Assembly: GCF_964204645.1 (NCBI RefSeq)
Contig: NC_134027.1
Coordinates: 15,470,485-15,534,484 of the forward strand
Reading direction: 5' to 3'
Length of the DNA stretch: 64,000 bases
Source: Tubulanus polymorphus
Taxonomy: Eukaryota > Animalia > Nemertea
Made by a program: the position numbers and the translations under genes. The notes beneath the pieces are model-generated. The model saw nothing but the letters and a program-made list of their open reading frames with translations, was not told the origin of the DNA and made no database searches. This document shows positions 1 to 64,000 of this stretch, piece by piece (positions within the stretch are counted from its first letter, which is position 1; each line of letters starts with the position of its first letter).

Positions 1-21
1 CCATTTATATAATAAAAAAAA

Positions 22-1412
22 TTAAAATTTAAAATAAAATATTCCTCCTATAACAATTCCTATACAAGTTAAAGCTAATTTAGTATTTTCATGTAATTTA
101 TTATCATTATCAGTTTTAATTATATCATGTTGAATATTATCAGTTTTAATATTTTCTGTAATATTGTAATCTTTTATTTTGGAATCATTTTCCAATTTAA
201 TATTCTTAGTTTTAGTTTCTGTTGATTGAATATGTTTTTTATTTTTTTCACCTTCCATTAATTTTGGAGCAGTAATTATCTTTTTATTTATATCATTCAA
301 TCCAAATGAATTATTTATTGTTGCAGTTTTAATTAGATTATTATAACCAATTATATTTCTCATCTTTAATACTAAATCATTAGAAATAATTAATAGATTA
401 GGGCCTATACAATAATTTAATCTAATATGTGATTTATCTAAATAATTTTGATATCTTACAATGTTTTCTGGAATCGATCTATTTTTATCATTATGAATGG
501 AATCTTCTAATAAAACTTTAAATTGTTTTTGTGTATCAAATGATGTATTTAAATTTCCAATTATTGGGGATCTTGTTTCAACTTTCGAACCTAAAATACA
601 TATCAAATAAGTTCTAATAGATTGATTTATTCTTTGTATACCTGATTTTGTAAAACCTTCATTATTTTCAAAAATGAAATAAACCCAACCATTATTGTTT
701 TCTTGTTTTAAATTATCATAAAATGTCGGTAATTAATTGAAATTTAATGTTTCTAAATCCTTAGTTTCTATTTTACCATAACCTAATTTATTACTATAGA
801 TATTATACAAACTATTAGATGGTATGGGAAGTGCACAATATTCTGCAATCTTTTTAGGGCAAGGAAGTGATCTTATTGTTCCAATTTTTGTTCTAAAATC
901 AGAATTATTTATATCTATATTAAATTCATTACAAATTTTATAAAACTTTGATAAATTAATATTATTATCTAATTCTTTAAAATACCTAGATCCTGGTAAA
1001 GCGCACTCTAATTCATTTAATATTATTCTGATTTGAAAGTATGTATGAAATCTAAATAAACTTTGAATTAATTTATATTTAGAATTATTCAAATGATCAT
1101 TCCAACTAATTCCACAACCACCTGTTGTTGCACAATAAACAGCAAAATTTAATTGGTTCTACCAATACTTCATATTAGATTTTAATAACCATTGTTTTTC
1201 ATCTTTCAATTTTTCAAAATTAATTAAATATACATGAAATATATTTTCCATCTTTGCATTAAAATTATTAGTTTCAGTAACATAAATTTCTAAATTAGTT
1301 AATGAATCTAAAACTTCATTTCTATATGTAATATCTTATTAAAATCTATTGCTGGAATATTATATTTAATTGATTTATTACATTGGAAAGCTTTTGGAAA
1401 ACTATCTACCAT
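22..1412 (-). pseudogene. Polinton-associated protein with C-terminal TM anchor, fragmented
   Basis: ATG at 1412 in ATAAATG context. Reads ...KYW*NQLNFAVYCATTGGCGISWNDHL into ORF 733..1092, then frameshifts into ORF 22..606, which ends in the hydrophobic LALTCIGIVIGGIFYFKF. Confidence 0.65.
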
Positions 1413-1428
1413 TTATATAATTAAAAAA

Positions 1429-1853
1429 TTAATAATTTATTAATTCTTTTAATAATTTATCTTGTTCTTCAACTGTTATATGACCATTTAAACTTATGAT
1501 ATAATCTAGTGTGTTCTTTAATTTATTAATTTCTTTTATATTAGTTTTAATTTTTTCTTTATTACTTTTTATATTTAATTTTGAACTTATACCAGTTAAA
1601 ACACTTGAACTTAATCCTAACACGCCAATTGATATAGCTAAAGGTGTTAAAGGACTGAATATTGCTAGAAATGTTATTACAGAACTAATTGTAACCGAAC
1701 CACTAATAATCAAATAATATATAATTTTACTTTTTAAATATTTTTTCTTTTTAATTTTAAATCATTTTCAAATTCTAATATTTGTTTTTCTAAATATATT
1801 TTTAATTTAGTTTTATTTATATCATGAGGAATAATATCAATATTATCTACCAT
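1429..1853 (-). pseudogene. Small two-TM Polinton protein, frameshifted
   Basis: ATAAATG start at 1853 (MVDNIDII...) is out of frame with ORF 1429..1713, which has two hydrophobic segments. Confidence 0.55.
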
Positions 1854-1870
1854 TTATTTAGAAAAAAGTA

Positions 1871-2293
1871 CTAATTAGTAAATTTATATGCTACATATAT
1901 AACAATAACAGTTCCACCTAAAATCCATATTATTTCATATTTCTGTTGTTCTTTACTAGGAGTATAATAATCTGATAAATTAGGTTTGTATAGATGTAAT
2001 TTTTCTTTATTTGTTACTGCGTTATGTAAACTCATTGCATCATCAACTGATTGAAAATCTCTATGTGAAATCTTCTGATCATATAATTCCTTGTTAATAT
2101 AATCCATATAGTTTTGCCTCTTTTCTCTATATTCTTCTGCAGCTTTATTGTATTTCACTAATGCTAAGTTATGTCTTCTTTGTTCTCCTAATGAACTATT
2201 TTTATCAATATGTTTAAATAAATATCCACCACCAGTAAATGCCAAAGCGTTAACAATTGCCGATCCTATAATAGTTATAATTGCAGAAGCCAT
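1871..2293 (-). CDS. Small Polinton protein with hydrophobic N- and C-termini
   Basis: Intact 140-aa ORF, ATAAATG start, GSAIVNALAFTGG N-terminus, TM-like C-terminus. Confidence 0.75.
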   Translation of the reverse strand: MASAIITIIGSAIVNALAFTGGGYLFKHIDKNSSLGEQRRHNLALVKYNKAAEEYREKRQNYMDYINKELYDQKISHRDFQSVDDAMSLHNAVTNKEKLHLYKPNLSDYYTPSKEQQKYEIIWILGGTVIVIYVAYKFTN

Positions 2294-2317
2294 TTATTTA
2301 GTAAAATAATTACGCAT

Positions 2318-2538
2318 TTATATGGGAGGTATATATTTTTGTTTTTCCAAATAATCAATAGTTAAATTAGATAAAGTAATTGCTAATGTTAATTTTAAAA
2401 TATCATTTATATCAAATCTATCAACGTTAACACTTCCCATTTTGAATACTTTTTTAATACCATTGAATAACCAACAGTTCCAACTGATAGTAATGCTCCA
2501 TTATATAATCCAGTTATTATCCACTTATTATCACTCAT
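2318..2538 (-). pseudogene. Small hydrophobic Polinton protein (~73 aa), frameshifted; absent from ORF track
   Basis: ATAAATG start at 2538 (MSDNKWIITGLYNG...), ends DYLEKQKYIPPI*. The 221-nt span implies one indel. Confidence 0.5.
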
Positions 2539-2541
2539 TTA

Positions 2542-2898
2542 TTAATCAAAAAAATTACTATCTTCAAAATATTTAGTTATCTTAGTGATGATTAATTCAA
2601 CATTTATTCCATTACTACTTTTATGATTATCATATATTTCGGTTAATATGTTTTTAATATCATCTATGATAAAATCTTCATCTAATTCATAAAATCTTAA
2701 AGATTCTCTAATTAGATTAGTAATCTTTTCTACATTTAAAGTTTCTTTATCTATTGTTTTTTCATACTCAAATGCTGTTTCATTAGAAAATGCAATATTT
2801 TTGATATGTGTAATTACATCATTAATGTTAAATTTCATTTCTTTCTCACGTTTAAAATCAAATCCAAAACATATACTCGGTCCAACAGTTATATTCAT
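2542..2898 (-). CDS. Hypothetical Polinton protein
   Basis: 118-aa ORF with ATAAATG start, packed between neighbouring genes. Confidence 0.6.
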   Translation of the reverse strand: MNITVGPSICFGFDFKREKEMKFNINDVITHIKNIAFSNETAFEYEKTIDKETLNVEKITNLIRESLRFYELDEDFIIDDIKNILTEIYDNHKSSNGINVELIITKITKYFEDSNFFD

Positions 2899-2914
2899 TT
2901 ATATAATGAAAAAA

Positions 2915-3673
2915 TTACTCTTTACATCTTATAACTAATTCATAAATTACAGGAAAGTTATTCAAATCAATTAAATAACCATTATGATTTCTTATTTCTA
3001 ATTCAAAATTATTGAAATGTGGAATACAAGGTTTAAAATCACATTCAGCTAATTTATAATTTATTTGCGTTCCAAATTCTTTAACATTCTTCAATGGTAA
3101 AATGTTTAGTAAACCAGAATTACAAATTGTATCTTTAGTTGCTTCAAAAGTTTTTGTTGGGTCAATTAAATTGCAATAAATATAAAAATGTGTAAAAGGT
3201 ATTAAGTTTGATTTACCTTCTGCGTATGCTGTAACAATATCTGGGTTAATTCCTAACAGTTTACCTAAAGGTTTTCTTACTGTAAATTTAAATTGTTCGT
3301 CATTAGCTAACCTAATCTTTATTTTATTAGAACTAGCACTTTTTAAAATTCTAATACTAAATCCGGAATCACTTCCTAATTTAGCTCGAGCTTTTCTATT
3401 AATTTCTTGTGCTAATGTATCTAAATTATATAATCCTGGTTTTAAATATATAAAAAACCATTTATTCCTTTTTTTGTAAAAGATTGGAAAAATTAAATGT
3501 TCGAGACTTTTATCCGATATATTGTAAAATGAGTTACATAAACTTATATTTGCTAATTTCAAATCTACACAATTCTTAAATTCTCTATCTAATTGTATTA
3601 ATAAATTATGAGATTTATAATTTGTAAGTCTTCTAGAATCAACAAATATTCTGTATTCTTTTAATTCTGCCAT
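2915..3673 (-). CDS. Minor capsid (penton)-like protein
   Basis: Pattern IFVDSR...NSFYNI...PGLYNL...LLG...YIYCNLI...EIRNHNGYLIDLNNFPVIYELVI matches Polinton/virophage single jelly-roll pentons as recalled. Confidence 0.7.
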   Translation of the reverse strand: MAELKEYRIFVDSRRLTNYKSHNLLIQLDREFKNCVDLKLANISLCNSFYNISDKSLEHLIFPIFYKKRNKWFFIYLKPGLYNLDTLAQEINRKARAKLGSDSGFSIRILKSASSNKIKIRLANDEQFKFTVRKPLGKLLGINPDIVTAYAEGKSNLIPFTHFYIYCNLIDPTKTFEATKDTICNSGLLNILPLKNVKEFGTQINYKLAECDFKPCIPHFNNFELEIRNHNGYLIDLNNFPVIYELVIRCKE

Positions 3674-3695
3674 TATTTATAACATAAAAAAATTA

Positions 3696-3734
3696 CACTC
3701 ATCACCACAAGTAATTTTTTTCCCTAATAAATGG
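3696..3734 (+). promoter_or_regulatory. ~39-bp upstream element ending in the ATG of the 3731 gene; inverted copy at 10074-10112
   Basis: CACTCATCACCACAAGTAATTTTTTTCCCTAATAAATGG is nearly identical to the reverse complement of 10074-10112. Confidence 0.7.
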
Positions 3735-5045
3735 ATGAGAAGATACCATGTGAAATTTGTGGTGAACTTCTAAGAAAAAGTAATATGGCTCGACATATGA
3801 AAAAACATGATGAAAATTATAAACCCCCTAGACTAAACTGCCCAAAATGTAATAAATCATTCTCAAGAAATCATGTTAAAAAACATTCAGAGAAGTGTAA
3901 AATTAATGGCGCAACGGCTAATGTTGATAGTAACGAAAGTAATAGTAATTCTGTTGAAGTTGAACCTGAAGTTATTTGGAAAAGACCATTCTTATTCTAT
4001 GATAAGGACAATATAAAAGATCATTTCTGTGAGCCTTGTCAAATGAAATATAACCCTGAAAATATAGAAGATTGGGAGAATCATCAATTTCGTAAAGCAC
4101 ATATAGATAAAATTTATAATAAATTTGAAACTGAATTCAATGAAAGAAAAAATAATTTATTAGAAAAAATAAAATATGAGAAAACGTTACCAGATAATAA
4201 AGAAACAGTTGAAAAGTTAGAAAAACAATATAATGAATTAACAAGAAAAACATATTATTGTAAATTGATTATTACAACAAGTAATTCAAATCTACATAAT
4301 AGAACAATAAAACATAAAGAAAACGTAAGAAAATACCAGGAGCTTAATGAAGATCTATTACCAATAAATTATAAACAAAAATGCCCACAATGTAATTACG
4401 CGACCTTAAGACAAGAAGGTACTGTGTTATTTTGTAATGAATGTGGATGGCAAAAGAATTTATGGAGTGAAGAAAAAACTAGAAATTTTCTCATAAATTA
4501 AATTATCTAGATGAAATTTTTAAAATATTTTCTATAGAAGATCATACACCAGAATATATGCAATGGCTTGAAAAAATGAAAATAATAGAAAATAAAAATG
4601 GTGAAATAACTAAAAAATATATTATGAAAACAATTATTCCGTCAACATTTAACACAAAACAAAAGAAAATGTATTTATATTTATTATTCAACGATTATTA
4701 TGAAAAACCTAAATTAACAGAAGAAGATATGGAAAATATAAAAAAATATTCAAACAAATATTAATGTATCATTTGGAAAATAGAATAACAGATTCAATTA
4801 ATTATAAATTCTTTTTAAATAAGATTGTAAATTATTTAAACATAGATATTATAATTCCATTTGATGAATTAACAAACAAAAAGAAACAAAGAGAGCGAGA
4901 TGAAATGTGGAACAAGATAGAACTTTATTTAAATAAGAAAAATGAAATGGAAGAAGAAGCTAAACAAATTATACAAGAACAATAAAATGAAAATGAAGAA
5001 GCCAATAGTGATTTCGATTATGATGATATTGATTTTATGTTTTAA
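3731..5045 (+). pseudogene. C2H2 Zn-finger plus VLTF3 (poxvirus A2)-like late transcription factor, split by lesions
   Basis: ORFs 3731..4501, 4558..4764 and 4764..4985 can be joined by frameshifts. N-terminal C2H2 fingers, Zn ribbon CPQC...EGTVLFCNECG, C-terminal SINYKFFLNKI...PF..L...K....DEMWNKI. Confidence 0.55.
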
Positions 5046-8000
5046 TGTCCATAAGGTAATGTTTTTATACCATCATCTAAAATATGCCTTTTATCATCAA
5101 ATGGATTTAAACTAGTTTTTTCAACTTCATTAATGTACATCTCATGATCTTCTGATCTTAAACAATTCATTTTGTGTTTCATTACAATTGATTTATAAAA
5201 ACACTTTATATAATCTTGAAATTCTATATGTTTATCAACCACATGTTTTGTTATTCCTTTTGACTTTTTAGCTTCATGATCTTTTGTTCTATAACTATAC
5301 ATTTTACTTCTTATCCCAACAAATTCAATCATTTCATCACCCCCTAGTTCATCTTTAAATTTACCAGGAATCTTTTTATTATCATTGCTAAATAGTTCAT
5401 GATCTTTGGGATAATTGCTAAAATCAAAATGATGTTTTAATGTTTTTAAGTCTTTTGTTATGTCATTTGTCTTGATTTTTAGTATGTAACTGTCAGTATT
5501 GACTGCTATTAATGGAAATCCATAGTTAAATGTACCATCTTCAGTTGATAAATCATAAACATAATCTGATGGGTTATATATTTCAAATAAATCCTTAACT
5601 TCTTCTGTTAACTCATTTTCTACATGGCTTAAATTAAAGCAATTTGGTTTAGATTTAATCAATCCAATATTCATATTAAAACCCAATGAATTGCATAATA
5701 TATTCAATCCTGATATAGCAACTTTTCCTTTTTGAGCTAAAGATATCGTTTTGCGGTTTTTGAAACTTTTTGAACCATCTGCTGCGTAGAATCCAATGAA
5801 GAACCATTTTCTTAAATTATTTTTTTTGCATTTAATACATAATCTGGTACTATCTTTTCTTTTGTTGAAGTATTACTTTTCACTATTGCATGAATATAGA
5901 ATTCATCATTATATTTTATAGCAAAATCTTTAGGATTATTTACAAGTATTCTATAAACTGCTGATGATTTCATATGATCCATGATTCTAAATGTTTTATG
6001 TGAATAAACTTCTTCACAGAATTTCTTAATTCTTTCTAATAATTTTAAGTCTTGATTGCATAAATACCAACAATATTTATTACCCCAAACATAATTATAC
6101 ACACCTGCTGAACCATCTCCCATGAAAAATCCTTTGATAAAATATTCTTTTTCTTCTAATGTTTCGGGTTCTATGTTATAAATATTATCAATTATTTCAT
6201 CAAATGACATATGATTCATTCTTTGGAAAAATCTTTTATGTAACAATTCATCTCCAATTTTTATATCAGTTGGTTTTATTTCATCGCCATTTCGTTTAAT
6301 AAAACTATGATCTTCTGTTACATCTACAAACCCTAATTTAGTTCTAACTCTATAGATTTTCTTATTTGTTTTATGCCTAATAATATTCTTTAATTTTTTC
6401 CATCCATTTCTTGTCCAAACATCCATTAATCCATTTATTTGTATTAATTCTTTTTCACCATATGAAATATAACATTCATTTTGTTTTGGAATTATTTCTG
6501 AAATTCTTCTTATCAATATTTTATCATTACATTTTAATAATATTGGGGTGTCAGCTGTTACAGAATCAAAATATAATATTTCAATATCCTTTTCTCCAAA
6601 AAGTGGTTGTAAAACATTATAATAAAAATCATACATTAATAATTTTGATACTTCTAAAACAGTTGAACCAATGAATATAGGATTATCAAATTTCATTGAC
6701 GTTCTTTTTAATTTAACTGCTGTTAAATAATCTTCAAATCTTTTATTTCCTAAATGTCTAGGACTTGATTGTAAATGTCTTAATCTTTCAGAATTATTTA
6801 CTAATTCAATATCATTTCTATTTCTAATATTTTCGCATGTTTTTCCATAAAAACTATTGTTCATTAATTTGAAGAAATCTTTTTCAAAATCTGTTTTTGA
6901 TATGGTTCTCTGTTGAGTATTAAAATCTATATATTTTTCTAACCACTTCGATTGATTAAATTCAATATATCTATGTACTTTCTTTAATTTCATTCCTTGT
7001 TTTAGATAAAATTTTAACATTCTATAATGAACGATATAATTGTATTTATTATTTTGAGTAAGTATTAATTTTCCTGGAAAAAGATGATCTTTCGGTTTTA
7101 TTTTCTTCTGGTATTCACTTAAATAACTATCATCTACAGTTAAATGTTCTGGGCAATAAGGTAAGTTTCTTGTTTTAAACTTTATATTTTCAGGATATTC
7201 TAAATCAACTACAAAGAAATAAATAATTGGTGCTTCATCTTCTAAACTCATAATTGCGCTTTCCCAATTAGTTTTATCATCATTTTCAACTTCTGTTAAT
7301 ATAAAATTTTTGTATGGTTGAGGTTGCATCATTGCCCAACCATATAAATTATTGGCGTCAATATATAATAATTTATATTCATCATTTGCTTTAAAATATC
7401 TATCTCCCATAACACCACTAATTCCACCTCTAATTGATTTTTCAAATAATAAAACCATGTCTGGTTCTTTTAATAAATCTAATTCTACATTTGTATATTC
7501 TAAACCACATTGCCAGGTTAAACCAGGACTAGAGTAGCAATAACAAGGATCAACATTAAAATGATTCAAATTAACTTCTCTAAATTTTTCAAATATGTCA
7601 GCTAATATCATAACATCTGATTTTAAATATAAATCAACTAATTCACCATGATTTTTCATCTTAAAATGATTCCAAATATTTAATGTTCTATTAAACACTT
7701 CGTCTTTCACATACTCCTCTATTAATTGATCATAAAATTGATCTTTTAATAATTCTGTTACATTAAAATCATTGTGTGTTTTATAAAATGAATAAGGAAT
7801 TGCACCTTTATATCTCAATAATTTAAAATCTTGGTCATTTGGATAATAATATCGAGTTATTATAAAATCATTATCAACTAAACTTTTTGATAAATTATCT
7901 AATGAACTTGCTAGAAATCTATAAGAATCTAAAAATCTAATGCAACCAAATTGAAATGAAATATAATTTTCAGATGTTTTAGCTAATAGTTTAAAATCAT

Positions 8001-10077
8001 ATTTTCTTACATTTACACCATTCATAGCATTATATTCTTCTATTTCTTGATTAATTGTGCCCAATTTCTTTGATATTGTTTTATAAATAGATGGGTATCA
8101 TAGCCTGATAAATTATGAAATAATATTGGTACGAAATTAACTTTCTTTGCTTGTAAATTGCAATCTTCATGAGCAGCTCCATGATATTTTGAATTTAAAT
8201 GATCATGATCTCTTAACTTTTTTATCAAATGAATAAAAACGTTGAATAACAACAGTGAGTTGCATAATTAAAATCAATTTCATCTTCTATTGTCATAACT
8301 ATTCTTTTATTTTTGTTTAATAATTTTGAAAAATCACTTTCTAATTCAATCATTTTATCACAAAAATCATTAAATACATCTTCACCTCTAAAAGAAATAT
8401 ATTGACTTTCATATAATTTGGGATAATTTGATTTGACGTAAATTCCATAAGCAGCAGCTCTTTGATGAACTTTTTTAATTGTATTTATAATTGGTGGGTC
8501 TTGTATTGTGTCTTCATTTCCTTTATCCATTGATTTAAATAATTGCTTTTTGTTATATATTTCTTTTCTATCTCGATCAGTTAATTCTTTATTCAACGAT
8601 ACAAAATCCCCATAAATTACAAAGGGAACAATATTCTTAAATTTATGATTAGTAAATTTCAATTTATAATCTTTTTCTGTTGGCATTATTAATTTGCAAA
8701 AATCTTTATTATCACATAATTCTTTATGTTTTAATAATGTATTCTCTGTCATAAATTTAGATAAACATTTTCTACATAGATAAATTTTACGATGATGATC
8801 ACTTTCTGTTCTAAAGAATAAATCAATTTGTTTTAACCACATATAATGTTCATTTTCATCTTTTTTGTAATATAACAAATCTATAGCATTTTCATCATCA
8901 TAATATTCTGTTAAATATAAAGCTTCCAATGTATAATCTTTAATATTTTCACCTTTTGTCTTTGGTAATTGCATTAATTCAAATACATTTATTTTTAAAT
9001 TATTAACTTTTTCTATTTTAGGAATCATTTTTATAGTTACTGGATATTGATCAATTTTATATAATGTTTCATATTTCCGGTAATTTGTTATTCTAAAACT
9101 ATGCGTCATATCTTCTGTTGGGTGTAAACAACTAATAATTGACCATAGAAAACATTTATTATCTTCATTTTGAACATTTATTACTGCTTTTGTTGTAAAT
9201 GGTAATTTAATATAAGATGATGCTTTAATATCCTTTTCTGTTGTAAAGTTTGAATCATTTTTAAACATTTTATTACTTTTTGATGTTTTATTCCTTTTTG
9301 TATTGTAAACATTTAAATCTAAATATATAATTTCATTCAATGTTAAGCCAGAACCCTCAAAATATCTTTCTTCAATATGACGTTTAAATTCATTAAATAT
9401 TTTTTCTAACTTCTCTTTTATTTGCGTTTTTGAAATAATTTCTTCAGAGAGTGTTTGAATATTATAATCCATTTTTTCTTCTGACTTTATAAAACTTACT
9501 TTCCCAGAGATACTAATTTTTGGATATTCAACATCTGTTACCAAATCTAGTATTTTTTCTATTATTTCATTAAATTTACTATAATCTTCTATTGTTGTAC
9601 CTTTAAAAAATCTAAATATAATAGCTGCAGGACCAATTTTACTATGTAATGTTTCTAAAATTTCAATTGTATCTTTTATTTCTAGTGAATCAATATAATT
9701 TCTAACATTTTCCATGTAAGGTTTATTTGAAATGGATTTAGTTTTTGAATTTGGTTTTTTTACTTTTTGAGGTTTATTGTTAAAATAATCTTTTCCTAAA
9801 ACATTATTACTCAAATTTTGATGGTGTTTTTGTGATTCGAGATGTCTATTATAATTCCTTTTTGTTATAAATTCATTACAAACTTCACATTTTATTTCAT
9901 CCACATTCATATTTTCTAATCGTTCTTTTCTTTCATTGGAATTTTCTGAAGTTTCAAAATCTATAACATTTTTTATATGATTTGACGTTTTTTCATGTCG
10001 TGATTTTTGGGATTTATCGATGTATTTTTTACAATATTAACATTATTGTTTTCTGGCTGGTGTTCATTCTCCCCCAT
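5042..10077 (-). pseudogene. polB: Protein-primed family B DNA polymerase with endonuclease-VII-like insert and an intein; several frameshifts
   Basis: ExoI FVIYGDF, RDHDHL...GAAHEDCN, ExoII FHNLSGYD, ExoIII YLKSDV, PolA YIDANNLYG, PolB KLMNNSFYGK, PolC YFD|TDS, KIPGKFKDE, DDKR. Spread over ORFs 8225..9910, 8040..8252, 5812..8064 and 5042..5707; likely ATG at 10077. Confidence 0.95.
5498..6564 (-). mobile_element. Intein with LAGLIDADG homing endonuclease inserted in PolB motif C
   Basis: Block A SVTADTPILL directly after YFD; block B VTEDHSF; LAGLIDADG motifs FIKGFFMGDGS and FFIGFYAADGS; block F YVYDLSTEDGTF; terminal Asn followed by TDS. Length is 1067 nt, one base short of 356 codons at an A8 run (5820-5827). 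Confidence 0.93.
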
Positions 10078-10112
10078 TTATTAGGAAAAAAAATTACTTG
10101 TGGTGATGAGTG
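10074..10112 (-). promoter_or_regulatory. Inverted copy of the 39-bp element, ending in the putative PolB ATG (10077)
   Basis: Reverse complement matches 3696-3734. Confidence 0.7.
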
Positions 10113-10113
10113 G

Positions 10114-10416
10114 TGTCTCGACCGCACGACCTCTGGTATGAAAGCCCACTTTTCCAATTACTGTAGTATTAGACCAGAGAGACGACCAGAGAACAAGAAC
10201 TCAGCACGACGAACAGTGTAGTCTTACAAAAATGCCTCCTGATTTATTCATACACAGATATTTATATGCAGCAAATATGACGGCCACAGACCGTGAATAA
10301 CAAATAGTATTGAATTCGGAAATATACAGTTTACAGTTTACTGGACAGTTCAGTCACATTCGAAACAACAACATAGTTGACAGAGTTGAGTCACTCCATA
10401 GGACCGAGTCCCGACA
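10114..10416 (-). repeat. 3' LTR of the BEL/Pao element (~303 bp)
   Basis: Begins TGTC and ends GACA. The PPT lies immediately inside it on the minus strand. Confidence 0.75.
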
Positions 10417-12790
10417 TTCTCCCGGCGCGAAGTTTCTGCAAGGCTGCAACGGCAGCAGCACGTTTTGGGCGGATGATCCTTTTTTTTACTCGCTTTTTCG
10501 GGTTGTGGCTCCTGTTTCGCGAATTCTTGATGATTTATTTCGAGCGGGTACAACTTATTAATGGGTCTACTCGTTCGACCCTTAGCGGTTCGCACGACCG
10601 CCGATCGCACACAGTTATCATTTCCACGATTCAACTTTTCGATGATACCCAAACGCCATGTAAGACGAGGGTTATCCGCGTGGATTTGAACGATATCACC
10701 TATTTTCACTATTTCCTGATTATTTCCGGACTGATTATGTCGCTCCCTGAGTGCGGTGAGGTACTCGTTTTTCCATCTACCCCAGAAATGCTGCACGAGT
10801 ACGGCGCGATGTTCTTGCCGACGATTCAACTCGCTATGACCATAATCTGGATCAGCCAACGTATCAGCATCAGTAATAGGTTGCGGAAGAGCCGATATTC
10901 TGCGCCCATAGATTAAGTGAGAAGGAGTTAGTGGTTCTAGTTCTAAAACACGGCTATCAACATATGTTAAAGGTCTATCATTAATTATACATTTACATTC
11001 AATAACAACAGTATTCAATTCATCGTAGTTAAGTTTTGCACGACCGAGGACTCTTTTCAGACAGCTTTTTACCATCCCAACTAACCTCTCCCAAAATCCT
11101 CCGAACCACGGAGCTCTTTTTGGAATGAAACGCCATTCGACCCCATTCTGGGCCATGAATTGAAAGATTTTCAGTGATTTGAATAAATTCGAGAGTTCCT
11201 CGAATGCGCATGTAACAGTTGAAGCATTATCAGAATACACAATACGTGGAAACGATCGACGAGCACAAAACCTACGAAATGCTAAAAGAAAGGCATCACA
11301 GGTAAGGTCAGTTACAAGTTCTAAATGTAACGCTCTAGTAATAGCGCATGTTATAAGACAAATATAAACCTTTGCATCAGATGATTCGGTTCTTACGATT
11401 AAAGCGCCTGTATAATCAATACCAACTACTGAAAAGGGTGGCGCTTCTTGAACTCGTACGGCGGGTAATGGAGCCGGATCGGGAAGCACGAATGGTTTAC
11501 CAGTGCCAGCCTTAATACAAGGCACACACTTGTGTATCAAAGAGGTAATACGACGACGAATTTGTGTTACCCAATATTTCTGTCTAACAAACGCTATTGT
11601 TGCATTAACACCTTCATGCATTACCTTAATACAATGGACGTAACGAAGATACAAAAACGTGAATCGATGGGTTCTCGGCAACAGGATCGGGTACTTCGTT
11701 TTCACTGGAAGCCTAGCGTTCTGTATTCTCCCCCCGCAACGAAGGACGCCATCAGACAAAACAAGTTTCAACTGTCTTACCAAAACTTGTCGTGGCTTCG
11801 AATTGGAACGTAAGGAATGAATAATATCACCAAATCCTTCACTCTGAATACCGAACACCCATTGATTCTCCGCGAATTCGCGTTCTTCTACAGTGATTGG
11901 ATCTGAAAGAGGGACAAAACTTTTACGCAGTAACATATTTACAAATCTGTATACACGAAACGTCACTCTCAACAGGTCATTCAACGAATTAAAGCTATCA
12001 ATATCCATAGCCTTATGTATACCGTAACAAGTATTCGATCCAACTGACGTAGCTGTAACAGTAACGAAAGAATTATTTGCGAAATCAACAGTATCGAAAT
12101 GAAAATTTGGTAGCCGAGACTCTGATAGCCATGTCGGCCCTTTCCACCATAATTCACACAAAGTAAGAGTATCCGCAAAAACCCCACGTGAAAGAAGATC
12201 TGCAGGATTACTTTCACTGTTACAGTAATGCCAGTATGACATGCATTTAGAGGTCAACCTTCGGATTTCTAAAATCCGATTCATAACAAACGTACTCAAT
12301 TGTCTATCGGAATTAATCCAGGACAGAACAATTTGGCTATCAGACCAAATATGTGTATCAATATGTAGTCGAGAATCCATCGATTCTTTAATGTAAGTAG
12401 CCAAACGTGATGCGAGCAAGGCAGCCATGAGTTCCATTTCTGGAATTGTTCTCACTTTGATAGGAGATTCCCTATTCTTAGAAATGACAAATGATGTCTT
12501 GCCCTCAACCTTGAGATACCCAACGGCCCCATAGGCTGACTTGCTTGCATCACCGAAAACATGAAGTTCACACTTCTTACCGATGATCCCGAAATCAAAA
12601 TATGCTCTGGGCAAAAAACAACTCTAGTACTAATAGATAAATCACGTGAAATAACTGCCCATTGATCACGAAGCTCCAAAGATAAAGGTTCACCCAGTCA
12701 AGACCGGATTTCCACAAATTCTGAGTAAGTTTCTTTGCTAAAATAGTGACTGGAGTAATTAATCCTAGTGGATCGTAAACCCTGGCCGTT
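10350..12790 (-). pseudogene. pol: BEL/Pao pol fragment (end of RT, RNase H, integrase)
   Basis: ORF 10350..12614 plus frameshifted upstream segments. The C-terminal tail reading into the LTR probably results from a frameshift. Confidence 0.9.
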
Positions 12791-13004
12791 TCACTCGGTG
12801 TTGTCATATCGCGGAAAGACGGAATCGCGGAATTTTCCAAAAACGCGGAATTTCTTCATTTTTACTATAAATAGTAAACGGGGTTTTCCCACGGGGATAC
12901 CCACTGTCGGACAGGGCACCGGACCCAGGTTTTCAACATCGGGAATTAGTATTTGATAATTTATTATATCGCCAGTCAACAACTTTACGATACTGTTCCA
13001 AATA

Positions 13005-13087
13005 ATGGAGAACCTAGGCAATACGTGCTTCGCGAATTCAGTGATACAGAGTATCGCTGCATTAACTGAAGGAATACAAATCGATGG
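13005..13087 (+). pseudogene. Ubiquitin-specific protease Cys-box exon fragment (second copy 16632-16714)
   Basis: MENLGNTCFANSVIQSIAAL followed by a GTACGT donor. Matches the USP catalytic NLGNTC(F/Y)xNSxxQ box. Confidence 0.65.
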
Positions 13088-13579
13088 TACGTAAACGTAG
13101 GATTTGTGATGACATCATGGGTCATTCTCCAGGACTCATTTCCGAGTTAAGATTTGACTCTGGTCTCTGGATTTAAAACATTGGAAATGAATTGATTCTA
13201 AGTAACTGAGAGTTAACTCACAACTGTGGAACTGGATCGATGTCAGACGAAAATAAATAGACATTATGTATATTTCATTCTGGCTTAGGATTGTTCATGC
13301 GTGTTGTGTGTCTACATTGTTGTTATAAGCGAATGTGGTTTATCTTTTAGAATTAAATGATATGAAAGATTATAAAATGGTTTCGTTTTTTTAATGTTTA
13401 GTTTGTGACTGCTATAACATATATGTCCCTATGCTAATTATTTGGATCAAAAGAATCTTATTGGTACCGGTACTGGACGGCCGTAAAATTATAATAATTT
13501 CAAAGGAATTTGAACCGGTACTTGTTTGGTCGTAGGATTTCATGTTTGCAACCATCTACAACTACGGTCCTACACCTCG

Positions 13580-14030
13580 AGTAGTTAGGGTATGTCACTA
13601 TGGTACCGCAGTGGAGTGAGGAGTGAGGAGGGAGGAGGGATGACGTCATACCGGAAGTGACGTCATCCAAGATGGCGGCCGGAAGTGACGTCATCCAAGA
13701 TGGCGGCCGGAAGTGACGTCATCCAAGATGGCGGCCGGAAGTGGCGGTTAAAATTCAAATTTCAAATTTTTGGCGGGAAAATTCAAAATTTTTCCGTTAA
13801 ATCCAAATCAAATTATTGACAACAAATCCAAATCAATTTATTGGCGGTTTTAAATCCAAATTTATTTATTGGTATGATTGAATCCTAGATGGCGCTTACG
13901 CATTCCTATGCGTGTTTATGGCGGTGTTCAATCCAAATTTATTTATTGGTATGATTGAATCCTAGATGGCGCTTACGCATTCCTATGCGTGTTTATGGGA
14001 AAAGTTGAATCCTAGATGGCGCTATTACGA
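13580..14030 (+). mobile_element. Probable terminus (TIR) of a second Polinton (second copy from 17207)
   Basis: Starts AGTAGT, a typical Polinton end, followed by internal tandem repeats and then virus-like ORFs. No partner TIR was found in the window. Confidence 0.55.
13640..13780 (+). promoter_or_regulatory. 3x28-bp ETS/ATF-CRE/YY1 site array plus E2F site (second copy 17267-17407)
   Basis: Unit GGAAGTGACGTCATCCAAGATGGCGGCC at 13653, 13681 and 13709; TTTTGGCGGGAAAA near 13767. Confidence 0.7.
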
Positions 14031-14122
14031 GATCATATGTGTACGACCAAAAATTAAAGAAAACCAAAAATTAAAAAAACAATGTAAAACAATAAAAAAA
14101 ACATTTTATTCACCGTTAAAAT

Positions 14123-14662
14123 TTAGTTTAAACACGGTTTAAATCCGAATTCCTTGGCGCACGAGACGTGAATATAAGCGTCGCAGCAGTCTGTCTTTTG
14201 TTTAGTTATTTCCAAACATACTAAACACGTGTTGATGCCACAAAATAAAGTTATGCAGTTATAACAAAAATTTTCTTCATACCCTTCACACGTTTTAAGT
14301 TCGCTTAAACAGGGCCAGAATATAGTTTTATCACAACAATGAAGCAAATCCTCTTGCGCGTGACAACGATAACAGTCTTTTTTCGCGATATGTTTGATAA
14401 TCCTAAAATGTGCCATGCAATTCTCGATAGGACATTCGAAATCATGTTGAACGTCTAACCATCGAGCGTTCACTAGCCAGCAATCTTCACAAATCGGTTT
14501 CCTGCAACACGTCGTTACTCAAAAACTACCGTATGTAATTGTCGTATTACAATATTTGCAAATCGCAAATCCGGTAGACCAGTCGACATGATTTATTTCA
14601 TGTTCCGTGGTAGTTGATTTTTTTAGGAAAATGTTTTCCACGGTAATTAAATCGCCAGACAT
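14123..14662 (-). pseudogene. Cys-rich (Zn-binding) protein with one in-frame stop (second copy 17810-18349)
   Basis: ATG at 14662 is in frame with ORF 14123..14473 across one TGA. Many CxxC and CC motifs. Confidence 0.55.
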
Positions 14663-15066
14663 TTTCGTAAATCACGTCTCGTTTATGCGAGTGTAAACAA
14701 AGCGAGTGCGTAGTTAAATCCTAGATGGCGCTAGTCCGTAATCCTATACAGATGCGTGCGCATGCGTGCGTTTGTGTGTACGTGTGTAAGCGAGTGACGT
14801 CATCCTAGATGACGCCATGATTACATAATCCTATGCGAGAGCGTGTATAGAGAGGGGAGCGGGGTAAAATCCGAGATGGCTTCTTTTGACGGCTATTGTG
14901 AAATCATAGACAAGTTTAGGCGAACACATTTCGTAATAACATGTAAAACCATAAAACGAGTTCGGGCAAGTCATTTTCTGACAATAAAAACGCGTTGCAA
15001 ATCCATAATTTAGTCATTCTGCTCAGAGACTTTGAACCGTCAACATCATACAACATCATCGTAATA

Positions 15067-15893
15067 ATGGATTCGGCCAGCGGACAAAGTATTTTAGAAA
15101 TATCTAATACACCAGTTAAAGCAAAGTCATCGCTTCAATCTAGAAAAAGAAAACACCCCTCGCTGAAACTCGACTTTAGTAAGTTTCTACTTATTTCCCG
15201 TATTCGAAACCGTCAAATATTAAGACATACGTATACTGATATATGATATTTTATTGTTCTTTTAGGTTCGATCGTTAATGACAACGCTGTCGCCGGCCCG
15301 TCGAAAAGTGCGAACTTGCGTAACACCTGGAACAATGACCCCGAACCCCATTATCTAGGATCTCTTGTTTACGCGGTGCGAAAACGTGGCAGGGGGTAAA
15401 ACGTGTAGATTTACGGTCCTACGAGTGCTGTGAACGAAGAAAACAACTGTATCCCACTAAAAACGGTATTTCGTTCGATCTCCAAGAGTGGGTGCATATA
15501 GATTTTTTTAAATCCGATATCGAACACGAAATTGCGCGCGTTAAAGAAGACATTGAATACGTGGGTGTAATGACTGTTGGTCGTACGAACTTTATCAAAA
15601 TATATAGGTCTAGTCACGATCATCGTATTTACGTAGATATCCGAAAATACGATCTATTCGATGAACCTCTCGGTGTTTCCCCGACTAGATGCGGTGTAAA
15701 ACTAACATTGGAACAATGGAAAAAATTGAAAGACATTAATTTTAATGACGATATACCCGAACTAGCCAACATGACGCCCTGTTGGTATGATTCGAGTCAC
15801 TCGAATCAGGAATACAGGTGTCCGTACTGCGCAAAAGACACTTCTCGAGTACGAAAAACACCTGAATACGGTGTAATGATCACCCAAGTATAA
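15067..15893 (+). pseudogene. Double-PC4-domain ssDNA-binding protein, spliced, one frameshift
   Basis: Intron 15179-15265 (GTAAGT..TTTAG). Domain 1 VDLRSY...PTKNGISFDLQEW; domain 2 VDIRKY...PTRCGVKLTLEQWKKL. Confidence 0.75.
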
Positions 15894-18753
15894 TTAAAGT
15901 AGTTTAAACGATATTAATTAGATAATATTTATATCATAACCGAACAACAAAATATGTAAAAATACATCAATTTATATACGTTAGTTTGCGTTAAACCCTT
16001 AGATAGAAATAAGTATCCGAAATGACTAATCCAGGACTTCATTAAGATCCGCTCTAACCAAAGAGGATTAACTAAAGTGAGTTTCTATCTTTTATGAAAT
16101 TTATGGTTTTTTCGTGTATGACCTATGTTTATCTACAATATTTATAAAACGGCCCCATAGGCTGACTTGCTTGCATCACCGAAAACATGAAGTTCACACT
16201 TCTTACCGATGATCCCGAAATCAAAATATGCTCTGGGCAAAAAACAACTCTAGTACTAATAGATAAATCACGTGAAATAACTGCCCATTGATCACGAAGC
16301 TCCAAAGATAAAGGTTCATCCCAGTCAAGACCGGATTTCCACAAATTCTGAGTAAGTTTCTTTGCTAAAATAGTGACTGGAGTAATTAATCCTAGTGGAT
16401 CGTAAACCCTGGCCGTTTCACTCGGTGTTGTCATATCGCGGAAAGACGGAATCGCGGAATTTTCCAAAAACGCGGAATTTCTTCATTTTTACTATAAATA
16501 GTAAACGGGGTTTTCCCACGGGGATACCCACTGTCGGACAGGGCACCGGACCCAGGTTTTCAACATCGGGAATTAGTATTTGATAATTTATTATATCGCC
16601 AGTCAACAACTTTACGATACTGTTCCAAATAATGGAGAACCTAGGCAATACGTGCTTCGCGAATTCAGTGATACAGAGTATCGCTGCATTAACTGAAGGA
16701 ATACAAATCGATGGTACGTAAACGTAGGATTTGTGATGACATCATGGGTCATTCTCCAGGACTCATTTCCGAGTTAAGATTTGACTCTGGTCTCTGGATT
16801 TAAAACATTGGAAATGAATTGATTCTAAGTAACTGAGAGTTAACTCACAACTGTGGAACTGGATCGATGTCAGACGAAAATAAATAGACATTATGTATAT
16901 TTCATTCTGGCTTAGGATTGTTCATGCGTGTTGTGTGTCTACATTGTTGTTATAAGCGAATGTGGTTTATCTTTTAGAATTAAATGATATGAAAGATTAT
17001 AAAATGGTTTCGTTTTTTTAATGTTTAGTTTGTGACTGCTATAACATATATGTCCCTATGCTAATTATTTGGATCAAAAGAATCTTATTGGTACCGGTAC
17101 TGGACGGCCGTAAAATTATAATAATTTCAAAGGAATTTGAACCGGTACTTGTTTGGTCGTAGGATTTCATGTTTGCAACCATCTACAACTACGGTCCTAC
17201 ACCGCGAGTAGTTAGGGTATGTCACTATGGTACCGCAGTGGAGTGAGGAGTGAGGAGGGAGGAGGGATGACGTCATACCGGAAGTGACGTCATCCAAGAT
17301 GGCGGCCGGAAGTGACGTCATCCAAGATGGCGGCCGGAAGTGACGTCATCCAAGATGGCGGCCGGAAGTGGCGGTTAAAATTCAAATTTCAAATTTTTGG
17401 CGGGAAAATTCAAAATTTTTCCGTTAAATCCAAATCAAATTATTGACAACAAATCCAAATCAATTTATTGGCGGTTTTAAATCCAAATTTATTTATTGGT
17501 ATGATTGAATCCTAGATGGCGCTTACGCATTCCTATGCGTGTTTATGGCGGTGTTCAATCCAAATTTATTTATTGGTATGATTGAATCCTAGATGGCGCT
17601 TACGCATTCCTATGCGTGTTTATGGGAAAAGTTGAATCCTAGATGGCGCTATTACGAGATCATATGTGTACGTGGAGGTGAGGGGGGAAGTGAAGTTAAA
17701 TCCTAGATGGCGCTTTTCCCTGAGTACGGGCAAATTCGAGACAAAGAAAACCAAAAATTAAAAAAACAATGTAAAACAATAAAAAAAACATTTTATTCAC
17801 CGTTAAAATTTAGTTTAAACACGGTTTAAATCCGAATTCCTTGGCGCACGAGACGTGAATATAAGCGTCGCAGCAGTCTGTCTTTTGTTTAGTTATTTCC
17901 AAACATACTAAACACGTGTTGATGCCACAAAATAAAGTTATGCAGTTATAACAAAAATTTTCTTCATACCCTTCACACGTTTTAAGTTCGCTTAAACAGG
18001 GCCAGAATATAGTTTTATCACAACAATGAAGCAAATCCTCTTGCGCGTGACAACGATAACAGTCTTTTTTCGCGATATGTTTGATAATCCTAAAATGTGC
18101 CATGCAATTCTCGATAGGACATTCGAAATCATGTTGAACGTCTAACCATCGAGCGTTCACTAGCCAGCAATCTTCACAAATCGGTTTCCTGCAACACGTC
18201 GTTACTCAAAAACTACCGTATGTAATTGTCGTATTACAATATTTGCAAATCGCAAATCCGGTAGACCAGTCGACATGATTTATTTCATGTTCCGTGGTAG
18301 TTGATTTTTTTAGGAAAATGTTTTCCACGGTAATTAAATCGCCAGACATTTTCGTAAATCACGTCTCGTTTATGCGAGTGTAAACAAAGCGAGTGCGTAG
18401 TTAAATCCTAGATGGCGCTAGTCCGTAATCCTATACAGATGCGTGCGCATGCGTGCGTTTGTGTGTACGTGTGTAAGCGAGTGACGTCATCCTAGATGAC
18501 GCCATGATTACATAATCCTATGCGAGAGCGTGTATAGAGAGGGGAGCGGGGTAAAATCAGAGATGGCTTCTTTTGACGGCTATTGTGAAATCATAGACAA
18601 GTTTAGGCGAACACATTTCGTAATAACATGTAAAACCATAAAACGAGTTCGGGCAAGTCATTTTCTGACAATAAAAACGCGTTGCAAATCCATAATTTAG
18701 TCATTCTGCTCAGAGACTTTGAACCGTCAACATCATACAACATCATCGTAATA

Positions 18754-19580
18754 ATGGATTCGGCCAGCGGACAAAGTATTTTAGAAATATCTAATACACC
18801 AGTTAAAGCAAAGTCATCGCTTCAATCTAGAAAAAGAAAACACCCCTCGCTGAAACTCGACTTTAGTAAGTTTCTACTTATTTCCCGTATTCGAAACCGT
18901 CAAATATTAAGACATACGTATACTGATATATGATATTTTATTGTTCTTTTAGGTTCGATCGTTAATGACAACGCTGTCGCCGGCCCGTCGAAAAGTGCGA
19001 ACTTGCGTAACACCTGGAACAATGACCCCGAACCCCATTATCTAGGATCTCTTGTTTACGCGGTGCGAAAACGTGGCAGGGGGTAAAACGTGTAGATTTA
19101 CGGTCCTACGAGTGCTGTGAACGAAGAAAACAACTGTATCCCACTAAAAACGGTATTTCGTTCGATCTCCAAGAGTGGGTGCATATAGATTTTTTTAAAT
19201 CCGATATCGAACACGAAATTGCGCGCGTTAAAGAAGACATCGAATACGTGGGTGTAATGACTGTTGGTCGTACGAACTTTATCAAAATATATAGGTCTAG
19301 TCACGATCATCGTATTTACGTAGATATCCGAAAATACGATCTATTCGATGAACCTCTCGGTGTTTCCCCGACTAGATGCGGTGTAAAACTAACATTGGAA
19401 CAATGGAAAAAATTGAAAGACATTAATTTTAATGACGATATACCCGAACTAGCCAACATGACGCCCTGTTGGTATGATTCGAGTCACTCGAATCAGGAAT
19501 ACAGGTGTCCGTACTGCGCAAAAGACACTTCTCGAGTACGAAAAACACCTGAATACGGTGTAATGATCACCCAAGTATAA
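18754..19580 (+). pseudogene. Duplicate of the double-PC4 gene
   Basis: Same translated sequence at offset 3687. Confidence 0.75.
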
Positions 19581-21014
19581 TTAAAGTAGTTTAAACGATA
19601 TTAATTAGATAATATTTATATCATAACCGAACAACAAAATATGTAAAAATACATCAATTTATATACGTTAGTTTGCGTTAAACTCTTAGATAGAAATAAG
19701 TATCCGAAATGACTAATCCAGGACTTCATTAAGATCCGCTCTAACCAAAGAGGATTAACTAAAGTGAGTTTCTATCTTTTATGAAATTTATGGTTTTTTC
19801 GTGTATGACCTATGTTTATCTACAATATTTATAAAAATATTTATGTTTTTTAGGACTAAATAAAACATTAATTGAATAAAAGATTTCATTTTTGACTCAT
19901 TCTGAGTTAACAATACGTTAATCTAGCATTTCGTTTCTATCCAGACCCATGATACCATATACCGACAAAGAAGGCAATTAATTGATTTAGATCAATACAC
20001 GACCACGATTGGGGAAAATAGGTGTGAGCAAAACCAATTACCTAGACTAGTTGCAGATGGGTCGATAGTATCCAAACACCATTAATTATATGTGGAAGAC
20101 GAAGGCAATTAAGTGATTTAGATCGGAGACACGTCCGAGATGGGAAATTATGTGTGAGGTTTCAAACCAATTACACTAGCAATAATTCGAACATTTTTAG
20201 TGCTCATAGCGCTGAGGTAATTAAATTGTTTAGAAAAAACCGAACAGATGGTCCTATATGCTGGGTGATATTAGACCCGAGTATCAAAAACACCGTTAAT
20301 TATATGTGATAGAATCCTCAAATACTTTGAGTAAACTGTTAGACTATGAGAATTAATCAACTAATTAGTCGTCTGACTTAGACCCATAAATAAGGGGGTA
20401 GTTTTAGGACAAATCATTTCCAAGATGTCTGTTATTGGAGCACTAAAATAGGACCGGTTATTGCGCAATACACAGTTATATTTTTATTCTGTAAACTACA
20501 ACATTCAAACATAGAACTGTAACCAATCAATATTGAGCAGCTGTTTCAGTCAACAACGATCAATAATAGAATAATGGAGAACAATAGAAATGCGGTCCAA
20601 TCGGACCAGTTATTGTGCAATACACAGTTAACAGTAAACAATACAATATTGAAACAGATATATACAATCGAAATTACATTTTTGATATCTAAGACCTTCA
20701 GTGTTATAATTTATAATTTTGTCCAGAATTCTTTAATTACTGGATTGTTTCCAATCATTTCTTCAATTTCTGGTAAATATCTGACTACTTCACTAAATGC
20801 TAATCCTAATATTTTGAATTTTTCATATTTTATTAATCTACCTACTCTTCTCAGTTTTCTTTCAAAACCAGCACTGATATCTATGTTCTTTTTAACCCAC
20901 AGCCCCCAAGAAATCCCCTCAGTTTCTTCATCAAACATTGAAAACCCTATATTTAGATGACCCCCGAAAATGATGTGGTCCCATAGGTGATTTGCTTTTC
21001 TATTTAATATGGTT

Positions 21015-21440
21015 TTATAACTTTTTTTTTAAGATATCAGTAATTTCAGCAAATGAAATAACTTCTACACTTTGTATTTCCGGAAAGTTTAAATGTTCTG
21101 TGTCAATGATTAATTTAGATTTTAAAAACTCGTTCAACTCGTCTCCACTCATTTTCTTAGTTTTCGATTCTTTGAGTCCCAACAGCAATTTAAGTCGCAT
21201 TGCTGGTAATTTTGGTAATTGTAGTTCGCGCGGTAATTGTTTATTATGTATTACATCACTCAGAATTTTCACCATTTCTTGATGATAGTCCAAATGTTCT
21301 TGTAATTTTTGTGAAGTTTGTTCGTCAATTACGAGAGTTTCATCCTCCATTTCTATTGATTCCTGAGTTTCACTATCTATCGTTTCTGGTTCCTCATCCG
21401 TTGGTTGACTTGGAATTTCTGGTTGATCTCTGTATTCCAT
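21015..21440 (-). CDS. Hypothetical protein with acidic N-terminus
   Basis: 141-aa ORF with a true ATG and no recognisable motif. ORF 20711..20938 may be a continuation. Confidence 0.4.
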   Translation of the reverse strand: MEYRDQPEIPSQPTDEEPETIDSETQESIEMEDETLVIDEQTSQKLQEHLDYHQEMVKILSDVIHNKQLPRELQLPKLPAMRLKLLLGLKESKTKKMSGDELNEFLKSKLIIDTEHLNFPEIQSVEVISFAEITDILKKKL

Positions 21441-21788
21441 TTTAATCTAAAAGATGTCGTGAAAATGAATTACTGTACTTAAATATGTTTAAAGGTTTCC
21501 CTACTTCATAATAACTACAAAAAACGGTACTTACACTTAGATTTAGAACTGTAAACTGTGTTTTGAGAGAGAATATCCAATACGTACTATGTATGTGAAA
21601 GTTGATTTCTAACTGCCGACGTGGCGCACGTTCGACCAAACTAATTACTTCTGCACAGATGTTCTTTATGATGATGTTAATTAATTCTTTAGAATTGAAA
21701 ACAAGATATATTTGGCAACATATGTTTTAGTAGTAAGCAAAAGCTATGTATTATATACATACAAAGCTCAAATAGAATTGCCAGCTTT

Positions 21789-22463
21789 CTAACCACTGAT
21801 CAAAACCTCAGAATGCGGTTGATTCTGTGAAATACTATTCCATAATTCAACAAATGTCTTTGCTTTATCCAGTTGATCTAAATATAACTGTAAATCTAGT
21901 TTATTGGATTTAATTATGTTTTCCTTCTTTTCTAAAGGTCTTAGATTCTTCCAATTCCATATTAGCTTCTTATTATAATCATCACTCATGTCAAATTTAG
22001 AAATCGGCAACACGTGATCAATATGAAAGTATTCACCATAATTATCTATATTCATTTTATCATCGAATTGAAATATAATCCATGATTTTAAGAATTCATC
22101 TGAACAACCCAATAAATTAGATAGTGTTTCTGAATGTGTTTCTTTGTTGAATAATTGTGTTAATCTAGATCTTAAACATTGTTTTAATCTAAAATTAAGA
22201 TCTGTTTGATATCTTTCTCTCATATATTCTGTCATATAATCATTATAAGCTTCTCTATTATCTTCTCGATATTGTTTGGTATATAGTTTAAAACAAGTTT
22301 TACAGCAATATTGAAAACCATCTTTGCTAATCTTACGCTTATTAAGTTCTGTTAAAGCTAATTTATCTAATTCACATTTAGAACACTTCTTGTAGTATAT
22401 ATTTATAAGTGTTATTTGTAATATTGATAGTTTGTGGTTGTTCTGGTTCCATTTATTATACAT
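21789..22463 (-). CDS. NCLDV-type HNH/endonuclease-VII-like protein with N-terminal CxxC pair
   Basis: CSKC...CKTC; LRSRL...LLGCS...QF...M...NYG..FHIDHVLP...FD...NLRPL...N..K. Intronless. Confidence 0.75.
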   Translation of the reverse strand: MYNKWNQNNHKLSILQITLINIYYKKCSKCELDKLALTELNKRKISKDGFQYCCKTCFKLYTKQYREDNREAYNDYMTEYMRERYQTDLNFRLKQCLRSRLTQLFNKETHSETLSNLLGCSDEFLKSWIIFQFDDKMNIDNYGEYFHIDHVLPISKFDMSDDYNKKLIWNWKNLRPLEKKENIIKSNKLDLQLYLDQLDKAKTFVELWNSISQNQPHSEVLISG

Positions 22464-22713
22464 ATTTTTTTACTAAATTGATTTTAGAAGTTCAATGATT
22501 TATATCATGTATTATTTCAATCACACTTTACTAACACTTTTAATGTTTAAAAATCTAACTCATACAAATATGAATATTGAAATAATGTTGTAAATATATA
22601 CTTTTATATCTATTCTATAAGAGCTCGTTAATTACTCACACTTTTATATTGAATAATCTATCAATTTATATGTTATTCATATATATTTTATTCATATATA
22701 TGAATATTTTAAG

Positions 22714-22902
22714 AGTAATAGGGATAATAGGCTTTCATATCAAAGGTTGAAGGGGTGAGTGAGTAAAAAAATGAAAATAATAATAATTTACAGTTGAATT
22801 AGGAGTGTGCGCGACTAATTCAACTGTAAATTATATTATTTTCATTTTTTTACGAGCTCGACCTTTCGACCTTTGGTATGAAAGCCTATTATCCCTATTA
22901 CT
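22714..22902. repeat. ~190-bp fold-back (palindromic MITE-like) element
   Basis: AGTAATAGGGATAATAGGCTTTCATA...TATGAAAGCCTATTATCCCTATTACT, with arms pairing almost to the centre. Confidence 0.8.
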
Positions 22903-22999
22903 AGTATGAATGCCATACTTACAGTTGCAGCAAAGACCCTAGGTTTGCACTCAATTTTGGATATTGTGGTTGATCTACGGTATGAAATCACATCAAATA

Positions 23000-25490
23000 T
23001 TGACACAATGATGGTCTCGCAAATGGAGCAAGTTGTATTGTAAAAAAACTCATTATTTATCCAATAACCCAATTCCTGCCATTATGTGGGTCAAATTTAA
23101 AGAAGATAAAATTGGTCTCAAGTGGAAATCTAATCATGCTTAACTCTATGGCAGTAATATCAATAAGTCATGGATCCCCATTTTACCTGTGTCTAGACAA
23201 TTTCTAGTTGGCCGAAATTCAACTGCAACTGTCGTTCAGAAACAGTTTCCATTGAGACTATCTGTAGCCAAAACTATCCATAGAACCCAGAGCGAAACTA
23301 TGAATACGATTGTTGTAGACTTTTCTGGAGCAAAGATTGATCATATTCACTATGTTGGACTTAGTAGGTGTAAAGAAACCAGCAGTGCAGTCGCAATGGA
23401 CATGTCCAGGTTACGCAACTCGCAACAATTACAAATAAGCCAAGAATTCTTTTACAAGACAAAAACATATCTTTCACATTTATGTTTCAAAATGTGAGAT
23501 CTTTAATGGTTCATTTCTAAAATATTGTTGCCGATTCGGCATTGACAGAATCATTAGTGGCAGCATTTACTGAAACAAAACTTAAACCTAGAACTAAGGA
23601 AAATTTTGATTTGCATGATTATGCTCTTTTGAGAAACGATTTATCAAGCAGTTTCTGTCATGGAACAGCTATGTTTGTTCACTCCTCACTCTCAGGTAAC
23701 GATTTCAGAATCTTGATTGCACATCAAGTTGAACTCGCATTTATACGTTTGGATAAATATAAGTCATTGTGCTATGGAATTAACATTTTGACCGTTCACC
23801 AAAGGTATCATTTGCTGACCTATTACAATCTCTTGAAGCTGTAAAAAGAATGTTTCTACATGATGTTTCTATTATTGTGTATGGAGATTTTAATACGGAT
23901 GCTGTAAAGGAAAACAATTTCGAATATGAAATTTTGAGAAATTACATGTCTGAACTAGGGGTCCAGGGACACCATGCCCACATGGGAAGTGGTTTCAAAT
24001 GCTCAACAATCTAACAATTTCAATACATATTGCCCCCTAGTGACCATATACAAAAACCAATGACCATGAAACCCACCACAATCATAGAACTTGTCAGCAG
24101 CTATGATTTTGTAATTGATTGTGATAACAAAATATGCCTTGTTACCAATTTAATAGGGACATACTAATAGGGACATAAGTTATTCTACTATTCAACGCCC
24201 CCTGGTGACCATATGCAAAACCCAATGACCTAAAAACTCACCACAATCGTAGTTGACATACAACTTTGCAATTGATCATGGTAACAAAATATGCCTAGGT
24301 ACCAATCTAATAAGGAAATACTAAGCTATTCTACTATTCAACGCCCCCTGGTGACTATATGGAATAACTCATGTCCTTAAAAACTTACCACAATCATAGA
24401 CGATGTCATGAACTACAACTTTGCAATTGATCATGGTAATAAAATATGCCTTGGTACCAATCCAATAAGGAAATGCTAAGTTAACTTACTTTTCAACGCC
24501 CCCTGGTGACCATAAAGAATAACTAATGTCCTTAAAACTCACCAATATCATGGAAGATGTCGTGAGCTGCAACTTTGCAATTGACTGTGGTAACAAAATA
24601 TGCATAGGTACAAATATAATATAGAAATACTAAGTTATTGTATTATTCAACGCCCACTGGTGGCCACATACAAAATCAATGACCTTGAAACTCACCAAAA
24701 TCATAGGACACGTTATGGGCTACAGCTTTCCAATTGAATGTAGTAATACAATATGCTTAGGTATGAATTTAATGTAGAAAAACTTTTTCCCACCGACGAA
24801 TGAGTACTGATGACACCAAGATGGCCGCCAATTGTGTCATCATTGGCTGAACAAAAATACCTGTCTCAGGTATAAAACATCCCTTTCCAAAGAATACCCA
24901 TCACAAATTGCAATGAGAAATGGCAAACCTGTAGGAAGCTACAAGACCTAGAATTCTGGCCAAAATTGACATTTTTGGGCACTAAAAAGGTCATAGGACG
25001 GCCATCTTGAGTCAGGTCAACCCAATTTTTCTTATGCTGATGGGCCCTTCGTAGATTCAAATACAAACCAAAGATCAAGGTAATTGATCAAAGCGTCTTC
25101 AAAATTTCCCTCAAAAACTTTGAAAATGTTTAAAAAGTGCTGATTATGGCGAACAACAATGGCTGCCAGTCGGCCATCTTGAATCTGACATGGCCAGTTT
25201 TGGGGCTGAAGATGTGTCTAGGGTAGATACATGTATAAACCAAATAGCAAGACATAACCTTGAAGCGTCTTCAAAACTTCCCAAAATAACTGGAAGCCGT
25301 CTACGGACGGACGACGGACGAAAAGTGAACGCAATAGCCCGCTGGGACTAAAGTCCCAAGTGGGCTAAAAATGGTCATGCAAGCAATTCAAATATCAGAT
25401 AACCACTGATTATGGTTCAGCACTTGATCATCTCTATACAAATTTGATTGATATAAACTATGGAATATTGGAACATCTCAACTTATTTGA
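23000..25490 (+). pseudogene. Helentron-type remnant: PIF1 helicase C-terminus plus APE-like endonuclease, interrupted at 23953-25371
   Basis: QFPLRLSVAKTIHRTQ...HYVGLSR, then FTETKL and YGDFN; TTDYGSALDHLYTN resumes after the insertion. Confidence 0.7.
23953..25371 (-). mobile_element. Non-autonomous Helitron/HINE-like element with ~150-bp internal tandem array
   Basis: Minus-strand 5' end TTTTTAGCCCAC with a hairpin and a (GTCC)n tract; 3' end ...CCCCTAGTT. About five internal repeats at ~24020-24780. Ends are shared with 34948-35507 and 63612-64000. Confidence 0.8.
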
Positions 25491-25494
25491 CATA

Positions 25495-25601
25495 CAGTGG
25501 AACCTAATTACAACTAACTTCAAAGGACCAGAAAATCGTTATTACCATGGTTCATTATATCCAGTATGAAAATAATAGTTCGTTATACCCAGTTTCCACT
25601 G
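25495..25601. mobile_element. Tc1/mariner-pogo type MITE
   Basis: TA|CAGTGGAA...TTCCACTG|TA. Confidence 0.65.
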
Positions 25602-26940
25602 TATATCAAAGATCCTAATGTTGATTAATTGATGCGTGTTTTATTTATGCAGAAGGGTATGTTTATATTGCATCTTTTTCTGATTTTCCAGATGATACCC
25701 ATTAAATCATTATTCAAGTCGTCAGCTAGAAAGCCATATGACCTGGTGAAAGGTGTCATAATCAAGAAAAAGCTTATTGATTAAAAGATGGTCATTAGTA
25801 GACAACTCGGAAGCAGTCAAGTGCATCACATCGGAACCAGCCCATTTTCATGAGATAACAATCGATGATGTAGTGACAATATCTAACTTTCTATATGGTA
25901 GAACAGTTTTGCTTTTAACGAAATCTACAAAAATTTCTCAAACATAGGGATCTTAATACCTGACGATGTCCGCACAAAAGCAATTAATCTGATAGAGCCT
26001 GCACCACCATAGAACATCAGGCCATAAAACGTCAGCGAGTCATCTAAGCTGGTATCATTTACCGCTATTGTGGATCAGGTGAGTGATTTCTCTTTCAGTT
26101 CATATTAAGTCACTGAAAGTGGCTATTGGCAGCAGTTTGATTCTGCTAGATCATTGATGAGATTTGAGATTTTTCCATTATGCCTTGTGGGTTAGTTAAT
26201 TGGATTACTGCATGATCCACTTGCTTAATAAGTTGTTTATTTGTTTGATCTATTTATTGTAATTGATGGCAATTGTGAAATATAAGTCAATTTTGAAAAA
26301 AAAGGATTGATTATGAATGGAACTCTATTTCTTGTAGGACAAACAGCCGAAGAATGTCTCTTCTCCGTCTAAAACTAATACTACAGTAAGAAATATAGTC
26401 CTGACTGATACTTCTGGTGAGAAGCTATGAGCTATGGGAGCATCTGGCAAACGAGCAATTTACTTCAGGAGATCGTATCAGCTTAACATCTATGACATTA
26501 AAGCAAGATAGTTTTCACAAAGAATTAGTGCTTAAACAAACAAAACTATCCACTGTTACGGTAAGTACAGTTGTCAGTTTGATCCAAAGATAATACCATC
26601 ATTTGTCAACATATAACATGTATTTTTGCATTAAACAACCATTCAAAGCTCTCTTGTTTGCAACGTAGAAAATAAGATCAAAAGAAAATAAGAAATTCAT
26701 GATTTTGACAAAGTCAATTCTAGCTGCCACAAAATTGTATAGGTTTCAATAGTGACAACCAGGAATTGATCATATATCCACCCTACTCTAAAAAGAATAA
26801 TTAAGCCTACTGGTATCGGTGTTGTTTGATTAATTACTTTGTTTATATGCCTTGTCATGTATGCATCAGTCCGATTGTCTCTGTGTGGTAATCAATGGAC
26901 ATCAATAGACATTTAAGCTATTAAAAACGATCATTGAAAC

Positions 26941-27634
26941 TAAAGTCTATCCCAGAAGTTATGACCGCGGTGCATCAAAGAGTTGTTACACTAACATATC
27001 AGGATCCCTGTGGTTTCTATCACTCAGCCTTACGAGTAATTGAGGTCAAGCGACTACTGCATTCAAGAGTGAATAATATACCATCAACTGGCCATTCATT
27101 AAAGGATATAAAATTCCAATTTTTATAATTTTACAAAATCCTTTCTTGGATTTTTAGTTTCATTTTGGGAATAATCATGTCATGTGGCAAATTCAATCTG
27201 ATTGATTTTGTACATCTATTAACTCCTCAGAGTGTGAGCATATATAATCTGGAATCATCTCATGAGTCGAGTGGTGTTGTTTTGCTTGAAACACCATCTA
27301 AATATAATCTTTCAACTTGGAAATTGGTTTTGACACTTCATAATGTAAACACTGACTTCAGCATCCAGCGAAAATATTCACTCTCGAATGCAACAAGACT
27401 TCAAAACTGAATTTTCATCGCTTATTACTTCATTTTCTTGGATTAAGTGTGGAAAAGTTTTGCTCTTTATTAACTCTTGCCTGTAACCATAGCAACAAGC
27501 AGCTGGGGTCCAGCGAGTCAGTGATGCTCATGGTGAGTTTGACCACTTAAAGCTGTCAGTATCAATTAAATTGTTGTTGATACTGGCTCTTTGAGAGTGA
27601 AATGCCGCGGTCATAACCACTGGGATAGACTTTA
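26941..27634. mobile_element. Non-autonomous TIR element
   Basis: TAAAGTCTATCCCAG..GTTATGACCGCGG at the left end and its reverse complement at 27604-27634. Confidence 0.65.
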
Positions 27635-30103
27635 TTATACCAGTGAGAATTAAGAGCACTGTCTTTTCCAATTCATAAAATTTGCAATAAAACTTTGATC
27701 ACTATTTCTCTATTTCTTGTAACCTGAAAATACTAAGTTGATACTAAGTATATTCGCCATTAGTCAAGGTCAATATTTTAAAGATATTAAGTTGGGTGTT
27801 GAAAATTCGACTTATTCCCCAGCTTTTACAGTACACTAGAAACTTGGTGATTAAGCACTTTATTTATGCATTGATAATTGATGTAAAATCTGTTGATACC
27901 TTTGATTGCAGGTCCTTCCTCCAGAGATCAGAGCTATCTTTGCAAAGATGCTTGGAATTGAAGAAGAACCTCAGGAAAAATACACGATTACAGCTCTTCC
28001 TGCTGATGGTCAAGCACATTACATGTATGTAAACAAACATTGCACACAATATGTGGGTTAGAGGCGTACGATGTAATAACTAGAGATCAACTCCTACTAC
28101 AATTATGCTCTCTTCCACTGACAAATTATGCCATACAAGGTAATATTGAAAATGACATTTGCATCCTGGATGTAGATTATCATAGAACTAATTATCAATG
28201 ATATTGAATGATATGGTTAAGATGAAATCAATCCTGCAGTTGATACCCATATGTAACACAGCTGCATTGAAATACCAGTTGTGTCAATTTTTTTTCGGAA
28301 TGATTTTAAGGACAGCCTATTGCTTTACAAATGGAGCGAATTTAAATGATTTAGTGTTCACTGCAACTGAGCATATATTCATGCAGATCATGCATTCAAG
28401 CATCCATTCTCCAATTTCTAGAAAAAAAAATTTTGAAAGAGGGCCTTGTTAAAATTTACAGGAACTGGAAACGCAAAAATCCAATCAGAGAGTGATATCT
28501 CTTCTGATTAGATGCTTCTATTGCAAATTCAATCAAATTTCATTCTGCAAGAAAACATCTTATTCAATATTATCAAACAAAATACATCCAATTTTTTCTT
28601 TTGAAATGTTTTACGACTAAATTCTCTGATTTATAACAATTTTAACTAATTGAATAATTAGTTAAAATTGTTATAAATTCTACCCATCTTATGGTCCTAC
28701 TATTCTAATCTTTCACAACATAAATAGGTCTAAACTTCAGTAGCCATGCATAACCCCGGTTACACATCCAGCCCTCTTTGACATTTAGGCAAGGAATACT
28801 GTTTTCTCGTGTATTGAATTGTATCTAACTTGAATGGTATATCATTCAATCTTTTACCTATAGGTTCTGAACTTATTGGCAAAGAAGACGATGACGACCA
28901 TGATGAAGAAGCATAAGATCTGATGATGACTTTGGTGCATATGAAGTCGATGTTTTGCTTCATGGAGAAAAACTATTAATATGGTTAGATCTGCCTTTTT
29001 CAAAGATTTTATGTTTTTTCATCATGTAATCATTTTTGACTGTTAGGTACCATGTGTCATGTGGTTTATAATGATTTGTATAAATTTAACGTTTTACTTC
29101 AGTCAGAAAAACCATTAACCTGGTTGTACCTGAATGTGCCTTTTTCATCCTTGTAAGGAAGTCATTTTGTTTTATTTCTTTATCATCTTGTAATATTTGA
29201 CTGTAGGGAGGTTTATATGAGGTTATTATGTACAGAAGTGATAAGGGTCTTCATTTCGACATATATCATGACGTTTTGATAGTTTTGACATTTTCATTTT
29301 ATCGACCATTTTCAAGACAAGGCGTCATTCATGACAACTCAAAACTAAGCTGTCATCATATTTCTGGTGGCTTCACCTTATATTTCGTCATGTCATCAAA
29401 TATTGATTTTTCACAAGGGAAATGGTTGACAAAACTGTCAAAAGATTTTTTCTTTTTTTTGTTAGTCATTTTTGACTGTTGGATACCATGTGTCATGTGG
29501 TTTATAATGATTTGTGTTGATGATAAAACAATAATCGCAATGATGAAGCAGCATTACGGTCAGATGACAATTTTGACAATATCTGCTTTTCCAGCTTGTA
29601 AGATATTATGTACGTGGATAAGGAGATAATTGTTATTTCTTTGTCGTGAGGTAATTAATAATAATAATAATAATGATAAGTGTTGATAGATACAATTTTT
29701 AGTCCACAGCCAATTTCACATTTTTGTTTATTATACGTGAAGTGCATTACATTATTGAGTTTAATTAGATATCAGTTTCTATTCTCACCATCTAAATACA
29801 ATAATTATTGTCACATATGTGATATGGGTACGATTCATTTACTTAGAAAGTCATCTTTTGCCCAGCCGTCCAAGGAGGATGCATATGTCATGCATGTGAG
29901 AAGATTTATTTTTTAACATTTCGAAAATCTTTTATCAATAAACTTAGATACTATGATTTCATAATTTTTGTCTTAGATTTTCCTTTTTGTCTCATAAGGT
30001 GGCATTAAAACTTCTTTGGTATGAAAACTCCATTTCTTGTTCATCTGAACTTTTTATGCACCAGCTGAGAAATAAGAAGGCTTATACCTTTCAAGTTAAT
30101 TAA

Positions 30104-31096
30104 CCCTTACAATACCACTACCGTATGGCATACGGTACAAATTGACAAGCTAGCATACCCGTACCATATGTGATACGGTATCACTTAACCCTTCATCTAG
30201 AAGGGCATATCTATCAGTGTCAGCCGGTGCTGCAATCTGCATAAAATCAAAGATGGCAACAGCCAGGAAAAAACAATTTGGCTGGATGAAACGGTTCAGC
30301 AGCTCGTATATGATGCTGACAGTGATGCTGGTGACTTGGAATTTGGTAGTGAACAAATTGAGAGTGACAACGAATATGACAGCAGCAGTTCAGATGATGT
30401 GTCAGAAAGTAGGTTTATAGTGCCAGCAATGATTTTGATGATGAAAATGAAATCAGTGACAATTTTTTAGACCCTGTTGATATGGTTGTCATGGCAACGG
30501 ACACCAATAACAATAATGAAGAACCAGAAACTGTCCATCTTCAAGGTCACATATATTCAAATAATTTGTCTTATTTGTAAGCCCAATGGTTATCAACACC
30601 ATGGTATACAATGTATCAGTGTCAAATACATAGGTAAAAATTTTCTGAGGCCTGAAATTATACCCCAATGAAACCCCTTACATCCGGCCTTCCGACATAT
30701 CGGTGGAGAAGTTGGTAAATGAGTGGAAAAATAAATTTTTCTGGTTGTTCTATTGCTTTGAAATTTTTACTACATAAAGTAAGGATATATGGCATACAAT
30801 TTCAGTTGGAATTGAATAGATCAGTGCATTTTTCTGGGAGACAGAGCAGTTTATCGGAAACTTTTTCGTGAATTTCTTTCATGGCGGCCATCTTGGAGTA
30901 TGTGACCTTGACCTAAAGTTCACTTATATCCAAATTATTTATGTCTAAATTGTTGGCCCAAAAGTTATCAACAACATGCTACATAAATTTTCTGTGTCAG
31001 ATACCTTGGTAACTATCCTATGAAGTTTCAAATATAACCCTATGAACCCCTAAATTCCCTCCGGTACAGCAGTGGCGCTATGTGGTATTGAAAGGG
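30104..31096 (+). mobile_element. piggyBac-like deletion derivative
   Basis: TTAA|CCCTTACAATACCAC ... GTGGTATTGAAAGGG|TTAT. An acidic coding relic lies near 30250-30410. Confidence 0.65.
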
Positions 31097-33482
31097 TTAT
31101 ATACGACAAAAATGACAGCTACAGTCAATACCATACACCCCCATTTTACATCAGGTCTGGCCATGCCTATGAAAAAAAGAAAATTTACTTTACCACAAAT
31201 GACGTCATTGATATTACATATTGCACATCAGTTTTGTAAAATTCGTATCTTCTTATTCGCATTCTCTAGAATATTATAAATGGATTGAAAAAAGTAAAAT
31301 ACATGTGCAATCAAATCATAAATTTTCACAACTTTGGCAATTTTGGTCTAGAAATTTAAACATAGATCTTTTCATCTCTATAAATTTCCCATTAGATGAG
31401 CTGCATGAATCAGGATTTGTGCTTAAAATGGACCATTTAAGTTTGGACGCTCCGCGTGACGTCACTACGCGCGATGATCAAAACAAACATTTGCGCGATG
31501 AACTTGAACTTGAACTTAAATTTATTGCTCCGTATATAACATTTATACATAGGGTATTTATTGCTCCGTATATAACATTTATACATAGGGTAAGACATGC
31601 AATAAATTGACAAAACATTGACATATGACATTAAATAAGAGCAGAGATTCAATAATGGCAGTGTTTTAATGGGACTCGAACCCAGTGGCGCCGCGGTTAC
31701 GGTTAGTTACTCGGCGGAGTAAAACCTGTTTCAGTTGGCTTTGTTCCCGGCGTTCCGTTTGCTATTATTCAAGGTAGGTTGTACACGTTATAAACAGATT
31801 AAATGATGAAAGGTATGTCAAGTGACATGAACGAAACGCACGTTTCTTGAATGGCCAGGTATGACAATGGAATTTATGGAAATTGACTACCTACAATTTC
31901 AAGACAAATTCCAATTCAAATTTATTAAAAATAGTACAGCGAAGTACTTGCCTAACGGCTCTTAGTGATTTAAATCCATAGGTCCAGTTCAATTAAGCAA
32001 GCTGCTTCTTGGAGAATACAATTGGCAATAGGCCTCCATAATCAAATTTCAAGTCAATACAAAATAATGCATTGAATATTGAATTGCTGACAGTAGTGAG
32101 CCAGTTGTCATAGTCAGTGTCCCCTACAAATCCCGATATATATTATTAGGCTTAGTGAAGTGAGATCCACATGAGCACATTCCCATCCTTTAATCAGTTA
32201 ACTAAAATGATTAGTTTCTAAAACAAAAAAAGTTCCCATCCTAATTCAGCATGCTCACTCAGTGAAATGCAAGCAATGGGAGACCAGGCCTCGAATTTGG
32301 GAAAATCACACCTGGAGCAAGAGCATTTAATTTTACCAAAAATACATAAAGAGGAAAAATGTACAACTTTTTTCCTGAAAAACTGGGGTTTTTCAATAGG
32401 CTATCATTTCATTGTCCGAATAGCTACATGCGTAATATTGGTATCAATTAAACCAGAAGATTCTGAACTAAGCGTTGATGTTTGTTTGTTTGGTTTGTAT
32501 TAATTGAAACAGCAAGTTTTGTATAAAGCTTAAATGAAAAAGTGTTCTTTTAGACTTTTTACTTGTAAGATTCACTAGCATTTCACCGAGCACTCAATTC
32601 CATGCAGCGCTGCTAGATGTCAGCAGTTTGCAGAATCAATTAGTATCCGATGGTCATATCCGTTTTTTCCAATCGAGGAAAAGACTATGTGACACATTTC
32701 TACTTGAAAAACATCTTGTTCTGTTTCTTCACAGAAAACCCTATTGAAATTCGCGTGATTATTATTTTTTTTTTTTCCCTTTTCCACATAGTTTTTGTTA
32801 AAAGTGTAAAGGCTTCCTTACCTTACCGCTGTCGCCGATACAATCCGTATGATGTCCTTCAGCTCACTTCAATCTCCAGATACTGCATGGGAATTTTGAT
32901 AAATCCACGTTATAAAGGCACTGTCGAGCCGTAAACATCGGAAATTTGGCTCCATTCAATTAGTAGCCATGTTGTGTTTTCTTACCGATATTTCTCTCTT
33001 CTTTTCGAGGAAGAGCTATCGAATTATTCCCTCTCTTCTCCACAATCAATTTCAAAGTCAATTTTATGAATTTATTGCTCAGCGGGTCCGAGTCCAAGAG
33101 TTTACGAGTCCGGCGTTCGCGTGTCTGACAGGTTTACGGGCGTTTGTTTGTTACCTCTTTAATATTTTTGATTTCTTGTTATTCCGGTTATTTTATTTAA
33201 GTATATTGCTGATCAGTTCATGTAACCAAAAGCGTCAATAAACAGACTTTGAATTGATCAAGTTTAAATCAAGGTCGTTGAGTCGCGGAAGGCTACTAGA
33301 ATTACGTTCGTCTTCGTCTCAGAGAGAAAACAAACGACAGAAAAGTATCAGGTGATTATCGATGGCCTACAACGGTACACACAGTTGACAAACAGTGTTA
33401 GGCCTGTGCCGGTTGGTGCGTACTGGGACTAAATATACTGGTTGGTCAGTTGGTTTGGTTGTGAAGTGTGGAAGCTAAGATT

Positions 33483-33892
33483 GTGACTGTACGGTGATAT
33501 CCACAGGTGAACCGTACGTGAGTTCCCTACTTACGCCGTACGTGAGTTCCTAGTAAACAATACCATTTTAAGTACGAAATTGTAACGCGTACGTGACTGT
33601 ACGGTGATATCCACAGGTTAACCGTACGTGAGTTCCCTAAAAACGCTGTACGTGAGTTCCTATAATCTGCAAACGCGCATGCGTAAAAGAATAGAGTTTG
33701 GGTTAGGTGAGGCTAGGCTATTTGTAAATCAAATTTCATCCACCCACCAGTTACGTTCTGTGGCACAGTGGGTAAATCACTGGACTACTACTGGATTTTT
33801 TTTTCGTTTGGTTTCGAATCCCAATATTGCAAGTCTGAGCGTCAACATACTCACATATGGCTAACCTGTAGAAATCACCGTACAGTCACGTA
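33483..33892. repeat. Small TIR element with duplicated left arm and internal tRNA-like A/B boxes
   Basis: GTGACTGTACGGTGATATCCACAGGT occurs twice direct and once (imperfectly) inverted near 33865-33890. GTGGCACAGTGG and GTTTCGAATCC lie at 33760-33821. Confidence 0.5.
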
Positions 33893-34947
33893 CAGGTAAC
33901 AACAGCGTTTTAAGTATTAAGTGAGTACGACAAGCCTACCATGCCTATGTAGGCCTACTACAAACACAACTTTTTCCCTCTCGTTGGCCCTACAGTGATG
34001 TTACTATAACTGGTGCCATTATAATATGGATAGGATTTGGTCAGGACTAGCCTAAAGTCTAATTCAGTCTATGTACTAATTCACTCGATAGGCCTATTTT
34101 TAAAACAATACAGTGAAATATTCACACGCAGAAAGGCTAATTGATTTGAGCCATGTGATTAAGTTTGGCCAGGCCTTCTCTGACCTGCTGACATTAATAG
34201 TCAAACCAAAACGTTCATGTGGTCACGGCTTGTATTACCAGAAATCATTGTAGGCCTGTACATTTTGCTGTTCGTAGGTTTGGTATACCGATTTCTCCAT
34301 TCTTGACTGATAAGTGTACGGTACAGCTGTACGCATTATATAATTCTTCCAATGGGAATAGGGCCTATTGATTGGGCTTATTATTTCCTGCTTTAGAGTA
34401 CTGAAATAAACCTAATGTTCATTCAAATATCCAACATCGGTGAAAGTTTGATTAATACCGTATACATGTACTGTAGGTTTTCATGTTGTATGAATATTTT
34501 GCAGTTCAAATGGGTATGATGCTAAATTCCAATGTCAAACGCATGAAGTTAGATGGTCAAGGACAGTCAACACCAAGATATCTCTCTTCGACCGATGTTG
34601 TACCATAGAAGATCTGATTCTTTCAACTCAAGGAAAGTGATTCAACACGATGGACATAACACTGGAATAGGTTTGCAGTAACTAACCGTTCATTTCATTT
34701 AGTCCTATGTACTTTTTAGCCAATTTGGATTTGATTGTAATTGAAACTCTGGAACTGTTAACAAAAGACAAGTAAGACAAGTTGAAAAAACACAAGTTAT
34801 GCTTGATTCTCATGTTCAAATTTATTTTATTACATCATATTTACAAAGCATATCATTGGTTCATACAGTAATAAAAATTAGGGCAGAACAAATATTATTA
34901 CAGAAACTCCAAAAAGGCAATGGATTTCTATGACTAAATGAACATTA

Positions 34948-35507
34948 TTTTTAGCCCACTTGGGACTTTAGTCCCAGCGGGCTATTGCGTTCACTTTTCG
35001 TCCATCGTCCGTCCGTAGACGGAAATCAGTTATTTTAGGAAGTTTTGAAGACGCTTCAATGTAATGTCTTGATATTTGGGTTTCACATGTATCTACCCTA
35101 GACACATCTTCAGCTCAAAAACTGGCCCTGTCAGAATCAAGATGGCCGACTGGCAGCCATTGTTGTTCGCCAAAATCAACACTTTTTACACATTTTTGAA
35201 CTTTTTGAGGGAAATTTTGAAGATGCTTTGATCAATTACCTTGATCTTTCTGATATATGTGAATGCCCCTGGGCCCATCAGCATAACAAAAATTGGGATA
35301 CGGACTCAAGATGGCCGTCCTATGACCTTTTTTAGTGCCCAAAAATGTCAGTTTTGGCCCGAATTCTGAGTTTGCCATTTCTCATTGCAATTTGTGATGG
35401 GTATTCTTTGAAAAGGGATGTTTTATACCTTTGATACCTGAATTGTTAGATTGTTGAGCATTTGGAACCACTTCCCAAGTGGGCATGGTGTCCCTGGACC
35501 CCTAGTT
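34948..35507 (+). mobile_element. Array-less copy of the non-autonomous Helitron/HINE
   Basis: Reverse complement of both ends of 23953-25371, lacking the internal repeats. Confidence 0.8.
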
Positions 35508-36077
35508 CTAATAACTCAGATCAAGAGTGACTCTCCCATTTATTAGGAAACACACGCAACTAGTGGAATAGGTTTGATTTACACACATGTTGCAGGTATC
35601 AATTGTTTATCACTGTAGAATTTGTAATCCATAAAAGCCAAAATCAACATCAGCCGGAAACCCAGACCAAATAAATTCATAATTTATTGATTGAATCTAC
35701 ACTACAATATATGTATTTATTCAAATATTTCAGTAAAAACATTAACTTCTTAAATCTAATCTATTCTAAATCATAATACGTTCTTATCTGTGAATTCACT
35801 CAATCTATCGGCTCAGCAGGTGCTTAAGATGAGTTCTTAATAGGACAGATCCATTTTTAAGGATGGTGATAATACAGTATCATGATGTTTGAATGCCAAA
35901 ATAAGTGCCTGGTCAAATATATTAATATTTGTGATTGTACGTCCACGTATGTTCGGTTTCAAAGCTGAATTATATTTGACGTTTACACAGTGGTTGCATA
36001 TTAGGTTCGAATCTGTCAATGCATTTTATTCTATGTATCGATTATATTTCAATTCACTACAATTCCCATCATTCTGA

Positions 36078-39000
36078 ATGGCTTTACAGAAAACCCGTCA
36101 TCGCTGCTTTGCACCTATATTTAAACTCTTAATATCGGACTTAGTACTAGCATTCAAAAACATTTATGCTGACTCTCAACAGCTCAAGGACCCTTACATC
36201 CATTTTCTGCTTAGATGGAAGTTATTGCTGTCGGATTATATCGGAAAACCATTGACTGACAAATATGTTAGTCAAACTGAATTTCGAAAATTTGTGTTGG
36301 GTAGGCCTACAGACGAAACCACGGAGATTGATATAGCTGCTCTTATCCACTCCATTGGCGATTATGTGAGGGATTTCATACAAAGAATTCTGAATTCTCC
36401 GGATAAATCGGACACCACAACTGACGGCGAAAAATCAGAATATACTCAATTTCAACCAGAAACTGGTATTTATGTACTTTCGGGTGGTTGTCTCGGGCTT
36501 ATGTTTTCATTGTACAAACGACAACGACGAAATGGAAATATATCAGCAAAGAGAAATCTAACTGTTTTGGGACGTATAATTGTATTGGATAAAAAGACTG
36601 AAAAAATACCGGTGGAGTTACGATGTCGTGACAGAGATGGACTATATGTATTCAGGAGAGAATATATGAAATTATTGAAATTACTTGATAATACAATTAT
36701 TCGTATAGTAAACGAACAGGAGTTTAAAAAACAAAAGAAAGCTATGATAAAGGTAATAAAAATTCTGCTGTTACATCATTTGAATCAGCTACATAACGGA
36801 TTACAAAATATTCGGTTCCTGAACTTCGCTGAAAAAGCTGAAACACTGAAAAGCTGAAACGCTGAAATAAAAACGCTGAAATTTCAGGGAATTTCCGAAA
36901 AACGCCGAAATTTCAGGGAATTCCCGAAAAACGCTGAAATCGTGCTAGGTACCGACAATACACGTTTTGAAATGTTTTCCGGGCCGGTGTCCGCTGACGA
37001 GTCCTGAACCGTGTTTTATGCTCTACCTTCGGTTACAGAGACATGCCTTAAGGTCGTCGTTCTGATCGACTTGATCGATTGCGTGGATTGTTAGATGTGG
37101 ATTGTTAGATGTGGATTGTGCGATTGTGCGATTGCGCATGCGCGGACTGGATAACACCTCTCAACCTTCGTGACCGAAAATTTCGCGAAAAATACCTTTA
37201 AAAACGTTATTGGACTAACTATAATTGCACAAAAACCATTCATAAAAGCTTCAGGATACTGGACATGGACTATCCAGCTACTAAGAACTTTGAAGGCTAG
37301 TTTTAATCAAGTTAAATCAACCTGATTACCAACCTGTGGAAAATGTCGAAAACCGGAAGTCGGCCATATTGGACAACTTAAAAACAAAAATATGCCATTC
37401 CCATTCTTCTACACATATATCGACATTATTAGGTGGCAACCTACACAATGGTGGCACACAGGAGTAGTCGTCCTGCTTATGCTGATGATAGCACACGATA
37501 TTCATACAATCCTGGCCCACGTACACAAAAATACCCGTGCGGAGTGTGCACGAAGGCAGTGCAATGGACGCAGAAAGGGATTGCTTGCGACATATGTAAC
37601 CTATGGTTCCACACAAACTGTGTTGGCATGTCTGACCGGCTATATGAACTTGAGACGTCCACCTCATTGTGGACATGTTACATATGCGGTACACCGAACT
37701 TTTCATCTACTCTCTTCACAACTACAGCGGCTGAATCGTTAAATATCAGCCACCCATCACTTCTTGACATATCGAGGACCTCGTCTCTTGACACTGATGG
37801 TAACACCTCGTCGCAGCATTTGGGTACACCAATACATGCCTCGTCACCGATAATGCCTAGAGGAACACAAAATAGACTTGAAACCCAGGATAGCTTTTCA
37901 AACTTGCATAGCCCATCATCGTCATGTGACACCTCTTCGCGAAACCCAGTAGCGGTGAAATGCAACGCGACGACGCGAACACTAGTGATCAACTTTCAGA
38001 GCATCCGCCCAAAAAAAGCCGAACTTTGGAATCTAATCACGTGCACTGATCCTGACATAATCCTCGGTTCTGAAACCTGGTTAAAGCCAGAGATACATAA
38101 CGCCGAAATTTTCCCGGAAGGTTACGACGTCTACCGCAAGGACAGGCATGATGAACATGGCGGCGTCCTTGTGGCGATCAAAAAACTATTAATCTCACAG
38201 GAGATCCAGATAAACACCACATCAGAGGCAGTATTTGTCCGCTTAGAAACCGACTGTAAAAACGAACCAATCATCGTCGGCTCGGTATACCGAACACCCT
38301 CACAATCAAGCGACGAACAGATGGACGCCATCTGTAAAGTCCTAGACGCTACAACCTCTAATTCTAAACCATCCACTTACTGGTGCGGTGGCGATTTCAA
38401 CTTACCAGACATCAACTGGGAAGATACCTGCATCGTCGGAAATCAGTACAAGAAATCTGTAAACGAGCTCTTTCTCGACAAAATTGACAACCTCGGACTG
38501 CAGCAAGTGAATAACCAACCCACCAGAGGTGATTCCATCCTCGAGATTTTCCTATCAAACAAACCAGGTCTAGTGACGCGGTGTGAAGTCCTACCTGGAC
38601 TTAGTGACCACGACATCCTACTCGTTGACAGCCGTATCCGCCCAACGAGAGCACGACCGATACCTCGTACAGTCAGCGTATGGAAAAAAGCCAAATTCGA
38701 CGAAATGAGAACAGACACCGCTAGATTCACACATGACTTCTGCACTCGTCATTCGACCTCAGAAGCACCAATCAATACCAAGTGGATAGAACTGCAAAAT
38801 CACCTACTCAAAATTCAAAAAGATCATGTTCCAACGACGACTACATCGACAAAATTCCACCAACCATGGATAAATCACGAACTCAAAAAGCTTTCCCGTC
38901 GTAAAGCCAGAGCTTGGAAAAAAGCCAAATCCAAATCAAAACGATCAAAACGATCAAAGGAACGATATCGTAGACTAAAACGCGAAACCAGGAAGGCAAA

Positions 39001-42000
39001 TCGGTCTGCTTACCACAAGTACATTGCAGAAATGCTCAGCAGTGATAGCAGCTCTAAGCGCATATGGAAATACATAAAAAGCAGAAAAACTGACATGACT
39101 GGTGTCGCTCCTCTTACAAGCGGTGGCATTACCTTCAGTGATAGTTCAACGAAGAGCAACATATTGAATAATCAGTTCTGCTCAGTCTTCACAAAAGAAG
39201 ATACCTCAAACTTTCCATCACTTGGAGAAAGCCCCTACCCACCGATGCCGGATATACAAGTATCCAATCATGGGGTATACTGCCTGTTGAAGAAAATCAA
39301 CCCAAGAAAAGCATGTGGACCAGACAATATTCCAGGTCGTATCCTTCAAGCCGTAGCGCAAGAAATAGCTCCGGCCGTCTGCCTACTGTTCAACGAATCG
39401 TTACGTACCGGTGAAATACCAGAAATTTGGAAACACGCCTTTGTGCAGCCAATCTTTAAAGCAGGTGATAGGAGTCAACCAGTAAACTATCGACCAATCT
39501 CACTTACATCAATATGCTCCAAGTTGCTTGAACACATCATCAGGAGCGAAATAACAAAACACCTTGAGACTCACCAAATTCTCACCGATGGGCAACACGG
39601 TTTCCGTAAAAACCGCTCCTGCGAGACTCAACTGATTCTTACAACCGATGATTTTAGCACAACTATTGACTCTGGTCTACAAACAGATGCCATATTATTG
39701 GACTTCTCGAAGGCATTTGATAAGGTGCCCCATCTGCGCCTCGGTGTAAAGCTCAACTACTATGGCATACGCGGCAGAACATTGACATGGATCGAGAACT
39801 TCCTGTCCAATAGAACTCAACAGGTGCTAGTAGAAAGTAAATACTCTGATATTGGACCTGTGACGTCAGGTGTGCCACAAGGCTCGGTACTTGGACCTAC
39901 ATTGTTTTTGATCTACATCAATGATTTGGGAAATGATACCCAATGCGTAGTACGTCTGTTTGCTGATGACACGATACTGTACGAACAAATTAAAACTCTG
40001 TCAGACACTGAACGCCTCCAAGACGACCTCACCAAACTGGGTGAATGGGAGAAACAATGGCAAATGGGGTTCAATGTCAAGAAATGCCATTCCATCACCA
40101 TTACACAGCGCAAGAAACCAATTGTAGCCACGTACCATCTGCACGGTCAACCCCTAGACCAAGTTGACAAGGCTAAATACCTTGGGCTAGTATTCAACAA
40201 GAACTTAACCTGGGGTGATCACATACAAGCAATAGCAGCAAAAGCCAACAGAGCGAGTGCCTTCGTCTACAGGAACCTGAAAGGCTGCCCAACTCAAGCT
40301 CACATTCAGTGTTACAAGACGCTCACTCGACCCATCGTTGAATATGCCTCTACAGTCTGGAGCCCATACCAAACAAAGCTCATCAACGAACTTGAGATGA
40401 CTCAACGTCGTGCTGCCAGAAGAATCAATCGTGATTTCAGTCGTTCTTCAAGCGCCACAGAATTAGTCCAACGCCTCGATCTTGAATCTCTTCAGACTCG
40501 CAGAAATGTCAACAAGGCCACGATGATGTACAAAATCATCAACGGACCTATCGACATTAAGGTGGACGACAGCATCATCACACCAGCAAGACGAGGCACA
40601 AGAGTAGCACATAGACTGATGGTACATCATACGAGGACCAACGTGAAGCTTCACTCCTTTTTCCCGTCAACTATCCGTCTATGGAATAGTGTACCAGAAG
40701 AGATATGTGCTGCGTCCTCAGCAGATGCATTCAAAGCTGCGCTCCTCCGGGAGTGGAGCTCCAAATAGATGCCTACACAACCTACACCGTTTTAACTGTA
40801 CATATTTGAATTTTAACCTAACTGATATCCAGTCCGAGCATCGCTGTCAAACGCTGTGGGACAATACCCAACTATGGGTCCTCCACATTATTCTAAAGAA
40901 GAAGAAGAAGTTTTTTTGCCATAGTTTTATGTGCATATACCGGTACGATCTAACAATGAAGTTATCACTTCATTTGAATAAATTCTTAATCACAGTAATA
41001 TTAATTGACAATATTTTTTCTTATGTTTGGTGATTTCTTGCAACTTATCATTGCCAAGTCTCATACAAGTAGTAGCTGAATGAAAGTACAGTTAGGCTGA
41101 ACCTGATAACCCAAATTAAGTGCTAGCATGGAACTAATGATTATTTTGATTCTATTTTCGGTGTCATTGAAATTCGTTAATAAAGGTTCAACCGTCATAG
41201 TATACTGTACTTAGCATTGCTACAATTGGGTGCCATATTTCTACAATTTCTACAAGGAGGAAGGAATCTTTAAGTGTCTTTGTTCCCGGGTAGGGTACGG
41301 GGTAAAACCTGGTTTACTTTCTCTTTCGACTTGCCGGAGACTACTATCTGCAATGTATTGCATGCTTTGATGTGTCTGGCCTATAGGAGTCGAACGATAT
41401 TTTTTTCCCATACACAGGCTTGGCTTTAGTGTAGATGAAGGCTAGGCACTGCACATTGTGGATTGACTGGAACTCTTAACTCACAAAATTAAACGAGTCA
41501 ACAAGAAAGATCCAATAATTGGACATTTGTCTAACTATATTATTTAACAGCTTGAAATAAAACATAACACATTCTGCAAGAGTATACAAAGGAAATCAGT
41601 TCTTACATTATATCAGAATCAATAGTTCGCTTAACTCTGGCTAGAATTCTGGTTCCATTGCTTCATATTCTAATGAAATCCACTAGTATACCTTAGAATA
41701 TCGCTTAGCTTAAGACTAAAAATTTGGTACCAGGAAACAGGGAAGAAAAGTGGGTGTACTGTACATCCGCAATTGACTTATTTCTCTCTGGTTGAATTAA
41801 GTTATTATTGAAATAGCATTCGAATAGCCATTTTATTTTTAAAAATTGTGTCGTTCAGCTATCCTGCTGCAAATTTCGCAGTTGAAGTTTACTGGTGCCA
41901 TCTGATTTCTCAGTATCTCAAAAAATTTGCACATTCTAAGCCTGAATCTAAAAATAGAAAAAGGTGCTTAGTAAATAAATACTGAAATTAAACTTACAAA

Positions 42001-43311
42001 ACACCCAGTACTTGAGATGATGTACTTGACAAGAAGTGTCACCAGCTAAGCAAATCAACTTTGTCTATGACTCCTCCTTTTATAGATTCAGTAGTAGTCT
42101 AAAAATAAGAATCGGTACATTTTTCTAACAGTTGGTATGTCATTTCTTCAAAAAAACTAATTATTATCACGCCACAGCAAATAAATTATTCACAGTTGTT
42201 GAATGGTTAGCCCGATTTAGATTAATTGGTTGACGCTAATCAGTATGACCCATATGTAGGGGCCTACTGCATGCCATTGGCGTCAATCCATTCCATTCCA
42301 TTCCACAGTGAATTAAAAAGAAATTTAGTTAGATCCCTTTTGTCCAAAAGCTGCATCATTTATATAACTAGCTGTCAAATTTAATTTACCTCCTTCAGAG
42401 AATACCATAGTGACATAGTTCGTCGCCCATCAACGTGTTGACAAAAGAAAAGTTGCTCCATGTTTTATACATGAACGTTCAAATAAGATATTTTGCGTCT
42501 TGCAGGGAATATTGAGCATAGTGTTTAAGGTAGCTTGCACGGTTTGTGAATGGGTTTTCCTCATTATGCTGCCTGTATGCATTAAAAATCCGGATTTCAA
42601 GCGAATTAATTTGTCCAACAAGTGGCCCTCTAGAAGTATACTCCACACATACTGTCCATGCATGTCTCTGTAACCGAAGGTAGAGACTAAAACACGGTTC
42701 AGGACTCAGCAGCGGACACCGGCCCGGAAAATATTTCAAAACGTGTATTGTCGGTACCTAGCACGATTTCAGCGTTTTTCGGGAATTCCCTGAAATTTCG
42801 GCGTTTTTCGGAAATTCCCTGAAATTTCAGCGTTTTTATTTCAGCGTTTCAGCGTTTCAGTGATTCAGCTTTTTCAGCGAAGTTCAGGAACCGCAAAATA
42901 TTCTAACTAATCCATTTATTTCTTTAGACTGCCAGTACTGAAGTTCAGCCGAACAAAGAAATGGAATCCATTTTCTTTAAATTGACAACTACCAGACTTG
43001 GACTGGCATTAGCCCAAGAATTGTCACCGAACATTTATTTGGTTTGGCAAGATTTTATAAGAAAGTATACACATGCGCGTATAAATGGATTTATTGTGGG
43101 TCACTTCGAGAAATTGAGTGAAAAGGCTGGTAAACGGCTAAAGGGCGGTTCAAATCTACGTGAACAATTATACAGTGTCAGCAAGGCAAATTGCGTTGTT
43201 CTCCAGCATCAAATAACAGAGCTACTGCCAAGAAATCATCAACATCAAAGACGACAAAAAAGACTAAGAAATAGGTTATTGGCTAATAGAAATATCAAAA
43301 AAAGTATTTGA
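36078..43311 (+). CDS. Two-exon partner gene of the P-like element (exons ~36078-36751 and ~42929-43311)
   Basis: Donor AAG|GTAATA and acceptor TTCTTTAG|ACT join the two ORFs in frame. The intron carries the 36813-42893 insertion. Motifs YVLSGG, RDRDGL, RKYTHARI, LREQL. Confidence 0.55.
37140..40910 (+). mobile_element. CR1/L2-group non-LTR retrotransposon; 5' boundary approximate
   Basis: Single PHD-APE-RT ORF, short 3' UTR, (GAA)n tail ending at 40910. Confidence 0.9.
37433..40768 (+). CDS. PHD finger + APE endonuclease + reverse transcriptase
   Basis: CGVC...CDIC..WFHTNC...CYIC; SETWL, GDFN, SDHD; LDFSKAFD, GVPQGSVLGP, LFADD. Open from NPGP (37508) to the stop. Confidence 0.95.
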   Translation: MATYTMVAHRSSRPAYADDSTRYSYNPGPRTQKYPCGVCTKAVQWTQKGIACDICNLWFHTNCVGMSDRLYELETSTSLWTCYICGTPNFSSTLFTTTAAESLNISHPSLLDISRTSSLDTDGNTSSQHLGTPIHASSPIMPRGTQNRLETQDSFSNLHSPSSSCDTSSRNPVAVKCNATTRTLVINFQSIRPKKAELWNLITCTDPDIILGSETWLKPEIHNAEIFPEGYDVYRKDRHDEHGGVLVAIKKLLISQEIQINTTSEAVFVRLETDCKNEPIIVGSVYRTPSQSSDEQMDAICKVLDATTSNSKPSTYWCGGDFNLPDINWEDTCIVGNQYKKSVNELFLDKIDNLGLQQVNNQPTRGDSILEIFLSNKPGLVTRCEVLPGLSDHDILLVDSRIRPTRARPIPRTVSVWKKAKFDEMRTDTARFTHDFCTRHSTSEAPINTKWIELQNHLLKIQKDHVPTTTTSTKFHQPWINHELKKLSRRKARAWKKAKSKSKRSKRSKERYRRLKRETRKANRSAYHKYIAEMLSSDSSSKRIWKYIKSRKTDMTGVAPLTSGGITFSDSSTKSNILNNQFCSVFTKEDTSNFPSLGESPYPPMPDIQVSNHGVYCLLKKINPRKACGPDNIPGRILQAVAQEIAPAVCLLFNESLRTGEIPEIWKHAFVQPIFKAGDRSQPVNYRPISLTSICSKLLEHIIRSEITKHLETHQILTDGQHGFRKNRSCETQLILTTDDFSTTIDSGLQTDAILLDFSKAFDKVPHLRLGVKLNYYGIRGRTLTWIENFLSNRTQQVLVESKYSDIGPVTSGVPQGSVLGPTLFLIYINDLGNDTQCVVRLFADDTILYEQIKTLSDTERLQDDLTKLGEWEKQWQMGFNVKKCHSITITQRKKPIVATYHLHGQPLDQVDKAKYLGLVFNKNLTWGDHIQAIAAKANRASAFVYRNLKGCPTQAHIQCYKTLTRPIVEYASTVWSPYQTKLINELEMTQRRAARRINRDFSRSSSATELVQRLDLESLQTRRNVNKATMMYKIINGPIDIKVDDSIITPARRGTRVAHRLMVHHTRTNVKLHSFFPSTIRLWNSVPEEICAASSADAFKAALLREWSSK

Positions 43312-43425
43312 ATTGATAAAATTTAAATTTGAATATATATGTCTGCCAATTTCACAAAAATACAATTTTCAATATTTGATATATAAATAGGAAATAAAGC
43401 GATTTAAATGTACACAACATGCATC

Positions 43426-46400
43426 TTATTTTCTCATCAAAGGCACATCTTTCGTGTAAAGAGGTGTATCCCGGTAAAAGTTTCTTTTGTTCTTATTCTG
43501 ATGTCCATGAACTTCCCTACGCAGCATTACAGTTCGTCTAGCCTGAGGGTAATTCAGAGAAGTTAGTTTTCCCCCTACACAATGTTTAAATTGTGAAAAC
43601 AAAGTTTCCACGGCACTACCATTCACAGTGAGTGGTGTGATGTAATAATCTGGAAACTCGGTCAGATATTCATCACAGAAACCTAGGAAGCCAAAAACCA
43701 TCACTCGCAACAAATCATATGTCTGCAATATAAGCGTAGACCGAAACATAAACGTATGGGAACCTTCAAAAATTGAATACGAGTTGAAACAATGACAACG
43801 TGACTTACCTGCCAACTGATAAATTTTTTCTGGGATGGTGCAGTCATTTTAAAATTTTCGCCACCTGTAATGAAATTTTTTGTAAATGAAATATGTGTCT
43901 GAAAAGACTACATGTAGACACTATGGCTGTTCAACTTACATTCTCTGTGAAGTCGATCGCACCACTCTTTAAAGAAGTTAAATCCGATCAGTATGTTTTG
44001 AATGATTTGACTATCTAAATTTTGAATCCGGCTATTATCTGCGTTATTCCGTTTTCCGCTTTTGAGCAGGCCATCTTCAAACAATTTGCTGCAAGCAGAT
44101 AGGTAGTTGTATGTCGCCATGACATGATCTGCTTCAATTGGGGGTGGGTTATTGTCGGGATTTGCGAAACTAAATAGTTCAGCCAGCACTTCAGGTTGCT
44201 AAAAATAAAAAATTGATAATGCGCTAATGCTTAACTACAATACCAAACGTTAAAAAAAATTATGAATGCCAGAAAATTTACATGCATGATTTTTGCTGGC
44301 TTAACATTTAATTTGGTCCATGCATCCCTGTCAATAAATGACTTATTGAGTCCAGGAACCATCCTTATCTGGCCGCTATCTCTCCTTTGTGTTTCCCGAT
44401 TCCACAAACCCTTTATTTCCTCCCATCCGAAATTCACACTGTTTCTTCCTCCAGTGACGAATTCTTTATTCCCTCCCGGTTGGCTCGCCCATAGCTGATT
44501 TATCAAATTTTTCATCTGCAAAAATAATTTAGAACTCTGCAGTGGCTGAAACATTTCTAGAGTACCACAATCAAAGCAATGAATGTATTTTGTGTGACAG
44601 TTCGTACCTGGTGTGATGGACATATGATAAAATAAATATTCTTTTTACCGGCTCATGGGGGTTCATCATTCGGGGTGAAACGCTGTGTAGGTCATTCGGA
44701 TTTCGGTGATTGAGTCCAAAAGCACCATGTGGATAACCAGACAGCATCTTAATCATAGACAGATTAGTACTTGCTCCATCTGTGACTACTGCCCTTGTCT
44801 GAAATATAAATTAATTATTTGAAATACACAGAATATTTGACGGATATGAATTCAGATTATCGATCACTTATTAACTAATTCCATATACATACCTTGAATC
44901 CGTAATTGTAGAATATCTTTACTACATCAAATAAGCAAGCTGTAGTAAATGCCGCATCCATAGTCGTGTGACAGCTGAAATATGGACCGATTACATCGAA
45001 ATCACTACTAAGATCTCTCCATAAGAACTGGAGTTCATATTCAGCAGTTTCTGGGGCCAAATCTCCAGATATAGATTTAAAGATATCCTTTAGCGATGTC
45101 ATTTCGGTGTAATCCATCGCTAGTCCGTTTAATTGTTTGTTTTTGCTGTTCCAAGCAACTTTGCCTATAACTTTGACTTCGTCAAGGATGATAACACCTG
45201 TCGAATTGGGCCGTTTTCTGCCTTTCGTCTCACACTCACTTATCCACAGTTGGTATCGGGAATAAATGTTCTGAAGATATTCCTCGTAGCTTTCTGTTCC
45301 TGGGGCCTGTAACAATGCGGTTGAGTAATGTTGTAGGGAGCTCCGTGAGGGTAATTAAAAAATCCCCCATTCCTGTATAGCTTCATAAGCGGCGGGACTA
45401 CGAGCATAAATCGACACCGCGATGCAATATGTCACCATACTCCATCGATTACCTCTTTCGTCATTCCCTAAAATAGGAATGAAATAATGTATTATTGAAA
45501 TAAATATATAATTATTTTTCATCTATTGGAGATCGCATTGAAATATAACAAAACTTACTATTTCGCTCTTGATCTGCATCCCATGCAGATTTTATCCTTT
45601 CAAAAGTGTCTTCACTCTCCTCTTTCGCCTCATCAAAAATTTCGCTCAGATGCTCGGAATTAACACTGGAACAGAACTTCGCTAAGTCATCACTTTGGCT
45701 CGAGTCCAATTCAACATCGTATACGTCCGCGAGTTTAATCAAAGTTTGTTCTAGTCGCCTTTTCACATGTCTTGAATGTGAACTTTTGCGTTCAATCCGT
45801 CGCTTTTTACTTTTTGGAGTCAAATGATTGATCGGATAATTGGAATTAGGCTGCGAACGTTCTGATTTTATTTGCGCGGGAGTTGAAGAGGCTGAAACTT
45901 TGATTTCACGGTTATTTATCTTCCTTAATTCACGGAATGCCTTCGAACATTCTTGGCAGTGAGAATTTCCATGCAACTTGTCGTTTCGTTCATCTACTGT
46001 TGCATTAAACCGTAGTAGTTTGTACCATTTTAGACATTTCGATGACACAAAATACTGCTCCGTTAGATACTTCTCTATCAGAAATGATGGTTTATAATGG
46101 ACCGAACTACAAACATCTTATTCGCTTTTCGAAATTCCAGAACAAAACGCGTAGTCTGTTGACAATCTTGATAAAGCTTTGTCTATTTCATTCCACTCAA
46201 TTCCGTGCCCATTTTCGAATGAACTTTCGAACAGAAGTTCATTACAAATCAGGTGTTTTATTTCCCCAGATGAATAGATCACAATCCGCGACACAGTTAG
46301 CGGTCCGCCACGGTTGATACCAATATCACAAATTCCACGACTCAATTCTAGGAATATATCTTTTCCACAAGATAAAATTCGCGAATGAATCAGAGGATAA

Positions 46401-46540
46401 ACTCAATTAATGTAATTCAAAATTTCCGTCAGAATTGTTGATCCAGTATTAACAAAAACTTTGGTACCGCCAGTTTGTGTCGAGTTATCAGAACTTTCCT
46501 TCTGAATTACTATTGGAACATATAGTACAGGCAATGACAT
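43426..46540 (-). pseudogene. P-element-superfamily transposase, intron-containing, with in-frame stops
   Basis: RW...SPAAY...LPSRSSL, IILDEVKV, DGASTN, AWTKLNVKPA, NGSAVETLFSQFK. GT-AG introns separate the ORF pieces. Stops near 46403, 46118 and 45356. Confidence 0.8.
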
Positions 46541-48208
46541 TTTCAAAATAAAATTCAGTTGTAAGCTTTGTGACTTTGTCGAGCAAATGCAAAGAAATGT
46601 ATGAACTCCTGGGTTTATATTCCTGCAAGATAGGCCTCCCATCTGGAATGTGTCATCTTTATGGATGGTAACTGCCATTCTTTTATTGAGGTTAGGCCTA
46701 CTTGAGGTGACCTTTGAGTGACACCACAATTGTAACCATGGACTTATACACTCAAGCAAAGTAAATGGATTATGTATTTCTGACTCATTTATACAGCCAT
46801 GATGCAAAATGCTCAAAGTTATGTCAATGATTGGACTCTGCTTTAAGAGTCTGTGATGTAACTAATCAATCAATGATTTGTGAACTATTGTTGGTTATCA
46901 TAGTGTGACAGTATTTCATGTTGTAAGGATTGAGAAAATAAATTGCTAGATGTTTATTTATCGAGGGCAACATGAATTCCCTGAAAACTTGGTATTGGGT
47001 TCATATATTTTCAGTAAACTCAAAAATGTCATCAAAAATACCAAAAATACGTATGCCTTTATGAATTTATGATGTTCTTGGGTTTTTCAATTATGTTCTA
47101 AGATATGATTGCCACGAACAATACAAATCGTTAATTTTAAGTAAGAGATTATTATCATAATATCAGTATATATTTCATTTTTTCAATATCTACCCTTTAG
47201 TTTTCAAGAGTTTTAAGGCCTGTTATGGCTTTATAATTTATTTAGAATTTTAGAATCTATTTAACATCAGACTCTCAAATTCAAATTATCGAAAAGAAAG
47301 TGAAATGAGATTTCAGTTAAAAATCAGCAAAATCTTAAATTTTGCTATTTCCCTCTGGTATACTCCAAGCGGAGTGTTATCATGTTTGTAGAACAAATCG
47401 GAATATGTTCCCTCTAAGTTGCCTTTGCCCTATGCTCATGTATTAGGGTGTCGCAATACCAAAATTCAGGTCATGCTGAAATAGCGATATCGTGAGTCTT
47501 AATTTATCAGCCATTCGCATCCTCTGTTGTGCTGTAACCTCTTGATTACATCCATATGCTAATATGATGGGTACTACTACCAGAGCCATCTGTGAACAAC
47601 CATAGAGCCCACTACAATGCATGTGAACACCTTTTGAGAGTGAAAAATTGCTCAAACTCATTCGCCATCTAGTGGAATACCAACGCATAAAAGGTTTTAT
47701 GAACTTATTCATTCAATAGAGGAAGGCTAGCTGAAACCAGTGATACCAAGATCATATTTTTACGACTATTTGTCTGTGAGCTATTTGCCACCGAAGATGG
47801 GTGGTTTACAGGCTTTTATAAGTTGTACATTTTTCCTCCTTTATGTATTTTTGATTTTACCAATAGACCATCAGCATTTTAGAATCCCAATTTGCCTCCG
47901 TAATTCGAAAAAACCACGGCAAAAAATGTGACACAGAATAAATGTACAGAAGAATTCAGCAGTGAGCCGCGTGTGAGCATATGGCCGTGCGTATAGTATC
48001 AGCTGAGTGAGTCTATATATAGCACAGTCAATCGGCGATGATAGTATACACAGCACTCTCAAACATCGTCGGGCGCCGTATTGTCAGCCTCTTACATCGT
48101 CAATTAAGACGAACTAATTGACAAATGAGTGAATAAAAATCTCTGATGACAGGCTAAATAGATGGGAAAATTGGGAAGATGTCTTACAGTTTACTTTCAT
48201 TACAGTAA

Positions 48209-48381
48209 GGGATCATTCATTTATTACGTACGCATAAAATTTCACTTAATCAACAATACCCCTCCCCCTGTACGCAAAATCGGCCATTTTCTCATATACA
48301 TTAATATATACATATATATAATATATACATACGCACTTACCCCCCTCTTCCCTTATGCATTCGTAAAAAATGAATGATCCC
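48209..48381. mobile_element. PIF/Harbinger (Tourist-like) MITE
   Basis: TAA|GGGATCATTCATTT...AAATGAATGATCCC|TAA. Confidence 0.8.
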
Positions 48382-48480
48382 TAATATTGCAGAATTCATT
48401 CAGCTAATGTTACATTGTACGACAGGAATGTCACTTAAATGCCTACACTAATGGTGGCTGTTTTCTCCATTTTTCAGATC

Positions 48481-49121
48481 ATGTCTGACATACCAGAACA
48501 ATTTGCAAATCTGCAGATGAAGATATCTACCGTTGAAATAAAGCTGTTAAACGATATTAAAGAAGCTGAGCTCAGCATCCACAGAGAGCTCAGTAAGTCA
48601 AACCAATCTAATTTTCCTATTTTACAAGGAACTGTCCTGAACATAGGCAGGACATTGCAAACATTACAGGCAAACGTCAGAGAGTTTTGTATGGACTTGG
48701 ATGATGCAAACTCAGGTCAGAAAGAGTATTGCAACGCTGAAGTCCTCTATAGTGAAATCTGGAACCATGCCATTAGCTCAGTCTACCCCAGTTAAGATGA
48801 CGTCTAACCCGATTAAGCCTCTGTCTAACCCAGTTAAGAGGAAATTCGAGTCTGATGAAAATTTAGGACAACCACCAGCAAAGAAATCTCTGCTATATGA
48901 CATTTCTAGCACAGATGATTCGGATTTGTCTAAAGCACTTGATGAATCCATCAACCATAAGCAGAGATATGACAAAAATGAACAGTCAGAAGCCGAAGTT
49001 ATCAATAATCTCTCAGGGTCAAAAGGTGACAATAATGGTGAGGGAAAACGCGATGAACAAAAAGGAGGTGTTAGTGACCGAAGCCGAGGCTATGAATATC
49101 ATCCAGAATGATAGTACATAA
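48481..49121 (+). pseudogene. Frameshifted hypothetical gene upstream of the Helitron RepHel, possibly Helitron cargo
   Basis: Three overlapping + ORFs follow a TTTTCAG acceptor. NLS-like PPAKK; AATAAA downstream. Confidence 0.35.
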
Positions 49122-49877
49122 AAATATGTTATGTATAATTAATACACTGTAATTTTGTAAACAGACTATGATGTTAACCATGCTTGTAAAGATACACTTT
49201 TGGAATTTTCATAATAAAGCTCATTTATAATTTCATTGCAGACTTATTTGTTTTGATGTCGTAGAGGTTTTCAAAATGCCTAAAAAGGTCAGAAGTCGGT
49301 CTCACTCCCGAGCATCAAAGGACACCCACTCTCAAAGAAATAGGCGAGCGCAGGAAAGTCCCCTACAAACATCAGAACATATGTCGTGTTCGTGACTAAC
49401 TGCAGGCACTAAGATTGCACCCCCAACTTACGTTTGGAGATTTGTGATTTCATTAGACTGGGAGTTTCTGACAACTTCGCTGAGGAAACTCTACCACATG
49501 ATATCATACGTCACCACTGTGGTAAACTGTACGATGTTAACTGCGCACACTGTAGTGCATACAGATGGCCTGATGAAAAGCCATCTATATGTTGCAAAAA
49601 TGGTAAAATTGTAGTGCAACAATTACCTGTACCATCTGATATATGTCATCTCTTTGAAAATGATGCAACTTTCTTAAATAATATCCTGGCGTACAATAAT
49701 GCATTAGCCCTGGCCTCAATTGGCTGTACGACGGTAACACCACCAGGTTTCAACCCGACATTTAAGATACAGGGTAAAATGTATCACCAGATTGGGTCTC
49801 TGTTGCCAGAAGAACACGCTATACCAAAATATGCCCAGCTGTTCTTTTATGACACAGACAATGAGGTTCATAACCGT

Positions 49878-52556
49878 TTGTATCATATGAGAGATTTGAA
49901 TCGTGATGTCCTAAGTAAGCTGCAACAGTACCTTCATGAGGTCAACTCATATGTGCAATCATTCAAATGTGCTCTTGAACTCTCATCAAACACTGATGAA
50001 GATATACGCATTGTTCTTCATGCTGACCAAAAATTGAAACCGTCGTATGAGCACTGTAGATCATATAATTTACCAATGGCATCTGAGGTATCGGCTCTAC
50101 TTTCTGGAGATATATATGAAAGTGCTGATATCGTAATCCAATGTCACGAAGGTAGTATGCGGCGTATCAGTAATCACCACCGGTCGTATGATCCTCTACA
50201 CTATGTCCTATTGCTTCCGTTTGGGACTGATGGTTGGCAGTTAGGTCTCAAGACTACTGAAAACAAAACACTGACAGCACTTGATTACTATTCGTATCGT
50301 CTCCATGTTCGTAAGGATGACTTCAATATACTGATGAGAGGGCGCAGACTATTTCAACAATACGCAATTGATCAGTGGGCTAAAATTGAAATGGCACGAC
50401 TGCATTGGGCCAAAATTCATCAGAAAACCATCAGGGCGGAAAAATACAGCGGCTTGCATGATGCCTTACAGAATGGTGATACTGTGAACCCAGGAAAAAA
50501 AATCATTTTGCCACCAACAATATATGGTTCACCACGATTCTATTCAGAGGCTTTTCAAAATGCAATGACTATTGTCAGGCATATTGGTAAGCCTGATTAC
50601 TTCATAACATTTACCACTTACCCCAAATGGCCTGAAATACAAGAATAATTGTTTCCGGGTGAGCGAGCGCATGATCAACCAGACATCACTGCCAAAGTTT
50701 TTAAGATGAAGTATGATTTTCTCATGGATGACATTCTGAAAAAGCATGTGCTGGGCCGTGTTAAAGCACATACAGCGACCATTGAATGGCAGAAACGTGG
50801 GCTCACACATGCTCACATTCTGCTAAATTATGCATGGTGAAGACAAGCCACGGACTCCTGAAATCATTGACAAGGTTGTGAGTGCTGAAATCCCAGATAT
50901 ATCTGTAAATCCACATCTGCACAAAATAATCACTGGTAACAATATACATGGACCATGTGGTACAATCAATCCTTCAAGTCCTTGCATGGACGGAACTGGT
51001 GTAAATAGGCGATGTACGGAAGATTTTTTCCAAAGATGTTCTCTGATCGGACGGTCGTCCATGATGACAAATACCCTGTCTATAAACGGAGATCACCAGA
51101 GAAAGGCGGTTTCAGCCATAAAATTTGTATTTGTAATGCCGATTTCACTGTAGATAACTCATTTGTGGTTCCTTATTGTCCACTGCTGTCACCTAGGTAC
51201 GATGCTCACATTATGAGAGATTGTATCATATGAGAGATTTGAATCGTGATGTCCTAAGTAAGCTGCAACAGTACCTTCATGAGGTCAACTCATATGTGCA
51301 ATCATTCAAATGTGCTCTTGAACTCTCATCAAACACTGATGAAGATATACGCATTGTTCTTCATGCTGACCAAAAATTGAAACCGTCGTATGAGCACTGT
51401 AGATCATATAATTTACCAATGGCATCTGAGGTATCGGCTCTACTTTCTGGAGATATATATGAAAGTGCTGATATCGTAATCCAATGTCACGAAGGTAGTA
51501 TGCGGCGTATCAGTAATCACCACCGGTCGTATGATCCTCTACACTATGTCCTATTGCTTCCGTTTGGGACTGATGGTTGGCAGTTAGGTCTCAAGACTAC
51601 TGAAAACAAAACACTGACAGCACTTGATTACTATTCGTATCGTCTCCATGTTCGTAAGGATGACTTCAATATACTGATGAGAGGGCGCAGACTATTTCAA
51701 CAATACGCAATTGATCAGTGGGCTAAAATTAAAATGGCACGACTGCATTGGGCCAAAATTCACCAGAAAACCATCAGGGCGGAAAAAGACAGCGGCTTGC
51801 ATGATGCCTTACAGAATGGTGATACTGTGAACCCAGGAAAAAAAATCATTTTGCCACCAACAATATATGGTTCACCACGATTCTATTCAGAGGCTTTTCA
51901 AAATGCAATGACTATTGTCAGGCATATTGGTAAGCCTGATTACTTCATAACATTTACCACTTACCCCAAATGGCCTGAAATACAAGAATAATTGTTTCCG
52001 GGTGAGCGAGCGCATGATCAACCAGACATCACTGCCAAAGTTTTTAAGATGAAGTATGATTTTCTCATGGATGACCTTCTGAAAAAGCATGTGCTGGGCC
52101 GTGTTAAAGCACATACAGCGACCATTGAATGGCAGAAACGTGGGCTCACACATGCTCACATTCTGCTAAATTATGCATGGTGAAGACAAGCCACGGACTC
52201 CTGAAATCATTGACACGGTTGTGAGTGCTGAAATCCCAGATATATCTGTAAATCCACGTCTGCACAAAATAATCACTGGTAACAATATACATGGACCATG
52301 TGGTACAATCAATCCTTCAAGTCCTTGCATGGACGGAACTGGTGTAAATAGGCGATGTACGGAAGATTTTTTCCAAAGATGTTCTCTGATCGGACGGTCG
52401 TCCATGATGACAAATACCCTGTCTATAAACGGAGATCACCAGAGAAAGGCGGTTTCAGCCATAAAATTTGTATTTGTAATGCCGATTTCACTGTAGATAA
52501 CTCATTTGTGGTTCCTTATTGTCCACTGCTGTCACCTAGGTACGATGCTCACATTA
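49878..52556 (+). repeat. Tandem duplication inside Helitron Rep (49878-51213, 51221-52556)
   Basis: Offset 1343, 7-nt filler TGAGAGA, a handful of substitutions. Confidence 0.95.
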
Positions 52557-55058
52557 ATGTTGAAGTTGTCCATTCGGTACAGGCTGTGAAATACCTACCT
52601 GTACAAGTATATCACAAAACGACAGGACAAAGTGATAGTGTCTCTGGATGATGGGACGTCAGCGCAAGATGAGATATCAACTTACCTAAACGCATGCTAC
52701 ATATCAGCCAGTGAAGCATTCTGGAAAATATATGGCTTTCCATTCACCAGAAATATCCTCCAGATGAGAAATTGCCATGTCACTTACCAAATGACCAAAC
52801 AGTGCTTTTCCAAGCAGATGATGCTGCCAATGTTATTAATCGTGGACCACCCACCACCAAATTGACTGCCTTCTTTCAAATGAATGCAGAGGATGCAACT
52901 GCACGATCAGTTCTCTACCCAGAATTCCCACGATACTTCACATGGAACACGTCTGGTAAGAAATGGCAACGACGGAAACGTGGCACAGTCAATGGCTATG
53001 GTCATACTACATCAGATGTACTAGGACGTATACCCACCATTTCATTTAGTGCCCATCAAACTGAATTGTATTTCTTACGTTTGCTCTTACACCATCGACC
53101 AGGACCCACAAGCTATGAGGATCTCTGTACTATAAATGGTGAACTCTGCCCTACATTCCAAGATGGATGCCTGAAACTTGGCCTCATAACTGATGATGAT
53201 GAAATAAATCGGGCCATGGAAGAAGCTTCTAACCTGAAATTAGGGTCTCAATTAAGAAACTTCTTTGCAACACTCCTCATCTACTGTAGGCCAGCAGATC
53301 CATTACAGTTTTGGAAAAAGTGGAAAACTGAGTTCAGCGGTGATCTAATGCACCAATTTGACGTCCGTGAAGTAACTACTACAGTTGAAAATGAAGTTCT
53401 CCTTCAATTACAAGGCCTCCAACGCGAGGGTCTGGATCTCTCAAGAGATTTTTCACTTCTGTCACCAACATCAAGTTCAGTTAGGACATCGCCTAGAGTT
53501 ATCGTTGAAGAAACATCTTATGATATACCAGCAATGAAGACGGCACTCAGAAAAATTGCCAACATTAAACGCTGAACAGAAATCTATCTACGATGCAGTT
53601 ATGGGATCATTTGAGAATGATGAAGGCAAACTATACTGCATTAATGCAAGTGGTGGAACCCGGAAGACATACTTACTCAATGTTATACTTACAGCAGCTA
53701 GAGGTAATGGTTATGTAGCACTTGGTACTGCACTTTCTGGAATTGCGTCAACCCTCCTAGACAATGGTAGAACCCTGTAAAATACCTATAAACATCAAAG
53801 CTGACTCAACATGCAACATATCTAACACCTCTGCTACCGCTCAGCTGCTTAGACAAACGGAATTGTTGATCATTGATGAGGTATCAATGGGCCATAAACA
53901 TATCTTTGAATGCCTGGATAGATCATTACAAGATATACGTAGTAACTCTTTCCTAATCAGAGGACTTACTATTGTGTTTGCCCGAGATTGGCATCAAATA
54001 TTACCCGTTGTGCGTCATGGATCCCGACCTCAAATTGTTGATGCTTCCCTGAAGCGTTCATATCTATGGAACCATGTTGAAATGTTTCACCTGACTCAAA
54101 ATATGAGGATCCACTCGACAGATGACCAGGATTTTCCAAACTTCCTCATGTCGATAGGCAATGGTACAGCAGAGAAATTTCCAGAAATTGGACCAAATGC
54201 AGTTAAAGTGCCTGATCAGCTTACATTACCATCTTGCAAACTGGAGGACCTCTGTGCACGGCTGTACGGCGTTTCGCTTCGATTGTCAATAGCGATTATT
54301 GATCCACGGCGGGGTCACGTGACCATCGCGCGCATGCTCCAAATGCTTAAGTACGCGATCTAACGGTTTTTCCTAGCTCCCTTAGTGTGCTTAAACGAAC
54401 GAGGTTGACTTGATGCAATCCCCTGTAGCAGGTTCTTGAGTATATAGATTAGTTCGTAAGGGTATTAAACGCCATTTACCTGCGACTCTTTTGCCGCCAG
54501 ACCGCTTCAAAGTGGAGAGAAAATTTAACGACTCGGGCGATACAAGTCTTGGGTAAGATACTTTATATATCGAAAATATAGTACGATGGATCGTTTATAA
54601 TTTTCGTCTATGAACTATATGAGCTTTTTAGCTTTCGTTTGATGTATAAAACGTCGGCCTTCCCTATCGATGATGGGAGAACAAGTGGAGCTCAACACGA
54701 CTCGGCCGTGGTAGGCTATGGCTAATTATTTAGGCCACTCGAGATGCGAGCTCGTCGCATTAGGCTATTTACCTGTTTACAATCCAGCACACTTCTTCAC
54801 TTTCCGGATCGACCACAATACCAAAAGGCCTATTCAAACTATTACTAAGTACTGTGGTCACTCATTGGGCCAGTATTATTTTTTCAAATCTAGGCCAGGC
54901 CTCTTATGTCTAATAAGTAGGGTTTTCGGTATTATTTTCAGTTTCTTTTTTATTGCTATTACGCATGTCGGTAGGCTGGTGGATGAATGGCCTTGGGTGT
55001 TTGAATTCGAACCCTTAAGCTCGACATCTTTCCACTTTGGTAAGTAGGGCTAAGCTTC

Positions 55059-55440
55059 CTAATCAGAAATTGTCTATAAAATGCACAACTACCCTATGAT
55101 TTTTGGAATATTTTCAGTTTTCTCGTTGGAAATAATTTGGAGTTCGAATTCAGCCCCTTACTCAAAATTTTGTTGTCGCTCCAGTTAGTATTCCTAATCA
55201 GAAATTGTCTATAAAGCACACAACTAGGCCTACTACATGGAGTTGATATATATTTTCAGTTTTCTCGTCGGTCTACTTCAACTCTCACTGTTTGAATTCA
55301 GACAGTTGCAGTTGCAGACATTTTGTCGTCGCTCGGTAAGTATTCTATTACTAATCAGAAATCAGAAATTGTCTAAAAATGCCAAGCTGCATGAAGCTGA
55401 TTTTTCCAAATATATTTTCAGTTTTCTTGTCGACTTCTAC
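55059..55440 (+). repeat. Three degenerate ~135-155-bp direct repeats
   Basis: Recurring CTAATCAGAAATTGTCTA...TATTTTCAGTTTTCT. Confidence 0.6.
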
Positions 55441-56340
55441 AACTTCAAAATGTCACAACACTCTGGTAAGTTGAGCAACAACAAAATTAATTTTTTAGTT
55501 CATATGGATGAAATTGAAAGATCTTTAAAAACATTGCTATTTCTATTTTTCAGGTGGATCGCTTGGTTCAAAAGTTGGCGCTGGCGGGAAAAAACGACGG
55601 TTGGGCCAAAAAAGAAACTGTGAGTCTAAATTTCATGAAAAACTCTTGTTGACTTTTTGATACTAATAAAGAATTCCTTAAGATATTCATTGTTCCTTTA
55701 ATTCATTCATTGCATTTTATTTCTGCGAATGGTTTCTGGTTCGTGTTTCACATGATTGATCATGCATTTGTAAGTTCTAGATTTTCAGTAACCTTGAATT
55801 TGTTATTCAATCCAGAAAGCTTACTCTTATAAAAAGATACATGTCTTATTCAAATTTTGGAATACTCTGTTCCAGTTCATGGGAATCCAGGATGAAGTCA
55901 TAATTTTAGGGATTAGAAAATCCATATCGGGGTTGTAGTCACGTAGTGATATTTTTTGGGAAAATAGATTGAATAAATAAAACCTTGAATATCCTGGGCC
56001 CGGTTTCATAGACTGAGTACCAAATAATCCTCAATCGGTGTGACAACCACCATAGTGAAAATGAGAAACCATGGTTATAACTGACAATTTTGTAAATGTT
56101 CCGAAACTATTTTGCTTCCACACATCTCTGAAACCCAGCCCTGGTGTAGAAATGAACTCAAATAAAATCACAAACAGATCAAGCTTCAAATGATTAATAA
56201 CAAATGTCATACATGTACTGAATTTTATCAATTATGACGATTTATTTCACTGAGATATAGTTAGATATAGAAAAACTTGCACTTAATTGTGACGTAGTAA
56301 AATACATTTGATTATTAATCAATTACTCTAGAATTATGAA

Positions 56341-58866
56341 TTGTTTTGCCTCTATCTTCTTCACTCTTACTCATCTTCAACTTCAATTTGCCTAGGTAAA
56401 AAAAAACTGGAGTTCATAAATTCTCCACCCCATAAAGATGAGTCAACTTTGACAGAGCCATGCTTAGATACTATAAGCATTACAACTGACGAAGAATCAA
56501 ATTTCTGGCAAAAGTCTGACTCAACAAGAATCATTGAATTGGAAAATGAAGTTTCAACTTTGAGAAATCAAATAACAGAAAAAGACAAAATAATCAATCA
56601 GCAAAATATAACTATTTCTTCATTACAATCTCAATTAAAATCAAATGTACCAGTAATCCCTACCCCGTCAGTGTCAGCATCTAGAAACACGCTTAATAGT
56701 CGCGCAGATAAATTGAAAGCTTTTGTTGAAGGAATATCATCACCAGAAAGTAACGTCCAAGATTCTGCTTGTACACTCGCCAAATTTTTCAAAAGGTATC
56801 CCACGGTAACGAATGCAGCCTTACGTGAAGCTGATATCAAACTGTTCCACATGCTCACCCCAAAACAGGCTGTTGACATTAAGTTGAGGCAACGAATGCC
56901 AATGATTCGTCTTCTTGATTTGAAGAGAGATTTAAAAAACTTTGACATTCCTGTATTTCCAACTGTGGCAGAAATTCGAACTGAAATAAAAAACAGAGAA
57001 ATGTCATTTGCCCCTTATGTCATTGCGGGTGAAGAAATCCTAGAGATTAATTCCCGTACACACGAAAGAAAACTTGCGCCCTATGTAATCATAGATGATT
57101 TTCACGCACAAGCTCAAAGACATGCAGAACATCCGCACAAAATTGGAAATCTCTTATTCCATCAAAACTTTCACGATGAAATATGGATTAAGACAGGAAT
57201 TGATAAGGGGGGTGGGAGTACAAAAATGGTTTTTTCCATAGTTAATGGGCTATCACCCAATAGCCCCGATAGTTGTGAATTGGTCGGTTATTTTGAAGCA
57301 ACTGATAATGCTGAAAACTTGAAGATGATTTTCGGGCCATTAAAAGAGGCATTAGAAACCCCATTCACAATTTTTCTAGATGGAAAAACAATACAAGCTC
57401 GAACTTTTTTCATCGGGGATCTTGCATATCAAAGCACAATGATGGGTCATCAGGGCTCAACAGCATCTTATCCATGTCTTAAGTGCATGGTGCCTCTTGA
57501 TCATCTGAGAAAAAAAGATGGCACCTCTCATTCCGCGAACACTTATCAAAACCGTAGTATTAACCACTATATCGAAAGTTCTAAATTAATCGAGACGGCA
57601 CCAACCATGATTGGCCCGTCATCGCACAGTATTAGTGGTCCTATGCTGTATAGGCCACTTGATTTAGAACACTTAGTACCACCTCCTCTTCACATAACAT
57701 TAGGAATCGGACTAAAAATCTATGATATGGTCGAAGACAAATGTTAAGATCTCGACCATTCAACATTAGGGAACAGAGACCCAGAACTGTACCATAAATG
57801 GAAAAGTGTATCAAACGTAGTCCAAAATCTTGTAAATGAATTGGAAGATTTGAAATTAATACTCGCACAAAATATCGAGACTATAGATGTATTGAAAAGA
57901 GCAGATCAGAGGCGACGTTCACCATTTCATTGTGGTGCCCCAATTTGTGTCATACAGGAAATAGAAAATGGAAATGTTAACAACTTTGAATACTGTACCT
58001 CTTGTGATTCACCGTACCACACTGACTGCATTTCGATTTATGGCACTGTGGAAGCGTTTAAGTGCATAAGGTGTCTCAAACCCAATAGTACAGGCCATAA
58101 GTTCTTGAAAAACCTTGAATCTGAAACTAATAAAATCAAATCTGACATAAAGGCAAAGAAAGATCAAATAAGACCTAGAAAATTAAAGCTAGATGAAATT
58201 TACAAAGAGGTTTGCTCAAAAATGGGTCCACTACAGTCAGCGCTCAATGAAAAACTGCATGAAATTGGGATAGACAGACAGGCTTACCATTCACTTTCAT
58301 TCAATGGTAACCATATCAACAAGCTGTTGAACATAAACCCTGATAAAGGAATAAATAATCCGGTTAAATTACTATCTGTACTATCAGATTACCCAGACAT
58401 TCAGCTCATATACCAAGAATTATTTCAACGGTTCGCACAAATGTACAAACTGTATTCTGCATGTAGATTTTTATCAGATGAAGAAGTGGCAGATTTAGAA
58501 ACCTTTTGTAAGGATTTCGGTGCTTGGTTTCCAAGAACTTTCCCGGAACAAACAATAACACCCAAAATGCATATGTTAATTTTTCATGTGCCTGAATTTG
58601 TCAATATCTGGCGTTCTCTAGGAATGTTCGGGGAACAGGGCTTGGAAAGCAAGCACGCTAGCATGAATAGGGATGTCCGTGTTTATTCATGCTTGAGAAA
58701 TAAAGTTACACGAGCGAAACTGATGTTTATCAACCAGGGTTTGTATAGTACTAAGTCCAAAACCGATGTCCGCGTTACACGAAAATGTTTTTGTGGAGGT
58801 TTCTACAAAAAAAATGGAGACACACGTTCTTGTAAATTATGTTTAAATATTGCAAACATACATTAG
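56341..58866 (+). pseudogene. RAG1/Transib/Chapaev-like DDE transposase with internal PHD finger; single premature stop
   Basis: GIDKGG, FIGDL, GHQG...YPCLKC, PLHITLG, FNGNH, TPKMHMLIFH, LGMFGEQGLESKH. The two ORFs are in frame across TAA 57745-57747. Probable small upstream exons at ~55450 and ~55554. Confidence 0.85.
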
Positions 58867-58896
58867 TCTTGCTTGTGTAACATGATTTACGGCTGT

Positions 58897-59811
58897 CTAT
58901 CTGTCTGTTTGTCTGACAGTAGAGAAGTGGATGGGAAATGGGCAACTCTATGGTTTTTAAACCATAGAGTTATGTTCGGGTTTAATCCCTCCCGCTCGCT
59001 CTACTGTCAGCCGATTAAATATTAATGTATTCTGTTTGTCTATGTCTGTCTGTCCATCTGTCTGTTTGTCTGACAGTAGAGAAGTGGATGGGAAATGGGC
59101 AACTCTATGGTTTTTAAACCATAGAGTTATGTTCGGGTTTAATCCCTCCCGCTCGCTCTACTGTCAGCCGATTAAATATTAATGTATTCTGTTTGTCTAT
59201 GTCTGTCTGTCTGTCTATCTGTCTGTTTGTCTGACAGTAGAGAAGTGGATGGGAAATGGGCAACTCTATGGTTTTTAAACCATAGAGTTATGTTCGGGTT
59301 TAATCCCTCCCGCTCGCTCTACTGTCAGCCGATTAAATATTAATGTATTCTGTTTGTCTATGTCTGTCTGTCAGTCTATCTGTCTGTTTGTCTGACAGTA
59401 GAGAAGTGGATGGGAAATGGGCAACTCTATGGTTTTTAAACCATAGAGTTATGTTCGGGTTTAATCCCTCCCGCTCGCTCTACTGTCAGCCGATTAAATA
59501 TTAATGTATTCTGTCTGTCTATGTCTGTCTGTCAGTCTATCTGTCTGTTTGTCTGACAGTAGAGAAGTGGATGGGAAATGGGCAACTCTATGGTTTTTAA
59601 ACCGTAGAGTTATGTTCGGGTTTAATCCCTCCCGCTCGCTCTACTGTCAGCCGATTAAATATTAATGTATTCTGTTTGTCTATGTCTGTCTGTCAGTCTA
59701 TCTGTCTGTTTGTCTGACAGTAGAGAAGTGGATGGGAAATGGGCAACTCTATGGTTTTTAAACCGTAGAGTTATGTTCGGGTTTAATCCCTCCCGCTCGC
59801 TCTACTGTCAG
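58897..59811 (+). repeat. Six-unit 161-bp tandem array of ~99-nt hairpins with (GTCT)n spacers
   Basis: Core starts at 58913, 59070, 59231, 59392, 59553 and 59714. Outer IR CTGACAGTAGAG/CTCTACTGTCAG; inner IR AACTCTATGGTTT/AAACCATAGAGTT. Confidence 0.95.
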
Positions 59812-60158
59812 CGGCTGTAAACGTTTCAATAAAATCTTAATCTACTTACAACAATCCTTTCTACTTCACATCGGCATCACTTGAATTTAACTCTTGGAAA
59901 TATCGCATCATCGCAGTATGTCATCTCCAGTAGGCTATGTCCTAATGAGTACAACAACAAAAATTTAGACAAAATATCGAGGTCAAGGGACTGACTAGCA
60001 CAAAGCTGAAATAATTTTTGTGACAGCTTCTTTTTACAAATTGATTCACTTATGGCACCTCAGACTCAAAGACAAATTTCGCTAGTCCCAGTCAGACGAA
60101 TCTCGCCACCCGGCCCCCCACAGTCCCAGTCCCGAATGACAAGAATTTTTAATTTCAT

Positions 60159-60616
60159 CACAGGCACTTGAATATGGGCTTTGACCTTGTTGGTGTGTTA
60201 AAAATGATAAAATTTATTGTAATTTACGATAAAAACACCACGAAGTGGCATCGCAAATTTTCAAAAATCAATTTTGTTGCCAGTTGAAATCTTTAACGGA
60301 GCTAAAACTGTCAATATTTCCAAAAAATCATCTACAATTGAAATTATGGGCGCTCCTTGTATTTCAGGATTAAAATTAACACTTGGGACGTACTTCGGCA
60401 ATCATCGGCAGTGTTCGGCTGTCCCGATAGTTGCGGGTAGATTTAAGCATTACGGAGATAGGAGCGTTTCCAGCCTTTCTGTATAGTATAGTTAGACGAG
60501 GGGCACGCGTTGCATCACGGGTAACTTCAGGCGGATTATCGAAGTCAGGAATAACATATCGCTGGTGAATTGTTAAATATTTATCCATTATCAAAGCCCA
60601 TATTCAAGTGCCTGTG
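60159..60616. mobile_element. Nested non-autonomous TIR element with 7-bp TSD (P-like)
   Basis: Perfect 26-bp TIR CACAGGCACTTGAATATGGGCTTTGA; TSD ATTTCAT on both sides. Confidence 0.8.
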
Positions 60617-63611
60617 ATTTCATAGGCTATTCCAATCATGTGGCCTAAGGATGACATGTAAGACAAATTGGCTTTCCTTTTGTCTCTTTCTCTGAGAAAA
60701 CCACAGGACATTGGGGCCTAGGCCTACTACTATTTGCTGCTCTAATCGCTAAGTAGACTGTCTGTGCAAACTTACTCGACCCGACAACTGACGAACTGTT
60801 AGTGTTCCCTGCTATTTTAGGCCTACACTACTACTCGCTTTTGCCACACACAGCGCTAGTCGGAGCTAAAAAGTGCATGCTCCGATCAGCAGTAGACTCT
60901 TCCCGGACATATATGTCGTAAAATACCCTTTGAGTAGTGTTATTACTATTTTCCGAGGATTTTAGGCCTAAACAAAGTGAAACAGCTGAGAGTTACTTCC
61001 GGGTAGCAACGCGACTAAAAGATGGAGATTAAGTTTATTTTCGCTTGCCGGTGGAGATTAAAACGGGTAAATTCTTAGAGGAAATTAATTATAAATACTA
61101 CTCACACATATTACAACTATATTGTGTTTTTACTTACTATACATTTTCGAAATATAATCGACTGTTAAGGATCGGTATTGAACGCTCGCGCCGGCTTGCC
61201 GACTGCTTGAAGCGGCAGCCATTACAGATACACGGAATATTCCCAGCGGCCTTTGCGAATTTCTTAGAAAAGCACCTTGCCGCAGGTGGTTGTGGCAGGT
61301 GCGAGTTGACACTTTGTACAGCCGTGTGTGATTTTGTGTTTAATAATGATGTCACCTCTGCAGACAGTTTATCTGCTAAGGCTATTATTGCTCCAACCAA
61401 CAAAGCCGTTGAGGAAGTCAACAATCTTATGATCTCAAAGTTCCCTGGCAATAAATGTGAATATTTAAGTTCAGATACCATACTACAAAATGAACACCAG
61501 TATCCACTTGAGTTAATTCACACACTGAATCCATCAGGGCTCCCAAGACATAAAATTATCTTGAAAAAAAAATTGCCCTATAATGCTACTATGAAACTTC
61601 GACCCTACCAATGGCCATTGTAATGGTACAAGGTATATAGTTACCAATCTACACGGCCACGTCATTGAAGCCGTAATTGCGACAGGTGTTCATGCTGGTA
61701 ACCGATTATTCATACCCCGTATACCGATGGCGCCAAGTGATTTGCTCTTTCTGTTCGACATGCAACGTAGACTAAAATTGGCATTTGGTATCACTGCCAA
61801 CAAGTCACAAGGGCAAACTCTCAATCGTGTAGGTATCTATTTGCCCATGAACTTCTTTTTGCATGGTCAGCTTTATGTAGCTATGAGTAGGGTGACATCG
61901 CGCAACTGTCTAAAACTTTTGTGCACCCATAAACCTAATAATCAAGAATCCCATCCAAAATTCACTGAAAATGTTGTCTATAATGAAATCCTGTGAAATA
62001 AAGTTAGGTTTTCTTTCATTATGACGTACCGTACTATCAATGATACCGCCTGTATCAATGATTGCTGATGTATACCTGTATCTATCTTTACTGTAACTAT
62101 GATTGAAAATTAATGTATAAATGGAAAGGATTTTCCTTATATATTGTACACAAACAGTCCGTTCAATTACATTCTTTTCCATTGTCTGTACTGTAGACTT
62201 CCTTCTCTGTGTATTAAATACAAATGTTACACTATCTACTCTACTATCTGCGGCTCTATTACATTTTTATATCAGTTCACAGGAGTCATCATTTCTCATT
62301 GACCTCAAACCTCCAAGTAAGCCCGACCCTCTGCTATAACCGTCCTTTGGACGGGTACTTGGCTAGTGTATAAATAATTGAACTCATCATCCAATTATGA
62401 TAAACTTTCTCAATGTTGGCCAGGAGGTGCTGCCCCTCTGTGACAAACTGGGACATTACAAGTTTTTTCAAGGTTTTTTGGACCATTTTCGCATGGCCAG
62501 GTCTCATCTTTCGGGGACCCCTAAATAAAACTTTTTTCTCAGAATTATTTTTTGGAAATAGGTACGAGTTTTGAAACGAGATAACTTAAAGTATTTATCC
62601 AATTCTCCACAGATATCACAGCCATTAGATTAGAGGGATGTTCCACTTGTATCTATTCATTAGAAGTTGTAAACATTATGATGTTTCCTAATATTATTTA
62701 TAAATCTTCAAAATCATAAAGATTACAAATTCAAAGATGAAATAATCTTACATTAAGATATGTCTCTACAATTGGTAGAACCCGTATACCAAAAATTGGA
62801 AAATCCTCCCATCTGATTATCATAAACCATGCATTCATGAGATATCCCTGTACAAAAATTTCTTCTAAAAATTGTCAAAACCAATTACCATGGCAGCTAC
62901 ATTTGGTTTTTCATTTTTCCAATTGGTTTTGGTATTGCAATGTGGGCTTTAGGCCTATTATGCAAGTAATATCATCTGAAGAACAATTATCTTCACAGTA
63001 AAGGAGCCCCTTGAACTTGTGGAATCTGGAGAATGTTTATTTTAAGTATACTACAACTAAACTTGTCTTGTAGGTAGTGTTTTTTCTTTTATACCCCAAT
63101 CTCAAGGACAATGCTGCATTGACATTGCAGCCTAATCCATGATAACTCCACTGTACTTACCATGTTAACATTACAATTCTGCTAGAACATGCCCATATTA
63201 ACATATAATATGAATAGTTATTCTTCGAACCATAGGACTATATTGTCCTCTTGTTGAACATTCCGATCATCAGCAAAGGAGCAAGGTTTGGCAGCGATGG
63301 CTGCAGTACAATGATCGGGTGCCCAACGGTGCGGCTACACAGCTTAAACTGGTATGTAAAACATCTTTGAAGAATATACAATGTAATATTTTTTTGTCAT
63401 TGTATTACGCGATTGTACAAATGTATAAATAATGTATCTATCTTTTTCTTCAGATTGAAAATACGATAGTTAGCAGCCATTGTATTGCTCACCGTCTTGC
63501 TCTCGCAATTGCTCAAGTAGAGAAGGAAATCAATTACATTAAACGCTTTAACACAACCCTCCAAAATATTTATGAACTTCATGATAATTCGACGGTTAGA
63601 ATGGGAACATT

Positions 63612-64000
63612 AACTAGGGGTCCAGTGACACCATGTCCACTGTGGGCAGTGGTTTCAAATGCCCAATAATCTAACAATTTCAATATTCAATGCCTCCTGG
63701 TGGCCATATACAAAAACCAATGACCTTGAAACTCACCACAATCATAGAACATGTCATGAACTACAACTTTGCAATATATCATGGTAGCAAAATATGCCTA
63801 GGTACCGATATAATAGGGTTAAACTAAGTTATTCTACTTTTCAAAGCCCCCCTGGTGACCATATAGAATAGCTTATGTCCTTAAAACTCACTACAATCAT
63901 AGACGATGTCATGAGCTACAACTTTGCAATTTATTGTGGTAACAAAATATTCATAGGTATAAATATAAAATAGAAGTTATTGTATTATTCAACCAATGAC
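63612..64000 (-). mobile_element. Third, partial copy of the array-bearing non-autonomous Helitron/HINE
   Basis: AACTAGGGGTCCAG..ACACCATG followed by the same ~150-bp repeats; runs off the window. Confidence 0.8.

Follow-up and report, generated by a model that had tools for sequence, protein, structure and literature searches.

A class 1 intein that combines a Hint splicing domain with a LAGLIDADG endonuclease splits catalytic motif C of a Polinton DNA polymerase at positions 5498–6564 of the window, i.e. of the complete 64,000-nucleotide stretch of DNA analysed here (Table 1). The element belongs to a multicopy Polinton family, whose host is very probably an animal, and probably an invertebrate, as judged from the flanking transposons alone. 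Inteins are stated in reviews to be absent from metazoan genomes (passages of PMC8529194). As a whole, we consider it likely that the insert represents a cysteine-independent Ser1/Thr+1 class 1 LAGLIDADG intein in Polinton motif C, which is predicted to splice and to home and which would be of old viral origin.

Table 1. Features in the window; positions count from the first letter of the window.
Feature	Position	Strand	Remarks
Candidate minor capsid (penton-like) ORF	2915..3673	-	weak DUF5901 match, E=0.02
46-base inverted copy of terminal-repeat segment	3696..3741	.	93%; precedes zinc-finger ORF
C2H2/zinc-ribbon ORF of the element	3731..4501	+	256 aa; all domain matches below curated cut-offs
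C-extein of protein-primed PolB	5042..5497	-	begins with Thr+1 (TDSY)
Intein, Hint + LAGLIDADG endonuclease	5498..6564	-	Ser1 to Asn, within polymerase motif C; length 1067 bases, with a single frame break
Blocks F–G	5498..5566	-	F4 Asp, penultimate Val, terminal Asn; short GxPL-type spacing; without block-F His
LAGLIDADG motif 2, block E	5774..5803	-	FFIGFYAADG
Frame break of the window copy	5815..5830	-	between endonuclease blocks D and E
LAGLIDADG motif 1, block C	6112..6141	-	FIKGFFMGDG, acidic catalytic residue present
N-terminal splicing region	6238..6564	-	Ser1, motif NX His64 (RH), block B TEDH (His86); TIGR01445
N-extein, exonuclease and polymerase part of protein-primed PolB	6565..8097	-	PF03175, 62.7 bits
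N-terminal part of the same polymerase gene	8098..10077	-	breaks near start and at ~8040–8300; start codon in TAAATG
Terminal repeat of the element	10067..10162	.	ends in TTACT at 10162; reads fan out past 10162
BEL/Pao LTR retrotransposon, host flank	10163..12623	-	abuts element end; Peptidase_A17, DUF5641 and integrase domains

Translation of the minus strand places the junctions LYFD/SVTADTP at 6564 and PLIAVN/TDSY at 5498 (slashes mark the intein borders), and sequencing reads that skip exactly this interval bear out the split of motif C noted in the preliminary description. The features listed there are likewise all present, namely Ser1, TEDH, two LAGLIDADG motifs, block F, terminal Asn, Thr+1 and a penultimate Val. 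Thus, the nucleophile set of a class 1 intein (Ser1, terminal Asn, Thr+1) is complete, TxxH and the F4 Asp are provided by block B (TEDH) and block F (VYD), and both LAGLIDADG dodecapeptides (GFFMGDG, GFYAADG) carry acidic residues. The two usual C-terminal histidines are missing, as the penultimate residue is Val and the block F13 His is absent. A further histidine is found in the RH pair at residues 63–64, which is located 22 residues ahead of the block-B His and is preceded by Arg/Lys as motif NX requires; His64 aligns with a His of PDB chain 9hth_A. A profile match of the Hint splicing domain was also obtained: the N-terminal region scored 32.9 bits with TIGR01445 (intein_Nterm), above the cut-off of 24.5, and the insert, with X at the frame break, scored 327 bits over residues 1–351 against a profile of 135 inteins of RNA-primed PolBs, as compared to 6.8 bits for the best of 187 scored sequences out of 200 shuffles. 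When the intein pieces were scored separately, Intein_splicing (PF14890; 28.6 bits on the N-piece, cut-off 35.8) and LAGLIDADG_3 (18.2 bits, cut-off 22.5) stayed below threshold. Insertion at YxD/TDS of PolB motif C, together with kinship to the inteins known there, identifies the Pol-c allele, which agrees with the original site assignment. A Hedgehog or BIL domain was considered and ruled out by the presence of the endonuclease, the position within the catalytic motif and the existence of empty alleles.

The extein is a protein-primed Polinton polymerase, as had been proposed. It matches PF03175 (cut-off 25.8) and gives no match to PF00136, nests among pPolB1 proteins in the tree and is 84–85% identical to its nearest intein-free relative (84% for P0143, whose motif C reads YFDTDSY without interruption). 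The layout of its N-terminal part was assigned by visual comparison with full-length P0144. Among 250 pPolB1-like proteins, three carry an intein, 228 are empty, 13 are without a readable motif and six stop before it; since proteins longer than 1332 aa were excluded from this set, the share of intein-bearing members is underestimated.

Filled and empty copies were assessed in X5, a run of raw reads from a second study. In this run, 42 reads (24+18) from 31 starts contain the joint 5497>6565, thereby skipping exactly 1067 bases, which fixes both intein borders at the DNA level and means that empty alleles coexist with the filled ones represented by intein-covering reads. Hence, intein-plus and intein-minus Polinton copies are both present. 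Read depth changes stepwise at both borders, with 148–268 in bins of the intein and 562–724 in bins of the C-extein, and the intein is present in tens of percent of related Polinton copies. Depth over the intein (160–270) is seven- to eleven-fold that of the adjoining flank (20–30), and 494 reads exit the window past 10162 with an agreement of 0.36, that is into many different flanks. The intein-bearing element is therefore part of a multicopy Polinton family integrated at many sites. A second family likewise has both states, with the empty P0129 in the same 90% cluster as the intein-bearing P0006 and P0126. That exactly matching empty sites are still present in the same species could point to homing that is weak or has ceased.

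The Polinton extends past the left edge of the window; its terminal repeat is seen at one end (10162), the other end lying beyond the window, and a copied segment of the repeat that precedes the polymerase start recurs at 3696–3741. Genes for integrase, ATPase, protease and major capsid protein were not found within the window. The penton-like ORF yielded a single-sequence model with a pLDDT of 36 and no relative in PDB or in viral contigs. A T5NT strand bias in the polymerase gene (5 sense vs 23 antisense) was not counted as evidence, since the A-richness of a coding strand yields the same bias anyway. Apart from the abutting BEL/Pao element, the flank contains PHD-LINE and Helitron transposons. 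Six of the seven organism-labelled LINE relatives among the 120 matches listed derive from molluscs or lancelets, the seventh being a bacterial MAG record.

The copy in the window is decayed and unable to make the protein: the intein is not a single open frame, owing to one frame change between its endonuclease blocks, and the polymerase gene is broken at further places (Table 1). An assembly chimera or contaminant, in which an AT-rich element of a protist, virus or symbiont was misjoined to animal DNA, appears highly improbable. Such a misjoin would fit the GC content of 0.235 in the element vs 0.378 in the flank, the lack of a single-copy host gene in the window and the fact that none of the contigs listed bridges the 10162 junction by at least 31 bases on each side. 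However, element and flank are each present in four of four runs, which stem from two studies with one species label, the 494 reads lead from the terminus into many flanks, and the frame breaks and private differences fit a decaying insertion. Decay raises another reading, namely that no copy splices or homes any more and that the filled Polintons are passengers replicated by intein-free helpers. The damage to the window copy, the missing C-terminal histidines and the persisting matching empty sites are compatible with it, and so is the finding that only 1137 of the 33139 X5 reads placed on the window are at least 99% alike to this copy. We nevertheless regard it as distinctly unlikely. At the intein frame break, the length seen in 152 of ~184 X5 reads is not that of the window, indicating that the break is atypical of the family. 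Moreover, the intein frame is open in P0003, P0005, P0006 and P0007, and P0003 and P0007 are full-length open polymerases. All seven complete pPolB inteins retain Ser1, DVTEDHS, both LAGLIDADG aspartates and the block-F Asp, and the catalytic residues are thus kept across lineages that are just 44–47% alike; R/K-His is found 22 residues ahead of the block-B His in 12 of 12 pPolB rows. As to the C-terminal histidines, some functional inteins are described without the penultimate or the block-F His (passages of PMC4031507), and the penultimate residue among 279 complete relatives is Lys in 129, His in 124 and Val in three cases. Splicing and homing by intact copies are a prediction from conserved residues.

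According to the mechanism that we propose, Ser1 would form an ester assisted by the NX and block-B histidines, the N-extein would be handed over to Thr+1, and the terminal Asn would cyclise without either C-terminal histidine, thereby rejoining the catalytic DTDS motif. As splicing rebuilds this motif, the polymerase would be dead unless the intein splices. The excised endonuclease is predicted to cleave motif C in a copy that is still empty, and repair from a filled copy would then convert the cleaved one.

The closest inteins, with 46–62% identity, sit in other Polinton polymerases, one of them of the other polymerase class, and inteins of RNA-primed PolBs follow at ~40%. In the ML tree, the pPolB inteins form one clade (support 100/100 with 62 rows, 100 with 149 rows), whose sister is a GxPL clade (92/91) of 14 rows comprising giant-virus MAGs and three T4-like phage polymerases (P0013, P0015 and P0017; P0013 matches the phrog_262 DNA polymerase with 547 bits). 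Kinship to giant-virus PolB inteins, as claimed initially, thus stands, whereas the idea that the nearest relatives are Mimivirus-like does not: the other Polinton inteins are closer, and they diverged along with their polymerases. Separate intein and extein trees accordingly give a split outcome, since the extein groups with Polintons and the intein beside viral PolB inteins as anticipated, but the latter has a pPolB clade of its own and diverges in step with its host protein. Identities of intein and extein are 62 and 58% between the window and P0003, 47 and 45% for P0005, 47 and 41% for P0126, and 74 and 67% between P0005 and P0004; the P0007 intein shows 43–49% identity and is without an extein BLAST match. 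Congruence of intein and extein was judged by eye on a pair of trees in which few lineages are represented. Because intein and polymerase diverged in step within one Polinton subclade, the crossing from an RNA-primed PolB was probably a single old event at the base of the Polinton intein clade. Block F–G is 19 positions long in all seven pPolB inteins and in 37 GxPL viral inteins, 20 in 219 other viral and eight topoisomerase inteins, and 21 in eight archaeal ones. When rooted with six archaeal Pol-c inteins (loci L162–L177 were examined solely for motif-C inteins to supply this outgroup), the tree lost support along its backbone, with 78/100 for the pPolB clade and 71/90 for pPolB+GxPL. The direction of transfer is likely from virus to Polinton, although an AU test leaves both directions (p-AU 0.47 for the topology with pPolB inteins basal).

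The preliminary description had envisaged fairly direct homing from a Mimivirus-like virus into a virophage-like Polinton within a co-infected cell and thence into an animal germline. This would be in keeping with the rank of the RNA-primed PolB inteins directly after the Polinton ones and with the giant-virus-MAG names on nine of ten IMG/VR FPL-signature loci among the matches listed. A possible virophage-like lifestyle is hinted at by the poxvirus-like motif TAAATG, which occurs at four gene starts vs 32 of 435 ATGs overall (P=0.0016 counting eight ORFs); insect Polinton-like viruses have been reported with entomopoxviruses (PMC11296320). A recent direct event is, however, largely refuted by the Polinton intein clade with its parallel divergence, and we deem this route quite improbable: the site DNA agrees with viral sites at a mean of ~12 of 18 bases (11.9 for GxPL, 11.1 for others), the GC content of the intein (0.256) is similar to that of the extein (0.237–0.256), and no giant-virus gene was recognised within the window. 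The motifs listed for the Mimivirus intein in the preliminary description have related forms across the viral intein family. Arrival by another route, such as a T4-like phage or other prokaryotic element, or transfer in the reverse direction from Polintons to large viruses, is unlikely, yet deserves more credit than direct homing. The family also occurs in topoisomerase II and an algal Pol delta and hence moves between unlike genes, and the phage-type polymerases do belong to the sister clade; they account, however, for only three of its 14 rows. Likewise, the basal pPolB topology stands under the AU test, but the best rooted tree nests pPolB+GxPL deep among viral RNA-primed inteins, and the short block F–G is a minority state, most unlike the archaeal outgroup. 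In the history we favour, the intein of a viral RNA-primed PolB, most likely that of a giant virus, would have entered a pPolB1 subclade in one old transfer. Intein and polymerase would then have diverged together for a long time, during which the intein was lost or invaded anew more than once, and it would have jumped at least once to polymerases of the other Polinton class.

Several known systems resemble the present one in part. Pol-c inteins of RNA-primed PolBs share the motif-C site, the Ser1/Asn/Thr+1 residues, a similar length and the LAGLIDADG domain; the group includes the Mimivirus R322 intein, which has 351 aa and lies at YGD/TDS, and archaeal Pol-c inteins (passages of PMC549080). 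The Mimivirus intein is likened here by description alone, the ~40% identity referring to other viral members. Unlike these inteins, the one in the window resides in a protein-primed Polinton polymerase and belongs to a separate pPolB clade. Inteins within endogenous viral DNA polymerases have been described on algal and labyrinthulid nuclear scaffolds (passages of PMC10710043), where a viral-type polymerase gene also brings the intein to a nuclear chromosome; in our case, the intein is carried by an integrating, multicopy Polinton of a probable animal, with empty alleles alongside. Insertions of HNH and VSR nucleases into pPolB2 of Polintons (passages of PMC10748475), which were termed possible intein invasions (passages of PMC11071308), also put a nuclease domain into a Polinton polymerase, but the insert studied here combines a complete splicing domain with a LAGLIDADG nuclease and interrupts the catalytic motif; intein, Hint and LAGLIDADG are not mentioned in the accessible portions of text and supplement of PMC10748475. 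Motif NX is also known from the cysteine-less Ser1 inteins PolB16, Psp Pol-1 and Mvu-M7 Pol-3 (passages of PMC10189870, according to which the NX histidine is required for splicing in three Ser1 inteins). They have Ser1/Thr+1 junctions and an R/K-His NX as seen here (His64), whereas our intein is contiguous, endonuclease-bearing, without penultimate His and located in a eukaryotic transposon. The element itself resembles Polintons/Mavericks (adintoviruses; passages of PMC8502044) in its protein-primed PolB beside a terminal repeat, its multicopy integration and its BEL/LINE-rich context; the accessible parts of the latter paper and its supplement do not mention inteins. We found no published description of a Hint-bearing Polinton intein, but an earlier mention is possible in the 2024 polinton-like virus review PMC11426020.

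An intein with empty target alleles in an integrated family makes the persistence of splicing and homing testable in a sexual multicellular lineage, in which spread would proceed via a multicopy element rather than allelic homing. The intein is further a molecular record of Polintons having met large viruses with RNA-primed PolBs, which bears on a virus stage of animal Polintons sharing cells with large DNA viruses, and its clade supplies natural cysteine-independent inteins and LAGLIDADG nucleases of eukaryotic setting. A bolder and rather doubtful extension is a self-sustaining animal-genome intein lineage, which would descend from one giant-virus capture and still splice and home across several hosts and both Polinton polymerase classes, with helper-dependent viral carriers using poxvirus-type promoters. 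If true, such carriers would account for the meeting with the intein donor.

No intein in a protein-primed polymerase was found among loci L001–L161 by alignment scans (viral, at least 80; metagenome, at least 80; genome, 16 loci), nor did a profile search retrieve a pPolB with intein among the best 150 of 50% representatives. When viral contigs were scanned with single proteins, P0003 yielded no locus and the intein piece a single weak one; GenBank phages gave two partial matches. A structure model of P0006 has confidences of 84–98 for the 10-residue blocks of the intein, and in a fold search it matches intein-endonuclease structures (7qsu, E=2e-16; PI-PkoII, PI-PfuI, PI-SceI, I-DmoI) as well as PolB entries of Megavirus, Pandoravirus and Heterosigma akashiwo virus.

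Translation of the minus strand confirmed that motif C of the Polinton protein-primed polymerase (pPolB) is split as described in the preliminary description, with the N-junction (...EILYFD|SVTADTP...) at 6564 and the C-junction (...GFPLIAVN|TDSY...) at 5498, at the end of a second ORF. The anticipated intein residues (Ser1, TxxH, both LAGLIDADG motifs, block-F Asp, Asn and Thr+1, with no penultimate His) are all found in the 1067-base insert, but its reading frame changes once, near 5815-5830. A Hint profile match was also obtained: TIGR01445 scored 32.9 bits against the N-piece (curated cut-off 24.5). A profile of 135 RNA-primed PolB inteins, against which the insert was scored with X at the frame break, reached 327 bits over its full length, as compared to 6.8 bits for the best shuffle (187 scored out of 200). 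The Pfam intein and LAGLIDADG models matched the window pieces below their cut-offs; both cut-offs were exceeded by the intact relative P0005 (42.4 and 34.2 bits, respectively).

Neither C-terminal histidine is present in the window intein. Of 279 complete relatives, 129 have Lys at the penultimate position, 124 have His and 3 have Val; absence of His is thus characteristic of the family, and Val is rare. The Arg-His pair agrees with motif NX, which is required for splicing in three Ser1 inteins according to PMC10189870, and aligns to a His of PDB chain 9hth_A. The intact relative P0006 was modelled from a 91-row alignment (mean pLDDT 78); the model resembled intein-endonuclease structures and I-DmoI in a structure search, and its named top matches in a viral structure library were PolB entries of large DNA viruses. 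The insert is a genuine intein of a known allele family.

Residues of the intein and gene starts in TAAATG-type context, and features of the flanks
Feature	Position	Strand	Remark
Ser1	intein start	minus	present in window copy
Arg-His motif	residues 63-64	minus	present in window intein
TEDH, His86	block B	minus	present in window intein
GFFMGDG and GFYAADG	two LAGLIDADG motifs	minus	present in window intein
Block-F Asp, terminal Asn, Thr+1	C-terminal side	minus	present in window intein
Gene starts in TAAATG	2293, 2898, 10077	minus	sequence context
Gene start in TAAATG	3731	plus	sequence context
Gene start in TAAATAATG	3673	minus	sequence context, fifth start
Tandem duplication	12522-19580		near-identical, ~3.6-3.7 kb; PC4-domain ORF, cysteine-rich ORF, 28-base repeats rich in GGAAGTGACGTCA and CAAGATGGCGG
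Second AT-rich patch	20711-22469		small ORFs and one 226-aa ORF
69-base inverted repeat	22714-22902		adjoins the second AT-rich patch
DNA element	36813-42893		234-base inverted ends; holds intact 1111-aa PHD-endonuclease-RT LINE ORF

Four runs, which belong to a single study, contained at least half of the sampled window words. Raw reads of X5, a run from a second study with the same species label, were aligned to the window. They revealed both intein-plus and intein-minus copies: 42 X5 reads skip exactly 5498-6564, 45 further reads skip the intein with eight replaced letters alongside, 8 do so at slightly displaced points, and another 91 and 100 depart from the window at the two intein borders. 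Depth was 160-270 in the intein versus 20-30 in the adjoining BEL flank and, at 80% likeness, 562-724 in the C-extein versus 148-268 in the intein. These skipping and border-leaving reads and the depth step show that filled and empty alleles coexist, the filled ones being a sizeable minority in X5. The window copy is an outlier of its family: 1137 of 33139 reads are at least 99% alike to it, and at the intein frame break 152 of ~184 have a length other than that of the window copy. Both states also occur in a second family, in which P0129 is empty and P0006 and P0126 are filled.

By analogy with the class 1 pathway (PMC4031507), splicing would start with an N-O shift at Ser1, continue with transfer to Thr+1 and end with Asn cyclisation, so that the two halves of the catalytic DTDS motif are joined again. 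Once released, the endonuclease would cleave motif-C sites that lack the intein, which would then be copied into them during repair. The window copy itself cannot perform these reactions.

The extein matches PF03175 at 62.7 bits and not PF00136, and the polymerases nearest to it are protein-primed and lack an intein (P0143, 84%; P0144, 71%), in agreement with its earlier assignment to the Polinton type. The polymerase gene of the window copy is also frame-broken near its start and around 8040-8300. The element is AT-rich (GC 0.235 versus 0.378 beyond its end) and ends at 10162, where 494 X5 reads depart into sequences agreeing only 0.36; this junction is bridged by none of the contigs listed. 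No integrase, ATPase, protease or major capsid gene was seen in the window, past whose left edge the element extends; a penton-like ORF is a candidate only. A 46-base terminal-repeat segment (10067-10112) recurs inverted inside the element at 3696-3741, both copies ending at a gene start (polymerase and zinc-finger ORF). Other copies diverge from the window at 3674, as shown by 334 X5 reads that depart from it at this point. TAAATG is a late-promoter element in poxviruses. It is the context of four gene starts of the element, compared with 32 of all its 435 ATGs (P=0.0016 for four of eight ORFs); this poxvirus-like context is a virophage hint to be taken as a lead only. In salmon gill poxvirus, many of the conserved genes are marked as having TAAATG (PMC4542343).

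Kinship to giant-virus PolB inteins, as previously suggested, holds at one remove. The closest matches are other pPolBs bearing the same intein (P0003, a 1693-aa open reading frame, P0004, P0005, P0006, P0007, P0009 and P0011; further searches added P0138, P0157, P0237 and P0248), and RNA-primed PolB inteins rank next at ~40% identity. In a 149-intein tree (285 rows, reduced to 181 at 80% identity and then to those of >300 and <480 aa, plus all pPolB rows), seven pPolB inteins form one clade with support 100. ML analysis of 62 selected rows likewise recovered this clade (100/100), with 14 viral inteins, termed GxPL, as its sister (92/91). Blocks F-G are one residue shorter in both groups than in 219 other viral inteins. 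Giant-virus-MAG names are carried by 9 of the 10 IMG/VR loci listed with the FPL signature, and three sister-group members cluster with the T4-like phage polymerase P0013. When six archaeal Pol-c inteins served as outgroup, the best tree nested pPolB plus GxPL among viral inteins (71/90); the alternative, in which the pPolB inteins are basal, survives the AU test (p-AU 0.47). The inteins of the T4-like phage-type polymerases P0013, P0015 and P0017 are nested among giant-virus ones, possibly through transfer between eukaryotic viruses and phages. The family also occurs in eight topoisomerase II proteins (P0087, P0103, P0105, P0106, P0109, P0114, L154 and L157), whose inteins form a separate clade and lie at DxD|TDG, a sequence resembling the polymerase site, and at Pol-c in P0071, a cellular DNA polymerase delta of the alga Chloropicon primus. 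The close Polinton polymerase relative P0149 is filed in UniRef under Sulfurimonas sp., probably through binning of eukaryotic DNA with a bacterium.

Compared by eye, the intein branching, (window, P0003), (P0157, (P0005, P0004)), P0006, mirrors that of the polymerases, and paired intein/polymerase identities agree (62/58, 47/45, 47/41 and 74/67). All 11 intein-bearing pPolB1 rows of the 145-row polymerase tree fall into one 26-row subclade (support 99), intermixed with 15 empty rows, requiring at least seven state changes. The exception is P0007, whose intein is 43-49% alike to the other pPolB inteins; its polymerase has no BLAST match to those of other intein-bearing pPolBs and a much higher PF03175 score. 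By eye it contains what we take to be a VSR-like segment, of the kind described for pPolB2 (PMC10748475). This pattern suggests that the intein entered Polintons once, long ago, resided there for a long time with losses or renewed invasions, and jumped once from one polymerase class to the other. The DNA around the insertion site matches viral sites at ~12 of 18 bases, consistent with an old crossing or with several successive steps, as argued for Mimivirus and archaea in PMC549080. DCDS replaces DTDS at 40 of 228 empty pPolB1 sites, many in the P0158-P0261 group, and may be a changed homing site; intein-bearing members of that group have Thr+1.

Metazoan genomes are said to be without inteins in PMC8529194, in line with the preliminary description; PMC5784728 names fungi, algae and large viruses as carriers of eukaryotic inteins, and PMC10710043 reports inteins in viral polymerases that have become endogenous in algae and a labyrinthulid. 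The allele family is known, but we found no intein described in this host protein class and genomic setting. The openly searchable literature yielded no account of Hint-bearing Polinton inteins. Intein invasion was already suggested for the nuclease domains in Polinton polymerases (PMC11071308). The source of that proposal, PMC10748475, reports HNH and VSR domains there, and 'intein', 'Hint' and 'LAGLIDADG' are absent from its searched text and supplement. The word 'intein' is likewise absent from the searchable text of PMC8502044, PMC11296320 and bioRxiv 10.64898/2026.10.13.758929 (main text of the latter).

The flanks contain a BEL/Pao element, a PHD-bearing LINE and Helitron pieces. Organism names are attached to 7 of the 120 LINE relatives listed (Branchiostoma 3, Pinctada 2, Nucella 1, a bacterial MAG record 1). 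Judged from the transposons alone, the host of the element is likely an invertebrate. The 226-aa ORF of the second AT-rich patch resembles an HNH-type nuclease by eye.
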